From Prorocentrum cordatum (taxonomy: Eukaryota): 64,000 bases of DNA. The translations under genes were made by a program, and so were the position numbers. The stretch is taken from the NCBI GenBank assembly GCA_963575745.1, contig CAUYUJ010000225.1:496001-560000 (forward strand), written 5' to 3'. The notes under the pieces were generated by a model, which had not been told where the DNA came from, ran no database searches, and was given only the letters and a program-made list of their open reading frames with translations. Below, piece by piece: positions 1 through 64,000 of this stretch. Numbering within the stretch: the first letter of the stretch is position 1; each line of letters opens with the position of its first letter.

Positions 1-2803
1 CTCCTCGGCGGCGCGCGTGGCTGCAGCGCGCCATCCTGGGCCTCCTGGGCCTCCTGCTCCTGGCCCTTGGCGGCCGCCGCAGCCTGCCACTCGGGGGGGG
101 CGCCGCCCTGCGCGGGCCCCGCGGATGAGCTCCCGCCAGCGGCCAGCGCTGCCCGCGGGCCAGTCAAGATGCCGATCGACGTGAGCCTATGCGCGATATC
201 CTGGTCGGCGCACTCATTCTGCACCTGGAACTCCTGCGGTGGACCAAAAAGAAAGAGAAGGGGAACGGGGGGCGGAAGAGCAGGAGGAGGCGGAGGCGTG
301 GGATGAGGAGGAGGAGGAGTAGGATCGAGGAGGAGGAGGAGGAGGAGGAGAAGTGGGAGGAGGAGGAGAAGGAGGAGGAGGAGGAGGAGGAAGAGGAGGA
401 GGAGGATAGCGCAGCGGCAGCGGCAGAGAAGGGCGAGCAGGAGGACATCGGGCGGAAGGAGGAGGAAGGAGGAGGAGGAGGAGGAGGAGGAGGAGGAGGA
501 GGAATAAGAAGAGGAGGAGACCAGTCCTGCCACCTCTTCTCAAAGCGCTCGCTGTATTTCATTTCGAAGTGCATGAATTTGACCCCTTTGTGGAACATAT
601 CGCGCTGCACGAACGGGTATCCGAGCTCCACGCACTTCAGCGCGTGGATGCTGATGTTCTGCAGCGTTTCCGGATCCGTATGCCCCGAAGGGCCTCCTGT
701 TGGGTGAGCGGGCGGCATCCCCCTCCTCCACCCTCCTCCTCCTCCTCCTCATCCTCCTCCTCCTCCTCCTCCTCCTCCTCCTCCCCCTCCTCCTCCTCCT
801 CCTCCTCCTCCTCCTGTTCCTCATCGCCTCCTCCCCCCTCGCCATCGCCATTGTCACCCTCCATCCCCTCCATCCACTCACCTGTTTATTTAGCTCTTCC
901 CGCGGCCCACCGCCTATCCCCATCCATCTTCCACATCCATGCTCTTCCCCGTCCTGAGCCCCCTCATCCCCTTCCCCCTCCCCCATTGGGCACGTGCCCG
1001 GAAGCGCAGTCCTTCGAGCTCTGCCATCTTCAGGAAGGACACGCACCTGCCATCCTTGAGCCACTCGTCCGAGCGGGAGGTGCTGAAGACCTTCTGGCGA
1101 GCGACAGCGCCCTTGTACTCATTTTTGGCCCACTTGGCCTGTCGATGTCTCATATTCCTCCTCCTCCCCTCCCTCCTCCTCCTCCTCTCCTCATCCACCC
1201 TCCCCAACTCCTCCTCCTCCTCCTCCTCCTCCACGTCCTCCCTCCGCCTCGTCCTGCATCCTCCTCGTCCTCCTCGTCATCCTTGCCCTCCTCCGCATCG
1301 CCATACGTCGGCCCACTCCTCATCCTCTTCCTCCTTCTCCTCCTCCTCCTCCTCTCTCATTCTCCTCCACCCCCCTCCCCTCCTCCTGCACATTCCCGCC
1401 CTTCTCATCGTACCCCCTTTCCCCCGCGTGCCCGCCTTAACCGCATCAGGGTCAGGTGCGGTCGCCAGCTCCTTGCGCAACTTGGCACTCTTGTCGCAGG
1501 CCCTCTTGAACCTCCACCCGACCATGGACCTCGCCTTGAAGATGCCGTTCAGGTTGTCCACGCAGTGGATCAGCTCGGCGTCGCCTGCAGACTGCCGCTT
1601 CTGCTGCCGCTTCTGATCGGGGCGCGCCCCTGTCGGCGTCGTCGGCCCGCTCTGCGGCTCCTTCAAGCCGTGGTGAGCAGGCTTCTCCCCGAGGCGCTGG
1701 GCGATCGCGGCGAAAGCCAGTGCATGGGGCTCCCGCGGCGGCGTGACGTCTGGCGCACGCGGGCCGCGCGCCCTGGGCGTGACGGCGGGCGTGGGCACAT
1801 CGCTCCGCGCACTCTGCTCCTCTAAGGCCTTCTCCCTCTCCTCATTCTCGCGCTGCTCCTTCATCTGCTGTTTCCACTCGTATGCGTGCCCAGCGTCGTC
1901 CAGCGTGGAAACGTCATCAGCTGCCTCTGAGTGGCTCTCGTCATCAGCTGCCTCGGGGTGGCTCTTCGTATTGTCATCAGCTGCCTCGGGGTGGCTCTTC
2001 GTCTTGTCATCAGCTGCCTCGGGGGGGCTCTTCGCCTTCGACTTCGTCTTGTTCTTCTTGCGCACGCCCTTCATGCGAGCGCCTGCTCTGCCCTTGGCCG
2101 CACCTGCACGCCTCCTCCTCTTCTTCCTTGCCGCCCCGGCCCCCTCGATCGTCGCGGGGATCGCCTCGGCCTCGGCCCCCTCGGTCGCAGCGGGGGCGCC
2201 CGCGCTCGCCGCGGTCTCAACCGAGCTCCCCGGAAGCGGCGCCTCGGCCCCCTCGGTCGCCGCGGGGGCGCCCACGCTCGCCGCGGTCTCAGCCGAGCTC
2301 CCCGGAAGCGGCGGCGCGGCCTCAGCTGAGCTCACCGGAAGCGGCGGCGTGGCCTCAGCCGAGCTCACCAGAAGCGGCTGCACGCCCTCGACCAAGCCAC
2401 CTGGCGGCGCGCCTGCAGGCGCCTCTGTGGCCAAGGAGCCGCTCTCCAAGATGGTCCCCGCGGGCTCGGCCTGCACCTGCGCGCCCTGGGTCGCATGGTT
2501 CTGGGGCTCTGCGAGCGTGGCCGTCTCGACGTCATCCTGATCCGCCTCGGGATCCTTCTGAGCCCCCTCGTCAACGATGCCGCCGCCCAAGCCCTCCGCG
2601 TGGGGCCCCATCAGAGCGTCCGCCAAGTCGTCGGGCGAGTCCTCGATGTGCACGGGCGCCCTCTGCGCTGACGCCAACTGGCTCACGAGGTCACCTCCGA
2701 AGCCGATGCCGTCGTAGGCAGACCCTGTGAGCTGCGAGGCGCCCTCCGCCCACGCGTCGCCGTTCTCCTCGCGACCTTGGGGAGGCTCAATATTCCAAGC
2801 CAT
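1..2803 (-). CDS. Multi-exon hypothetical protein gene A (3' end runs off the window). Exons about 2803-1436, possibly one unresolved micro-exon near 1320-1280, then 1138-1012, 696-527 and 233-<1
   Basis: Non-repetitive coding blocks between (GAG)n/(CTC)n tracts join in frame at AG|GA donors and cag|G acceptors: ...AKWAKNEYKGAVARQKVFSTSRSDEWLKDGRCVSFLKMAELE-GGPSGHTDPETLQNISIHALKCVELGYPFVQRDMFHKGVKFMHFEMKYSERFEKRWQ-EFQVQNECADQDIAHRL... The N-terminal exon is Ala/Pro/Glu-rich with internal repeats (HPEAADD). No family assignment possible. Confidence 0.6.
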
Positions 2804-3544
2804 TTGTTCCCATCCTGCTCAATCCTCCCCTTCCCTCCTCAACCCTCCCCCTATCTTCGCCTCCCGCATCATCTGTGCTCTATTGTATTCGTCGTCCCCC
2901 TTGTCCCCAACCCCTGCTCGAGCCCTCCCGCTCCATTCGCCTCTTTCCTTCCGCCCCCGACCGCCAGGCAGTCTGCTCAGCAGACCGCTCGTCGGCGACG
3001 GGATGCCAGGCCCCGCAAGCCACCCCGCCGCATCCGGAGACGGGCTCGAAGACCTCATGCCTTCCGACCTCCACTCGTCCAGAGCAGCACGGTTGGCGCG
3101 CCTGGGCCTGCGCAGCTCAGGCGGCGGATTCGTCCTGGGAACGAGACAAGGCGACGCCAACACTACCAGGGGGGGACCTCGAGATATCCCCATGCCCCGA
3201 CTCAGGAAAGCATCGTGGACCTCTGGTGTGGCCTCCCTGGTGGTGTTGGTGTCGCTTCCCCCCCTATCGTCCTCGCTCGCGCGTTCGATGTGGCGGGATC
3301 CATCGGCGGCGAAACGCTCCTCGAACGTCGGATCGGTGACAAGGCCGAGTGGTCGCGCGGCATCGCCCAGCCCCGAGATGACCAGTAGTTGACAGCGATC
3401 TTAGATAACGGTGTGAAATGCATACCCGAACTCGCAAGCAAAAATGCTTGGGCAGAGTGGCAGAGGGGAGTCGGACGATGGGCCCTGGGACATGGGGGTT
3501 AGCAGAGTCCTGGGGCGACGACGTTCGGGCGCCCCGGAGGAGGG

Positions 3545-3575
<31 letters not shown>

Positions 3576-3641
3576 CGCGGCGACGGCGACGGCGACGGCG
3601 GCGACGGCGGCGACGGCGACGACGACGACAGCGACGATGAT

Positions 3642-3677
<36 letters not shown>

Positions 3678-4022
3678 TGCGACGACGGCAATATGTCACT
3701 ATTTCTTGGGCGCCGACGTTCGGGCCGCGTCTCTCGCGCGATCGCTCGCTATGAGCGACCGCGTCGCCGAAAAGCCAGACGGCACACGCGCGAGCCCGCC
3801 TCCAGGAGGAAGAGGAGAAGGAAGAGGGGAAAGGGAGGAAGAGGAGGAACGGGGGGAGGAGGAGAAGGAGGAGAAGGAGGAGGAGGAGGAGGAAGAGGAG
3901 GAGGAAAAAAAGGAGGAAGAGAGAGACTCCACATCTTCTCCCTCCTCCACCTTCACCGTCTCTCTTCCCGCCCCGTTCGCAGCCCTCCTCCTCATCCTCC
4001 TCATCCTCCCCTGCCTCCACCT

Positions 4023-4769
4023 TTAGCTCGGCGACGCTGGCTCCCCCCTCAACCTGTCGAGGAGCGACGGCGGCGGGGGCTCGATCTGCTCGACTGGAGT
4101 CGAAGGTGACGTAGGTTTTGCCGTCGGTGGCGCCGAGGGGGTCGATGCCGCGGGAGTTGCCGCCGCAGCTGGTGCCAGCGATGCCGTGGGAGTTGCCGTC
4201 GCCGCCACCTGGGGTTTCAAAAGCTGCATGGCTGAAACATCGCTGACGCATCGCTGATGCATCGCTGACGCGTCGCTGACGCATCGCCGAGACATCGCCG
4301 ACGCACAGCTCGCGCATTGCCGATGCATAGCTGCGAAATCGATCGCCCCTGTGCCCGACGGCCCCCGGACACGACACCCCTGGGCCCGAAAACCAAGAGG
4401 ATCGATTTCGGTTTGACGGTCCCCGGACCCGACGGCCCGATTCTCGACCCGACGACCTCATCGGCTGCCGCAGGCTTCTGGGCGGCGGGCCTTCGCTTGA
4501 TCCTCGTCGGCGCCTCTACCTCCTCTACCTCCTCGGTGGCCGCAGGCCGCTTCATTGCGGGCTTCTTCTGAACCGCTTGATCCTCCTCTTCCTCGTCGAT
4601 CTCTGCCTCTTCCTCCGCGGCCGCCTCTTCCTCCTCGGCCTTCTCCTTCTCCTCCTCGGCCTTCTCCTCCTCGGCCTGCTCCTCCTCGGCCTCCTCCTCC
4701 TCTTCCTCCTCTTCCTCATCTTCCTCATCTTTCTCCTCGTCCTCCTCTTCCTCCTCTGCCTCCTCCTCC

Positions 4770-4801
<32 letters not shown>

Positions 4802-7403
4802 TTCCTCAGTGGCTCTCGTGGCGGCTGGCCTCTTCCTCGCTGGCGGCTCGTCGCCCCCGCCGCTCGCGTCGCCCTCGGCGACGTCGCCGCCCTGAGCTGC
4901 GGCTGGTCTCCGCATCGCAGGCCTCTTCGAAACTGTCGCGCGCTCATCGATCGCGCGCTTCTCCGCCTTCATGGCGTCCAGCGTGACCTCGCGCCTCGCG
5001 TACGATTTCGCCAAGTTGACGAGCCACTTCGAAGCCTCTCGGAGGGAGGTGGAGGAGAGAGTAGGAGGAGAAGGCGACGACGCCACGTCGACGACGACGA
5101 CGACGACGGGAGGCAAGCCTTGCTCTCTTCGAGGTTGCGAAACGAGATCTGTAGTCGCTGGCCGCCGTTCAGCCTCAAGATCAGCCCTGGATTGTTGGCG
5201 TCGAGGAGTTTTTTCTCCACCCTCACCGTCTCGCCGTCCTGTGCGTGGGGGGGCGAGGCGGCGCTCGCTCCTCCTCCGTCTCCTCCTCCTCGCCCGTCCT
5301 TGCCTCTCCCCCTCGTCCTCGTCCTCCTCCTCCTCGTCATCCACGTCCTCGTCCTCCTCCTCGTCCTCCTCGTCCTCTCTCCTGCACTTCTCTCCTCCTC
5401 CGCTGCCTCCACGCCCTCTGCTTCTCCTCCTCCTTCTACCCTGCCTCCGCCGCCTCCTCCACCACCTCCTCCCACTCCTTTCCTTATCCTCATCCTCTCT
5501 ATTATCGTGCCTATGCTGATCATCATCTCAGTCTCATCCTCTCATCCTCTCATCCTCTCATCATCATCCTCTCCTCATCGCCACCTTTTTTATCATCGGA
5601 CGGTCCTGGCACTCGCCACTCCAGAGAATGTTGCCTCCTTTGCCCTTGCCGTTGCCCTTCGTGCCGTTGGAGCCCTTGGCGCCGCCCTTGGCGCCGCCGC
5701 CCTTGCCGCCCCTTCGGAGGAGGAGACTAGGAGAGGAGGTACTAGTAGAAGGAGAGTACGTCGGGGTGGCTCAGAGGACGAGGTGGAGCAGGAGGAGGAG
5801 GAGGAGGAGGAGGAGGAGGAGGACGGGGACGAGGACAAGGACGAGGACGAGGACGAGGGCAAGGAGAGGGGCACCTAGGAAGGAGGAGGAGGAGGTAGGA
5901 GGAGGAGAGGGCGGAGGAGGGGAAGGAGGAGGATGGGGAAGAGAGGAAGAAGGAGGAGGGGAGAGAACAGGAGGAGGGAGGGGGGGAGGATGCGTGAGGA
6001 GTTGGAGCAGAAACCTTGCTTTGTACTGCATAACGGTCAGCGTCTTCAGCTGTATCACCGCGCCGTCGCTGGCGAAGCGCGCGAGCATATAGTCTGACTC
6101 TGTCGCGTCGGGGGGCTCGTAGATATCCGAGGTCGTCTCTGGCACCTTCTCACCGCGTTTCCTCCTGGGGTAACCGAAAAGTCAAACATCACCGACCGTT
6201 GGCGGGGCAGTAGACGGGCGATGCATCGGCGATGCGCCAGCGATGCGTCGGCGATGCGTCATCCACGCGTCAGCGATGCGTCGGCAATGCGTCAGCGATG
6301 CGTCAGCGATGCGTCAGCGATGCGTCAGCGCGACGCGTCGGCGATTCGGGCGACGATCGAGCGATGGTTTAGCGACCGATCGGTTCTGACGTGTCCTGTA
6401 TGCCGTGCCGCTGATCGAGTCCCAGCCCTGCTCATCATGCGCGTCCGCGCCCGAACTCGACGGCACTTGTGCGTCCCGGAAGCGTTGTAGCCAGCCGCAT
6501 CGCACATGATGATGTTTCTCTCTGCGTATAGGGTCGTACAAATGCCTGCGGAAAGGTTGGGATGAGAGGGGGATCCCCAGGAGGAAGCGGAAGAGAAGGA
6601 GGAGGATTATGAGGGGGGTGCGGGAGGCAGACGAGGACGGCGAGAAGGCCGAGGAGGGCGAGGACAGCGAGGAGGGCAAGGGAAAGGGATTGGGGGAAGG
6701 GTCAGAGCGAAGGAAACGGTGAAAGTAGGGAGCGAGGAGGCGGCTGGGGGAATGAGGAACGAGGAGGATAAGGACGAGAAGGAGAAGGAGGAGGAGGAGG
6801 AGAGCGTAGAAAAGGGAGAGGAAGAGGAGGAGGTGGAGGAGGCAGAAGGGCGCGCGGGCCTGAGCATCGACGAGAGCATCTTGCCGCGGTCACTGGCCCA
6901 CTTCTCGGCGCATGTGTCGTCGAACCCCCACGACGCTTTCTGGGGGAGGGGGGCATTCAAATGAGATGACTTCCCCTCCTCATCTTCCTCCTCCTCCCCC
7001 TCCTCGAGGAGAGGGGGGGATCCTCCCCCTCCTCCTCCCCCTCTTCCTCCTCCTCCCCCTCCTCCCTCTCCTCCTTCTCCTCCTCACCATCTGCCTCCTT
7101 CTACCTCCCTCCTCTCCCCTCCATTTGTTGTCCGCGTCGCTCCTTGTCCGCGGCAATGCTCGAGAACGCGCTGATCGCCGCTGACTCCCGGATGGCCATG
7201 TTGGGGGGCAGCTTTTCGATGTCGTGCAGAAACCTAGCCTTTTTGATGAGCTCCTCTTTGGCATTGTCTGTCAACTTGTCGTTGTCTGGGTTTGTCCCGT
7301 ACTGCAAGAATCCAGGGGCGTCGTTCCACTTGGCCAACACGGCCGCGAGCTTCTTCACGTCTTCATCCGTCGCCCCGAACGTGGCCCTCCTGGCCTCAGG
7401 CAT
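4023..7403 (-). CDS. 8-exon hypothetical protein gene B (about 543 aa). Exons 7403-7143, 6939-6860, 6545-6396, 6164-6015, 5711-5606, 5238-5119, 5035-4457, 4208-4023
   Basis: All seven introns fit in phase, with AG|GA/GC/GT donors and ag| acceptors. Protein: MPEARRATFG...AADK-KASWGFDDTCAEKWASDRGKMLSSMLR-HLYDP...GWDSISGTAYR-RKRGEKVPETTSDIYEPPDATESDYMLARFASDG...KAR-GGKGG...LWSGECQ-DGETVRVEKK...ESK-ASKWLVNLAKSY...(KRPAA repeats, poly-E)...DE-VAAT...IEPPPPSLLDRLRGEPASPS*. The exact end of exon 1 is uncertain. Confidence 0.7.
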
Positions 7404-7439
7404 AAATGCCGCCGTCGATCGACGGCCGCGCCGCAAACG

Positions 7440-7712
7440 GCCTGAGCCGCGGCGGCTGCGGGCGCCAGCCAACCAACGACCAACCGACCAACCAGCCAAC
7501 GCCGCCAACCGAGCAACCCGCCAACCAATCAATCCACAACGACGGCGCCAATCAAGTAACCAGCCAAAGCCGCCAACCAAGCAACCAACCAACCAAGCAA
7601 CTAACCGACAGCAGCCGCCAAGCATCCAACCAGCCAAACACCGCCAACCAAGCAACCAGCCAACACCGCCGACCAAGCAACCAGCCAACCAACCAATCAG
7701 TCGACTCCAACC
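7440..7712. repeat. Degenerate (CCAA/CAAC)n tetranucleotide-like repeat
   Basis: Recurring caaccaa/gccaacc units. Confidence 0.8.
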
Positions 7713-7722
7713 ACACGCGGCC

Positions 7723-7788
7723 TACGTAACCTAAAGTTGCTCTGGACGATGGCTGCAGCCATCGTCCAGAGCAACATTGGGTTACGTA
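7723..7788. other. 66-bp near-perfect palindrome with a 40-bp perfect, loopless core (7736-7775)
   Basis: tacgtaacc-taaa-gttgctctggacgatggctg|cagccatcgtccagagcaac-attg-ggttacgta; 2 mismatched pairs. Confidence 0.95.
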
Positions 7789-7799
7789 AACTTATTCAA

Positions 7800-8002
7800 T
7801 TAATGTATGTGCATATGTAACATGTGTATATGTATAAACGCACATGTATATATATATAGATGTATATATACATATATATACATATATGTATATATATACA
7901 TATGTATACATATTATATGATATAGCCATGCATATGTGAGTGTGTACATATGCAAACATACATATGTATATGTATATATATATATGTATGTATACATATA
8001 TA
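7800..8002. repeat. Degenerate (TA)n/(TATG)n microsatellite
   Basis: Alternating purine-pyrimidine AT-rich tract. Confidence 0.95.
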
Positions 8003-8009
8003 GCCGCGC

Positions 8010-8085
8010 GACGCGCCGGACTAACTCGGGGAGCCCCGGACTAACTTAAGCGCGCCGGACTAACATCAAGCGCGCCGGACTAAGT
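8010..8085 (+). repeat. Four short direct repeats (gcg)ccggactaa
   Basis: ccggactaac x3 and ccggactaag at about 20-22 bp spacing. Confidence 0.85.
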
Positions 8086-8199
8086 TTGCAAACCGAGATC
8101 CCCTGGGATGTTGCCAGCTGATCCTGCCGACTCTGCAATTTCGGCGCTGCCGTCTGCCCGGCGAGGATCGATGGGCCAGTCTGCGCGCGCACCTGGCTG

Positions 8200-11100
8200 C
8201 CGCCGCCGCCGGCCACCGAGCCGGACTCCCCCCGCGCGCGCAGCCTCAGTCGCGCGAGCTGGCGCTGCGCGGCTGCCCGCGCCCAAATAGCTTTCCCTTG
8301 CAAAATGCACTTCCCAAGCCACGGTAGCTGACGTCGACGCCGGCGAAGTCCCGGGGAACGCGCGCCCCGGGCCGCGCGAGCTGCGCGGCGAAAGTGATGT
8401 AGGACCAAGTCCTGCTGCTCCGCTCGCCCCCTGGGAACGCGCGCCCTGGGCCGCGCGAGCTGTCGACGACGTGCCTGATGATGCCGCGCCGCTCGCAGCG
8501 GCCCTGCTCGCCCCTGGGGAGCGCGCGCCCCAGACAAAGCGAGCTGTCGCCGACGCGCGCGACGCCGCCTTGCAGCCTGAAGCGGCCCCGCTCCCTCCCA
8601 GGGAATGCCCGCCGCAAGCCACTCGAGCTGGCGACGGCGACGCTGCTCCGGCAGACGACGCTGCATTCCAGTTTCCGGGCGAACTCGGGCCCCTCGATCG
8701 CGTCGATGAGCGCCGCGGGGCCCGGGGCGCGCTCGAGTGCTCTAGGCGATCGGGGCCGCGAAGGCCTGCGCCTCCCGCGCCGCCGCCGCTGTCGAAGCGC
8801 GCGCTCGCCTCGGCCACTCCGGCGCCGACCTCGGCGGTGGCCCGGCGATGGCGCCGGCGGCGCCGGCGTCTGGCGCCCTCTCGCCGTAGCTCGCCGAGCC
8901 GCGCTGGAGCCTGCTGCCGCGGCTCGCTCGCCTCGCCCCGCGGGCGCTGATCCCGCGACGCGCGTGCAGCTGGCGGCGCGGGTCGACGGCGTCCTCGCGC
9001 AACGGCTCGCTGCTCGGCTCGCGCATTTGCGCCGCTGGAGCTGTTCCCCGCGCCGTAGCAAACGGCGCCGTACTCCAGCTTCCAGCCGAACTCGGGCTCG
9101 TTGTCGACGAGCGCCCCCAGGCCTGGGATGCGCTCGAAATTGGGCCCCCAATGCCCGCGCGCCCCACCCGTGAGCACGTTCGGACCGCCCGTCGCGCGCT
9201 CTCGGCGATCGGGGCCGCGAAGGCCCGCGCCTCTGGCGCCGCCGCGACGGCGCTGTGAAAGTGCGCATTCGTCTAGCCTCGCTGGCGCTAATCTCGGCGA
9301 TGGAACTGGCGGCGCTGGTCTCTGGCGCCCTCTCGCCGCGGCTCGCTGAGCCGCGCTGGAGCCCGTTGCTGCGACTCGCCCGTCTCGCCCCGCGGGCGCT
9401 GATCCCGCGATGTCGCTGGCGACGCAAGCCGACAGCATTCGCGCAAAGGCTCGCTGAGCCGCGTCGGGGCCCCCTGCCCCGGCGCGCGCACCTCGCGCCG
9501 TAGCCCCCCGCGCCGTGGCTGACGACGTCGTGCCCCCACTGCTTCTTGCAATGGCTCGTCGCGCAGCGCCGGGGCCCGCGGCCGCGGCTCGCCTGCTCCG
9601 CATCGCACGCGTTGGTCCCCGCAGTGTAGCTGATGGCGCTGGTCTCCTGCCCCCTCTCGCAGCGGCCTTATCGGCGGCGCTGGGGCCTTCCGCCGTTGCT
9701 CGTCTGCATCGCATCGCCGGCGCTGGCCCCGGCGCTGCAGCGATGACCCTGATCGGCAGCCTCCTTTCGCCGGAGCTCGCTGAGCAGCTTGCCGCGCGGC
9801 GCGGCTGCCGGCGGCTGCGGCTCGCCCAGAAGGCGGTGGCCAGGCAGTCCGGCGACTGCGCGGATCTCGTCGCCGACGCAATTCTGGGCGTTGCCCCCGT
9901 GCGCCTGGAAACGGACGGGGCGCCTGTACCTGGGGCGCCTGCCGTTCGCGCGGACGGGGGCACCGGCCGCCCGCGCGCTCTCCGGGCGCCGCCGGCGCAG
10001 GCCATCGAGCGGGCCTCCCGCGCAGTCCGCGGCGCGGGGGCGCGGACGTCGCTGAGCAGCGCCGGGGCCTGCTACCGCGGTTCGTCCGTCTCGCCTCCTG
10101 GCGCGGGCCGCCCGACGCGCTTTGGCTGGCCCGAGCCGCCCGTCGCGCCTGGGCGGGCCAGCCCTTGGCGCGAGCCCATCGTCGCGCCCGGGCGGGCCCG
10201 CCGCCGGCCGCCGCCAGCGCGACCCGCGCGCTGCGCCCGGGCGGGGCCGCTTCAAGCGCCACCGGGAGCCGCTCGCCACACCTGCGGGGCCGCGTGCGGG
10301 CGCCAATTCCAGCGGGGCCGCCGATGACGACGGTCTCTGGCTTCCTCTTTCGCAGCTCGCGGAGCGGTGCTGGAGCCCGCCGCCGCGGCTCGCCCCGGCG
10401 GCGCTGGCCGCGGCGTTGTAGCTGATAAAACTGGTCTCCTGTTTCCACTCGCAGCAGCCGGGGCCAGCTGCCGCGGCTCGCCCGCATCGCTTCGCAGGCG
10501 CTGGCCCTAGCCTTGGCAGGTGGCGCCAGTCTCCAGCATCCACTCGTGGCAACTCGCTGAGAAGCGCCAGAGCCCGCCGCCCCTGCGCGCGCGCCTCGCA
10601 CCGCGGGCGCTGATCCCAGCGTCGCAGCCGCTGCCGCTGGCCTCCGTCTTCCCTCGCAGCGGCCCGCGGCGCCGCGCCAGGGGATGCTGCCGCGCCCGCC
10701 CCCGCGCGCGCTGAGCCCAGCGCTGTAGCTGGCGAAGCTGGTCTCCAACTCCTCGCGTAGAAATTCGCCAGGCAGCCCCAGGGCCCGCCGCCCCGGCTCG
10801 CTCGCCTCGCATCACGGGCGCCGCCCCCCGCGCCGTCGCCGATGTAGACTCCGAGTTCTTCGAGCCGCAGCTCGCCGCGCAGCGCCCGAGCCTGCGGCCG
10901 CGGCTCGCCGGTCTCGCTTCGAGGGCGTTGATCCCCGCGCTGTAGCTGATCGCGCTGGTCTTCAGCTCCTCTCGTCGCAGCTTGCTGGGCAGCGTCGGCG
11001 CCTGCTGCCGCTGCTCGCCCGTCTCGCATCGACGGGCGCTGGTCCCGGCGTCGAAAGTGATGGCGCTGGACCTCAGCGTCCTCTCGCCGCAGCTGCCGTC

Positions 11101-12800
11101 TGGCGGTCGCCGCGCAGACTGGCCCGAGGTCGCTCGTGCTCGGGGCCGCCCCCAGCGCCGCCGCGACAGCGCCGTCGTCGAGGTATTGAACAGCACCAGC
11201 CCGATGCGAATGTCCTCCACCCCGCTGTGCGTCCGCCGGTACTTAACGGCAGGGTTCATGGGCGAACTTCTGGGCGATGTCGAAGCCCTCGGGCTTCGGG
11301 GGCCCGCGGCAGTCGAACGCAATGACGAGGTCCTGCCCAGCGACGCCGATCTCGTCGCCGACGCCATCCTAGACGATGCGTCCTGCATCGAAACCGCGGG
11401 GGCGCCTTCGACCCCGGTCGCTCGCCGTTCGCGCGGGCGGGGGCGCCCGCCATCCGCGCGCGCCGCCGCCGCGGGCCGCGTGATCGCGCCGTCGCAGCCT
11501 CGCGAGCCGGCGCGGCGCAGCGGCGCCCCAAGCTCGGCGTCGCACTCCGCCCCCGCATTCCTGGGCTTCGACACCCCGCGCGTGGACGTCGGGGTCGAGC
11601 GGTCGCCCCCGTCCGCGCTGCTCCGCTGCGCCCCGTTGGTGCCCGACGAAGCGGGCAGCGACGCAGCGCTCGAGGCCGCGCCCGCGCCGCCCGTGGGCGC
11701 CAGAGTAGGGCCGGCGCTCTCCGACGCGCTGCTGCCCGAGATCGCGAAGCCAGACCCGTCGCACGGCTCCGCGACGCGGTGCTCGAGGCAATGCTCGCCC
11801 CACTCGTGAACGTCAACTTCGAACTGGTGCTCGACGTCGCCATGCCCGCGCCCACCGCGGCGGCCACCAGCGCGGCGCAGCGTCGCGCTGCTGCGCTCCG
11901 ACGTGCTGGTGCACGCCGAGATGTTTGTCCCAGCCGCGCTGCTCTGCGACGCGGTGCCCGAGGCTGCGCGCGCCCCGCCCGTGGGCTTCCGGGCGGGGTT
12001 GCTACTCTCCAGCGCGCTCGTCAACGAGGCGCTGCGGGCGCTGCTCGCGGCTCTCCGCGACGATCTGCTGCTGTCCGCAATGCCGCGCGACATCGAGATA
12101 CCAGTGCCCGACGTGCTGATCCGCAACTGGGTACTCGAGGCAGTCCTTGTCCAACTCGTGGACGCCGAAGCCCGACGCCGCGGCTCGGCTGCGTCGCGTC
12201 GCAGGCGCAGGCCCCAGCGCCGTTGCCGATGGCGCTGGTCTCTAGCACCCATTTGCCGCAGCTCGCTGGGCAGCGCGGAGCCAGCTGCGACGGCGCACCC
12301 CGCTCGCACCGCGGGCGCTGATCCCAGCGCTGAAGCTGTTGAAGCTGGTCTCCAGCGTTTTCTCGCCATGGCTCGCTGAACAGCACCTAAGACTGCTGCC
12401 GCGGCTCGCCCGCATTGCGGCGCAGGCGCTGACCCCGCAGTTGTAGCCGACGACGCTGGCTTCAAGCTCCCTCTTGCCGCTGGTCGCTGAGCAATGCTGG
12501 GGCCCAACCTCGACCTGCCGCACGACAGGAACCCAGGCTAAACTACTGGAGCAACCATCGAATGAACAGCCCTGGTTGCGAACATGTAGTGAACGGCCCT
12601 GCGCTATACATGTCGCATCTGCGTTGTAGCCGCTGACGGTGGTCAGCAGCTTCTCCTCGTCGCCGCTCGATGAGCAACGCCGAAGCCTGCCGCCCCGCTG
12701 CGCAAACGATGACCCCGGCGCTGAGCCGATGACTTCGGTCTCTGGCACTCTCTTGCCGCAGCTCGTTGGGCAGTAGAGGAGCCTGCTGCGGCAAGTCACT
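8200..12800 (-). pseudogene. Heavily decayed pentatricopeptide-repeat (PPR) array, interleaved with unrelated segments
   Basis: Recurrent minus-strand fragments resemble the P-type PPR pattern (xxISYNAGISACxK...ALALL): ETSFISYNAAASA (~10410-10440), TSFASYSAGLSA (~10715-10745), SAISYSAGINALE (~10920-10960), ETSFNSFSAGISA (~12315-12350), SVVGYNCGVSAC (~12425-12460), TVSGYNADATC (~12612-12645), GRRALALLSEL. Many frameshifts. Confidence 0.7.
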
Positions 12801-13570
12801 CCGTTCGCACCCTTGGCGCTGCTCGGCATTGCCGCGCTCGTCCTCACAGACATGGCACGTAACCGGGTTGGTCACGACCACGTGGCCACCACCGAACTTA
12901 CGCGTGCCGTCGGCCTACTTGACCACGGGCGTGAATTTCATCTCGTTGGCGATCTCAAAAGCCACGCGTCCTCCTCGGACCTCTTGCCAGCGTTCTTCGC
13001 CCGATTGCGAGCTCGACGAAATGGGGACCCCGCCAGTCTGGCGGCTCGGTTCCCGCCCCGGAAAGTCGTACAGAGCGGTGCCACGCGCTCCCCGCCTTTC
13101 TCCACGGTCGCGCACCTGGCGGCCTGGCCCCCGTCCCGGGGGATCGTACGGAGCGCTGCCACGCGATATCGACCCTCCTCCGCGGTCTGCCGCCTCGGTG
13201 CCCTCCTTCTTCCTCCTGCGCGAAGGCATGCCAGGCGCCAAGGGGGATAAAGTTGTTGCTCCGCCGCGGCGCTGCGTCGGAGGCGCTGGCCCAACGGCCA
13301 GCAGCAGCGCCCAACAACCATTCAGAAACAACCGAGCGCCTGAACCCAAATTGCCGCAGATGTCGGGCAGGGAAGGGGATACACATTCCTGTTGGCACAC
13401 GGGGGCTAACCTCGCAGGCGGCGGGGTCGCTGCAGTGATCCTAAAACGAAATAACGAAAGAAAACTCGGAAAGCTTCTGGCGGTAACCGAAGTTGACGGT
13501 CTACCGCCAGCACCTAGTCTCGAGGCCCCAGCGGGGTCCTCAGCGTAACGGCCTGCTGCTTCGAGGGCAC

Positions 13571-13610
13571 CTTCGGGGACCCGTCTGGCAGCGTGTCCCA
13601 GCTCTTCTGC
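13571..13610 (-). CDS. Putative DEAH helicase exon (last one located): (R)QKSWDTLPDGSPK
   Basis: Pyrimidine-rich ttcgag|G acceptor and AAG|gt donor; phase matches the preceding exon; no conserved motif. Confidence 0.4.
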
Positions 13611-14001
13611 CTCGAAGGGGAAGGAAACGGAGACCATGACCAAGACTAAACGCGGAAACGTCGTGCCGATCTTGGTAAAAACATCCATCTTGGTCAATGC
13701 CAATTCGTGAATCATCCTCGCGAATCGGCGACGGCCCGCATGGACCATGACCAAGATTGGCGTCGACAAGATCCCGCGACATCTTGAGGCGCCAAGCCCG
13801 GGGAGGAAGTGAGAGGGGGCGGGCCTTCTCAATGGCTCAGAAACCCTTCGGCCCTCTGAGAAATTCTCTGAGCCTTCCCCAAAAAAACAGAAAATGTATC
13901 AGAAAGCTGGAGGGCGTCTGAGAAGCCCCGCCGCCTTCTCAGAAGGCCTCCTCCATCTCACTTACCTCCCTGACTCGCCGCCAACTTTCTTCCCTCGCTA
14001 C

Positions 14002-14063
14002 CTGACGAAGCCGCCTCCGCTGTCCCCGCCACGGGTTCGGGAGCCGTCGAGCGGGGCCAGAGC
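14002..14063 (-). CDS. DEAH helicase exon: ALAPLDGSRTRGGDSGGGFV(R)
   Basis: aacgag|GC acceptor mirrors the upstream donor tacgag|gc; AG|gt donor; reads ...ADITSFYE-ALAPL. Confidence 0.65.
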
Positions 14064-14109
14064 CTCGTTGGGCGCGGGGGGGCGGGCGCTCCGCAGCCAC
14101 CGCTGCCTT

Positions 14110-14418
14110 GTCACCATCATCATCACCATCCTCATCATCGTCATCATCATCACCATTATCATCATCATCATCATCATCATCAACAACAACAACAACATCA
14201 TCATCTGCAGCAGCAGCATCACCATTACCACCATCATCACCATCACCACCATCATCGTCATCATCATCACCACAATCAACATCAGCATCAAATTGTTCAT
14301 GATCATCATCAGCATCAACATCATCACCACCGTCGTGATTATCATCATCATCATCATCAATATCAGTATCAGTATCAGTATCAGTATCAGGTATCATCAT
14401 CATCATCAGCATCATAAT

Positions 14419-14511
<93 letters not shown>

Positions 14512-14920
14512 GATCATCATCATCATCATCATCATCATAATCACCATCATCATCTGCAACGCCATCATCAGCATGTTCATCATCATCAGCTACATCATCG
14601 TCACCATCACCATCAACATCACCATATATCACCGTCACCGTAAGCGTCACCGTCACCGTCGTCATCACCACAAACGTCATCACCATCATCACCATCACCA
14701 TCATCACCATCACCATCATCAGTATCATAATCGTCGTCATCATCGTTCTCATGATCATCATCATCATCATCATCACCATCATCATCACCATCATCATCAC
14801 CATCATCATGACAACCATCAGCATCACCATCACCATCACCATCAACATCACCATCATTACCGCCCTCACCATCACCATCACCATCACCATCACCGTCGTC
14901 GTCGTCATTACCACAACCGT
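14110..14920. repeat. (CAT)n/(CAC)n trinucleotide microsatellite
   Basis: Long cat repeat; the poly-H/I/M/D ORFs are artefacts. Confidence 0.97.
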
Positions 14921-14976
14921 TATCACAAAAAACACCACCTGCACCATGTCGCTCGTCCTCCTCTTCCTCCGCCTCC

Positions 14977-14998
14977 TCCGTAGCCATGTTGGCTCAAG
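14977..14998 (+). other. Dinoflagellate spliced-leader relic (21/22 match)
   Basis: tccgtagccatgttggctcaag versus DCCGTAGCCATTTTGGCTCAAG; followed by CTT, not by the GT of an SL RNA gene. Confidence 0.93.
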
Positions 14999-15717
14999 CT
15001 TATGGTTCCCGTGGGCCACACGGATACCGCTGATCCGCGGCCAGCGTTCCATTATTTCGCCTGGTTCTCCCAAGGCTGGACCTAGTCTTTAGCAAGACTA
15101 GGTCGGCGCGCTCTGTGGAGCGTAACCCACCTGCAGCCAAGTGAGATTGGTGAGCTCTGCAGAGCATTTCAGGAAGGTCACTTTCATGGATGGATATACC
15201 AAAAGTGGGCCGTGAGGGTGCAAATGGTCTTAGAAGAACCGTGGCTCGTGTTTGGTATACGAGGCTGCAGCAGGCCTTGAGGCAAGCAGCAGGGTGGTCT
15301 TCGTGGAGCGAATGGCCCAAATCGCGACGCGCACGCACTACTACAGACAAAGGGCGTGGCACAGAGAACGGGGACTGGAGCAAGCAGCGTGTTGAACAAA
15401 TACCCGAAAAACTGCTCCAAGCTGTCCAGGCTGCCGCGCCCCACATCGCCCAGCCCCCGTCCACCATCAGGCTGGACCCTCACCCCGCGCCGCCAGACGT
15501 TGAAACGGAACCTGAGGCGTACAACAGGGCGGAAGCAGCGGAAAAGATGGCCAAGGCGGCCCTGGTGAAGGCAGCAGAGAGTGAGCGGAAGGCGCCTGAG
15601 TGGTACAACGAGCGCAGGAAGGCCACGGAGGAGGCGGCCCACCAGTGTGCACTGGCTCAGAGACCGAGGCAGGGGAAGCGCTTCAGGAGTGCCAGCGAAT
15701 GCGGGGCGTGGCCCGCG
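14977..15717 (+). mobile_element. SL-headed retrocopy, probably the degenerate 5' end/ORF1 of a non-LTR retrotransposon, truncated by the assembly gap
   Basis: Starts with the SL after a CT-rich tract. Encodes an Ala/Glu/Lys coiled-coil-like stretch (AEAAEKMAKAALVKAAESERKAPEWYNERRKATEEAAHQ) reminiscent of ORF1 at 22400-22600. Confidence 0.5.
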
Positions 15718-15817
15718 NNNNNNNNNNNNNNNNNNNNNNNNNNNNNNNNNNNNNNNNNNNNNNNNNNNNNNNNNNNNNNNNNNNNNNNNNNNNNNNNNNN
15801 NNNNNNNNNNNNNNNNN
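15718..15817. other. Assembly gap (100 N)
   Basis: Run of n. Confidence 1.
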
Positions 15818-15999
15818 GGAGGAGGAAGAAGAGGGAGAGGAGGAGGAGGAGGAGGAAGAGGAGGAGGAGGAGGAGAGGAGGAGGAGGAGGAGGAGGATCG
15901 AGAAGGAGGAGGACCTTTTGGACCTTTTGCGCAGCACAGCGTGCTAAAAAGAGGAGGGGAAAACAGAGGGAGGAGGCCAAGCACCTGCACCCAAAGTGG

Positions 16000-16595
16000 C
16001 TACTCCGTAGCAGCCACCCCCAGCGCCTCCTCCTCCCCGCAAGGGGAAGAAGGAACGTGGGAGGGTACAGGGCTTGCCCTCCTGGCACGCTGTGCTGTCT
16101 CCCCGGCGACGCAAGCGTCCACTAACCTCGCATGCGAAATCGCTTGCGAGGCCTTAGACGGCCCCGCATAGCTCGGAAACAGCCCGCGTTTAATTCGGCC
16201 GAGATTCTCACGGCCTTTGCGAGTGGGGGGCTCGCAACCTTCGGCCAAATGGCGACCGTCAACGGCCGCGGTCCGACCACATCTAAAACAAAAATGCAAA
16301 GAATGCAGGTCCCAGAATCCCAGACGGTGGGAGGGGTCGAGCTCCAGCCCACCAACAGCGACGCCACCGCGAGCCGCGGCCACCACGTCCCGAGGAAACC
16401 CAGGAGGGACGACCAGCGGCGAAAAGCACTCCGTCTTCAGGGCCTCTAAGAGGCCCTGCCGGGACGAAAGAACAGAGCACAGTTGGCACCTGAAGCGGGA
16501 CCCGACTGGAATAAACCTGCGAGAGCTGGCCCTGGCAGCGTGCTCGAGGCGTCGGGTGACCCGACGCGGCCGACACTCAAACGCGGCGAAGCTCT
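16000..16595 (-). pseudogene. Out-of-frame C-terminal Cys/His (putative Zn-binding) module of LINE pol
   Basis: RFRCQLCSVLSSRQGLLEALKTEC ... DPSHRLGFWDLHSLHFCFRCGRTAAVDGRHLAEGC; separated from the RT-RNH ORF by a stop/frameshift near the homopolymer at ~16714-16721. Confidence 0.65.
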
Positions 16596-16704
16596 AGCTA
16601 CTCGCGCACGCAGAAAAGCTGCTCGCTCAATGAAAAAAGCCACGCTCGCAGGAAAGCTGCTCGCCCACAGGGCACGGCTACATTTCGGCTTTTCTTGGGC
16701 GGAA

Positions 16705-19700
16705 TTATGCGAAGGGGGGGGTCAGTTTATGCCGCGGCCTCCTCAGTCGGGTCTCGGCGGTCTTCGGCCTAGGCCGCTCGACCTCCGTCGAGGCCTTGGA
16801 CCGCTTGGGATCCGCCGAAGAAGCGTCCGCCAGAGCCCGCCGAGCACGTCGACGCACCAGGGCAGCAGTGAGGTCCCAAGCGTCTGTGGCGGGGACTGTC
16901 TGGGCGGCCAAGGTCCAGGAGCGCTCAGCGGCTTCAGAAGCCGCTTCATCGGCTAACTGATTACCGCTGGCAAGAAAAACTTCATGATGGGAGAGGGAGG
17001 AGTCGTCAGGGGACAGGTGCGAGGGCGTCCATTCGACCGAGACATGCCCTGGGCCTCGGTCGTCGATGGCGCAACGAATTCGCAGCCACAAATCGCTGTT
17101 CCTCCCCCCCAAACTCCAAGGTCGGCCCCGACTCCACCCCGTCATGAGAGGCTTGTGGTCAGTCACAAAATGGACAGGACCTGTGGTGCCTTCCAGGAAG
17201 AGTGCGAAAGCCTGCAGCTCCGACCTGGGCACCGTTTGCGAAGGGCCTCGCAAAATCTCGGAGATGCCCCCCAAGACGGCCCAACGCAAAGGTCCCTCCC
17301 CAGGTCGCGCGTCCCTGACCACTACAACAGCGGAGCCACACCGACGGCGACGAGGGTCGGACGAAAAGCGTCCTCCAGATCCGTCCCCGAAGCCGATCAA
17401 CGGGCTACTGCCAGGGTCTCTAGAGCAGGCTCCAAGAGGGACCTCACCAAGTTGGGCTCTGCTCAGGCTCTCCAACGGCTCCCTGAACACAGGGTGGGTG
17501 ACACGGGTAGGCGGAACACCTCTCAGCCAAAGGCTTGGTTCAGATTCAACAGACGCTAACGCTTGCGGAATCAAATGATCAGTAGACGTAAAATCACTGT
17601 GGTCTTTATTGCAGGGGCAACGCCAAATGCGATGCGCAAGAGTTTCTTCCTCCTGCTGGCATCGCGGACACAGGCGGTCTGCGGGCTCGCTCAGAGGGCG
17701 CTGCCTGTCCATCGTCCACTGGGCGCCCGTGACCACGCACAAATTGAGGCCGAACAGGTCGAGCTCCCCCCTCTTGGCGAAGTGGCTGAGCTCCAGCCTG
17801 GCCCAATAGAGGTCAGCTCCTTCAGCCAGGCCATCCCCTGCAATGTGCTTCGAAGCATTGCTCCAAAGTTGAGCGCGAAAATCAGTGACCACGTCGTCCA
17901 GTAGCTCGGAGATGTCGAAACCAGTGGGGTCGTAGCCTGCACGACGTGCGGTTGGAATCAGCCACTCCTCGATTCCTCCGACAGTGGGTCTCCTCCAACG
18001 GAGGACCGAGGGTACTTCCCATCCCGCGTCAAGCAGGGTCGCAATAACAGCTCCAATAGGTCCTTTGACCAGTCTCCATCTCTTGCTGGCGCCAGCTGCG
18101 AGAAGCCGCCGATGAATGACAGTCCAAGCATTTTCAACTCGATGGTGAATGCTGGTGTCGGTCTTCCAGAGACAGAGAAATTCTGAAAGAAGGCCTCGAC
18201 GTAACTCCAGGGCTGGATCCTTGAGACCGTAAAGGACCGCCAGTGTTGTCGTAAGACACCTGCCCTTCATGGGCCCAGCTCCCGCCACGGCTGCCTGCCG
18301 CCTGACGGCGAGGACGTTGGACGGCGACATGCCATGGGCCTGGTGTCCGTAGGAGCCTTGAGGAGCTGCGCCTGTGGTCCAAAGACCTTGAGCTTCGCGT
18401 CGTAGAGGAGCATGTCTGCGTATGCGGGCAATGCGAGCCGCCCTCCTCTTGCTGGCGGTCAACCTCATTCTGGCCTTAGTGACTGTGCGCCGTTTGCCAG
18501 ATGCCGCATCAATGCCAAGATCCGTGCCGTGAAGGCCGAACCGTACAGGGATACCTCGCTTCTGCAAATGAGCGGCTGTCCTCCTCCCGTCCTGCGGAAC
18601 AGTGGCAATGAGTACAGACTTGTCCGAAAGCTTAAGACGGAATTGCTTGGCGAGGTCGGCAAGAGTGACCGTGGCGTGAAGGATCTCTGTTTGGACCTTG
18701 GCCTGCGTGCCCTCTGCGCGGGCAACCGTGTCGTCGATGAATGTCCAGAAGGTGCTGAAACTCGCTCTGCGATGTGCCGCCTCCATCAATGGATGTAAAA
18801 ACAACTTGGCAATCCTTACCCCATGCGGGGATCCTGCAACGAGTGATCTGGTGGCGTAGATGGCGTCTGCAACGCCAAGAGAGCCACGCAAGAACCGCGG
18901 CCCAGCACACATCTCCAGCTCCAGTAGCACCACAATCGCTGGGAACTTGAGATCGAGTGCAGCCTGGCCGATGAGGATCCAGGATAACGAGTCGTAGAAC
19001 TTCTCGAAGTCCAGGAGTAGGGTCGCCGCCGAGATGCCAAGCGCCACTGCGGATTCATCGAGCAGCGCTCGCAAGAGACCTGCTCGAAGCGAGCTGCTGC
19101 CCGCCACTGCAGTGTCCCAGAAATCAGAGAGCTCCTTAGTCCATGTGGACGTGACGCCTGCTCTCACGCGGGACCAAATCTTCGCCGTCTCTGGAAGTAA
19201 TCCAATGACCCTTTCTCCTCCTTTGGGTTTGGGTAATAATGCTCCAACAGATGCCCAGATCTGAGCAGGCCAAACTCCATGTTCTTCAATGCTGTTGAGA
19301 AGCCTGCAGTAATCACACCGACCTTCGAGTGGAAGTCGCTGGATGTCCAGAGGTGTGATGGAGTCAACTCCGCATGCCTTGGTGCCTAAAACCCTGAGAA
19401 CATTGTCCACCTGCTCGATGCTGACGGGATCCAGCTCCTCCTCGCGGCTCTGCGCGTGCAGGCGCTTGAACATGGCGAGGATGTCGGCCTGAGAGTCGAC
19501 TGGGTCGTGCCAGAGTCTCTCCCAGGTGGATCTGGTGTGTTCCATTCTGACAGTTGGGTCTCCAACGACTCGCCCATCCACTAAGGGGTCGGCAGAGACC
19601 GCCTTGGGTTCCTTCACCAATGAGTGGAGCAGGCCGGGCATAGATGTCCAAACTCCCTTGGCCCAACGGATGAACGAATGCCGCCTCAAGGTCAAGCATC

Positions 19701-20352
19701 TTGCCTGAGAACGACAGGCCAGCTTCTCAGTTAAGTAGGCAAAATCGTCGCGCTCCATCTCAGTGGCGCTCGCGAATGCGCGCGACCAAGAAACCCACCG
19801 CTGCTGATTAGCGGTGCCCTCAGAGCCTGGACCAAAGAAATCAGATGGGTCGAAGCTGCTAGCGTCGTTGGTGTAGCGACCAAGAGCTGCGGTACAAATA
19901 GCTATCTGGCGAGGATCCTTGCCATGTCGTAGAAGAGCCATGATTCTTTGAACCAAGGTAAGAACAGTTCCCCACCATTCTCCAGCTCCATCAGTCATGT
20001 GCACTCGCCCTGGGGTAGCTTTGGTCTGCATCCATCGTAAAGAAAATCCAGCTGCGCGTGGAGCTCGCTGTCGAGGGTTGAGCTGATGATGAAGTGCGAA
20101 AGCACGTTCCACTCCTGAGGACCACCGCGCGTACTGCCTGGTGACGGCACCAAGGCCAAGTGCGTTGATAAGGCCCAACAACTCAGACTCGACCACGCTG
20201 CAACATTGAGAGCTGAGCCTCTCCTTGGAGGGCTGCTCTTCCCACAGGTCTGAAGGTATGTGAAAAGAGACCTGGGACTCAGGATCCAAAGTACTCCTTG
20301 AAGGGTGTAGTGCGTCGTAGTCTTCCAGCAGATCGGGTGGTACGCGTGCCCG
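16705..20352 (-). CDS. LINE pol: reverse transcriptase, CCHC finger and RNase H (in frame with the endonuclease ORF beyond one TAA)
   Basis: RT: KACGVD, LLPKPKGGERVIGLL, LLLDFEKFYDSL, SLVAGSPHG, WTFIDDTV, DLGID. Finger: CPRCQQEEETLAHRIWRC. RNase H: FGDGSG, QTVPRSELQA, FVTDHK, NSDLW, VEWTPSH, GNQLADEAA. Confidence 0.95.
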   Translation of the reverse strand, partial: RARVPPDLLEDYDALHPSRSTLDPESQVSFHIPSDLWEEQPSKERLSSQCCSVVESELLGLINALGLGAVTRQYARWSSGVERAFALHHQLNPRQRAPRAAGFSLRWMQTKATPGRVHMTDGAGEWWGTVLTLVQRIMALLRHGKDPRQIAICTAALGRYTNDASSFDPSDFFGPGSEGTANQQRWVSWSRAFASATEMERDDFAYLTEKLACRSQARCLTLRRHSFIRWAKGVWTSMPGLLHSLVKEPKAVSADPLVDGRVVGDPTVRMEHTRSTWERLWHDPVDSQADILAMFKRLHAQSREEELDPVSIEQVDNVLRVLGTKACGVDSITPLDIQRLPLEGRCDYCRLLNSIEEHGVWPAQIWASVGALLPKPKGGERVIGLLPETAKIWSRVRAGVTSTWTKELSDFWDTAVAGSSSLRAGLLRALLDESAVALGISAATLLLDFEKFYDSLSWILIGQAALDLKFPAIVVLLELEMCAGPRFLRGSLGVADAIYATRSLVAGSPHGVRIAKLFLHPLMEAAHRRASFSTFWTFIDDTVARAEGTQAKVQTEILHATVTLADLAKQFRLKLSDKSVLIATVPQDGRRTAAHLQKRGIPVRFGLHGTDLGIDAASGKRRTVTKARMRLTASKRRAARIARIRRHAPLRREAQGLWTTGAAPQGSYGHQAHGMSPSNVLAVRRQAAVAGAGPMKGRCLTTTLAVLYGLKDPALELRRGLLSEFLCLWKTDTSIHHRVENAWTVIHRRLLAAGASKRWRLVKGPIGAVIATLLDAGWEVPSVLRWRRPTVGGIEEWLIPTARRAGYDPTGFDISELLDDVVTDFRAQLWSNASKHIAGDGLAEGADLYWARLELSHFAKRGELDLFGLNLCVVTGAQWTMDRQRPLSEPADRLCPRCQQEEETLAHRIWRCPCNKDHSDFTSTDHLIPQALASVESEPSLWLRGVPPTRVTHPVFREPLESLSRAQLGEVPLGACSRDPGSSPLIGFGDGSGGRFSSDPRRRRCGSAVVVVRDARPGEGPLRWAVLGGISEILRGPSQTVPRSELQAFALFLEGTTGPVHFVTDHKPLMTGWSRGRPWSLGGRNSDLWLRIRCAIDDRGPGHVSVEWTPSHLSPDDSSLSHHEVFLASGNQLADEAASEAAERSWTLAAQTVPATDAWDLTAALVRRRARRALADASSADPKRSKASTEVERPRPKTAETRLRRPRHKLTPPFA

Positions 20353-21948
20353 TTATTGCTCTTGCCGTTGGGCTCGAAGTATAGACCTCTTGCTGCTGGG
20401 GTCCGAAGCGAGCTTGGGTCTGGCTACCTTTGGAAACGGTTCAGGTAACACAAGTTTCTGGTACCACCATCTGCGCATGCCATCGTGGGCGTCAGCCTGC
20501 AGTGCACAGTGCGTCTTCCACGGGACCTGAGGCTGCGACCGAACTCGGTATCTGGAAGATGTTCCGTTCTTGGCCATTGCGAAATCAATGAGAGAGCCCT
20601 CCTGCCCTTTGTCGCACGTGGTGCTGACGTCAGCGGGTAGAATGAGTGTGCCCCCAATTTTTCCAGGCCAGCCAGATCCTTCCAAGGAAGTTGGTGAAAT
20701 ATTCCAGTCACCGATAACCAACCAAGGGTCTGCAAGCCCATGAAGGAAGGAGGCTAACGCAACCAGCACTTGGCGATTTCTGCCAGAAACTCCCAATCCT
20801 GGCCAAAGATAAACTGATACCAAGACCAGGTTGCCCGAGGACAAGTGCAAGATCATGGCGGCGAACCCGCGCATAGGATCAGGTTGGCGTGCAGCTTGTG
20901 CATATTGCCGAATGGCCTGTAGCGAGGTGGTGGCCAGATGCTTCTTGGCCATGACCCATTCACCGCCAGAAGAGCCTCCTCGTCCTGTTGGTGTGCTCCC
21001 TGTGGCGCAGACCTTCCAGCCGCCTTTGTCCAGTTCGATCTCCGTCTTGGAGTGGAACGCGGCGGCGGTGACATGAGTCTCCACCAGACAAAACACAGAG
21101 TAAGGGGCTGTGTTGACATAGCGCTGCGCTTGAGGCCCCCACTCCGTGATGTTACCGTAAAGGATCGAGAAATCTTTCTCGTCGGATGTGAGCTTGGAGG
21201 GGGCTGGAGCGGCCAAAGCCTGCGCTGCTGGTGCGCTGAGGTCAGCCTCAAGGCAAGTAGGGCCGCTGCTGGAGGCAGCCTGGTCCGCCCTAGCCTCAGA
21301 AGGCCTGGCGGTGACGCCAGGTGGCGAGGGGCCAACCTCCGCCCCGAACGGCGAGTCCTGGTGGAAACGCTCGTTGACCTTCTCCCGCTCCAGCTCCTCG
21401 AACGGATCCAGCTCGGCGTCGTACAGGTGCGCCGTCGTACAGGAAGGGACAGAGGCCTGCGGTCCCGTAGATGCGCGAGGCGCAGCCCTCGGGGGAGGGC
21501 TGTCATTAAGGGCAGCATACGCCAGCCCGCCAAGCGCACCCGTCAGCGAGGCTTGACCCGATGCGCCCGAAGAAGTGCGAGTAGCCGAAATCCTCGCACT
21601 CGGGGATGGCGTAGCTCCGCGCGACGCAGAACGCGACGAACGTCTCGCCTGCGGTGTCCGTGACGCCGAGCCAGGAGCCGCAGTCGGCGAACTGCTCACC
21701 TCCAACGGTGCTGTAGTTGTCTCGCTTCCAAAAGCGCGCTCCTCATCCGAGTCGAGGAAAAACTCGACTGGGTAGGGCCAGGGGCGCCCGCCGTAACAGC
21801 ATGCCGACAAAACTCGGCGCGGCGCCCCTCGATCTGCGTTAGGCTGTGGACGGAGCCCCTGATGCTGCAGGGGAGGGGGCGGTGCCAGGAGCGCCAGGAG
21901 CTGCCTCTGCGGAGGTGGAAGCGGCCTCCTGCTGAGCGTAGAGCTCAT
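20353..21948 (-). CDS. LINE pol N-terminal part: APE-like (EEP) endonuclease; start uncertain (the frame is open up to the ATG at 23325)
   Basis: ILYGNITEW, FCLVETHV, SGGEWVMAK, LVSVYLWPG, WLVIGDWNI, SLIDFAM and WKTHCAL match the ordered APE motifs. Confidence 0.85.
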   Translation of the reverse strand: MSSTLSRRPLPPPQRQLLALLAPPPPLQHQGLRPQPNADRGAPRRVLSACCYGGRPWPYPVEFFLDSDEERAFGSETTTAPLEVSSSPTAAPGSASRTPQARRSSRSASRGATPSPSARISATRTSSGASGQASLTGALGGLAYAALNDSPPPRAAPRASTGPQASVPSCTTAHLYDAELDPFEELEREKVNERFHQDSPFGAEVGPSPPGVTARPSEARADQAASSSGPTCLEADLSAPAAQALAAPAPSKLTSDEKDFSILYGNITEWGPQAQRYVNTAPYSVFCLVETHVTAAAFHSKTEIELDKGGWKVCATGSTPTGRGGSSGGEWVMAKKHLATTSLQAIRQYAQAARQPDPMRGFAAMILHLSSGNLVLVSVYLWPGLGVSGRNRQVLVALASFLHGLADPWLVIGDWNISPTSLEGSGWPGKIGGTLILPADVSTTCDKGQEGSLIDFAMAKNGTSSRYRVRSQPQVPWKTHCALQADAHDGMRRWWYQKLVLPEPFPKVARPKLASDPSSKRSILRAQRQEQ

Positions 21949-23164
21949 CCAGGGCCGACTTGGCCTTGGCTCTGGCAGCAGCGCGCATGGCCTCGGCCCC
22001 GGCTGGAGCTCCTGCTGCCGCAGCGGCGCCAGCGGGCCCAGCCCCGCCAGTTGCAGCAGCAGCAGCGGGGCCAGCAGCAGAGCCAGCCGCATCGCTGTCG
22101 TCCACGCGCCTGCGCTTGGCCTCCTCCCTGGCGCGCAGCTTTCGAGCCTCCTCACGAAGCTCCAGGATGCGCTGCGCCGAGGGTCCGAGGACTTCCTGGA
22201 CCTTGGTCTGGACGCTGTCGGCCAGCTCCTGCTTGATGCGCTCCCAGTCCACGCGCGCCTGCTCGTCGAGCTCCAGGCCAGAGAGGTCGAACAGCGGCCC
22301 GTCCACGATCTGCAGCGAGCCCTCGTCGACGAGCGTCGAAAGGTTGATCGCCGAAGAAGAGGGTGGCGCCGTTGACGGCGGCGCCGCTTTGGCCTTGACC
22401 TGCTTGGCGCAGGCCGCCTCCCAGTCCTGCTGCGCCGCATGAGCGCTGGCGGCCGCCTCGTCCTCTGCGGCCTGGGCGTCAGCAAGCCACTGCTTGCTCT
22501 CCAGGACGCGGGCCGAGCAGGTCTCAAGCCATGCCAGCGCCCTCCTGCAAGCCACGCCTTTGGCCCGCACTTCCTCAAGGAGTGGCGCCTTCTGCGGGGC
22601 ACCCGCGCCTGCAGCAGCTGCCTGTGCCTCCTTCTTGGCCTGCACCGCCGCCTTGAGCTTGAGAAGCTCGTCGCAGTCCGAGCCAAGCTCCTTCTCGAAG
22701 AACTCGAAGGGGTCAGCGGCCTGGGCGGGCTGCTGCTGCTGCTGCTGCTGCCCCACGCGGCCACCATGAGGCACCCAGCCCGCCTGCTGGTAGACCCATG
22801 GCCGACGCTGGACGGCCTGGGCCTTCGGCGCGGGCCGGGGCAAAGGTGGTCCCTTGGCGCCCTTGCCTCCTGCTTGAGCCCAGGGAGGAGCCGCAGGGGC
22901 CTCTGCCGCAGGCTCTGCCTCAGGAGGAGGCGTTGCGCCCGCCTGCGGCGGGCCCCAAACCCACTGGCCGCGGGGACGCTTGTCCTCCGATGGGCTCGGC
23001 ACCATGCCGCCTCCGCACTGGTAGCACCAGTGGTTGTTCTTGAAGTTCCAGCGGAATCTGCAGGAAGTGCATGTGATGTACGTCGTCTTGGCCCCTGCCG
23101 CTGGAGCCGAGCGACCTCCGCCAAAGCCTTTCCTGCCGCCGCCCTTCTTGCCGCCGCCTCCCAT
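21839..23164 (-). CDS. LINE ORF1 (gag-like) with an N-terminal C4 zinc finger and an Ala-rich coiled coil
   Basis: MGGGGKKGGGRKGF...YITCTSCRFRWNFKNNHWCYQCGG (CxxC-x10-CxxC spacing, RanBP2-like), then a long helical A/E/K/Q region; lies 5' of pol. Confidence 0.8.
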   Translation of the reverse strand: MGGGGKKGGGRKGFGGGRSAPAAGAKTTYITCTSCRFRWNFKNNHWCYQCGGGMVPSPSEDKRPRGQWVWGPPQAGATPPPEAEPAAEAPAAPPWAQAGGKGAKGPPLPRPAPKAQAVQRRPWVYQQAGWVPHGGRVGQQQQQQQPAQAADPFEFFEKELGSDCDELLKLKAAVQAKKEAQAAAAGAGAPQKAPLLEEVRAKGVACRRALAWLETCSARVLESKQWLADAQAAEDEAAASAHAAQQDWEAACAKQVKAKAAPPSTAPPSSSAINLSTLVDEGSLQIVDGPLFDLSGLELDEQARVDWERIKQELADSVQTKVQEVLGPSAQRILELREEARKLRAREEAKRRRVDDSDAAGSAAGPAAAAATGGAGPAGAAAAAGAPAGAEAMRAAARAKAKSALDELYAQQEAASTSAEAAPGAPGTAPSPAASGAPSTA

Positions 23165-23325
23165 GGCCGATGCGAGGAAGGCTGCTCTCCCAGTGAAGGG
23201 GGCAGGCGATGGACTGGGGCGGACCAGCCCTCGCAAAGAGGATGTCGGGCGCAAGCACCCTGGCACTGCCGCGGACTAGCGGTATCCAGTTCAGCCAATG
23301 CGGGCTCAGCCCGCACGAAAGGCAT

Positions 23326-23347
23326 CTTGAGCCAAAATGGCTACGGA
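23326..23347 (-). other. Perfect 22-nt dinoflagellate spliced leader TCCGTAGCCATTTTGGCTCAAG
   Basis: Plus strand reads cttgagccaaaatggctacgga; immediately followed by ATG on the minus strand. Confidence 0.98.
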
Positions 23348-24640
23348 GGAGGAGGAGGAGGAGAGGACGAGGATGAGGATGAGGATGAGGATGAGGATGA
23401 GGATGAGGATGAGGATGAGGAGGAGGAGGAGGAGGAGGGGAGAGGAGGAGGAGGAGGGCAGAGGGGCAGGAGGAGGAGGGAGGAGGGCGAGGAGGAGGAG
23501 GGAGGAGGAGGAGGAGGAGGAGGAGGAGGAGGACGAGGAGGGAGGAGGAGGAGGAGGAGGGAGGAGGAGGAGGAGGGGGAGGAGGGGCCGGAGCGAGGAG
23601 GCGAGGAGGAGGGGCGGAGGAGGAGGAGGAGGGAGGAGGAGGAGGCGAGGAGGAGCGAGGAGGAGGAGGAGGAGGGAGGAGGAGGAGGATGAGGAGGAGG
23701 AGGAGGAGGAGAGGAGACGGAGGAGGAGGAGAGAAGGATGGGGCAGGAGAGAGGAGGAGGAGGAGGAGGAGGAGGAGGGCGGAGGAGGAGGGGAGGAGGA
23801 GGCGGAGGAGGAGGAGGAGAAGGAGGAGGAGGAGAGGAGGAGGAGGAGGAGGAGGAGGAGGAGAGGAGGACGAGGGAGGAGGAGGAGGAGGGGAAGGAGG
23901 GGCAGGAGGAGGAGGAGGCGGAGGAGGAGGGGCAGGAGGAGGAGGAGGAGGACGAGGAGGAGGAGGAGGAGGGCGACGAGGATGGAGAGGAGGAGGAGGC
24001 AGGAGGAGGAGGACGAGGAGGAGGAGGAGGCGGAGGAGGAGGGGCAGGAGGAGGAGGAGGAGGAAGAGGAGGAGGAGGAGGAGGAGAGGAGGAGGTGAAG
24101 GAGGGGCAGGAGGAGGAGGAGGAGGAGGAGGCGGAGGAGGAGGGGACGAGGAGGAGTCCTTGCCCCCGCCCCGGAGGGCAGCGGCCGAGGAGCGCGGGCG
24201 GCGGCGCCGCGCGCTGCGCGGCGCGCGGGCCGCCGGCGGAGACAGGCCGGACGGCTACGGCGCGGGCGGGTGGGGCGAGGGAGGAGGGAGGGAGGGAGGA
24301 GGGAGGAGGGAGGAGGGAGGAGGGAGGGAGGAGGGTGAGGGGGGAGGGAGGAGGGTAATGGGGGAGAGGGAGGGAGGGAGAGGGAGGAGGGAGGGAGGAG
24401 GGTGTAGGGAGGAGGGGAGGAGGGGGGAGGGAGGGTAAGGGAGGAGGGAGGAGGGAGGAGGGAGGAGGGAGGGTGGGGAAGGGAGGAGGGAGGACGGAGG
24501 GAGGAGGGACCAGGGACCAGGGGCCGGGAGGGAGGGTAAGGGAGGAGGGAGGAGGGAGGAGGGAGGAGGGAGGGTGGGGAAGGGAGGAGGGAGGACGGAG
24601 GGAGGAGGGACCAGGGACCAGGGGCCAGGGAGAGGCCTCC
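23345..24640. repeat. (GAG)n and purine-rich low-complexity tract
   Basis: About 1.3 kb of gag/ggag repeats, interrupted at ~24155-24275. Confidence 0.95.
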
Positions 24641-24919
24641 TGGATGGGTACGAGTACGGTCGGGCCCAGGACAGCGGCCCTCCGCCAGCCAACACACACA
24701 GAACATCCAAGGGTACGCTCCCCCAGGAGGCGCAAGAGCATCCAGTAAACACACGAAAAGCATTATGATGCCCTCCCCGAGCCGACCTCGATCTGATACC
24801 TCGGTCCGACCGCAGGCGAGGTTGGAGGATCGCGCCGCATCGCCGATGTATCGGTGCCGTCGGCGTGGGGAAAATCGGGCTCCGTATCGAGCCGCATCGC
24901 CGATGCGTCGGCGATGCTA

Positions 24920-25070
24920 GGGGGCCACATGCGAACCCTACCCCTACCCCCCACGATTTCCGAGGGGGAGGGTGGGGCTCACTTCGCTCGGGAGCTTTCG
25001 AGCGAAGTGAACCCCACCCTCCCCGTCAGAAATCGTGCGGGGTAGGGGTCAGGTTCGCATGTGGCCCCCC
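24920..25070. mobile_element. MITE-like element with ~55-bp imperfect terminal inverted repeats
   Basis: ggggccacatgcgaaccctacccctacccccacgatttc ... gaaatcgtgcggggtaggggtcaggttcgcatgtggcccc. Confidence 0.75.
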
Positions 25071-25088
25071 AGCGAGAGGGGAAAGATG

Positions 25089-25248
25089 GACACACACACA
25101 CAGACACAGACACAGACACAGACACAGACACAGACACAGACACAGACACAGACACAGACACAGACACAGACACAGACACAGACACAGACACACACACACA
25201 CACACACACGGACACACACGGACACACACGGACACACACACACACACA
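25089..25248. repeat. (CACAGA)n/(CA)n microsatellite
   Basis: Direct inspection. Confidence 0.97.
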
Positions 25249-25642
25249 AATAAGGCAACTGCATAGACATCAACGGTTGGAGAGGTCCGCGCGGCTCTCC
25301 CGGAGCGGCGCTGCCCCCCCCCCCCCCCCGCCCCGCCCCCCCCCCCTCCCGTGCCCGCGGACTGCGCCCCCGGCGGCGGCGCCGGAAGCACCGCCGGCAG
25401 GGCCCAGAGCGGATCCAAGGAATCCGCGCGGAGCACCGAAAGTTTATGTCCATGAAGGGGCCCCAGGACACACAAATAAATACACACAAATAAAAAGATT
25501 CCCCATATTTCCTCCATAGTTTCTGGGTTTTTGTCTGCCCCCCCACTTCCCATATTTTCCTATATTTTCCTGGGGATCGACGATTAATTGTGTCTGTGTG
25601 TTTCTTTCCCTCCTGAGTCTATGCCGTCAGGAGCGGTGGTAA

Positions 25643-25842
25643 GTCGGGTCGGGCGAAAGGGGGGGGATAGGAAAGGGGGGGGTGAGAATCAGCTCACGTA
25701 GCTGAGTTTCCCAGCGCCTCCCGGCGCCGGAAGGCGCCCGTGTATCGAGGAATGGGCCCGGCGGCGGGGCCGAAACCAGCTGCATGCAGCAGACTTCGTA
25801 ACCCCCCCTTTCCGTATCCCCCCCCTTTCGTTCGGCCCGAGT
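25643..25842. mobile_element. MITE-like interspersed repeat; second copy at ~57967-58150
   Basis: Shared gtcgggtcgggcgaaagggggggatag...gagaatcagctc...ggccgaaaccagctgcatgcagca...ttcgtaacccccc; G-rich/C-rich inverted ends. Confidence 0.75.
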
Positions 25843-25944
25843 AAGGCTTCGGGCTGCGCGCAGACAGCTCCCCCAGGTAACCCTGGCTGACCTCGACGGG
25901 CCCCTGGGAGTGGTACCAGCTGGCCTCGGCAACCACCCCCGAGT

Positions 25945-26345
25945 GTTGTGTTGTTCCCGTCCTACTTAGGACCGCATCCCAGAAATCATTTCGAGCACCC
26001 AGAAAAGTGTCAAAAGAGTGTCGAAACAGTGTCGAAACAGTGTCTCGGGCGAGTGTCTCCCAGGGCCCCGGCACGTGAAAACCCTTGAGTTTCGGCACTT
26101 TTTTGGGCGCTCGAGATTCTTCCTGGTGATCGAGGCTGCCCCCCAGAGTGGTCCCAGCTGGCCTTGGCAACCACCTCGGGGATGGACAGACCCCCCTTTA
26201 GTAAAACGTGGTTTAGTGAAAACGACCCGAGGCCCAAACCTGGCGGGCGCAAGCCTGGAAAATAACGGCCACGGCGCCCTCTCGAGAACCGAAAACGGAC
26301 AATTCACTAATCGACGTGTCACTGTTGGGGGCTCTGTCCACCCCC
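25945..26345 (+). repeat. Composite of interspersed repeats; related copies at ~45588-45745, ~38950-39045 and ~40262-40435
   Basis: gcatcccagaaa...tttcgagcacccaga.aagtgtcaaaagagtgtcgaaacag, and ccctttagtaaa...gtgaaaacg.ccc...ctaatcgacg. Confidence 0.75.
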
Positions 26346-26577
26346 GACCACCCGCGAGTGCTTCATCCGGGGCGGTCTGAACACCCTGGCGCCGCCTCGG
26401 GCGCCGCCTCTGGGACGCTCCGCGCAGGGGTGAGGTGCTGACACCGCCCCGGACTACACCAGGGGGCATGCTGTGGCCGGCTGGCGCTGCTCGGGGGGCC
26501 TGCCGAGGCCAGCTGGGACCACCATGGGGGGCTGCCTCTGCGCAGCCCGAGGCCTCACCGACGAGGAGCGGGCGGGC

Positions 26578-26638
26578 CTCGTAGAAGGAGGTGATGTCCG
26601 CGATGCCGGGCAGGAAGACGATGAGCGTGCACTTCTCC
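26578..26638 (-). CDS. DEAH helicase exon with motif IV: (R)EKCTLIVFLPGIADITSFYE
   Basis: LIVFLPG..DI is the DEAH/RHA motif IV; ggcag|G acceptor and GAG|gc donor. Confidence 0.9.
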
Positions 26639-26942
26639 CTGCCGCGCGGGCTCCGGGCGGCCCAGGGCCACCGGCGCGTTGGAGAGAAGGGGGCGGAGTT
26701 TTGTTCGGGGCAGGTTTCCGCATCCAGTGGCCACGCTCCGGGATCAGGAAAGGCAAGGGACGGCCTCGGGTGATATCAGTGATAACCCACACCCCTGGGA
26801 GTGGTCCAGAGGTCTGGAGGCGCTGTCTCTGAAGGACTGGAGACGTCAGAGCTCTGGGGCTGTCCGAGCCCCCCTCGCAGGGCACGGACAACTGGCCGCG
26901 TCAACCCGCCGACGCCGTCACTATGCCTCGTGAGAAGGAAGA

Positions 26943-26994
<52 letters not shown>

Positions 26995-27899
26995 CAGGAG
27001 GAGGGCCACTGCCTCCAAGCGTGCGTGGCCCTCTCTGGGCCCCTGGGGGGCCACCAGAGACCCCACGAGACCGCCAGCTTCAACGTGCCATCCGCCGCCT
27101 TGCGCCACAGCTTCTCCCTGTCGGCGGGCGTCGGGCGGCTGTCGGAGCCCCAAGAGCGAGGCCGCGCCACCTCGACCAGGAAAGTGCTTCAGCGCGCTCG
27201 CACAATTCGGCCGGGAGTCGATTGGACCACCCGGGCTGCCCGCTGGCCGAAATGGCAAGTGATGGTCCGGGCCAGTTATCGGGGCACTCGGGGCCACTCG
27301 GCCGCTTGGGACACTTGCCCAACAATCCTGTGCCTGGGTCTGAGGGCCAGTTGGGCCACTTCCACGCGCCCAGTCTATCTCCAGATGGCCCAAGGTTACC
27401 CAACGCCACAATCGCCCACCAAGTGCCCCGAGTCCCCCCAAATGACCCGAGTTGGCCCCGAGTGGGCCCGGGAGGAGGAGGAGGAGGAGGAGGAGGAGGA
27501 GGAGGAGGAGGAGGAGGAGGAGGAGGAGGGGCCCAAGCTGCCCCAGGGGCTACTCGGCCTATTCCGCCAGTCGAGAGCGCAGCCAGGGTCAGGCACCTAT
27601 CGGGGGGGGGGCACTTGGGGCCACTCAGGCTACTGGGGCCAGCGTCGTCCCCAAGAGATAGCCCAAGATAGCCCAAGAGAGCCCGACCAAGATGGCACGA
27701 CCAAGATAGCCCAAGAAAGCCCGAAGAGGGGCCCCATAAAGGCTTCAAGTCTACCCCAAGGCGACCCCAAGATCCCCCAAGAGGGCCCCAAGAGCCCGAA
27801 GGACCCCCACAAATTACGCTACCCAGGAACCCCACATACTTCGTTTGAACTCGTGTCTTAGCGTAGCTGACATGCAACATACGTGGATCATGCTAAGTG

Positions 27900-28537
27900 G
27901 TCAAGAAAATGCCGCGCCTGCTGTGCCGTGGACGACCAGGGCGGATAGTGCCCCAACCCCCAGCGCACCCCCTTGTGCCGTCGAGAAAACGCCACGCCTG
28001 CCATGCCCTGCGAGCCTGCAACGCATAGCGCCCCCACCCCCAGCGCACCCCCTGTGCCGTCGAGGAAATGCCACGTCCTGCGAGCCTGCAATGCATAGCG
28101 CCCCCACCCCCAGCGAACTCCCAGTGGCGTCGAGGAGATGCCACGCCTGCCATGCCCTGCGAGCCTGCAACGCATAGGAATCACGGTGAGAGGCCACCCC
28201 CTCTGGCGTCGAGAGAATGCCACGCCTGCCACGCCTGCCACGCTTTGCGAGCGTACGACGGATAGGGACCCCACCCACAGCACACCCCCTGTGGCGTCGA
28301 GAAAAGGCCGCCCCTGCCACACTCTGCGAACGTACGACGGATAAGGACCCCACCCCCAGCACACCCCCGGTGGCATCGAGAAAATGTCACCCCTGCCACA
28401 CTTTGCGAGCGTACGACGGATAAGGACCCCACCCCCAGCACACCCCCTGTGGCGTCGAGAAAATGTCACCCCTGCCACACTTTGCGAGCGTACGACGGAT
28501 AAGGAACCCACCACCAGCACAACACCTGTGGCGTCGA
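27900..28537 (+). repeat. Degenerate ~60-80 bp tandem minisatellite
   Basis: Recurrent gcgtcgagaaaatgccacgcctgcca...gcgagc...ccccacccccagc. Confidence 0.85.
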
Positions 28538-28986
28538 TGTGTGTGTGTATGTGTGTGTGTGTGTGTGTTTGCGGCTGTATCTGGACGTGTGTTTCATGTC
28601 AGTGCCCAGTATGTGTCATGTGTCTGATGCGTGTGCGGCTATATCTGGACGTGTGTCTCATGTGGGTGCCCAGTATGTGGCGCATACGTCGTGGGTGTAT
28701 GATGCAGTGAACACGCCAGGCGTGCACTGGCGGTATTCATGTGTGTGTGCGTGTTGCGAACGACGACCGCCGAAAGGTGCTAGATGGCCAGCATGCGCGC
28801 AGGCCTGTCCTGGGGGAACAAGCCATGACACAGCATACACTTTCGGAGGTCCGCGCGGATTTCTCGGATCGGCGCTGGACCCCCTTCCCAGGCGCGCGCA
28901 GCAGCGCGCCAGGGGCGGCGTCGGAGGCGCCGCCAGAGGGCCCGCAGGCCTGCCTCCCGTCCCGCCCGCCCGCAGAGCGCCCCGGC

Positions 28987-29029
28987 CTCGCCATCTGCTG
29001 CACCAGCTCCTTGCAGAGCATGTCGCAGC
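28987..29029 (-). CDS. DEAH helicase exon: (G)CDMLCKELVQQMA(R)
   Basis: ggcag|GC acceptor and AG|gc donor; phases fit both neighbours. Confidence 0.8.
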
Positions 29030-29149
29030 CTGCCAGGGCGGCTCCGGCGCGCGGGAGGCCAGGGGGAGGAGGGCTTTTTCAAGAGCGGCGAACGTATCCA
29101 TCGTCGTCGTCGCTGTCGTCGTCGTCGCAGCCGTCGTCGTTGTCGTCGT

Positions 29150-29520
29150 CGTCGTCGTCGCCCAGGTGGTGACCCTCGCCGCGACGCCCTCGCGGTCTGT
29201 CGGCGGCGAGCCCAGGTGGGAAGTGAGAAGTGATTGGCCTTCTCGGAAGGCTCGGAAGGCATCGGGCCTTCTGAAACATGTTCTAAGACTTCCCCGAAGA
29301 CACACCAACACTTCCTAGAAGGACAGAGGGCTTCTGAGAAGTCCCGCCACCTTTCGAGAAGGCCTGCTCCTTCTCGTTTCCCCCTAGGCGCGCCGCTGAT
29401 GGGTTCCAGGGCGCGATCCCGCGGATACGAGGTCGCTCGGATACGTTCCTCGTGGAGCATCTGCGAACAAAAACGTCACGTATCTGCGGGTCGTGGCCCA
29501 AGGGCCTGGCCCGCGAGGCC
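29150..29520. repeat. ~370-bp repeat with a diverged inverted copy at ~32405-32775
   Basis: gcccaggtgggaagtgagaag...ggccttctcggaaggctcggaaggc...gggttccagggcgcgatcccgcggatacgaggtcgctcggatacgttcctcg is the reverse complement of the 32.4-32.8 kb block. Confidence 0.85.
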
Positions 29521-30197
29521 GCGGATACAGATGTCTTCCGCACATGAATTGATCCATGCAAGCAGCGAGGCAGCAGCAGCCACGGAACTAGCGACGAGAT
29601 GCGCTGGAAGTTGAGGCCGTGGCCACGAGCAGATCAGGCTGGCCTAGGATGACGTCCCAGGATTCCCAGTATCCAGCGGCCCTTGTTTCTGGAGCTCGTG
29701 CGGGACATTAAGGGATCGGGGAAATCCTGGAACTCCTGGGAAATCGAGGAACGCATCACGATCCTCGCCTCTTGCTCCTCTGCTCCTCTGCACCCCGCAC
29801 CTCGCCCAGGGGCAGGATCGATCGGCCAGCATCGAAACGGGGAGTCGGATCGAATCGACATGTCTGGCCATCGCTCGGACGTCCATTCCCTGTGCTTTTT
29901 TTGTTTTCGTGCGTGGTTTTTTCGCCAAATGATCAAGGATGCTCCTCGATGGTCCTCGCCGAGAAAAAATGCACACGTCCGAGCGATGCCAGGATGTGCC
30001 TCGGATCGGGCGGCATCGGCACGGAGGCGAAATCTCAGATCGGATCGGCCGCGCCGGGACGAGCATCGGCGCCGTGCAGGCATCGGGCCGCATCGGACCC
30101 TCGGACTATCGGAGTCGAGTCGGCTCGCTCCGTGTTTTCTGTGCTTTGTGTGTGTGTGTGTGTGCGTGTGCGTGTGCGTGTGCGTGTGCGTGTGCGT

Positions 30198-30248
<51 letters not shown>

Positions 30249-31936
30249 TGTGTTTGTTTGTTTTTGGTTTGTTTTTGTTTTTGCTACTGTCTTTTGTTTT
30301 TGTTTTGTGTGTGTTTGCTTTTTCCAATCGACATCGAATCGGATCGATCAGATCGAAGGGGGCCCTGCTGGAGGTCAGGGAGCCCGGCCGACCTGCGGGC
30401 CCGAGGCTCCGAGGGGGCCCGCGGCGGCGCCCCCTCCTCGAGGGCCTCCCGCCGGGGGGGCCCACTCCTCCCGCCCGAGGCCGAGGGCGCGAGGGAGGGC
30501 ATCGTCCGCTCCGCTGCCCGCACACGCCGTTGAGGGGGAACAGATTTTTTTTCCAGCGCTATTTTGGAGAGGAGGGAGGAAGAGGCGACAGGGAGACAAC
30601 GCACACACCTGATCATTGTCCGACTCGTGCCGGGGAGTCGGCAGGCAACCCTGCCGCAGGACCGTCATCGCCCTTTCCTCCCGAGTGAGACCTGCAGGAA
30701 ACCAGGTGGCCATTGAGGGGGAACAGAAAGATACCGACACCGCTGCCCATATCTACCCATCGGTCGGAAGAAGTAGGTATAACCATCTGAAGTAGGAAGG
30801 CGCTGGGAGCAGATCGGGCTCCCGCCCGCCTCCTCTAGAGGAGGGAGGAGAGGGAAAGCCACTCGACTCTTGAAGTAGGAAGGCGGCTGAGGCAGATTGG
30901 AACCTGGGAACCCCACAATGACCTGCCCTCAACGACCGATGGGTACTCTCGGGGGCGTCCAAGAGGGGGGGGGTCGCAACTCACGGCCCCCGAGGCATGC
31001 GGCGGACGAGGGGGAGCCACCGGGCGCACCGAAAGAAGACGAGGGTGCCAAGAGATCCAGGGAGGTGTCATGGCACCGGCCATGGTATCCCCACCCTCCT
31101 GCAGTGGAGGCCAGCCCACAAGAGACCAGGAAGCTGTAGCACGCGTGGCCGCGTCCGTCCGTGGAGCATCTGGAGAACGCGCGCTGCTCCGCTTGCAGGT
31201 AGAGTGCCCAGCCGCACGGGAGCGGAGCGCCGGAGAAGGCGCTCGCCCTGCCCAGCCACATCAGGTGGCCGGGTCTGGAACCCCTGACCCCCAAAAACGA
31301 CGACGTCGGACTTTCACTTCCGACGCCTTCTGTGGACCGTCCGCCGGCTTCCGCCAACCGACCCGCCGCTTCTTTACCTCCGCTGGCCTACAGCGGAGGC
31401 CAGTCCACAAGAGACCTTCCACAAGAAACCCAACCCTGAGACCCCAGGACGTCCACTGTTTTTTTGCGTGGGAACGTCGCGCCCTCCATCGCAACACCAT
31501 CGAAACCCAAGAAGCCCAGGGCACCCTGGAGGCGAGCAGGGTGCTTCTTGGCATGGGCCCCCACAGTAGTCATCACCACCCCCTTGGCCGCCCCCGATGC
31601 TCGCCGGACCTCTCCCGGGGCGCGTTCTGACCAGGGCGCCGAGGAGAATCCAGCCGTGGCGACGGGGGCTCTCCAGGACGAGCAGCGGCATCGGTACACC
31701 TCTGCCCCTCCGAATGTCAGAGACAGCTCGAGAGCGTGCTCTCTGCGCCGGCAGCGCACCCACTGAGGCGAACGGCGGGCAGCCACGACCGGCCTGTCTT
31801 CGTGAGCAAGCGCGTGGGGCGCCCCCGGGCCCCAGACGCTTCCGCCAGCGGAGGCGGCCTCGTTTTGTTTCCGCCGCCATGCGTTGGGAGGAGATGCCAA
31901 CTCCTTCGATCCTTGCATGGAGGACGAAGAAGCAGC

Positions 31937-32100
31937 ATAAACATAGATTTTCGGAGCTCCGCGCGGATTTCTTGAAACTGCGCTGGAATCCCCATGGCGG
32001 CGCCTCCGGCGCCGCCCCTGGCGCGCTCCGCGCGCCAGGGATGGGGGGGCCAGCGCCGATCCAAGAAGTCCGCGCGGACCTCGAAACGTTTATGCTCATG
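31937..32100. mobile_element. MITE-like element, same family as 50957-51107 (also ~25266-25450 and partial ~28834-28935)
   Basis: ttcggagctccgcgcggatttcttg ... ccaagaagtccgcgcggacctcgaaacgtttatg, with internal hairpin cctggcgcgctccgcgcgccagg. Confidence 0.75.
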
Positions 32101-34999
32101 CAGTTTGTTCTTCCTCGGCTTCCGTCGGGAGGAGATAGCGCCGATCCAAGAAGTCCGCTCGGACCTCGAAACGTTTGTGCTCGTGCACGTTGTTCTCCCT
32201 CGCCTTCCGTCGGGAGGAGATGCCATACTCCGATCCTCGACGCGAGGCCAGGCCCTTCCCGAAGCGCCCCAGGTGTGGGAAGCGCTCCCGCGGGGCGGAC
32301 GGCCAGCGGCCACGGCTGGCGTGTCCTCAGGGTAGCACTGGCGCACAAGGGTGCGCCGAGGCGCCCCCCTAAAAGGTCCCCAGGCTCGGCGGCGAGCGAG
32401 GGCCAGGCCTCGCGGGCCAGGCCCTTGGGCCACGACCCGCAAAGACGGGACGTTTTTGTTCGCAGATGCTCCGCGAGGAACGTATCCGAGCGACCTCGTA
32501 TCCGCGGGATCGCGCCCTGGAACCCATCAGTGGCGCGCCTAGGGGGGAATGAGAAGGAGGAGGCCTTCTCGGAAGGCGGCGGGACTTCTCGGAAGCCCCC
32601 GCGCCTCCCAAGATTTTTTTTTGTTGTGCGTCTTCCGGGAAGGCCCAGAAAGCTTCTCAGAAGGCCGGAGGCCTTCCGAGCCTTCCGAGAAGGCCCGCCC
32701 CTTCTCACTTCCCACCTGGGCTCGCCGCCGACAGACCGCGAGGGCGTGGCGGCGAGGGTCAGCACTTGGGCGACGACGACGACGACGACGACCACGACGA
32801 CCACGACTCGCTGATGCGTCTTAGGTTTACAATGGTGCTTCTCCTGCTCATAATACGCGCTGGGCGGCGCGCGCGCAGGAACGCGCGCGGAGATGGAGGA
32901 TGAGTTGGACCGGAGGAGGGAGGACGAGGAGGAGGAGGAGGAAACAGAGGAGGAGGAGGAGGAGGAGGAGGAGGAGGAGGAGGAGGAGGAGGAGGAGGAG
33001 GAGGAGGAGGAGAAGAAGGAAGACGAGGAGGAGGAGGAGGAGGAAGACGAGGAGGAGGAGGAGGACGAGGAGGAGGAGGAGGAGGACGAGGAGGAGGAGG
33101 AGGAGGAGGAGGAGGAGGGTCCCGGGACCCGTGGAGGAGGGCGCCCCAGGGGCCTTTTCATGCTCACATTCCCCCCTCCGGCCGCCGCCGGCGGGCCCCT
33201 CGCACGTCCGCGGTCGGGGCGTCCCCTTTCGAGCTGCCGCCGGGGGGGGGAAAGGGAAAAATGGCACGAGCACGGCCTGCCAGCGGTCCGCGCGGCCTTC
33301 GCGGAGCTGTGCCGGGCCTCCCTGGGAATCCGCGAGGACCCCAAGAATAGTAATGGTAAAAGTCGGGCAGACGCACGTTCCTGAATCTCGAACCGCCCAC
33401 CTAGCAGAAATCCGTCCGGCACCCTCAGCCCTGACCTCCCACCGCGGCCGACCGCGCCCAATTCCTCGATGCTTTGTCCCGTGCCCACATTCGAAAGTTT
33501 TAAAGCCACCCACCCAGCAAAAATCCGTCGGGCACCCCCCTTCCCTCAGCCCCCAGGGTCCGTCCGCGCGTGCTCTGCAGCCACGCGGGGCCCAAGAGAA
33601 ACCATGGCGACAGTCCAGAAGAAACCCTGGTCAACGTGGTCTGAGACTCGCTGATTGCAGGTGCCGCAGAGAGTCTTCGAATTTGTGCTCGTTCCAACGT
33701 GGCGCTGATGAATAATCCCACCAGCCCTTTAAGGCGTAGGTGGTCTAGGGTGTGTCCTCATCCGCCCCTTTCTTCCCCTTCGGGGAGGGGTTTATCACTG
33801 TTCCCTATTAATAAACACCCCCTCCCCCAGGCGACTGGTAGCCAACCGAGAACAATGCGGGCACCCCCCCCACCATCCCTTGTAAAAGACCATACGAAAT
33901 ACACTCTGCTTTTAAATTCGGAGCATGCGCAGCCAACCCCATGCGACCTCCCCACGCCGTCCCTGTCAAAAGCCACTCCTCATTGTAAATCGCTTCGGAT
34001 CCCTTCAGATTGTAAATCGCTCACATCCTCACTCTGTCCATACAACGTACACTGCACTGCATGCTCGGCGCCTAGACTTTCGGCGCCTGACGTTTCGATG
34101 GGGATATGATCCAACAACTTTTCCATGTCGAGATTTATGTCAATCGATGGCTGAAAGCCAGGGTGTGCCGACGCCAGCTCAGAGGATCCCTCGGCGGAAG
34201 CTTTGGCGGTGCCATACCTTCCGCTCGAGTTTTGTTCTCTGGATCTTGTCACTGAATCAACAGGTGAATCCCCTTCTGTTAAGTCGAACATAATATCTGA
34301 TTCTTTCTTACTGGGAAAGTTAATAAGAATATTGCGTCGACCCGCTGAGTCGCTTATACTCGTGTTACGCTCGGAAAGTATTCGATCCTCTGTTCGCCCG
34401 AGCGCTCCTTCTTGAGATCCCATGCTCTGCGAAGCGAACGGCTATGCCGTCGTTTCGGCTGATAACCCGTCTTTTGCCTGGATCTTCAGAATCCCTGCAA
34501 GAGGTTCCGATGCTATATCATGGTCAGTGGGCTCCGCAGATGACATGGGTAAGAAGGGATAGTGCCGTCAAGGATACACTGAGGTAGCACTGAAGGGAGG
34601 AGGCCAGCCCGCCGGCCGACGCACGCGCACGCGCCGCAGGCTCGCTCCTTGTCCGTTTCCCTAGAGCCAATGTGTATAGCTGCAGGAGCAGAAGAAGTTA
34701 GTCAGTACAGCAAACGGACAGCGCGTGCAAGGAGAGAGAGCAGGCAGGGCGAAATAATGGTGATGCGGAAGGGGTGCATTGACTAGAGCTGCGTGTGTGT
34801 ATATATATACATACATACATACATACATACGTATGTAACATACCCAGAGACTGAACCCTTCCAGGAGTCCCAAGATCAGAACAACACTCGCTGAGTCACC
34901 CCATGATTCTCCGTGGCTCTTCAAGATTGCCAAGGGCCCCCCCTCCGCGAAAGCACAAATTGAGGTCGGCGACAGAGGCGGCAACCTTTCAATCAAAAG

Positions 35000-35180
35000 T
35001 CGGGGAGACATAAGACTCTGATACAGGAAACTCGGGTTGGCCTGACGGGGCCATCGCAAAAATGACGAGACACAACTTAACATTTGACGCGAGCTCCCGC
35101 TGCACACGTCCCACGAAAACGGGACCGTCAAAGTCCAGGACGCGCTCGTCAAAAAACGTCGGCAAACCCAAGTTCCGGCC
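35000..35180 (+). repeat. Interspersed repeat; second copy at ~52295-52450
   Basis: actcgggttggcctgacggggccat...aaaatgacga...gcgagctcccg...ggaccgtcaa...cgtcggcaa...agttccggc. Confidence 0.85.
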
Positions 35181-35207
35181 CCCTCGAGTCTTACTAAAGG
35201 GGAACTG

Positions 35208-35360
35208 GGACACACAAATATATAGACACAAATAACCAGAATCCCCATATTTTCTAATATTTTCTGGATTTTTGTCTTCCCCCCCACTTCCCATATTTTC
35301 CTATATTTTCCGGGGGATCGACGATTAATCGTGTCTGTGTGTGTTTTTTTCCTCCTGACT
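35208..35360 (+). repeat. Interspersed repeat; second copy at ~25467-25618
   Basis: ggacacacaaata...ccccccacttcccatattttcctatattttcc.ggggatcgacgattaat. Confidence 0.85.
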
Positions 35361-35970
35361 TACGCTTCCCCGAAAACGTGTATGTGTGCCGTCTCTTGCT
35401 GCTGCGCGGGCTGCCCGAGGCTCACGACGCGGCGGGAGGGGGCGATGGCAGAGGAAGGGCACAGCCGGCCCGTATACGAAGGATACGCGGTAGGGATGCA
35501 TGGGCCCTGGAGGGCCATGCTGGCGTTCTTCGAGCGAGGCTGGCCAGCGGACGTCGCTAAGGATGGGCCAGAGGGGCGAGGATGCAAGGGTACCCTTGGT
35601 CGGGGGCGCGCAGAGATGGATTAGCGATCCATGGTTTTGGCGCGCGGTCGCCAGATCCATGGATCGGGGGAGGTGCCCTCCCCCAAACGCGGCCGGCGCC
35701 GCCTCGCTCGGCGGCGGAAATCGGCGATTCCCCGTGGAGACGGGGCCCGTCGCCAATCCACGCCCCCTTGATCCATGTTTGCAGTCGCCTGACTTGGGAA
35801 GGCTGCTCATCCTCACTGTGCGGGTTGACTGTACCGAGTCCGCCGCGCGCAGCCGGTCTTTCCGGCGCTGGGCGGCGCCGGACGCGGCCATGCATCGAGG
35901 GACGTGCCCGGCGGCCGGGCCGAGGCCAGCTGCAGGCAGCAGGCTGCGCATCTCCCCCCCCCTCTGGTGG

Positions 35971-36214
35971 TACCGTGGATGTAAACAATTAACGCGAAAC
36001 TTATTCATAACGTTGGATTTCGCCATTCAAAGGCCGCGAGTTCCAGGTAGGACAAGATCGCCAGCTGCCCGCGAAAATGTAAACAATAAACGCGAAACAC
36101 GGAAGCATTTTTTTCAACCTGGGGCCGTTCATGCCTAGCTTGCGTTCCATATCTTTGAATGGCGGAATTCAATGTTACGGATGGGTTTCGCGTTAATTCT
36201 TTACATCCACGGTA
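35971..36214. mobile_element. 244-bp MITE with 28-bp TIRs and a TA target-site duplication (Tc1/mariner-pogo-like ends)
   Basis: ta-ccgtggatgtaaacaattaacgcgaaac ... gtttcgcgttaattctttacatccacgg-ta; one mismatch. Confidence 0.88.
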
Positions 36215-36656
36215 GCGGTGTGGTGCCCCGCTGCTGGGCTTGACGCCCTACCCCGCTCGGCCTCGCCTCAGCTTAGCTCAACATGCTTCTGCATCTCCCG
36301 TTGTCTTGCTTTCTTTCGGAGTGGTCTTGTCCATCCCTCTCTCTCTCTCCCTCTTTCGGTCTGGCCGCCTGGGCCCGAGCAGCGTGGACTCGTGCCGGAG
36401 GGGTTACCAGTGAGAGGGTGGGGCCAAAGACAGAGAAAGCGAGACCAGACGTGAGGCGGGGCTGCGCACTCGAGCGAGACTGCCACTCGCGTCTCGCTTC
36501 CAGCCTGACAGGAGTCCTGTTACCCTCACGTTGGCCATGCATAGCCAAAACTGCAACCTCCCCCCTCATCTGCGACAGCCGCATCACTGCTGCAGCTGGT
36601 CGTGGGACTCCCAGTCCCCACGTGCGCTGGGACGGCAGCGAAGAGAAGGGGGCGGC

Positions 36657-36761
36657 CTTCGACGATCGCCGGCTCCGCGCGTTTGAACCCCGACGCACTC
36701 CCGGCGATTGTGCCGCTGTTGTCGCCCTTCTTGCCCTTGCCCTTGCCCTTGTCCTTGCCTC
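36657..36761 (-). CDS. DEAH helicase exon: (G)GKDKGKGKGKKGDNSGTIAGSASGFKRAEPAIVE(G)
   Basis: ccaag|GA acceptor and AAG|gc donor; phase 1/1 links the 45.8-kb and 29.0-kb exons. Confidence 0.75.
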
Positions 36762-37374
36762 CTTGGGGAAGTGTCTTCGGAGTGGGGGGGGGGACTTTTT
36801 GCGTCGGCGGCTAGGCAGGGGTAGTCTGGGGGCACTTTTGTAGCGAATTGGCCAGCATGCCAGAGGAAGAAGAAGGACGGAGCGGGCGGCCGCAAGGGGG
36901 GGGGGGGGAAGCGAGGGCCACTCATGGGGGGACGGATCACTCCCTAGGTGAGCTGGCGCGGCCGGCTGGCGGGGACTGAGGCGGCTGCTGCGCCGGGTTC
37001 CAGTTGAGGCGGGAAATAACGAAGGGGGTGGAAATAGGGGGAACAGAGGGGGGAACGCGGACAGCCGATTATCCAAGTTCCACAAGCCGCTTCTCGGTGC
37101 AGTGCCAGGGCCCAGGCTTCAACGGACACTCTGCGGCCTGAAGCAAATCGTACATGCTGGAACGCGCAACGCTTTGCCTCCTTGGGGAAATCGAAAGCTC
37201 TCCAAAAGCGTACGTACGCGTCCAGCCACGTGCATTAATAACGTGTTTTCCACGCGAAACACCACTGCTACCACAAGCACATCTCAGGTAAAAAAGTCGT
37301 GAGACAAACTGGGAACACCGGCGCGACCGCAATCAGCGGAAAGCTTCATGAGTAAGTAACTACTTCAGTAATGA

Positions 37375-37700
37375 AGGCATTGCTTTGCATTGCTTTGATT
37401 TGCTTTGCTTGACATTGCTTTGAATTGATTCGTATTGAGTGTCGTTGCTTGGCACTGTTTGGCTTGGCATTGCTTTCCGTTGTCTTATATTGGTGTGCTT
37501 TGCATTGTGGCATTGCTTGATAATGCCTGGCATTGCTTGGCGTCGCCTGGCATTGCTTGGCGTTGCTTGGCACTGCTTTGCGTTGCTTGGCACTGAAATG
37601 GTATGAGTTGGCATGACTTGGCATTGCGTAGCATTGCCTGGCCTTGCTTTATACTGCTTTGCATTACTTGGCGCTGCTTAGTATTGGCAGGCATTGCTAG
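37375..37700. repeat. Degenerate 10-bp (gcattgcttg)n repeat
   Basis: Direct inspection. Confidence 0.85.
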
Positions 37701-40445
37701 GCAGCAAGGAACCAAGACCAAGAGACCTCAGGAAAGCAGTCAAGAAACAAGCCCAAGCGACCCGAGGAAGGCTGGGCCTGGCACCCGCCGATCCGTCAAA
37801 ACCAAACAAAAAACCCTCGGGCAAGCCTGCGGCCGGGAACTTCTGCTCAACGCGTCGCGGCCGCGGCCCCCGGCGACACGACGCTATGGCAGCAGCCGGC
37901 TGCAGCACGAGAGGCCTGGGCGTCGCAAGGCACAGTGTTAGGTCGGGCGTGCCCCCCTACAGGCGGATTTTGGACGATAGATGGAAAATAATCGAAAAGT
38001 GCTAGTCCAAACATCGTCCCCATCCTATTCGTTTGACTAAAGCATCGTGCCCTCGCGCCTCGGCGCGGACAGGCGCCGTCGTTCTCTTTCTTTCCTCGGC
38101 CCCCCGGTGGTGGTGGTCGGCCGCCCCCCTCCTTGGCCCCTGCTCGCGCAGCAGCCCCCTGGACCGGACTTCGACTGCGGCAAACGAGACAAAAAATGAG
38201 GAGGGGCGGCCACGGGGCCCGCTCTGGAAGCCCCGAGCCCACAAAGAGCGCCGCCTCCGGGCCCCGTAGACCCGGACACGCTAGACCCGGACACCCAGCA
38301 TCCCTCGAAACCATTTTTTCAAAACGGCGGCACGAACAAAATGCTGCACTGCAGCACTTCCAGAATAAACCCGGACACAGGCCCCAAAGCCTGCAAGACC
38401 CACCTCAACCCGGACACAAACCCGAATCCTGCAGTGCAACAAACAAAACTTGCACGGGTGCTGAAAAACGTGACTTTGCAGAAAAGGATGTCGTTTCCCG
38501 TGTCCTGGTTTCTCTGTGTCCTGGTCTCCGGGGGCCTGAAGCGCGCACCTTTTTTGAGAGCTGGCTCTTCTTTTACCTCCACCGCCTCCCGCTGGCCCTC
38601 CGCCAGCGGAGCCGCCCTGGCTCTGCTTCCGCGGGCCTGCGCCGACGAAGAGGTGCCCGCTTCTCGAGCCCTCGAAGGCGATCGGGCTGGCATCGGATCG
38701 AAGTCAAGGCCTAGGCCAGATCAAGCCTGGGCCCAAGGGGCCCTCCCAGCTCAGGCGTTGCCAAAGGTCTGCCCTGGCCCAGGGTGCGTCGGAAACACTT
38801 GCGCAGCGCGGCTTGCAGAGGCGGGAAGAAAGGGGCGGGAGGAAGGGGGGTGAGACACCAGGTCGTACAGCGAAGCCGAGATTTTATGTTGCTCACATCG
38901 TATTGAAGGACCAAATCCCCAAAAATAATTTCGAGCGCCCAGGAAAGTATCGAGACAGTGTCGAACAAGAATCGCCTCTCAAGGCCCGACACGTGAAAAC
39001 CCTCAAGCTTCGGTACTTTCTTGGTGCTCGAAATTATTCCTGGTGGTCATGGCTAAAGTAGGTTGGAACATCCGAAGCCAAGATGGAGCCTTCCAGAAGC
39101 GGCTCTCACGAGGCCCAGAAGGCACCACGGAACTCCAACGTGGCGTGAAGAAAGCTGGGGGCGCCTTTGGGGCCAGTGCCACCTCCTGGCAACCTCCGAT
39201 GCCAGCCCCCGCCCGCTCCTCTTTCCCGACGCTCCCGACCCCGACTCCAAATCCACCGTCCTTTGCTTGATTTTCCGATGTACAAATGCATCGGAAATGC
39301 ACCCAAACGATGAGAACAAGTGGGGTGGTGGCGGAAACAGTGGGGCGGAGATCCCCACACTACTTACGAAATCGCTCACAACGCGTTGGATCTGGAGTCC
39401 GGGTCCCCCAGGCGAGGAGACCGCCAGGGCATCCCACGACCTCTTCGCGTCGTGAACTGATGGCCAGGGCTTTCGCGCTGCGAGGGACACATTGTCTGCC
39501 CCTTCTTCAGCTTCCTGCGCATCTCGGGTCCCGGGGTGCTTTCCGTCGGCTGCGCCTCGCCGAGAGCTGTCCGGGAATGCCAAATCTCTCCGCCCGAACG
39601 GCCGCCCGGGGCCCCAAGTTTAGGGCGACGAGATCTGTGCACCTCCACCGCTCCCTCGCCAGGCCCATCCCGAACCCAGCAGCTGTGCATGCGCCCTCCT
39701 GGCGAGGTCAGGAGGGCGTGGCGTATACCCCGCTGGCGGGTTCGGGATGGGCGTGGCGAGGGAGCAGCGGATGTGTACGGGTCTCGGCGCCCCAGACTTT
39801 GGGGACCGAGAGCCCAGCCCACCTCGCGCCGCGCAGACTCACGACGGACAGGTCGCGGCCGCCCGCGGGCCTCCGCGGGCCTCTCCGGGGGAGCCCAGGG
39901 CCGTCCGAGAGCGACGCGGGGTGGGAGAGGGCAGGCCCCCGGGGAGGAGGAGCCGAGGCCTCCGGGGGCCCACGCTGTGGCGAAGGCACGACGTCAAAGG
40001 CCCGGGTCACGGGCCTCGCCGCGGCTCCGCAGGATCGGGCAACCGAGGAGCGCCCGCCTCTGCAGGCAGGCGCGCGCGGCCTGCAGCCACGAACTGACAG
40101 GGTAAGGACGCAGGGAGGGGGTGCAAGCCCCCTGGAGGACGTCCAAGTTCCAAACCTTTGGAGCGGCGGCGAAAAGCCAGGGCCCGTGTCGCGCAGGATT
40201 GGACGGGCTGTCCTGGAGGGCTGCCCTGGCGGGCTCAACGGTGCCCTCCCCACTAAGAAACGACAACCGGCGGTGGGCAAACCTCCCTTTAGTAAACCTC
40301 CCCTTCGTGAAAACGGCCCGGGACCGAAACCGACGGACCTGGACCCGCAAAGATGACCGCCGCGACGCCCTCTTGCGAGCCGAAAGCGGCCGAGTCGCTA
40401 ATCGACGCGTCAGGGTAGAAGGTCTGCCCACCCCCGAGACAACAG

Positions 40446-40790
40446 GATCATCGGTCCAGCGATCACACCAGTCCTGCGTGAACTACCAGGGCTGATGGAA
40501 CCGGGGACCCATCAGGCCCCCGCGGCGAGGGGATGCTGAGGATCGAGAAGGAAGCGGAGGAGAGGAGGAGGAGAGGAGGAGGAGGAGGAGGAGGAAGAGG
40601 AGGAGGGGGAGAAGGAAGAGGATCATCAGTCCAGCGATCACACCAGTCCTGCGTGAACTACCAGGGCTGATTGAACCGGGGACCCATCAGGCCCCCGCGG
40701 CGAGGGGATGCTGAGGATCGAGAAGGGAAGCGGAGGAGAGGAGGAGGAGGAGGAGGAGGAGGAGGAGGAGGAGAAGGAGGAGGAGGAGGA
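40446..40790 (+). repeat. Tandem duplication, ~174-bp unit
   Basis: ggatcatc.gtccagcgatcacaccagtcctgcgtgaactaccagggctga occurs at ~40446 and ~40620. Confidence 0.92.
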
Positions 40791-40791
40791 G

Positions 40792-41425
40792 GCTGATTCG
40801 AGGCTGGGGGCTCTAGAGCATCCTGTAGTTCCCCAGCTGGATCAAAGGATCCAGGCGGCCAAAGATTTCGGTAGGCAATTCACGAGGCTCCTGGCAGGCA
40901 CTCTGAGGCGCCTTAGTACTTTAGGGTTTCCAGATGTGGACAAGGTCCCGAGGGCTACAACGGTCCCCAGGCAGACCCAGTTGTTAGGTGATGAACCCTT
41001 GTGCGTGCTAAAACTCACCACGGGGGATCGAGGCCACCTGCTTCACAACGCTGATGGCAGGTGGGGTTGCAGAATTTGTGGAGTGAATGCGGCTCGTCGG
41101 AGTGCAATCATCCAGAATGAGTGCCCAGGCAAGCCGAGGGTGCTTGCGAGGACGCACGGGTCGCATCGTATGTGGGTGCTTGGCTCGGATTTGTATTTCT
41201 GCATGCAGTGCGGTTGCCACGCGCGGAAGCAGGTCAAGGACTTGGCCGCGCGCTGCCATCGCTTTGCTGGGACAGGGAAGGTAGGGGCTTTGAAGTACAT
41301 GCGCCAGGGCATGGATCCCACATCCAAGGTGTTGGTGGGGCGCCCCTTCCCAGTCCACTAATTTTCCCCATCGGGCCAGTCTTTCATTGAGGGATTGCGT
41401 CCGCAGAGGCTCCAGAGGCTCCAGA
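40792..41425 (+). mobile_element. 5'-truncated 3' end of a non-LTR retrotransposon encoding tandem H-CxxC-C modules
   Basis: GHLLHNADGRWGCRICGVNAARRSAIIQNEC ... THGSHRMWVLGSDLYFCMQCGCHARKQVKDLAARC, the same pattern as 16000-16595; flanked by (GAG)n; ends in tandem (cagaggctc)x2. Confidence 0.7.
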
Positions 41426-42332
41426 GGAGGAGGAGGATAGAGATGAGGAGACAGGAGAGGCGGGAGATGGGATCGGGAAGGAGAGGAGAAGGGGGAGGAA
41501 GAGGAGGGATGAGCAAGGAGCGAAGAGGGGGGAGGCAGGAAGGAGGCAGAGAGCGGGGAGGAGAGAGCAGGGAGCAGGGAGGGTGCAGGAGAGAGGAGCA
41601 AGGAGGGAGCAGGGAGCAAATAGAGAGGGAGATGGGAGCGCGGAACGAGTTGGGAAGGTGAAGGAAGAGGATGCAGGAGGAGAGGGACCCCCACCTCCTC
41701 GTGTCGTGAGAAAAAACGACGAACAACGTGTGGCCGTTGCCGGCCTCCAGGGGCCTTCATCCGGCCTCGAAACAGACCCAAAACGGCCCAGAATGAAAAA
41801 CTAGTCCGGGGAAGGGGTCCAGACTCTTCTGGGTCGACTTTTTTAACAAAAAATACGACGTCTGAGCTCTGGGGAGCGGGAGGGAGAAGGACGGGGAAAC
41901 CAACACAATTTCCGTGGGCCCTCCTCCTCAAGCGATCCATCCAGACGGAAATCGAACAACGTCGTAATCGAGTCGAAGGGGGGCCCCTTCTCTTTGATCC
42001 CTTCCCCAGCGGAGGGGGGTCGCCAGGGGGGGTAGGTCCTGCGGGATGTGACCCCCCCCTCCCCAGGGCGGTTGTGACCCCCCCTCCCCCGGGGGGGGAG
42101 CACCCCTCCCAGAGAGAAGCTTCTCCATTCGACTTCTTGCCTCTCAGACGACTCGAGCTCACTTGTACCGCGGCTTGCTCCAAGAGGGTACTGAGACAGC
42201 CCAAGGTGGCTCCAAGACGGCCCAAGATACCCTCAAGACGGCCTCAGCAGCCCCTAGGACGCCCCAAGAGGGCTCCAAGGAGTAGGGTGTTCCCCACAGT
42301 TCTCAATTACTCCCATCCGGTTCCACCGAGGC

Positions 42333-42735
42333 GGACGACTACTTCCCCCAAGTGGACGACTACTCACCCCAGGTAGATGACTACTCCCGCCCAGTAGATG
42401 ACTACGCCTGCCCTGTAAATGACAACTCCCGCCCGATAGACGACCACTCCTGTCCGGTAGACGACTACTCCCGCCTCGTAGACGACTACCTCCCCCCAGT
42501 ACAAGACTACTCCCGCCCAGTAGACGACTATTCCCGCCCAGTAGACAACTGGTCTCTTCGGTAGACGACTACTCCCGCCCGGAAGACGACTACTCCCTCC
42601 AGACAAGGACTACTTCCTCCCGCCCTATACACGACCTCCCCTTGGTAGACGACTACCCCCGCCCGGCAGACTACCTCCACCCGGTAGACGACTACTCACC
42701 GGAGCAGTCGACTACTCTGGGGGTAAATGACTACT
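42333..42735 (+). repeat. 21-bp minisatellite (gtagacgactactcccgccc[a/g])
   Basis: More than 15 degenerate units; translates as VDDYSRP repeats. Confidence 0.92.
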
Positions 42736-43251
42736 TTTCCCAAAGGCCCCAAGAGGCGAAAGTCAGAGATGTTCGTAAGAGTTGTTATATTTCCCTGTTC
42801 TCGCCGTTTTGGGCTTCCGACGCTGGGAAGCCACCAACATCGCCCCGAAACGTTCGAAGAGACCGCCGAAAGCGCTCGAAAACAGCCCAAGACGGGCCCA
42901 AGACGGCCCCAAGACCGCCCAACTAGCCCCCAGGACGGCCGCGTAAGGCCACAAGAGGGCCCCAAGAAGCTCCCGAGAGGAGGAACCCCAACCGACATTT
43001 CGAGCCTTCCGCGCCAAGAGGACCCCAGGATGCCCCAAGAGGCGCCGAAGAAGCCCCCAAGAGGCCCCCATGCAAGAGCCCTAGAGAGCCCCACGAGCAC
43101 TCCCAAGACAACCCCAAGAGGGTAAAATCAAGGGCAGCAGCGTGGAATAGGGATTCCCCGCTGCAATGTCCCGGCGGAGAACCGCGGGCCACGCGGGGGC
43201 TCGTCGTCGGGTCCTCCGCCAGTGGCTCCTCCTTCTTCTCCTTGTCGTCCC

Positions 43252-43742
43252 CCAATCGACCCCCTTGAAACCCTGCGGGGGGCAGTCCCACGAGCGTGGC
43301 CGAAATGTGGCTGAGGCAACTCCACTCGCCTGAACCCCCCCGGGAGAAACGATCAGAAGGGGGGTTGCATTCGAATGCGCGACGACCTTGCGCGGTTGCT
43401 CACGCAGGCCGCTCGCGCGGCAGACCGCGTCACCGTAACAGCGCCTACGCGCGACCTTACGAGGGCAGCATGCGCGCGAGTGCCCGCGCAATCGACCCCC
43501 TTGAAACCCTGCGGGGGGCAGTCCCACGAGCGTGGCCGAGATGCGGTTAAGGCAATTCCACTCGCCTGACCCCCAGGGAGAAACGATCAGAAGGGGGGTT
43601 GCACTCGATTGCGCGAAGACCTTGCGCGGTGGATCACGCAAGCCGCTCGCGCGGCAGACCGCATTAAGGCGCCTACGCGCCACCTTCCGCGGGCAGCTTA
43701 CGCACAAGTGCGCGCGCAATGGACCCCCTTGAAACCCTGCGG
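43252..43742 (+). repeat. Tandem duplication, ~238-bp unit
   Basis: caatcgacccccttgaaaccctgcggggggcagtcccacgagcgtggccga at ~43253 and ~43489; a third start at ~43718. Confidence 0.9.
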
Positions 43743-43744
43743 GT

Positions 43745-45192
43745 GCGCCCTCCCGCGGGCGCTTTGAAATGTGTCGCCGGGTTGCGGTTGCGGTGCGCCC
43801 GCGGGCGGGTTGACATGTGTCGCCCAGTTGCGGTTGCGGTTGCGCCCTCCCGCGGGCGGGGTGAAATGTGTCGCCCGCTTGCGGTTGCGGTTGCGCCCGC
43901 GGGCGCTTTGAAATGTGTCGCCCGGTTGCGGTTGCGGTTGCGGTTGCGCCCTCCCGCGGGCGGGTTGAAATGTGTCGCCCGGTCGCGGTTGCGGTTGCGC
44001 CCGCGGGCGCTTTGAACTGTGTCGCCCGGTTGCGGTTGCGGTTGCGCGCTCCCGCGGGCGGGGTGAAATGTGTCGCCCGCTTGCGGTTGCGGTTGCGCCC
44101 GCGGGCGCTTTGAAATGTGTCGCCCGGTTGCGGTTGCGGTTGCGGTTGCGCCCTCCCGCGGGCGGGTTGAAATTTGTCGCCCAGTCGCGGTTGCGGTTGC
44201 GCCCGCGGGCGCTTTGAAATGTGTCGCCCGGTTGCGGTTGCGGTTGCGGTTGCGCGCTCCCGCGGGCGGGGTGAAATGTGTCGCCGGGTTGCGGTTGCGG
44301 TTGCGCGCCCGCGGGCGTTTTGAAATGAATCGCCCGGTTGCGGTTGCGGTTGCGGTTGCGCGCTCCCGCGGGCGCTTTGAAATGTGTCGCCCGGTTGCGG
44401 TTGCGGTTGCGGTTGCGCGCTCCCGCGGGCGGGTTGAAATGTGTCGCCCGGTCGCGGTTGCGGTTGCGTGCCCGCGGGCGGGTTGAAATGTGTCGCCCGG
44501 TTGCGGTTGCGGTTGCGGTTGCGCGCTCCCGCGGGCGCTTTGAAATGTGTCGCCCAGTTGCCAATGCGGTTTCGGTTGCGCGCTCCCGCGGGCGCTTTGA
44601 ACTGTGTCGCCCGGTTGCGGTTGCGGTTGCGCGCTCCCGCGGGCGCTTTGAAACGTGTCAGCCTTGGGTTGCGATGCGGGTTACGCGCCGCTGGGCGCTT
44701 TGAATTGTGTCGCCCTGGTTGCCAAGGCGGTTTTGCGCGCGGGCGCTTTGAAATGTGTCGCCCGGTTGCGGTTGCGGTTGCGGTTGCGCGCTCCCGCGGG
44801 CGTTTTGAAATGTGTCGCCCGGTTGCGGTTGCGGTTGCGCGCCCGCGGGCGCTTTGAAATGTGTCGCCCGGTTGCGGTTGCGGTTGCGGTTGCGCGCTCC
44901 CGCTGGCGCTTTGAAATGTGTCGCCCGGTTGCGGTTGCGATTGCGCACGCCGGGGGCTTTGAAATGTGTCGCCCGGTTGCGGTTGCGGTTGCGGTTGCGC
45001 GCTCCCGCGGGCGCTTTGAAATGTGTCGGGTTGCGGTTGCGGTTGCGCGCTCCCGCGGGCGCTTTGAAATGTGTCGCCCGGTTGCGGTTGCGGTTGCGGT
45101 TGCGCGCTCCCGCGGGCGCTTTGAAATGTGTCGCCCGGTTGGGTAGCGGTTGCCGCCGCCGGGTTGCGCTCCCGCGGGCGGTTTGAAATGTG
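43745..45192 (+). repeat. ~49-57 bp minisatellite: cccgcgggcgctttgaaatgtgtcgcccg(gttgcg)n
   Basis: Roughly 25-30 units with a variable number of internal GTTGCG hexamers. Confidence 0.97.
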
Positions 45193-45386
45193 TCTCCCGA
45201 GCTGTCCCCTGACGTTCAGTCAGTCATCAGTCAGCCGGCGGGCACGGAATTTCACCTGGCTCCGCCGGGAATGAATGTTCCTCACATTTTTGAATGCTTT
45301 TCGTCGTCGCCGCCGTCGCCGTCGCCGTCGAAGCCGTCGTCGTCGAAGCCGTCGTCGTCGAAGCCGTCGTCGTCGTCGTCGTCGTG

Positions 45387-45437
<51 letters not shown>

Positions 45438-45796
45438 CGTCGTCGTCCCCCTTCAGGGTCTGCGGCACCGGCCGTGAGGCCTTCGCAACACGACGTCGGA
45501 GCTCTGGGGAGCAGGAGGGAGGAGGAAGGGGGAACAAGAACAGCGCAAGAGAGAGAGAGAGAGCCAGCGGTCGACGTGGATAGCCTTGTGTTGTTCCCGT
45601 CCTGCTTGAGGACAGCATCCCAGAAACAATTTCGAGCACCCAGAGAAGTGTCAAAAGAGTGTCGAAACAGCGTCCCCCAGGGCCCGGCACGTGAAGACCC
45701 TCGAGCTTCGGTACTTTTTTGGGGGCGCTCGGACTTCTTCCTGGCAGTCAAGGCTGCAGTAGGCTGGAGCATCATAAGGATAGCCGCCCATCGGTC

Positions 45797-45842
45797 CTTT
45801 GCCTCCTTTGCCGCCGCCCTTGTCCATGGCTCTGATGGCGCC
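45797..45842 (-). CDS. DEAH helicase exon: GAIRAMDKGGGKGGK(G)
   Basis: ccgcag|G acceptor and AAG|ga donor; phase 0/1 fits both neighbours. Confidence 0.7.
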
Positions 45843-46282
45843 CTGCGGGCGGACGCTGCACCGATGGCCGCCGGATGGCCCTCGGGGCTGGGCGCCGCGA
45901 GAGCATCGCGGCCCAGCCTGTAGCCATGCGTGCCGTCGCTCGGGCGCGGTTTGCGTATACGTGCTCTCTTTTTGTTCCCGCGGGGGGACTGCCCGAAGCA
46001 CTCGAGCTCCTCGCAGCGCAACGCGGCAACTGGAATGGGTCCTGGTGGAGCGAGCGGACCCTCCTCCTCAACCTCCTCCTCCTCCTCCTCCTCCTCCTCC
46101 TCCTACTCCTCCTAATCCTCCTCCTAATCCTCCTCCTCCTCCTCCTCCTCCTCCTCCTCCTCCTCTTCCTCCTCCCCCTCCTCCCCCTCCTCCCCCTCCT
46201 CCTCCTTCCCTCCTCCCCTCCACCCCTCCTCCTCCTCCTCCTCCCCCTCCTCCTCCTCCTCCTCCTCCTCCTCCTCCTCCTG

Positions 46283-46456
46283 TCCTTCCCGACATCTTGA
46301 GGCAGGTCCGCGCTCGGGCCGCCTGCCTGGACGGGCCACCAAGCGCAGAGCCCCTGCTCTCTGCCGCGGTCCTTCCCGACATCTTGAGGCAGGTCCGCGC
46401 TCGGGCCGCCTGCCTGGACGGGCCACCAAGCGCAGAGCCCCTGCTCTCTGCCGCGG
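46283..46456 (+). repeat. Near-perfect tandem duplication, 87-bp unit
   Basis: tccttcccgacatcttgaggcaggtccgcgctcgggccgcctgcctggacgggccaccaagcgcagagcccctgctctctgccgcgg x2. Confidence 0.95.
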
Positions 46457-46534
46457 GTGGCATCCTGGCGCCCGCCCCGCGTCGGCTCTCCCCACGGCCG
46501 AGGGCCAGGAGTGAGGAGCCCGACGCTGGTTAGA

Positions 46535-46679
46535 CGAGCGCGTTCCACCACTCGCAAAGTAGCTGCTCGCCAATTGCCCGGACCCGCCGCGGGGGGATCT
46601 ACGATACATTACATCGAAGCAGACACGTGTTTCTCGGGCGTTTGCGAGTAGGCACTTTGCGAGTAGTGGAACGCGCTCG
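46535..46679. mobile_element. MITE-like element with ~26-bp TIRs
   Basis: cgagcgcgttccaccactcgcaaagt ... actttgcgagtagtggaacgcgctcg (1 mismatch). Confidence 0.8.
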
Positions 46680-47974
46680 GTGACCGGTGCGGGAGGCACC
46701 TGCCCTGCAGCCCCCCCCGGGGAGAGGTCCGGAGAGCCGTGCGATGCTGAAAGCTGCCAGCTCCCCGACTGGTGGGAAGGGGACTCCGTCGTGCAGGCAC
46801 GCTCCGAACAGAAGCAGGAGGACGGAGGAGGGAGGAGGACAGAGGAGGACGGAGGAGGACAGAGGAGGACGACCTGGAGCGGAGGAGGGGCACAGGCCGG
46901 CGTGGGTTCACAGGGCGGGCCCGAGGTCGGGGAAGCGCCCGGCAGGACACCGGGGCCCAGCCCAGGGGCCAGGGCGGGGCATCGGGGGCGTCCAAGAGGG
47001 GGGCGTCGAAGAGGTGCAAATCATGGCCCGAGGCATGTGCGCGGCCCAAAGGGGGGGCCAGAGGACGAAGTGAAACAAGAAGAGGCGCCATGGAACCTGG
47101 GGAGACATCGTGGCTCCTGCCATGACCTCACCCTCCCTGGTCATCGCCCCCTTCTTGGCCGCCCCCGAGGGGCAAGGGCGGGGACCGATCAGCTAGCTGC
47201 ACGCAAGAGTGACCCTAGGCACGCGTGACCTGTGGTGCGCGGCCTTGGGGGGCCGCAACAGGGGCCAGGCTCGAGCAACCCAAGCGCGCCAGTCAGTGCT
47301 GGCGGGAGGAGGCACGCCTGAGGGGGGAGAGGAGGCACACCGGCGCTGCAGGAGCGGGACAGGTGAGGGGAGTGGGAAAGACGAACGAGGCCGACGCAGG
47401 AGGAGCCTTGGCACCAGCTGACTATGAGGTGAGAAGGTGCATGCCAGCCTTCAGTAATCCCAGCCAGTGGGCCCGCACCAAAGGCCACTCCGGCGAAGGG
47501 TCACTCTTGCGGGCAGCCGAAGCGAAGCCCAGGTGCGGCCGGGCCAGCGCCAGGGGCGGGGCTCGCCTCGGCCTGGCTGGAGGGAGCGCCCCGCGGCGTG
47601 GCGGCGACGCATGTCTCTAAGGCAGGTGCCTCTCTGTACGGGGAGGGGGAAGGGCGGGGGGAGGAGGGGGGGAGGCGGGCGGGAGGGGGGGGGGGAGGCG
47701 GGCGGGAGGTAGGGGAGGGGGAAGGGGGGGAAGGGGCGAAGAGGGGGGGGCCGGGGAGGAGGAGGCGGGGTGGACAGACGCGGACGGGAGAGGGCAGGGG
47801 TTCGAGGGGGCCCTGGGTGATGGTGACTGCGTCGGTCCGCTCCATGCTTACGCCTGCTGCAGCGGCCTGGCTGGTGGTGCTGCTTGCGGGAGGCTGCACG
47901 ACACAGCACGTGGCACGGCGCCCGGGAGCTGCGCCCCCGCCGAACTGCCCCGCGGGGCAGGGAGGCGACGGCAC

Positions 47975-48023
47975 GGCGACGACAACGGCGACTATGACAA
48001 CGGCGACTATGACAACGACGACT

Positions 48024-48084
<61 letters not shown>

Positions 48085-48088
48085 CTTC

Positions 48089-48146
<58 letters not shown>

Positions 48147-49243
48147 ACCACGACCACGACCACGACGACGAAGCGGAGGAGAGGGCCAACCCTCGTCCCT
48201 CGTCCCTCGTCCACGTCCCTCGTCCCTCCTCCTCCTCCTCCACCTCCACCTCCTCCTCCTCCTCCTCCTCCTACTCCATCTGCTGCTCCTCCTGCTCTTC
48301 ATCCTCAACGTCCCTGTCCCTCATCCTCCCTGCCCCTCCTCTTCCTCCTCCTCCTCCTCCTCCTCCTCCTCCTCCTCCTCCACCTCGTCCTCCTCGTCCT
48401 CTCTCCTCCTCCTCCTCCTCCTCCTCCTCCTCCTCCCTCTCGCATCCCTCCGCATCCTTCATCTCCTCCTCCCTCCTCCCTCCCACCTCCGCCTCCCCTC
48501 CTCCTCATCCTCCTCCTCCTGCCTCCCTCACACCTCCTCCTCCTCCTCCTCCTCCTCCTCCTCGTCCTCCTCCTCCTCCTCGTCCTCCTATTCATCGTCC
48601 TTCCTCCTTCTCTTGCTACTCTCCTCCTCCTCCTACTCATGCTCAGCATCACCATCATCAGCATCAGCATCAGCAGAATCATCACCATCAGCAGCCGCAT
48701 CATCAGCATCATCACCGCCACCATCATCAGCATCATCAGCATCATCAGCATCAGCATCATCATCACCAGCAGCAGCATCATCAACATCATCATCGTCAGC
48801 ATCATCGTCGTCGTCATCATCAGCATCATCATCAACATCAGTATCATCATCATCACCACCAGCATCACCATCATCGTCGTCATCATCATCATCTGCATCA
48901 ACATCACAATACTAATAAGCATCATCATCAACATCTTCATTGTCATCATCACCATCCGCATCAGCATCATCATCATCATCATCATCATACTGATCAACCT
49001 CAACATCAGCATCGTCATCATCAGCATCATTATCATCATCATCATCATCGGCATAATCGGCATCATCATCAACATGTTCATCAGCATCGTCATCATCATC
49101 AGCATTAACCGCAGCATAAACATCATCGTCATCAGCATCGTCATCGGCATCGTCATCGTCATCAGCATCAGCAGCATCATCATCATCACCATCGTCATCA
49201 GCATCAACATAAGCATCATCAGCATCGTCATCATCACCACCAC

Positions 49244-49275
<32 letters not shown>

Positions 49276-49350
49276 CCATCACCATCACCATCACCATCAC
49301 CATCATCAGCAGCAGCAGCAACATGATGATCTCCTTCATCACCACCACCA
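47975..49350. repeat. Compound microsatellite (GAC)n-(CTC)n-(CAT/CAG)n
   Basis: Direct inspection. Confidence 0.95.
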
Positions 49351-50660
49351 CCTCTCTCCCGAAACCTTCAACAGAGTTTCGGAACTACTAGCGCGCAGGT
49401 GGCCAAAAACAGCTCGCGTGCGTCTCTTCACGCGCGCGCCCACTGCGTATGGTTCATGTGTGTACCCTGGGCAGCGCGCAGATGCGCACTGGCCGTCCGT
49501 GTCTATGATGAGGATAGAGGATGGCGAATGCAAGAAGAGAAGGAGACTGATAAGGATACGGAAGAAAGACCCAGGACTCACGCTGGTAGACTCGTGACCA
49601 GATCCCGCTTCCCATACCCGCACATGCGCATGCTAACCGTCAGGCTTCGCCTACTCGTGAAGTCCCCTGCCCTGGCTCAGCTGTCGTAATCAGAAATCAG
49701 AAGTGGGGATGACTCCTCGATGTCGGTCGGCCTTAGGTGACCGCTGCCAGGCCCTGGGGCCACGAAACTGCCCCCCACAGAGAGGGGTCCAGGGAGAGCC
49801 CCGGGGCCCACGGATCTTAAGAATCGCGAGGCGACTCGCCGCCACTGGTTGCGCCGTGGGTTGCGCACCTGGCAGCCCTGGATCTCGCCCGTGGGAGGGC
49901 GAGGGCAAGTCGAAGCGGCGTGAGGACAAAGGGGGTTCTTGGGGCCATACTGGTGCTCTCTTGCGGTCATGACGGAGCGACACGGGTGGAGGGCCCGGGG
50001 GGCAACAAACGAACGAGCGACGAGGAACGTACAACGCTCCGGGCTCCAGAACACAACTGCGCAGGGGATGCTCCGAGCTCCAGAACACAACTGTGCAAGG
50101 GATGACGAAACGGCCGCCTAACGGGTGCGACCAGTCCAGTCCAATTACGGTCGGAAGCTTTTGCTTAGCGTGTCGCCGTGGCGGCCCCGGCGACACGCTG
50201 TGCCCTGCAATAGGATAGCGTGTCGCTCTGCTCCGCGGGGCGGGAGGCTGGGATAGGCTCCGGACGTTGGAGCCTTGGGACTGGAAACAGGATAACGTGT
50301 CTCCAAAACGTGGTGGGCCAGAACCGGCGGAGCGACACGCTAACCAAAAGTTCCCGACCGTAACGCACCTCGCGAACGGAAACGATCGGGCTGCACCCCT
50401 GCTGCGAGTTGAGAACAGTTTCGGCACTCCACTCTGAGCTTTCTCTTGAACGGTAGTCCATGTCCGGATATACAAAAACGTGACCAAACAAAGCTCTGAG
50501 AGAACGCCCAGGGTCAGGGTCCAGCCCACACTCTTGATGCTCTTGCGCGAGATCTGGAGTCCATAGGAGTTAGCGTTCGGCCTTCAGATTTCTGCTGGGT
50601 TTACGCCCGAAGGGCCCCCGATGACCACGACGACGACGACGACGACGCCGACGACGACGC

Positions 50661-50749
<89 letters not shown>

Positions 50750-50840
50750 TCACTCAACGACGGCGACGACGACGACGACGACGCCGCGGGAAGCGGGGCC
50801 CCCGGAGGGCAGCGGGCAGGGCCTCCAGTGCTCGCCGGGC

Positions 50841-50933
50841 CTGCCCGCCCTCGATCCTGTAGTTGGCGTCCAGGTCGTCCAGGTAGACCTGCTCCACGGG
50901 GAAGGTGCGCACGCCAACGAACAGGGGCTTCAC
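50841..50933 (-). CDS. DEAH helicase exon: VKPLFVGVRTFPVEQVYLDDLDANYRIEGGQ
   Basis: The R-T-F-P-V..YL-D linker is typical of DEAH/RHA helicases; ggag|G acceptor and CAG|gc donor. Confidence 0.9.
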
Positions 50934-50956
50934 CTCCAGAAAAAAAACGCCACGAG

Positions 50957-51107
50957 CATAAGCTTTCGGCGCTCCGCGCGGACTTCTTGGATCTGCGCCG
51001 GACCCCCCTCCCTGGCGCGCTCCGCGCGCCAGGGGCGGCGCTGGATGCGCCGCTGGTGGGGCCCAGCGCGGATCCAAGAAATCCGCGCGGAGCGCCAAAA
51101 GTTTATG
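50957..51107. mobile_element. 151-bp MITE-like element with ~37-bp TIRs filling most of a 200-bp helicase intron
   Basis: cataagctttcggcgctccgcgcggacttcttggatc ... gatccaagaaatccgcgcggagcgccaaaagtttatg. Confidence 0.85.
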
Positions 51108-51133
51108 TGAATGTCGTTTTTTCTTCTTCGAGC

Positions 51134-51328
51134 CTCGGGTATCGGCCCGTCGAACTTCTTGCCCATGTAGGTGAGCTCGACCTTTTTGAAGTACTCGGCA
51201 AAGAGGTGCGCCTGGAGGGTTGCGCTCATGACGATGAGCTTGACGTGCGGATAGCACTGCATCAGCAGCTTCAGCAACATCGTGAGGAGGTCAGCATCGA
51301 CGCTCCGCTCGTGTACCTCGTCTAGAAT
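51134..51328 (-). CDS. DEAH/RHA-family RNA helicase exon with motifs II and III (5' boundary approximate)
   Basis: ILDEVHERSVDADLLTMLLKLLMQCYPHVKLIVMSATLQAHLFAEYFKKVELTYMGKKFDGPIPE: DEVHER and MSAT; GAG|gc donor. Confidence 0.95.
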
Positions 51329-51357
51329 CCGCCACTGCGCTTGCAGCCGTTGGATTA

Positions 51358-51711
51358 CGCGTGTGTGTGCTAAGTGTGGTGTGTTGTGTGCTGTGTGCCT
51401 GTGTATGTGTGCGTGTGTGTGTGCGTGTGTGCTGAGTGTGGTGTATATGTGGGCTGTGTGTGTGTTTGTGTGTGCGTGTGAGTCCGAGTGTGTGCGTGTG
51501 TGCGTGTGTGCGTGTGTGTGTGCGTGTGCGTGTGCGTGTGCGTGTGCGTGTGCGTGTGCGTGTGCGTGTGCGTGTGCGTGTGCGTGTGCGTGTGTGTGTG
51601 TTGTGTGTGCGTGTGCGTGTGCGTGTGCGTGTGCGTGTGCGTGTGCGTGTGCGTGTGCGTGTGCGTGTGCGTGTGTGCGTGTGTGCGTGTGTGTGCGTGT
51701 GTGTGTGTGTG

Positions 51712-51766
<55 letters not shown>

Positions 51767-51785
51767 GTGCGTGTGTGCGTGTGCC
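51358..51785. repeat. (GT)n/(GTGTGC)n microsatellite
   Basis: Direct inspection. Confidence 0.97.
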
Positions 51786-52487
51786 GCTGGGCTTCTCCGC
51801 GGGGTAAAATGGTGTGTCTGTGTATCTCGCTCACTTCCCGGCGGACTTGGTCGACGGGTTTCAGGCCATACTGGAAGATCAGGAGAGGAACCCCGGCCGG
51901 GAGCTTGGCGGATGCCTCATGGGCTTCGGGCGGGGAAACGGCCTTCGGCCCTTGACAGAGTGACAACGGGCCAACGCCACAGGATACGCAGGAGTCCTCG
52001 TGCGCGTGGGGCTGCGGGGTCGGGCCCTGCACGGCGCCGTCGGGGGTCACTTCAAACCCCAGATGCCTCCAGTGCCGCCTTGCCCCGCTCGTGCACCTGT
52101 GGCACCAGAGTAGGCCTATCCCCTCCCCCTCTTTTCCGAACCCCGATTCCCTCGATCTCACCGCGGAAACGATCCGAGCGTACGCCGCAACCGAAGCGCG
52201 TGGGGCCCCACTGGCACAGCACGCGATTCCCCAAGATGTCTGCCATGCCCTCCACGCCGCAGGCTTGCCCACCTCCAGAGCACCGCGCCCCTGATTCGGG
52301 GAGACGTGAGACTCGGGTATCGGGGACTCGGGTTGGCCTGACGGGGCCATTGTGAAAATGACGAAACCCAGTCTGCGAGCTCCCGCACGAAACCGGACCG
52401 TCAAAATCAGGGCGCCCTCGTCAAAGCACGTCGGCAACGTCGAGTTCCGGCTTATTCGAGTCTCACGCTACTCCGGGTGACCCAAAA

Positions 52488-52711
52488 GGGGGTCCAGCTG
52501 AAGGGGGGTGGTACAATAGATTTGGGGCAATTGTATTGCAAATGTATTGCGCCGGAGAATTGAAAAGCATTGTATTGCAAGTAGTGTGTTGCACGCGAAA
52601 ATCCAACAATACATTTGCGCCCCGGAACGTATTGCACGCCCCACATGTATTGCAACCCCACAAATCTATTGCACGAGCTCTATTGCACCACCCCCTCATC
52701 GCTGGACCCCC
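52488..52711. mobile_element. MITE-like element with imperfect TIRs and internal tattgca repeats
   Basis: ggggtccagctgaaggggggtggtacaataga ... tctattgcaccaccccctcatcgctggacccc. Confidence 0.65.
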
Positions 52712-52896
52712 TGATGGGTCAACCCGAGTTTCCCCGATCCAGGAGCGCGTTTCTTTATGTTCGGCGATGACGGGCGTCATGGGGGGGGGGGGGGCGAGAA
52801 GGGGGGTATGACGTAGCGCACCCCCCGCCGTGTGGCTCCGGCACCGCAGCCGCGCCCGCGCGCGCGACGCGACGAGCGACGAGCGACGAGCGACGA

Positions 52897-52952
<56 letters not shown>

Positions 52953-53329
52953 CACGACCACGACCACGACCACGATCACGACGACGGCGCGGTTCTCTGA
53001 GAGAACCGCGCCCCTGACGGAGCGAGGGGGGGGGGGACCCGCCGCTTCCAACGATCTGCGGCTCCCCCCCCCTCTCCCCGAGGCCTTCGTGCCTCGGCGC
53101 CGCTCCCCTGCGTGGAGAGCCCTCTCAAGCCGCCTGCGGAGGAGGAGGAGGAGGAGGAGGAGGAGGAGGAGGAGGAGGGGAGGAGGAGGGGGAGGGAGGC
53201 AAGCTAGGTGCGCTCGCGTCATATCTGACGTCCTACCCCTCCCTCCCATCCCTTACCATGGCGCTGATTTTCTCTATCCGCGGACGCGTGTCGTAGCGGA
53301 CCTGTGGCTCCGCGCGCGCGTGCGTAGTG

Positions 53330-53405
53330 GGTGGTGGTGCGCGTGCGTGTGTGCGTGCGTGCGTGCGTGTGCGCGTGGTTGCGGTGGTGGTGGTGGTGGT
53401 GGTGG

Positions 53406-53436
<31 letters not shown>

Positions 53437-53915
53437 GCTGGTGCTGGTGGTGGTGGTGGTGGTGGTGGTGGTGGTGGTGGTGGTGGTGGTGATGGTGGTG
53501 GTGGTGGTGGTGGTGGTGGTGGTGGTGTGTGTGTGTGTGTTGTGTGTGTGGTGGTGGTGTGGTGGTGGTGGTGGTGGTGGTGGTGGTGGTGGTGGTGGTG
53601 GCTGGTGGTGGTGGTGGTGGTGGTGGTGGTGGTGGTGGTGGTGGTGGTGGTGGTGGTGGTGGTGGTGGAGGTGGTGGTGTGTGTGTGTGTGTGTGCGTGT
53701 GTGTGCGCGTGTGCGCGTGTGCTGTGGCATGGCACGGGAAATGACGCCAGCGCTGCAGCGGGAGCACGAGTCGAAACGGGCGGAAGCGCGGAAATGAGGC
53801 CAGCGCTGCAGCGGGAGCACGATTCGGAACGAGCGGAAGCACGGAAATGAGGCCAGCGCTGCAGCGGGAGCACGATTCGGAACGAGCGGGGCCCGAAAAT
53901 GAGGCCGGCGCCTCA
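53330..53915. repeat. (GGT)n/(GT)n microsatellite followed by three ~53-bp tandem units
   Basis: ggaaatga.gccagcgctgcagcgggagcacga repeated. Confidence 0.9.
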
Positions 53916-55599
53916 GCGAGAGCAGCATTTTGAAAAAAAACACAAGCGAAAACCCGTTTCCCGGGAATCCTGTGTGTAAAAAAACAATACGCGGGGGGGT
54001 GTCGGATATCTTCGGGACGCCATCAGGGAAGTGGGAGAGTATTTTCATATTGTGTAATTGTAGAGAGGAGGGAGGAGGAGGAGGAGGAGGAGGAGGAGGA
54101 GGAGGAGGAGGAGGAGGAGGAGGAGGAGGAGAAGGAGGAGGAGAGGAGGAGGAGGAGCAGGAGGAGGAGGAGGAGGAGCAGGAGGAGGAGGAGGAGGAGG
54201 AGGAATGCGGCCGGTGCCGCCTCGCTCGGCGGCGGAAAGTCACGGCACCACGCGAGCGACGATCAAAAGCGGGTCTCACGCGAGATGGCATAGCGACCTT
54301 ACGCGGTGGCTTACGCGGGCCGCCGGCGCGGCACGCTGCATTGGAGACGAGGGCGCTTACGCGCGACCTTACGCGAGCAGCTTACGCGCCAGTGTCGGTG
54401 GATTGCGTCGCTCACGTGGGCCGGCCTCCTTGGCGATCGTCGCTGGTCCGGTCTCTGCAGCGCTATGGGCGCCCCGCCGCACGGCTCCACTGCCTCCGTT
54501 CGCCCCAGGGAGCGTCCGCTGGCTGACCGATGTCCATGCTCGGAAGGACCGAGCGAATCTCGCTCTCCTGGTGCAACTCGCAGCCCGCGGCCGGGCTGCT
54601 ACTCTGCAGGAGACGCGCAGGGAGACACTCACAAAGTCAGCACGTGGGCCTCCCTCCTACCCAGCCGCCGGCTCTTCGCCACCCGCGCCCACCTCGCGGA
54701 CAGGCAGGGGCTCTCCGGGGGCGTCGCTGTGGTGCTGCCAGCGGCCTCCGAGGATCCGCAACCGGCGGTGCTCGTCCCAGGTTATGCGCTGCTCGTTTGC
54801 TGTCGGTCGCAAGGTCAGCCTCTGAAATTGATCAGCGTCTCCGGGCGGCGAGCCGACGTCCTCGGGGCCATCGTAGCTGCGACCCTTCCCCCGCACGCGG
54901 GTGGAGGGGGCGGTCTCAACATGCAGTTGGCCCGCACCCTGGCTGGGGGAAGAGGAGGACACAGCCGGCTGGCTCCAACACGTTCAGCAGCACGGCGCCC
55001 GACCCATCCCGGTCGACGGACCCACCCAGTCTGGCGACCAGGGGGAGTCCCAGATCGACTCTGCCGGCGTCTCTGCCACCTCCCCCCCGAGGTCATCCAG
55101 ATCTCCGGCAACGCTCCGACAACCTCGAGCACGCCTTTGCTGCTCCGCAGGGCGACCTCTCTCCCGCAGGCGGCCCCTGACGACACACGACCGGGTCGGC
55201 CTTCCCTCTGCCCCTGCGACCTGGGCGGCGCCCTGGAAGCGTCGTTCCAGAGGCAGCGGCCCCGCGGCCACGCTCAGCCGCGCGAACTCCGCTGCTGCTC
55301 CCGCCACCCCGGTCGGGCAGCTACGCTACGGGCGTGGCTGACCACCTACCAGACCACCCCAACCCAACCCGAAGACCCGAATTTCGGGTTGGGGGGGTAT
55401 GGGCTCCATATGTGTTTTTTCGATGTTCCCGGACCCCCCCCCACTAGAAATCGAGGGTAAATCTGACCCTTCGGGTTGGGTTGGGGTGGTTTGGTGGGTG
55501 GTGAGTGGCTCGCGGGGAGGGGCTGGACTGGAGACCCCCTCGCGCCCCCCTTCTGCCCCCCGGTGGTTCGCCCGCTGGCGGCACGAGGCCGCAGGCGCT

Positions 55600-58500
55600 G
55601 CCACCTCCGCCCTCGCCCTGGGGCAACGTGGGCTGGGCATGGCACGGCCGGCGCCTCCACCCCGCGCACCAGCTCGGTCGCGAGCTCTTTCGCCGCGCCG
55701 TCATGCGGGGAGTCCTGGCCCCCAACGGCGCCTGGCCGCCCAAGCCATCCGCCTTTGAGAGGGGGCCCGTGGGCCAGCTCTCGGGGCCCGCCCCAGATCG
55801 GCCTGAAGCCGGACAAAGGCTGCTGGACGCCTACTTCGCTGACCAAGCCCCTCCGCCCCTCCCTGCCCTCCCTCGGCCAGACTGGGAAGGGCTCGTCGCC
55901 GCGCTCGTGCTCCAGCCCACTGACAGCGCCCCTGGCGTCGACGGCGAGCCCTACGAGACGCATCACATCGGCTCTCGCCTCGTCGCCTGCCTGCTTGGGT
56001 AAGCAGTCCTGGCAGCGGGCGACGCCCCAGTACTCCTCGACCGCGCCCTCGGCCCCTCTGTCGACCCCGTGGTCTGGATCCCCAAGGTCCCGAACGCCGA
56101 AGTCCGTCCCCGGGTATCTCAGGCCCTTGCAGGTTCCCTCGTGCCTCCGCCGCCTGTTCGGGGCGGGCATCGCCGACTCGGTCAGACCCGCCATCGAACT
56201 CCGCCTCTCGCCCGAGCAGGCAACGGTCAAGGGATGCCACCGCGGTCTCAACATCGCCCGCGCCGTCTCTCACCGCTGCACAGCCCGCCGCCCCTCGCGC
56301 CCCCCGGGCCCGCATTGCGAGCGATCCCGGGTAGTGACCTGGACACGGAGGATCAATGCGTGCGGGAGGCCGCCGCGCATGCGGTCCTCCTCGCCGATGA
56401 AGATGAGGCCTTCGAGAGGCTGCCCATCCAATGGCTGGACGACGTCCTTGACCGACGGGGGCCACCCGCCCGGTGCAGACATTGCCTCTCTGCGCTTTGC
56501 AGCGCGGGGCACGTCCAGTCCAGCAGCGGTGGCTGTCAGCCCCCACTCAGGCGGCTGCTGAGGTCCGTCGGCATGCCCCCCCCTCCCCCCCTGTAGGACC
56601 CCTCGTTTGTGCGATTACCACCAGCGCTGCTTTGTTCTACGAGCAGCGATCATCCCGGGTGAAATCTTATTGTGTTCGCATTGCTGTCGATTGCATTCCT
56701 ATCGGTAGAGAAAAGAGAAAAAAGGGGAGGGCGGTGAGGAGGTCCTCTTGTTTTCGTATTGCAATCCTGATGCGCTTGCATTGGAACGGGGAGGGAGAGA
56801 GGAGGGCGGGTGGAGGAGGGAGGGGAGGCGCGGAAGCTTAGCGGGACAATCGGACAAAACAGGAACAGTAGGAACAACCGTTTGTTTTCACTGAGTTTTT
56901 CACAGCAAAGAACACAAACCCTGTGACTGCTGGTCTGTTTTTAGTTTGTCCTAGTTGCCCATATGAAAACAACAACTTTGTATATTTGTTATTGTCTTCT
57001 GGGTGAGCTTCCGCTGCCCCTCCCCCTCCTCCGCCTTCCGTTCTCATCCTTCCTTCCTCCTCCAATTCAGTTACACGAAGACTGCAATAAGAAACAAGAT
57101 GACCACCTCACCCCGTCCCCCTTCTCTTCCAATAGGAATGCGATCGGAATGCAATTGGGATTCCTATCGGTAGCGAAGGAAGGGGGAAGGGCGGCGAGGA
57201 GATCCTATGGCTCTCATTGCAATCAGATTGCACTTGCATTTGAAAAGGAAAGGGGGAGAGGAGGAGAGAGGGTGGAGGAGGGAGGAGGGGGCGAGGAAGC
57301 TCACCAGGAAGAGAGGAAACAATAGGACAAACGCCCTGCGTTCAGAGATAAAACAAGAAAATGCCATGAACCCTGTGACCGTCGCTCTGTTCTTCGCGCT
57401 TCATAGTTTCCTCGTGCTTTTTCATACAAGAAAAAACATGTTTTGTTCCATATGTTTCTTGTTTTTTCGCGTTTTCCTGGTGAGCTCCCGCTGCCCCTCC
57501 CCCATCCTCCGCCATCCCTCCCCATCCTTCCTTCCCCCTCCACTGCAGTTGCAATGAGATTGCAACAGGAAGCGAGATGGCCACATCTGACTCCATCCCC
57601 CTGCTCTTCCAGCAGGAATGCGATAGGAATGCGATCGGGATTCCTCCGCCCTTCCCTTCCTCCTTCTCATGCGTGAATTCAATAGGAATGCCATCGGAAT
57701 GCAATAGGAATCTCTCCCTCTCCCGTCCTCATCCACCAGCAGGAATACAGTCGGAAAGCAATGCGACCACAATGATAATACATTCGTGATTCCTCTATAT
57801 CCCTCCTCCCCCTCCTGCGATGAGAATACAATCGACGTGGCAACCGATGATGGAGATGCACAAGAAACTATCAGGAAATCCATCAACAACAAGTCCTGTT
57901 GTAACCACACGAACAAAGTGTCGCACGCGCCCCCCCCCCCCCCCCTCAGCGCCGCTGAGTGCGCAGGTCGGGTCGGGCGAAAGGGGGGGATAGCAAAGGG
58001 CGGGCTTGAGAATCAGCTCGCGCAGCTGATTTTCCCGGCGCCGGAGGCGGCTATGTATCAAGGAATAGGCCCCTCGGTGAGGCCGAAACCAGCTGCATGC
58101 AGCAAATTTCGTAACCCCCCTTTCCCAATGCCCCCCGTCTCCGAAAGGGGATTTCATGAAAATGCGCGTTGCCGCGGAACTGGCTAATGCGATGCTGTTG
58201 CGAAACTTGTTGGTGCGAAAAAGCCTTTTGTTGCAAAACAGGTTGTGCAACAAAGTGCTGTTGTTGCGAAACTGGTCCTCGCTGCTTTAATAAGAACTCT
58301 ACCAACACAAGCAAGCGTCAAAATTGCATCACTGGCGCCGCCCCCAACCCTCTCGTCCAGCCCGAGCAGGGGCCAGGTGTCCCACCTGTGTCGACGACCC
58401 TGCCGCCCTGCTTCTCCGACGCCGCTCGCGCCCTCTGGGCCGCGGCCTCTCCTTTCCCGCCCATGCACCTGCCCTCCTCCTCCTTCTCCTCCTCCTCCTC

Positions 58501-60420
58501 CTCCTCCTCCTCCTCGCCGCGCCGTCGGTCGGCTCACCCTTCACGCCGAAAACGATTGGGACGGCGACGGGCGCGTGCTCGTCACCGAGCCCACCCTTGA
58601 CCTTGCCCGTTGCGAGGCGGGAATTTATCCATACCCACCGCCTGTGAACCAGCGTCCCGGTGCCCCAGCGGGCGGTGGATATGGATAACTCTTGGCCCCC
58701 GGGGGCCCGAATATGTCCATATCCACCGCCTGCCGATGACCCCGAAATTGATCCTCCAGGCGGTGGTCGTGCATAGATTCCCGCCTCGGACCCGTGCCCT
58801 CCTTGCCGCCAGAATCGGTAGTGAGGCGGCCGGGCAGGCGACCGTCTGCGCTCGGCCTCGCCGCTGCTCCCTCAAGGTGGCCCTCGTGCCCGTCGGCGCT
58901 AGCGAGCGGTGGGAGCGAATCACGCCTCTCCCTTCGGCAGCGGTGCCGTCCGCGACTCTTGGCCCTGCCTCGGAGCCACCGTCTGCACTCGCACTCCGCT
59001 GGGGCACGTTCCCAACGACGGCTGGCACGACGACGAGCAGATCGGAGCGATGAGGGAGGCCTCGTGGGCCAAGGCCATGGGGAAGGCTACGAAACGCGCG
59101 CAAAACATCGGCCACGCCCAACTGTCTGCAGGTAGGCGCTCTGAACTCTGGAATTGCAACGTCGCTTCCCTCGCCACGTATCCAGCCCATCACGTTCTTC
59201 TGAGCTCCCCGCTTGAAGTTCTTGCCGGCTCTCACCTCAGGGTGGCCCTCGGCGTCGCTGGTGCGAGATACGCCTCACCGGGCTTGCTCCCAAGCCTCGG
59301 CCCCCGCTTTGGATTTCGGGCCTGCCTTAGATGCCTCGCAGCGGCCTCTCGGGCTACCGCTGCCCTCGCCTTCGCGCCCCATGCCTTCCGGGGCCTCCTG
59401 GGAGGCTGCTGCGATCTGGGCCGCGCTGGCGCGGTGGGGGCAGACTTCCCCCGGCGACCCGCCCAGCTTCCCGCTGGACGGCCGACGCTGGCCCGCGTCC
59501 GTCGCACAGGCGGCCCTGCGAGTTCGGCGCGCCCTCTATAAGAGCCCAGCCTCGACGCGAGCCGCGGCTCCAGCCTCGGGCGCGCGCTCTACTACGTGGC
59601 GGCGCGGGCCGACCGAAACCGCGGCCACGTGCGCAGCGAGCTGCGTAAGCATGCTGCGGCGCGGCCCTGCCGCGGCTTCCTGCACTGCCGCGCACCACAC
59701 CGTCGGGCGCCTCTGCCGCGGGCGCCCCGTGGGCCCCCCCCGGCCCCGCGCGGTGGAGGGGCGCGCGGACCGCCTCGACCGCGCGCGCATCGAGGCGCGC
59801 GGGCAGCCCGCTGTCCTTGCTTGGCACGCGCCCGCGCGGGCTCGGCGCCGCGCCGCATGCTGTGCCGGGTGCCCTGGGGCCCACGGCTACTACCTCGCCA
59901 GCCGAGCGGACCGGGCTGCCCGAGGTGGCCGGAGGCCCACGGGGCCGATCGGTTCGCGCCTCCGCCTCAGACCGAGCCGGCTCCCGCCTCCACCGCCGCC
60001 GCCTCCCTCCCTCGCCCCTGGGGGCTTGCCCGGGGTCGCCCTGGCTGCAGGCGCGGGGATCAGCCCAGGTGTTGCTCGGGCACCGCCTTCGCCCCCCCCC
60101 CACACCGGGCCCGTCTCCGGCCAGCCCGCAGGCCGGCGAGCCTCTGCGCGCCCCGTCCCGCCATCCCTGCGCGCGCACTGCAGCTGACGAGCCTGCCAGC
60201 TCTTCGCGAGCTGCCGGCGCTTCTGAGGACGCAGAGATCCAGCTGCTTCTTGCCAACAAGCTCGTGCTCCACTGCCGTTGCAGCACCCCAGCTGGCCGTT
60301 TTCTTGCCGTCGGGTGGCGCACGTGGGCGGGACTCCGGCCCAAGGGCGGGCCGACCATCGAGGGCACCACCTATGCGTCGCCGCACGCCTGCTCCGGTGC
60401 CGAACCCTAAGAATTCTTCG
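55600..60420 (+). mobile_element. Decayed non-LTR retrotransposon (RT pseudogene) interrupted by a ~1.9-kb repeat insertion (~56595-58510); boundaries approximate
   Basis: Ordered, frameshifted RT-like fragments: SAPGVDGEPYE, VWIPKVP, RPLQVPSCLRRLFGA, AVLLADEDEAFERL, LRSVGM; after the insertion: YMDN and SWAKAMGKATKRAQNIGHAQLSAGRRSELWNCNVASLATYPA. Confidence 0.7.
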
Positions 60421-62484
60421 CCCCCTTCGATCTTACCCTGCCGGCCGGTGCCTCTTCCCCTCGGCGGACCCCCCGGCCGAGGGCGACGCCCCCGGCGGGG
60501 AGGGGCCTGCCCAGAGGAAGCGGCCCGCCTCCCGCCCCAACTGCCACCGTTCTTCACGAAGGCGCCGTGGATCTCCGATGCGGAGCCAGCGCTATCTACC
60601 ACGCACGGATGGTTCCCCGCGCTTGTGCCCGCCACCCGGCCTTTGAGCCCACTCATGGGCCGTGCGGACGCGCATTGGCCCCCTGAGCGCCCCAGCCACT
60701 GGAGCACAGTGCGCTCCCGCTACCCTCTGGTGGCTCCCGCAGGGACCCTCCTTCGAACCCACCCGCGGCCCCTGCCCTTGCAGGAAGGGCGCCTGCCCCC
60801 ACGGGGACGATTGGGACGTTAGATCGCTAGATGGTGGTGAACGGGCTCCGGCCCTTGGAGCCAGAGGGCAACGGCTCCTCCCCCTTCCGCAACGGCCATC
60901 TCTGCCCCGTGGAGAGCACCTGTGCGCGTCCCCTGAGATCCTGGCGTCTCGAAAAAGTCGAGACAGAGGTTTTTCATAGTTTCCAGCCTCCCGAGGCCCT
61001 CGCCGGGCCTCGGGACCGTCAAAAAACGACTCGGGACGAAAAACCGGTCCCCGGGGAAGTGGTCGGGAGGTCGGGGGCCCGCGTCTCGAAAAAATCGAGA
61101 CGTCTGATGTCTGGGTTTGCGAAGCAATCCCCGTGCGGGCTTTTCAGAGCGTTTTTTTGTTGCGTTGGAGGGCTCCACTCCGCGGAGGAGGAGGAGGAGG
61201 AGGAGGGGGAGGATGAGGAGGAGGAGGAGGAGGAGGAGGAGGAGGAGGAGGAGGAGGAGGACGAGGACGAGGAGGAGGAGGAGGAGGAGGAGGAGGAGGA
61301 CGTGCCTTCCCCCCTATGACCCGCGGGGCTTCGGCCGCGGCACCCCCCCCTCCTGCCGGGGACGCCGCGGCCTCCTCGATCGGTCCCTGCCCTGCAGGGC
61401 CCTCCCCGCTGCGGCGCCGGTACCGTCGCCGCGGTCCCTCTCCTTCGTCGGTCGCCTCTCGACTGCTCGCGCTCCCCGCCTTCCCAGTCCCGGCTGGCTT
61501 AGGTCAACGTCCCCCCGCGGCGTACTCTCGTGCCCACTGTCCCTCCCCGCCACGCATGCCCGGATGGTCATGGCTGCTGCCGGTTGCGAGACCCCAACTA
61601 AAGGTCTCTGAGAGCTCGGCCGGGCGCACACGCGCGCGTTCCGCTGCTTGCACTCGACTTTCTACGCGCCGTCGCCGCGACGCCAAAAGTGTGTGTGTGT
61701 GTCCTGTCCTTCTTACCTCGATTTGGCCGGCCTGGTGCACGACACTCGCGTGCTCTTCCACCTTGCAATTCACACTTTAGCCTGTCCCCTACCCAGGATA
61801 CATCTGTGTATATATACGCATATACATATGCATATACGCGCGGCCGCCACTCGTGCGGTTGTACTTTACGCCAACGTGGCCAATTTGCGTCTGACCGACT
61901 GTTGCTAAAACATCGCGAGGTAGAACAATGTGTGTGTGTGTGCGGCGCTGTTCTGCTGGCCTCGGCTCCACGCTTCCGTTGTGCCCCATCCGTGGGAGAC
62001 ACGGCTCGTCCTCGCACGCTGTTCCTCCTGCCGTCCCTCCCCTCGGTGTGCGAGGCGCCGGTTAGCACCTTTGGTAGCTTCCCCGCTCGTCCCCTCCTCT
62101 CGGCCGCCTCCCCGAAAGACGCCGGCACAGCCTGGCTCCACATACGGTCAGACCGTGTTCCGCGCTCGGTGCCGCGTGGGTCCTTGGCCGCTCCTCCGAG
62201 GCCTCGGCGGCACCCCCTGGGCTCTCAGCTGCCTAACTCCGCTGCGTCGCTGCGTGCACAGCCGAGATGCCAAAAAGCAAATGTGTGTGGTTACGTGTTT
62301 GTATATTTTGTTTGTGTGTGTGTGTGTTTGTTTGGATGTTGGTCTGTGTATTGTGTGCTTCTGTATGTGGCTGTGTGCTGTGTTCGTGGTTGCGATTGTG
62401 GTTTCGGGCGTAGCCCGAATGTGTTTCTCGCGAGGTAAACTGAACTGAACTAAACTGAACAAACTGGTCGCACCCGTTACGCGA

Positions 62485-63170
62485 CGGTTTTATTCTCGGC
62501 CGCCACGGGCGCAACCTATGGCGCAAACGATCGGAAACGGATTCTCGGCCGCCGGGGGCGCAACCTATGGCGCAACCGATAGCAAATGTTTTTTTCTCGG
62601 CCACCGAAGGTACAACCTATGACGCAACCGAGAGGAGACGGTTTTATTCTCGACCGCCGAAGGTGCAACACCTATGGCGCAACCAACAGGAGACGGTTCT
62701 ATTCTCGACCGCGAGGGCGCAACATATGGCACAACCCATAGGAGACACTTTTATTCTCGGCCGCCGGAGTCACGACCTATGGCGCAACCGACAGGAAACG
62801 GATCTGTTCTCAGCCGCAGAGGGCGCAACCTATGGCGCAACAGATAGGAGACGGTTTTATCCTCGGTCGCCGAGGTCGCAACCTATGGCGCAAACGATAG
62901 GAAACGGTTTTATTCTCGACCGCCACGGGCGAAACCTAGCGCGCAACCAATAGGAGACGGTTATATTCTCGGCCGCCGAGGGCGCAACCTATGGCGCAAC
63001 CGATAGGAGACGTGTGTACTCTCGGCCGCCAAGGGCACAACCTATGGCGCAAACGATAGGAGACGGTTGTATTCTCGGCCGCCGAGGGAGCGACCTATGG
63101 CGCAACCGACAGGAGACGGTTTTATTCTCAGCCGCCGAGGGTGCAACCTATGGCGCAACTGATAGGAAAC
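62485..63170 (+). repeat. ~52-bp minisatellite (ttattctcggccgccgagggcgcaacctatggcgcaaccgataggagacggt)
   Basis: About 13 degenerate units. Confidence 0.95.
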
Positions 63171-63349
63171 CGAGCTGGAGCAGGAGGAAGACGAGGATGA
63201 GGAGGAGGAGGAGGACGACGACGATCAGGATTGGGAGGAGGACGGGGAGGAATACGAGTAGTACGAGGACGAAGTGTGGGCACTCGAATGTGTGCGGGGC
63301 TACGCCAGACTTATGATCGCCGTTTGGGCTGGCGAAGCAGCGAGCTGTC

Positions 63350-64000
63350 TTGTGATTGTATTTGTGTTTGTGTTTGTGCCTGTGATTGTGCTGGTGCTGT
63401 TATTGTGTTTGTGTGTTGTGATTGTGCTTCTGCTGTTTCTTGTGCTAGTGCTTGTGTGCGTGAGTGTGCCTGTGCTTATGAATGTGATTGTGATTGTGCT
63501 TGTGTGTTGTGTTTGTGCTTATGTGAGATGTGTGTGTAGTGCTGTGTGTGCGTGTGTTCGTGATTCGTGATTGTGTATACGAAGTTTGTGTGTAATTGTG
63601 CGCATGTTCGTGATTATGTGTATGCCTGTACGTGTGTTTGTGGTTGTGTGCTGTGTGCTGTGCTTGTGTGTGTGTTCGTGCTTGTGTTTGTGGTTGTGTG
63701 TGTTAGTGTTTGTGGTCATGGCTGCGTTGATGTGTGTGGTTGTGCTTATGGTTGTGATCATACTTGTGTGTGCTTGTGCTTGTGCATGTGTTTGTGGTCG
63801 TGATTGTGTGTGTGCTCGTGCTTGTGGTTGTGTGAGTGCTTGGTTGTGTTTATGTGTCCTTGTGTTTGTGTTGGTGTTTGTGGATATGGTTGTGTGCTGC
63901 GTGCCTGTGTGCATGATTTTGCTTGTGGTCGTATATGAATGTGTGTTTGTGTGTCGCTGTCTTTTGTGTGTTTGTGATTTCGCTTGCGATTGTGTGTGTT
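63350..64000. repeat. Degenerate (TG)-rich low-complexity tract
   Basis: Direct inspection. Confidence 0.92.

What the first reader, a model, noticed from the sequence alone, without database searches (positions are those of the whole stretch)
15912..23347. Full-length LINE capped by a perfect spliced leader: a possibly promoterless, trans-splicing-dependent retrotransposon
Seen: the 5' boundary of a 7.4-kb ORF1 + APE-RT-RNase H element is exactly TCCGTAGCCATTTTGGCTCAAG (23347-23326). It is preceded on the sense strand by about 800 bp of (TCC)n, and the element lies sense within an intron of a helicase gene. Established: this is the dinoflagellate SL that is trans-spliced onto mRNAs; SL relics mark retroposed mRNAs. 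Inference: the element RNA was trans-spliced and reverse transcribed to its very 5' end. The genomic SL ends in AG and follows a polypyrimidine tract supplied by the target site, so it could act as a trans-splice acceptor. That would release a capped, unit-length element RNA from host read-through transcripts and regenerate an identical 5' end each cycle with no internal promoter. An alternative is insertion at pre-existing SL sequences, as CRE/SLACS/NeSL elements do, but those use a restriction-like rather than an APE endonuclease.
Basis: partly seen in the sequence, partly recalled or inferred. Interest (0 to 1): 0.9.

Follow-up and report, generated by a model that had tools for sequence, protein, structure and literature searches.

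The report
Spliced-leader-capped LINE in a TCC microsatellite
A 7.4-kb dinoflagellate jumping gene (a LINE retrotransposon) begins exactly with the 22-base spliced leader that this group of algae adds to its mRNAs, which shows its RNA was trans-spliced before being copied back into the genome; whether it depends on trans-splicing in place of a promoter of its own is still untested.

Summary
A perfect 22-nt dinoflagellate spliced leader (SL), 23347-23326 on the minus strand, directly abuts a 7.4-kb non-LTR retrotransposon with ORF1 and an APE-RT-RNase H-zinc-finger ORF2. The element sits inside a (TCC)n array: 812 bp upstream and at least 96 bp downstream.

The copy is full-length but not intact. 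ORF2 carries one TAA and a 195-bp stop-bearing segment that some other copies lack.

It lies in the same orientation as five DExH-helicase exons upstream. No downstream exon was found, so "within an intron" is not shown.

Best reading: the element's mRNA was SL trans-spliced, then reverse-transcribed to its 5' end into a TCC repeat. Supporting hints:
- a second SL-led unit in the window shares a 20-nt leader motif;
- a distant relative on a metagenome contig has an SL-like relic at its 5' junction.

The attractive extension, a promoterless cycle that re-uses the relic's AG and the TCC tract as a trans-splice acceptor, is compatible with the data but untested. No genome was held and no run on record as RNA was listed.

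SL-tagged retrotransposon loci have been noted in flatworms, and dinoflagellate data hint at the same. This is therefore a new variant of a known kind.

The parts
23326..23347 (-). Perfect 22-nt dinoflagellate spliced leader forming the 5' terminus of the element. The first 3 nt (TCC) are ambiguous with the flanking repeat.
   Evidence: 0 mismatches; 0 of 100 shuffles gave a match
23165..23325 (-). 161-nt 5' UTR. It begins with an ATG (23325) that is in the ORF2 frame.
   Evidence: the open frame across ORF1 is not significant (p about 0.075)
23268..23287 (-). 20-nt leader motif GGATACCGCTNNTCCGCGGC, shared with the second SL-led unit
   Evidence: (2 matches in the window, 0 expected)
21839..23164 (-). 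ORF1, 441 aa plus TAA. It has an N-terminal CxxC...CxxC zinc knuckle followed by a coiled-coil-like, Ala/Gln-rich region. No Pfam family matches.
   Evidence: similar knuckle in ORF1 of L001 (weak, E 0.26)
16000..21948 (-). ORF2 in the family's frame, from the first plausible in-frame ATG at 21948 (it overlaps the end of ORF1 by about 110 nt) to the TAG at 16002-16000. In this copy it is interrupted (see below).
   Evidence: P0035 and P0186 align collinearly in frame -2
20236..21180 (-). Apurinic/apyrimidinic-type endonuclease (APE) domain
   Evidence: Pfam Exo_endo_phos E 3e-7, 30.8 bits against a cut-off of 24.5; tblastn with P0035
20353..20355 (-). In-frame TAA between APE and RT. The relatives read through this position with a sense codon.
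16807..20145 (-). Reverse transcriptase (FIDD at 18741-18730) and RNase H
   Evidence: RVT_1 and RNase_H in relatives; profile against human LINE-1 ORF2p, E about 1e-13
16551..16745 (-). 195-bp segment with internal 25-nt repeats. It holds all 4 in-frame stops of this stretch (16707-16594, the first being the TAA at 16707-16705) and is flanked by a 7-nt direct repeat ACCCGAC. Some copies in public runs lack it.
   Evidence: (joints 16550>16746 and 16552>16748: X1 2 contigs, X2 1, X5 1)
16126..16551 (-). C-terminal cysteine-rich (zinc-finger) domain of ORF2, in the ORF2 frame but cut off in this copy
   Evidence: 39% identity to the P0035 C-terminus, E 5e-21
15912..15999 (-). Short 3' UTR ending in two tandem CAAAAGGTC units (15929-15912). 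There is no poly(A). The last 2-3 nt overlap the TCC repeat.
23348..24156 (-). Upstream (TCC)n flank, about 810 bp on the sense strand
15818..15911 (-). Downstream (TCC)n flank, cut off by the scaffold gap 15718-15817
14977..14998 (+). Second SL relic (TCCGTAGCCATGTTGGCTCAAG, 1 mismatch), preceded by about 25 nt of TCC-type sequence. It leads an unidentified unit that runs into the gap. Its leader motif is at 15022-15041.
26578..51328 (-). Five exons of a DExH (spindle-E-like) helicase gene upstream of the element and on the same strand: 51328-51143, 50933-50826, 36759-36643, 29030-28986, 26640-26578

Best explanation
This is a full-length but now defective copy of a dinoflagellate non-LTR (LINE) retrotransposon. 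It has ORF1 and an ORF2 with APE endonuclease, reverse transcriptase, RNase H and a C-terminal zinc-finger domain. Its RNA received the 22-nt spliced leader by trans-splicing, as nuclear mRNAs of dinoflagellates do. The RNA was then reverse-transcribed to its very 5' end by target-primed reverse transcription at a nick in a (GGA)n/(TCC)n microsatellite, so the SL was written into the genome as the element's first 22 bases. The 3' end (...GGTCC) and the SL's 5' end (TCCG...) both share TCC with the target. This fits priming and 5' joining by microhomology, and it fixes the element's orientation so that the pyrimidine strand lies upstream. Shown: the anatomy, the exact SL junction, the TCC flanks on both sides, the multi-copy family and the defects of this copy. 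Inferred: trans-splicing of the element RNA, insertion by target-primed reverse transcription with microhomology, and a preference for TCC repeats. How new transcripts of SL-capped copies arise is left open.
For: The SL is exact and sits at the boundary. The SL is followed directly by element sequence, not by an SL-gene intron, and no Rfam family matches in the window. The same (TCC)n lies on both sides. APE is confirmed directly. RT, RNase H and the C-terminal domain are confirmed through relatives. There are no LTRs or terminal inverted repeats. The family is multi-copy with variants in four laid public runs. A second SL (1 mismatch), also preceded by TCC-type sequence in the sense orientation, shares a 20-nt leader motif found nowhere else in the window. 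On a metagenome contig (L001, ORF2 28% identical), two LINE copies lie head to tail, and the downstream copy starts with a sequence matching the SL at 15 of 20 positions, right after the upstream copy's 3' end. That sequence is followed by a 5' UTR sharing CCCGCATTGG with this element. Papers describe the same logic for SL-tagged retrogenes in dinoflagellates (passages) and suggest it for LTR/LINE loci in flatworms (passages).
Against: Only one copy of this family could be read across its 5' junction. The laid contigs did not show which contigs bridge the junction between the SL and the 5' UTR. The L001 relic is weak on its own: a 15-mer with 3 mismatches occurs twice in the contig against 0.34 expected, 14 of 200 shuffles reach 2, and it is more decayed than the 12% divergence of the neighbouring 3' ends would predict. 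The second SL-led unit could not be identified as a LINE. GGA/TCC tracts cover about 4% of the window, so a TCC preference rests on little. No RNA evidence was available.
Confidence: 0.75

Rival explanations
1. One reading: the family has no promoter. Copies landing in the sense orientation inside host transcription units are transcribed by read-through. The genomic SL relic's terminal AG, behind the TCC polypyrimidine tract, serves as the trans-splice acceptor. A capped, unit-length RNA with an identical 5' end is thus regenerated in every cycle.
For: The element lies on the same strand as, and downstream of, five helicase exons. An 812-bp pyrimidine tract is followed by an SL ending in AG. 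Neither of the two SLs in the window is followed by a truncated relic, which repeated use of the internal CCGTAG acceptor would leave (0 of 2). The head-to-tail copies in L001 with an SL-like sequence at the junction would allow the same release. In Amphidinium, a genomic SL-like sequence at the exact trans-splice site has been noted for one gene (passage).
Against: No RNA data were available. The usual acceptor in recycled dinoflagellate retrogenes lies inside or before the relic and leaves truncated relics (passages), so exact re-use of the terminal AG would be unusual. No consensus features of dinoflagellate acceptor sites beyond the AG are established (passage). Only one family copy was seen, and it is defective. 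The intron context is not shown.
Confidence: 0.25
2. The SL relic itself acts as a core promoter (the TTT(G) motif proposed for dinoflagellate retrogenes), so SL-capped copies bring their own promoter.
For: This was proposed for retrogenes by Song et al. (passages). The SL here is intact, including TTTT.
Against: Transcripts starting downstream of the relic would lose 5' sequence in each cycle, unless they are trans-spliced back at exactly the same site. There is no test of promoter activity here or, as those authors say, elsewhere.
Confidence: 0.1
3. Reverse-transcriptase template switch: on reaching the 5' end of an uncapped element RNA, the enzyme jumped onto an SL RNA or another SL-capped mRNA, producing a chimera without trans-splicing of the element RNA.
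For: LINE reverse transcriptases are known to switch templates (recalled, not tested).
Against: A jump onto SL RNA would copy its intron part between the SL exon and the element, and none is present. A jump onto another mRNA would have to land exactly 22 nt from its 5' end. The same architecture appears at a second unit with a shared leader motif.
Confidence: 0.05
4. Site-specific insertion next to a pre-existing SL sequence or SL RNA gene, as in SLACS/CRE/CZAR/NeSL-1.
For: The SL is adjacent to a LINE.
Against: The whole SL exon lies 5' of the element and nothing from an SL gene follows the 3' end. Both flanks are the same TCC array. The endonuclease is an N-terminal APE, not a restriction-like enzyme. 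No SL RNA or other Rfam family matches.
Confidence: 0.03

Closest known systems
DinoSL-tagged retrogenes ('mRNA recycling') of dinoflagellates
   Same: A DNA-level SL at the 5' end marks reverse transcription of a trans-spliced RNA (passages).
   Different: Here the retroposed RNA is that of an autonomous-type LINE itself. There is a single, complete SL rather than a truncated relic, and no A-tail. [quoted passage not shown] Song et al. 2017, however, report 'RNA-dependent DNA replication' enriched among SL-relic genes (passage).
Dinoflagellate LINEs with APE + RVT_1 + RNase H and no poly(A) (SymbioLINE of de Mendoza et al. 2018)
   Same: Same ORF2 domain order, conserved UTRs and no poly(A) tail (passages).
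   Different: ORF1 here has no DNMT. Homology to SymbioLINE was not tested because no sequences were at hand. That paper does not mention an SL at the 5' end (0 occurrences of 'spliced leader').
SL-bearing LTR/LINE loci in flatworms
   Same: Authors suggest that retrotransposon transcripts received the SL by trans-splicing before integration (passages).
   Different: This is a different phylum and a different SL. Those loci hold partial leaders, with no anatomy of a full-length copy, no microsatellite context and no proposed life cycle.
SLACS / CRE / CZAR / NeSL-1 (SL-gene-specific LINEs; recalled from memory)
   Same: LINEs physically associated with SL sequences.
   Different: Those elements insert into the SL exon of SL RNA genes with a restriction-like endonuclease. 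Here the SL is the element's own 5' cap relic, the target is (TCC)n and the endonuclease is an APE.
L1Tc/ingi with the Pr77 internal promoter in trypanosomatids
   Same: A LINE in an organism that trans-splices its mRNAs.
   Different: Pr77 drives unspliced transcripts (abstracts listed). That is the opposite solution to the one suggested here.
Microsatellite-targeting APE LINEs of animals (recalled from memory, not checked in a paper)
   Same: Insertion inside a simple repeat, with a 3' end that matches the repeat unit.
   Different: Target specificity here rests on one copy plus a short TCC run at a second unit.

Membership tests
Non-LTR (LINE) retrotransposon with APE endonuclease | N-terminal APE (Exo_endo_phos) domain in ORF2 | tested here: met
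   Pfam E 3e-7, 30.8 bits against a cut-off of 24.5
Non-LTR (LINE) retrotransposon with APE endonuclease | LINE-type reverse transcriptase | tested here: met
   The window protein alone gave no Pfam hit at E 0.01. Its 43%-identical relative P0035 reaches RVT_1 at the cut-off, and a 20-sequence profile hits human LINE-1 ORF2p at E about 1e-13. The FIDD motif is present.
Non-LTR (LINE) retrotransposon with APE endonuclease | No long terminal or inverted terminal repeats | tested here: met
Non-LTR (LINE) retrotransposon with APE endonuclease | Target-site duplication | tested here: inconclusive
   Both flanks are the same simple repeat, so a duplication cannot be recognised.
Non-LTR (LINE) retrotransposon with APE endonuclease | Named clade (L1, I, Tx1, R1 ...) | not tested
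   No reference set of clade sequences was available.
SL-gene-specific LINEs (SLACS/CRE/CZAR/NeSL-1) | Restriction-like endonuclease downstream of the RT | tested here: not met
   An APE lies at the N-terminus. The C-terminal domain is a cysteine-rich finger with no endonuclease hit.
SL-gene-specific LINEs (SLACS/CRE/CZAR/NeSL-1) | Insertion within the SL exon of an SL RNA gene, with the rest of the gene at the 3' flank | tested here: not met
   The whole SL lies 5' of the element and the 3' flank is (TCC)n. There is no Rfam hit.
DinoSL-tagged retrocopies | SL sequence encoded in DNA at the 5' end of the retroposed unit | tested here: met
DinoSL-tagged retrocopies | Re-expression with a new SL, leaving a truncated relic | tested here: not met
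   No truncated relic lies behind either SL in the window. RNA was not available.
Microsatellite-specific LINE | Most copies in the same repeat and the same orientation | tested here: inconclusive
   One copy lies inside (TCC)n, and a second SL-led unit follows about 25 nt of TCC-type sequence. GGA/TCC tracts cover about 4% of the window. The contig data could not resolve the flanks.

The most novel reading that the evidence does not exclude
A lineage of dinoflagellate LINEs has given up its own promoter and treats the spliced leader as its heritable 5' terminus. Copies insert, pyrimidine strand upstream, into (TCC)n tracts inside unidirectional host transcription units. Read-through RNA is cut free and capped by trans-splicing at the AG of the genomic SL, restoring an identical unit-length RNA in each generation. 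The same machinery would also plant SL-tagged cellular mRNAs (retrogenes) into TCC repeats.
Probability: 0.2. Interest if true: 0.8.

Novelty: new variant of a known kind. Interest (0 to 1): 0.55.

Why it matters
How LINEs keep a promoter through 5'-complete retrotransposition is a classic problem, and dinoflagellates add a twist because a trans-spliced leader replaces the 5' end of their mRNAs. A LINE whose genomic copies begin with the SL shows that the element's RNA enters the normal mRNA pathway. It offers a concrete, testable model for promoter-independent propagation in gene arrays that are transcribed by read-through. It also points to a candidate for the long-sought machinery behind the very abundant SL-tagged retrogenes of dinoflagellates, for which papers so far favour copia-type LTR elements or leave the question open (passages). 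Finally, it gives a simple genomic marker, the SL plus a leader motif, for finding full-length copies.

Tried and rejected
- **Whole genome:** none is held for this window, so the decisive census of copies could not be made.
- **RNA runs:** no RNA holder was listed by the look-up of sequencing runs.
- **Laid contigs:**
  - They are short contigs dominated by (GGA)n.
  - The many 'joints' from about 15899 to about 23344 are repeat-to-repeat matches, not empty sites.
  - Loose ends at 23326 only show that the SL is joined to many other sequences elsewhere.
  - Which contigs bridge the junction between the SL and the 5' UTR was not shown.
- **Searches for related loci:**
  - Metagenome scan with the N-terminus of ORF1: 594 pattern matches, 0 relatives.
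  - Alignments A2 and A3 were too divergent for the search for related loci.
  - Alignment A4 gave 2 loci; L002 is an RT fragment only.
  - Viral and prokaryotic collections: 0 relatives.
- **Leader-motif scans:**
  - 35 hits in prokaryotic genomes, roughly the number I estimate by chance for 18 specified bases in a collection of that size.
  - None of the 37 loci fetched so far holds the exact SL 15-mer.
  - 0 hits in viral contigs.
- **Pfam on window ORFs:**
  - 89 long ORFs outside the element, plus ORF1 and the RT-RNase H frame (91 proteins), and 103 shorter ORFs, found no helicase domain.
  - The only hits were below or near cut-off, on low-complexity translations (for example CitMHS at 14390-15088).
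  - The helicase was found by motif scan and homologues instead.
- **ATG at 23325:** the idea that it opens one giant ORF across ORF1 was tested. The +1 frame is stop-free in 7.5% of synonymous shuffles, so it is not significant.
- **5' UTR fold:** z = -1.66, unremarkable.
- **195-bp segment as an intron:** rejected. It has no GT/GC...AG ends on the sense strand and is flanked by a 7-nt direct repeat.
- **CCGTAGCC at about 24262-24255:** an 8-mer only, consistent with chance.
- **SL-encoded peptides at the N-termini of 190 fetched proteins:** none found.
- **Earlier findings of this scan:** nothing.
- **Literature:** four answered full-text searches and passages of 15 papers gave no explicit description of an SL-capped LINE in dinoflagellates. 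Supplementary files were not opened and could hold such cases.
Full report
**1. Observation**

- The minus strand at 23347-23326 reads TCCGTAGCCATTTTGGCTCAAG. This is the dinoflagellate spliced leader (SL) as given in papers (abstract listing; passage). It has no mismatch, and none of 100 shuffles of the window gave a match.
- Directly downstream on that strand comes ATGCCTTTCG..., which is element sequence.
- Upstream on that strand, Tandem Repeats Finder reports a (GGA)n array on the plus strand at 23345-24156. It is 812 bp long with 271 units and 80% matches, and it runs on as GAGG-type repeats to about 24610.
- The same repeat follows the element's 3' end at 15818-15913, where it is cut off by a 100-N scaffold gap at 15718-15817.
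- The element therefore sits inside a TCC microsatellite, not merely behind one.
- Because the SL starts with TCC and the element ends in ...GGTCC, each boundary is ambiguous by up to 3 nt.

**2. Anatomy (minus strand)**

| Feature | Coordinates | Notes |
|---|---|---|
| SL | 23347-23326 | perfect 22 nt |
| 5' UTR | 23325-23165 | 161 nt |
| ORF1 | 23164-21839 | 441 aa; N-terminal CxxC...CxxC knuckle, then an Ala/Gln-rich, coiled-coil-like part; no Pfam family |
| ORF2 | from 21948 (first plausible ATG) to the TAG at 16002-16000 | overlaps the end of ORF1 |
| 3' UTR | 15999-15912 | two tandem CAAAAGGTC units at the end, no poly(A) |

- ORF2 holds an APE endonuclease (Pfam Exo_endo_phos, E 3e-7, above the cut-off).
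- The RT-RNase H part gave no Pfam hit by itself, but other evidence places it:
  - It has 4687 relatives at E <= 0.001 and 298 at E <= 1e-30 among cluster representatives.
  - Of the 8 long relatives scanned, 3 gave RVT_1, 5 gave RNase_H, 2 gave Exo_endo_phos and 1 (P0124) gave no family. P0039 carries all three.
  - A 20-sequence profile hits human LINE-1 ORF2p at about 1e-13, and RNase H domains as well.
- Two intact relatives, P0035 (1822 aa, 43% identical) and P0186, align to the window collinearly in one frame:
  - APE at 21180-20236;
  - RT-RNase H at 20145-16807;
  - a C-terminal cysteine-rich domain at 16551-16126.
- No LTRs or terminal inverted repeats are present.
- This is a LINE of the APE-RT-RNase H type. 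It has the same domain order and the same lack of poly(A) as described for Symbiodinium LINEs (passages). Its clade was not determined.

**3. The copy is full-length but not intact**

- An in-frame TAA (20355-20353) sits where the relatives read through.
- Between the RNase H domain and the C-terminal domain lies a 195-bp segment (16551-16745).
  - It holds all four stops of this stretch. The first is the TAA at 16707-16705, which ends the RT-RNase H open frame.
  - It is flanked by the 7-nt direct repeat ACCCGAC and contains two 25-nt internal repeats.
- Contigs of three public runs join 16550 to 16746 or 16552 to 16748, that is, without this segment: X1 2 contigs, X2 1, X5 1. Both forms therefore exist in the family.

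**4. The family**

- Four runs were laid: two labelled as organisms and two as metagenomes. All four hold contigs 90-99+% alike along the whole element (30, 29, 30 and 27 of 30 bins covered).
- At many positions all contigs differ from this copy (table 3). The family is therefore multi-copy and this copy has private changes.
- Summed depth is lower over ORF1 than over ORF2 in X1 (about 50-115 against about 40-340). This would fit 5' truncation of many copies, but such depth is a poor measure and I give it little weight.

**5. Host context**

- A motif scan found ILDEVH...MSAT on the minus strand at about 51.3 kb.
- Transcript-derived DExH helicases (spindle-E-like; 82-86% identical over that exon) map to five exons on the minus strand:

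| Helicase residues | Window coordinates |
|---|---|
| 181-242 | 51328-51143 |
| 246-281 | 50933-50826 |
| 297-333 | 36759-36643 |
| 331-345 | 29030-28986 |
| 343-363 | 26640-26578 |

- Nothing convincing matches residues beyond about 365 anywhere at 1-26577, although a 15-residue exon was detectable elsewhere.
- The element is thus downstream of, and in the same sense as, a helicase gene fragment. Whether it lies in an intron cannot be told. The rest of the gene may lie beyond the window or in the scaffold gap, or may be absent.

**6. How the SL got there**

- An SL exon that abuts the element, with no SL-gene intron behind it, no remainder of an SL gene at the 3' flank and the same TCC array on both sides, is what full-length reverse transcription of a trans-spliced RNA gives. 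Dinoflagellate retrogenes are read the same way (passages).
- Site-specific insertion into an SL gene is disfavoured by the flanks and by the APE.
- A template switch onto SL RNA would bring in intron sequence, and none is present.
- The shared TCC at both ends fits priming of reverse transcription on a nicked (GGA)n strand and microhomology at the 5' join. That is inference.

**7. Is it a family trait?**

Three hints suggest so.

- **Second SL in the window.**
  - It lies at 14977-14998 on the plus strand, with one mismatch (CCATGTTGG). A Polarella transcript has been reported with the same change (passage).
  - It is also preceded by TCC-type sequence on its own sense strand.
  - It shares the 20-nt motif GGATACCGCTNNTCCGCGGC, 23 nt behind the SL against 38 nt in the element. 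The motif occurs nowhere else in the window.
  - The unit runs into the gap and could not be identified.
- **Metagenome contig L001** (6873 bp; ORF2 28% identical).
  - It holds head-to-tail LINE copies. The 3' end region recurs at 140-370 and at 6590-6830, 88% identical.
  - Right after the first 3' end comes GAGGAGGCATTTCGGCTCCAG. MAFFT aligned this to the SL at 15 of 20 positions.
  - It is followed by a 5' UTR that shares CCCGCATTGG with this element, and by an ORF1 with a similar zinc knuckle (weak).
  - Taken over the whole contig the SL-like match is not significant: 2 matches against 0.34 expected, and 14 of 200 shuffles reach 2. Its value lies in its position.
- **No truncated relic.** Neither SL in the window is followed by one.

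**8. The promoterless-cycle idea**

- It is compatible with the sense orientation behind host exons, the long pyrimidine tract, the AG at the end of the SL and the single SLs.
- It is not tested. There is no RNA, only one family copy was seen at its junction, and that copy is defective.
- The usual acceptors in recycled retrogenes leave truncated relics (passages), so exact re-use would be special.
- A published alternative is that the relic's TTT(G) acts as a promoter (passages).
- GGA/TCC 9-mers cover about 2.6 kb of the 64 kb window. Landing in such a tract has a chance probability of a few per cent, which is suggestive and no more.

**9. What is known**

- I found no paper that describes a dinoflagellate LINE starting with the SL. 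This rests on the searches and the passages read.
- Song et al. 2017 report 'RNA-dependent DNA replication' enriched among SL-relic genes (passage). This may be the same phenomenon seen without being named.
- In flatworms, SL-bearing LTR/LINE loci were noted and explained as integration of trans-spliced retrotransposon RNAs (passages).
- The basic event is therefore of a known kind. The full-length anatomy, the microsatellite setting, the shared leader motif and the testable life-cycle model are what is new.

**10. Verdict**

- The core interpretation (trans-spliced, fully reverse-transcribed LINE RNA) is well supported, at about 0.75.
- The promoterless, acceptor-regenerating cycle is an open and attractive hypothesis, at about 0.2-0.25.
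- Interest 0.55.

Noticed in passing
window 14977-15717 (+): A second SL-led unit. Its SL carries the T>G variant CCATGTTGG, the same change as in a non-canonical SL reported for a Polarella transcript. It follows about 25 nt of TCC-type sequence and a (TCACCA)n array at 14601-14894. An ORF from 15190 with no family match runs into the scaffold gap. The unit is convergent with the LINE.
   Followed up: partly
L001 1-480 and 6590-6873: A metagenome contig with head-to-tail copies of a distantly related LINE. An SL-like 20-mer (15 of 20 matches) lies exactly between the 3' end of one copy and the 5' UTR of the next.
   Followed up: partly
window 16551-16745 (-): A 195-bp insertion/deletion polymorphism of the family, flanked by a 7-nt direct repeat and holding two 25-nt internal repeats. 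It is either a small insertion with a target duplication or a microhomology deletion in other copies.
   Followed up: partly
window 23325-20356 (-): The ATG directly behind the SL opens a 990-codon frame that is the ORF2 frame and overlaps all of ORF1. A synonymous shuffle of ORF1 leaves this frame stop-free in 7.5% of trials, so it is probably a by-product of GC-rich codons.
   Followed up: yes
window 26578-51328 (-): A DExH (spindle-E-like) helicase gene with very long introns (about 14 kb, 7.6 kb and 2.3 kb) full of simple repeats, including a (CA/CG)-type tract translated as His-Thr/His-Ala runs at about 51.4-51.8 kb. Only residues 181-363 of about 1290 could be placed.
   Followed up: partly
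whole window: GGA/TCC-type simple repeats are unusually common, about 2.6 kb of 64 kb in perfect 9-mers. GC is about 62% overall.
   Followed up: partly
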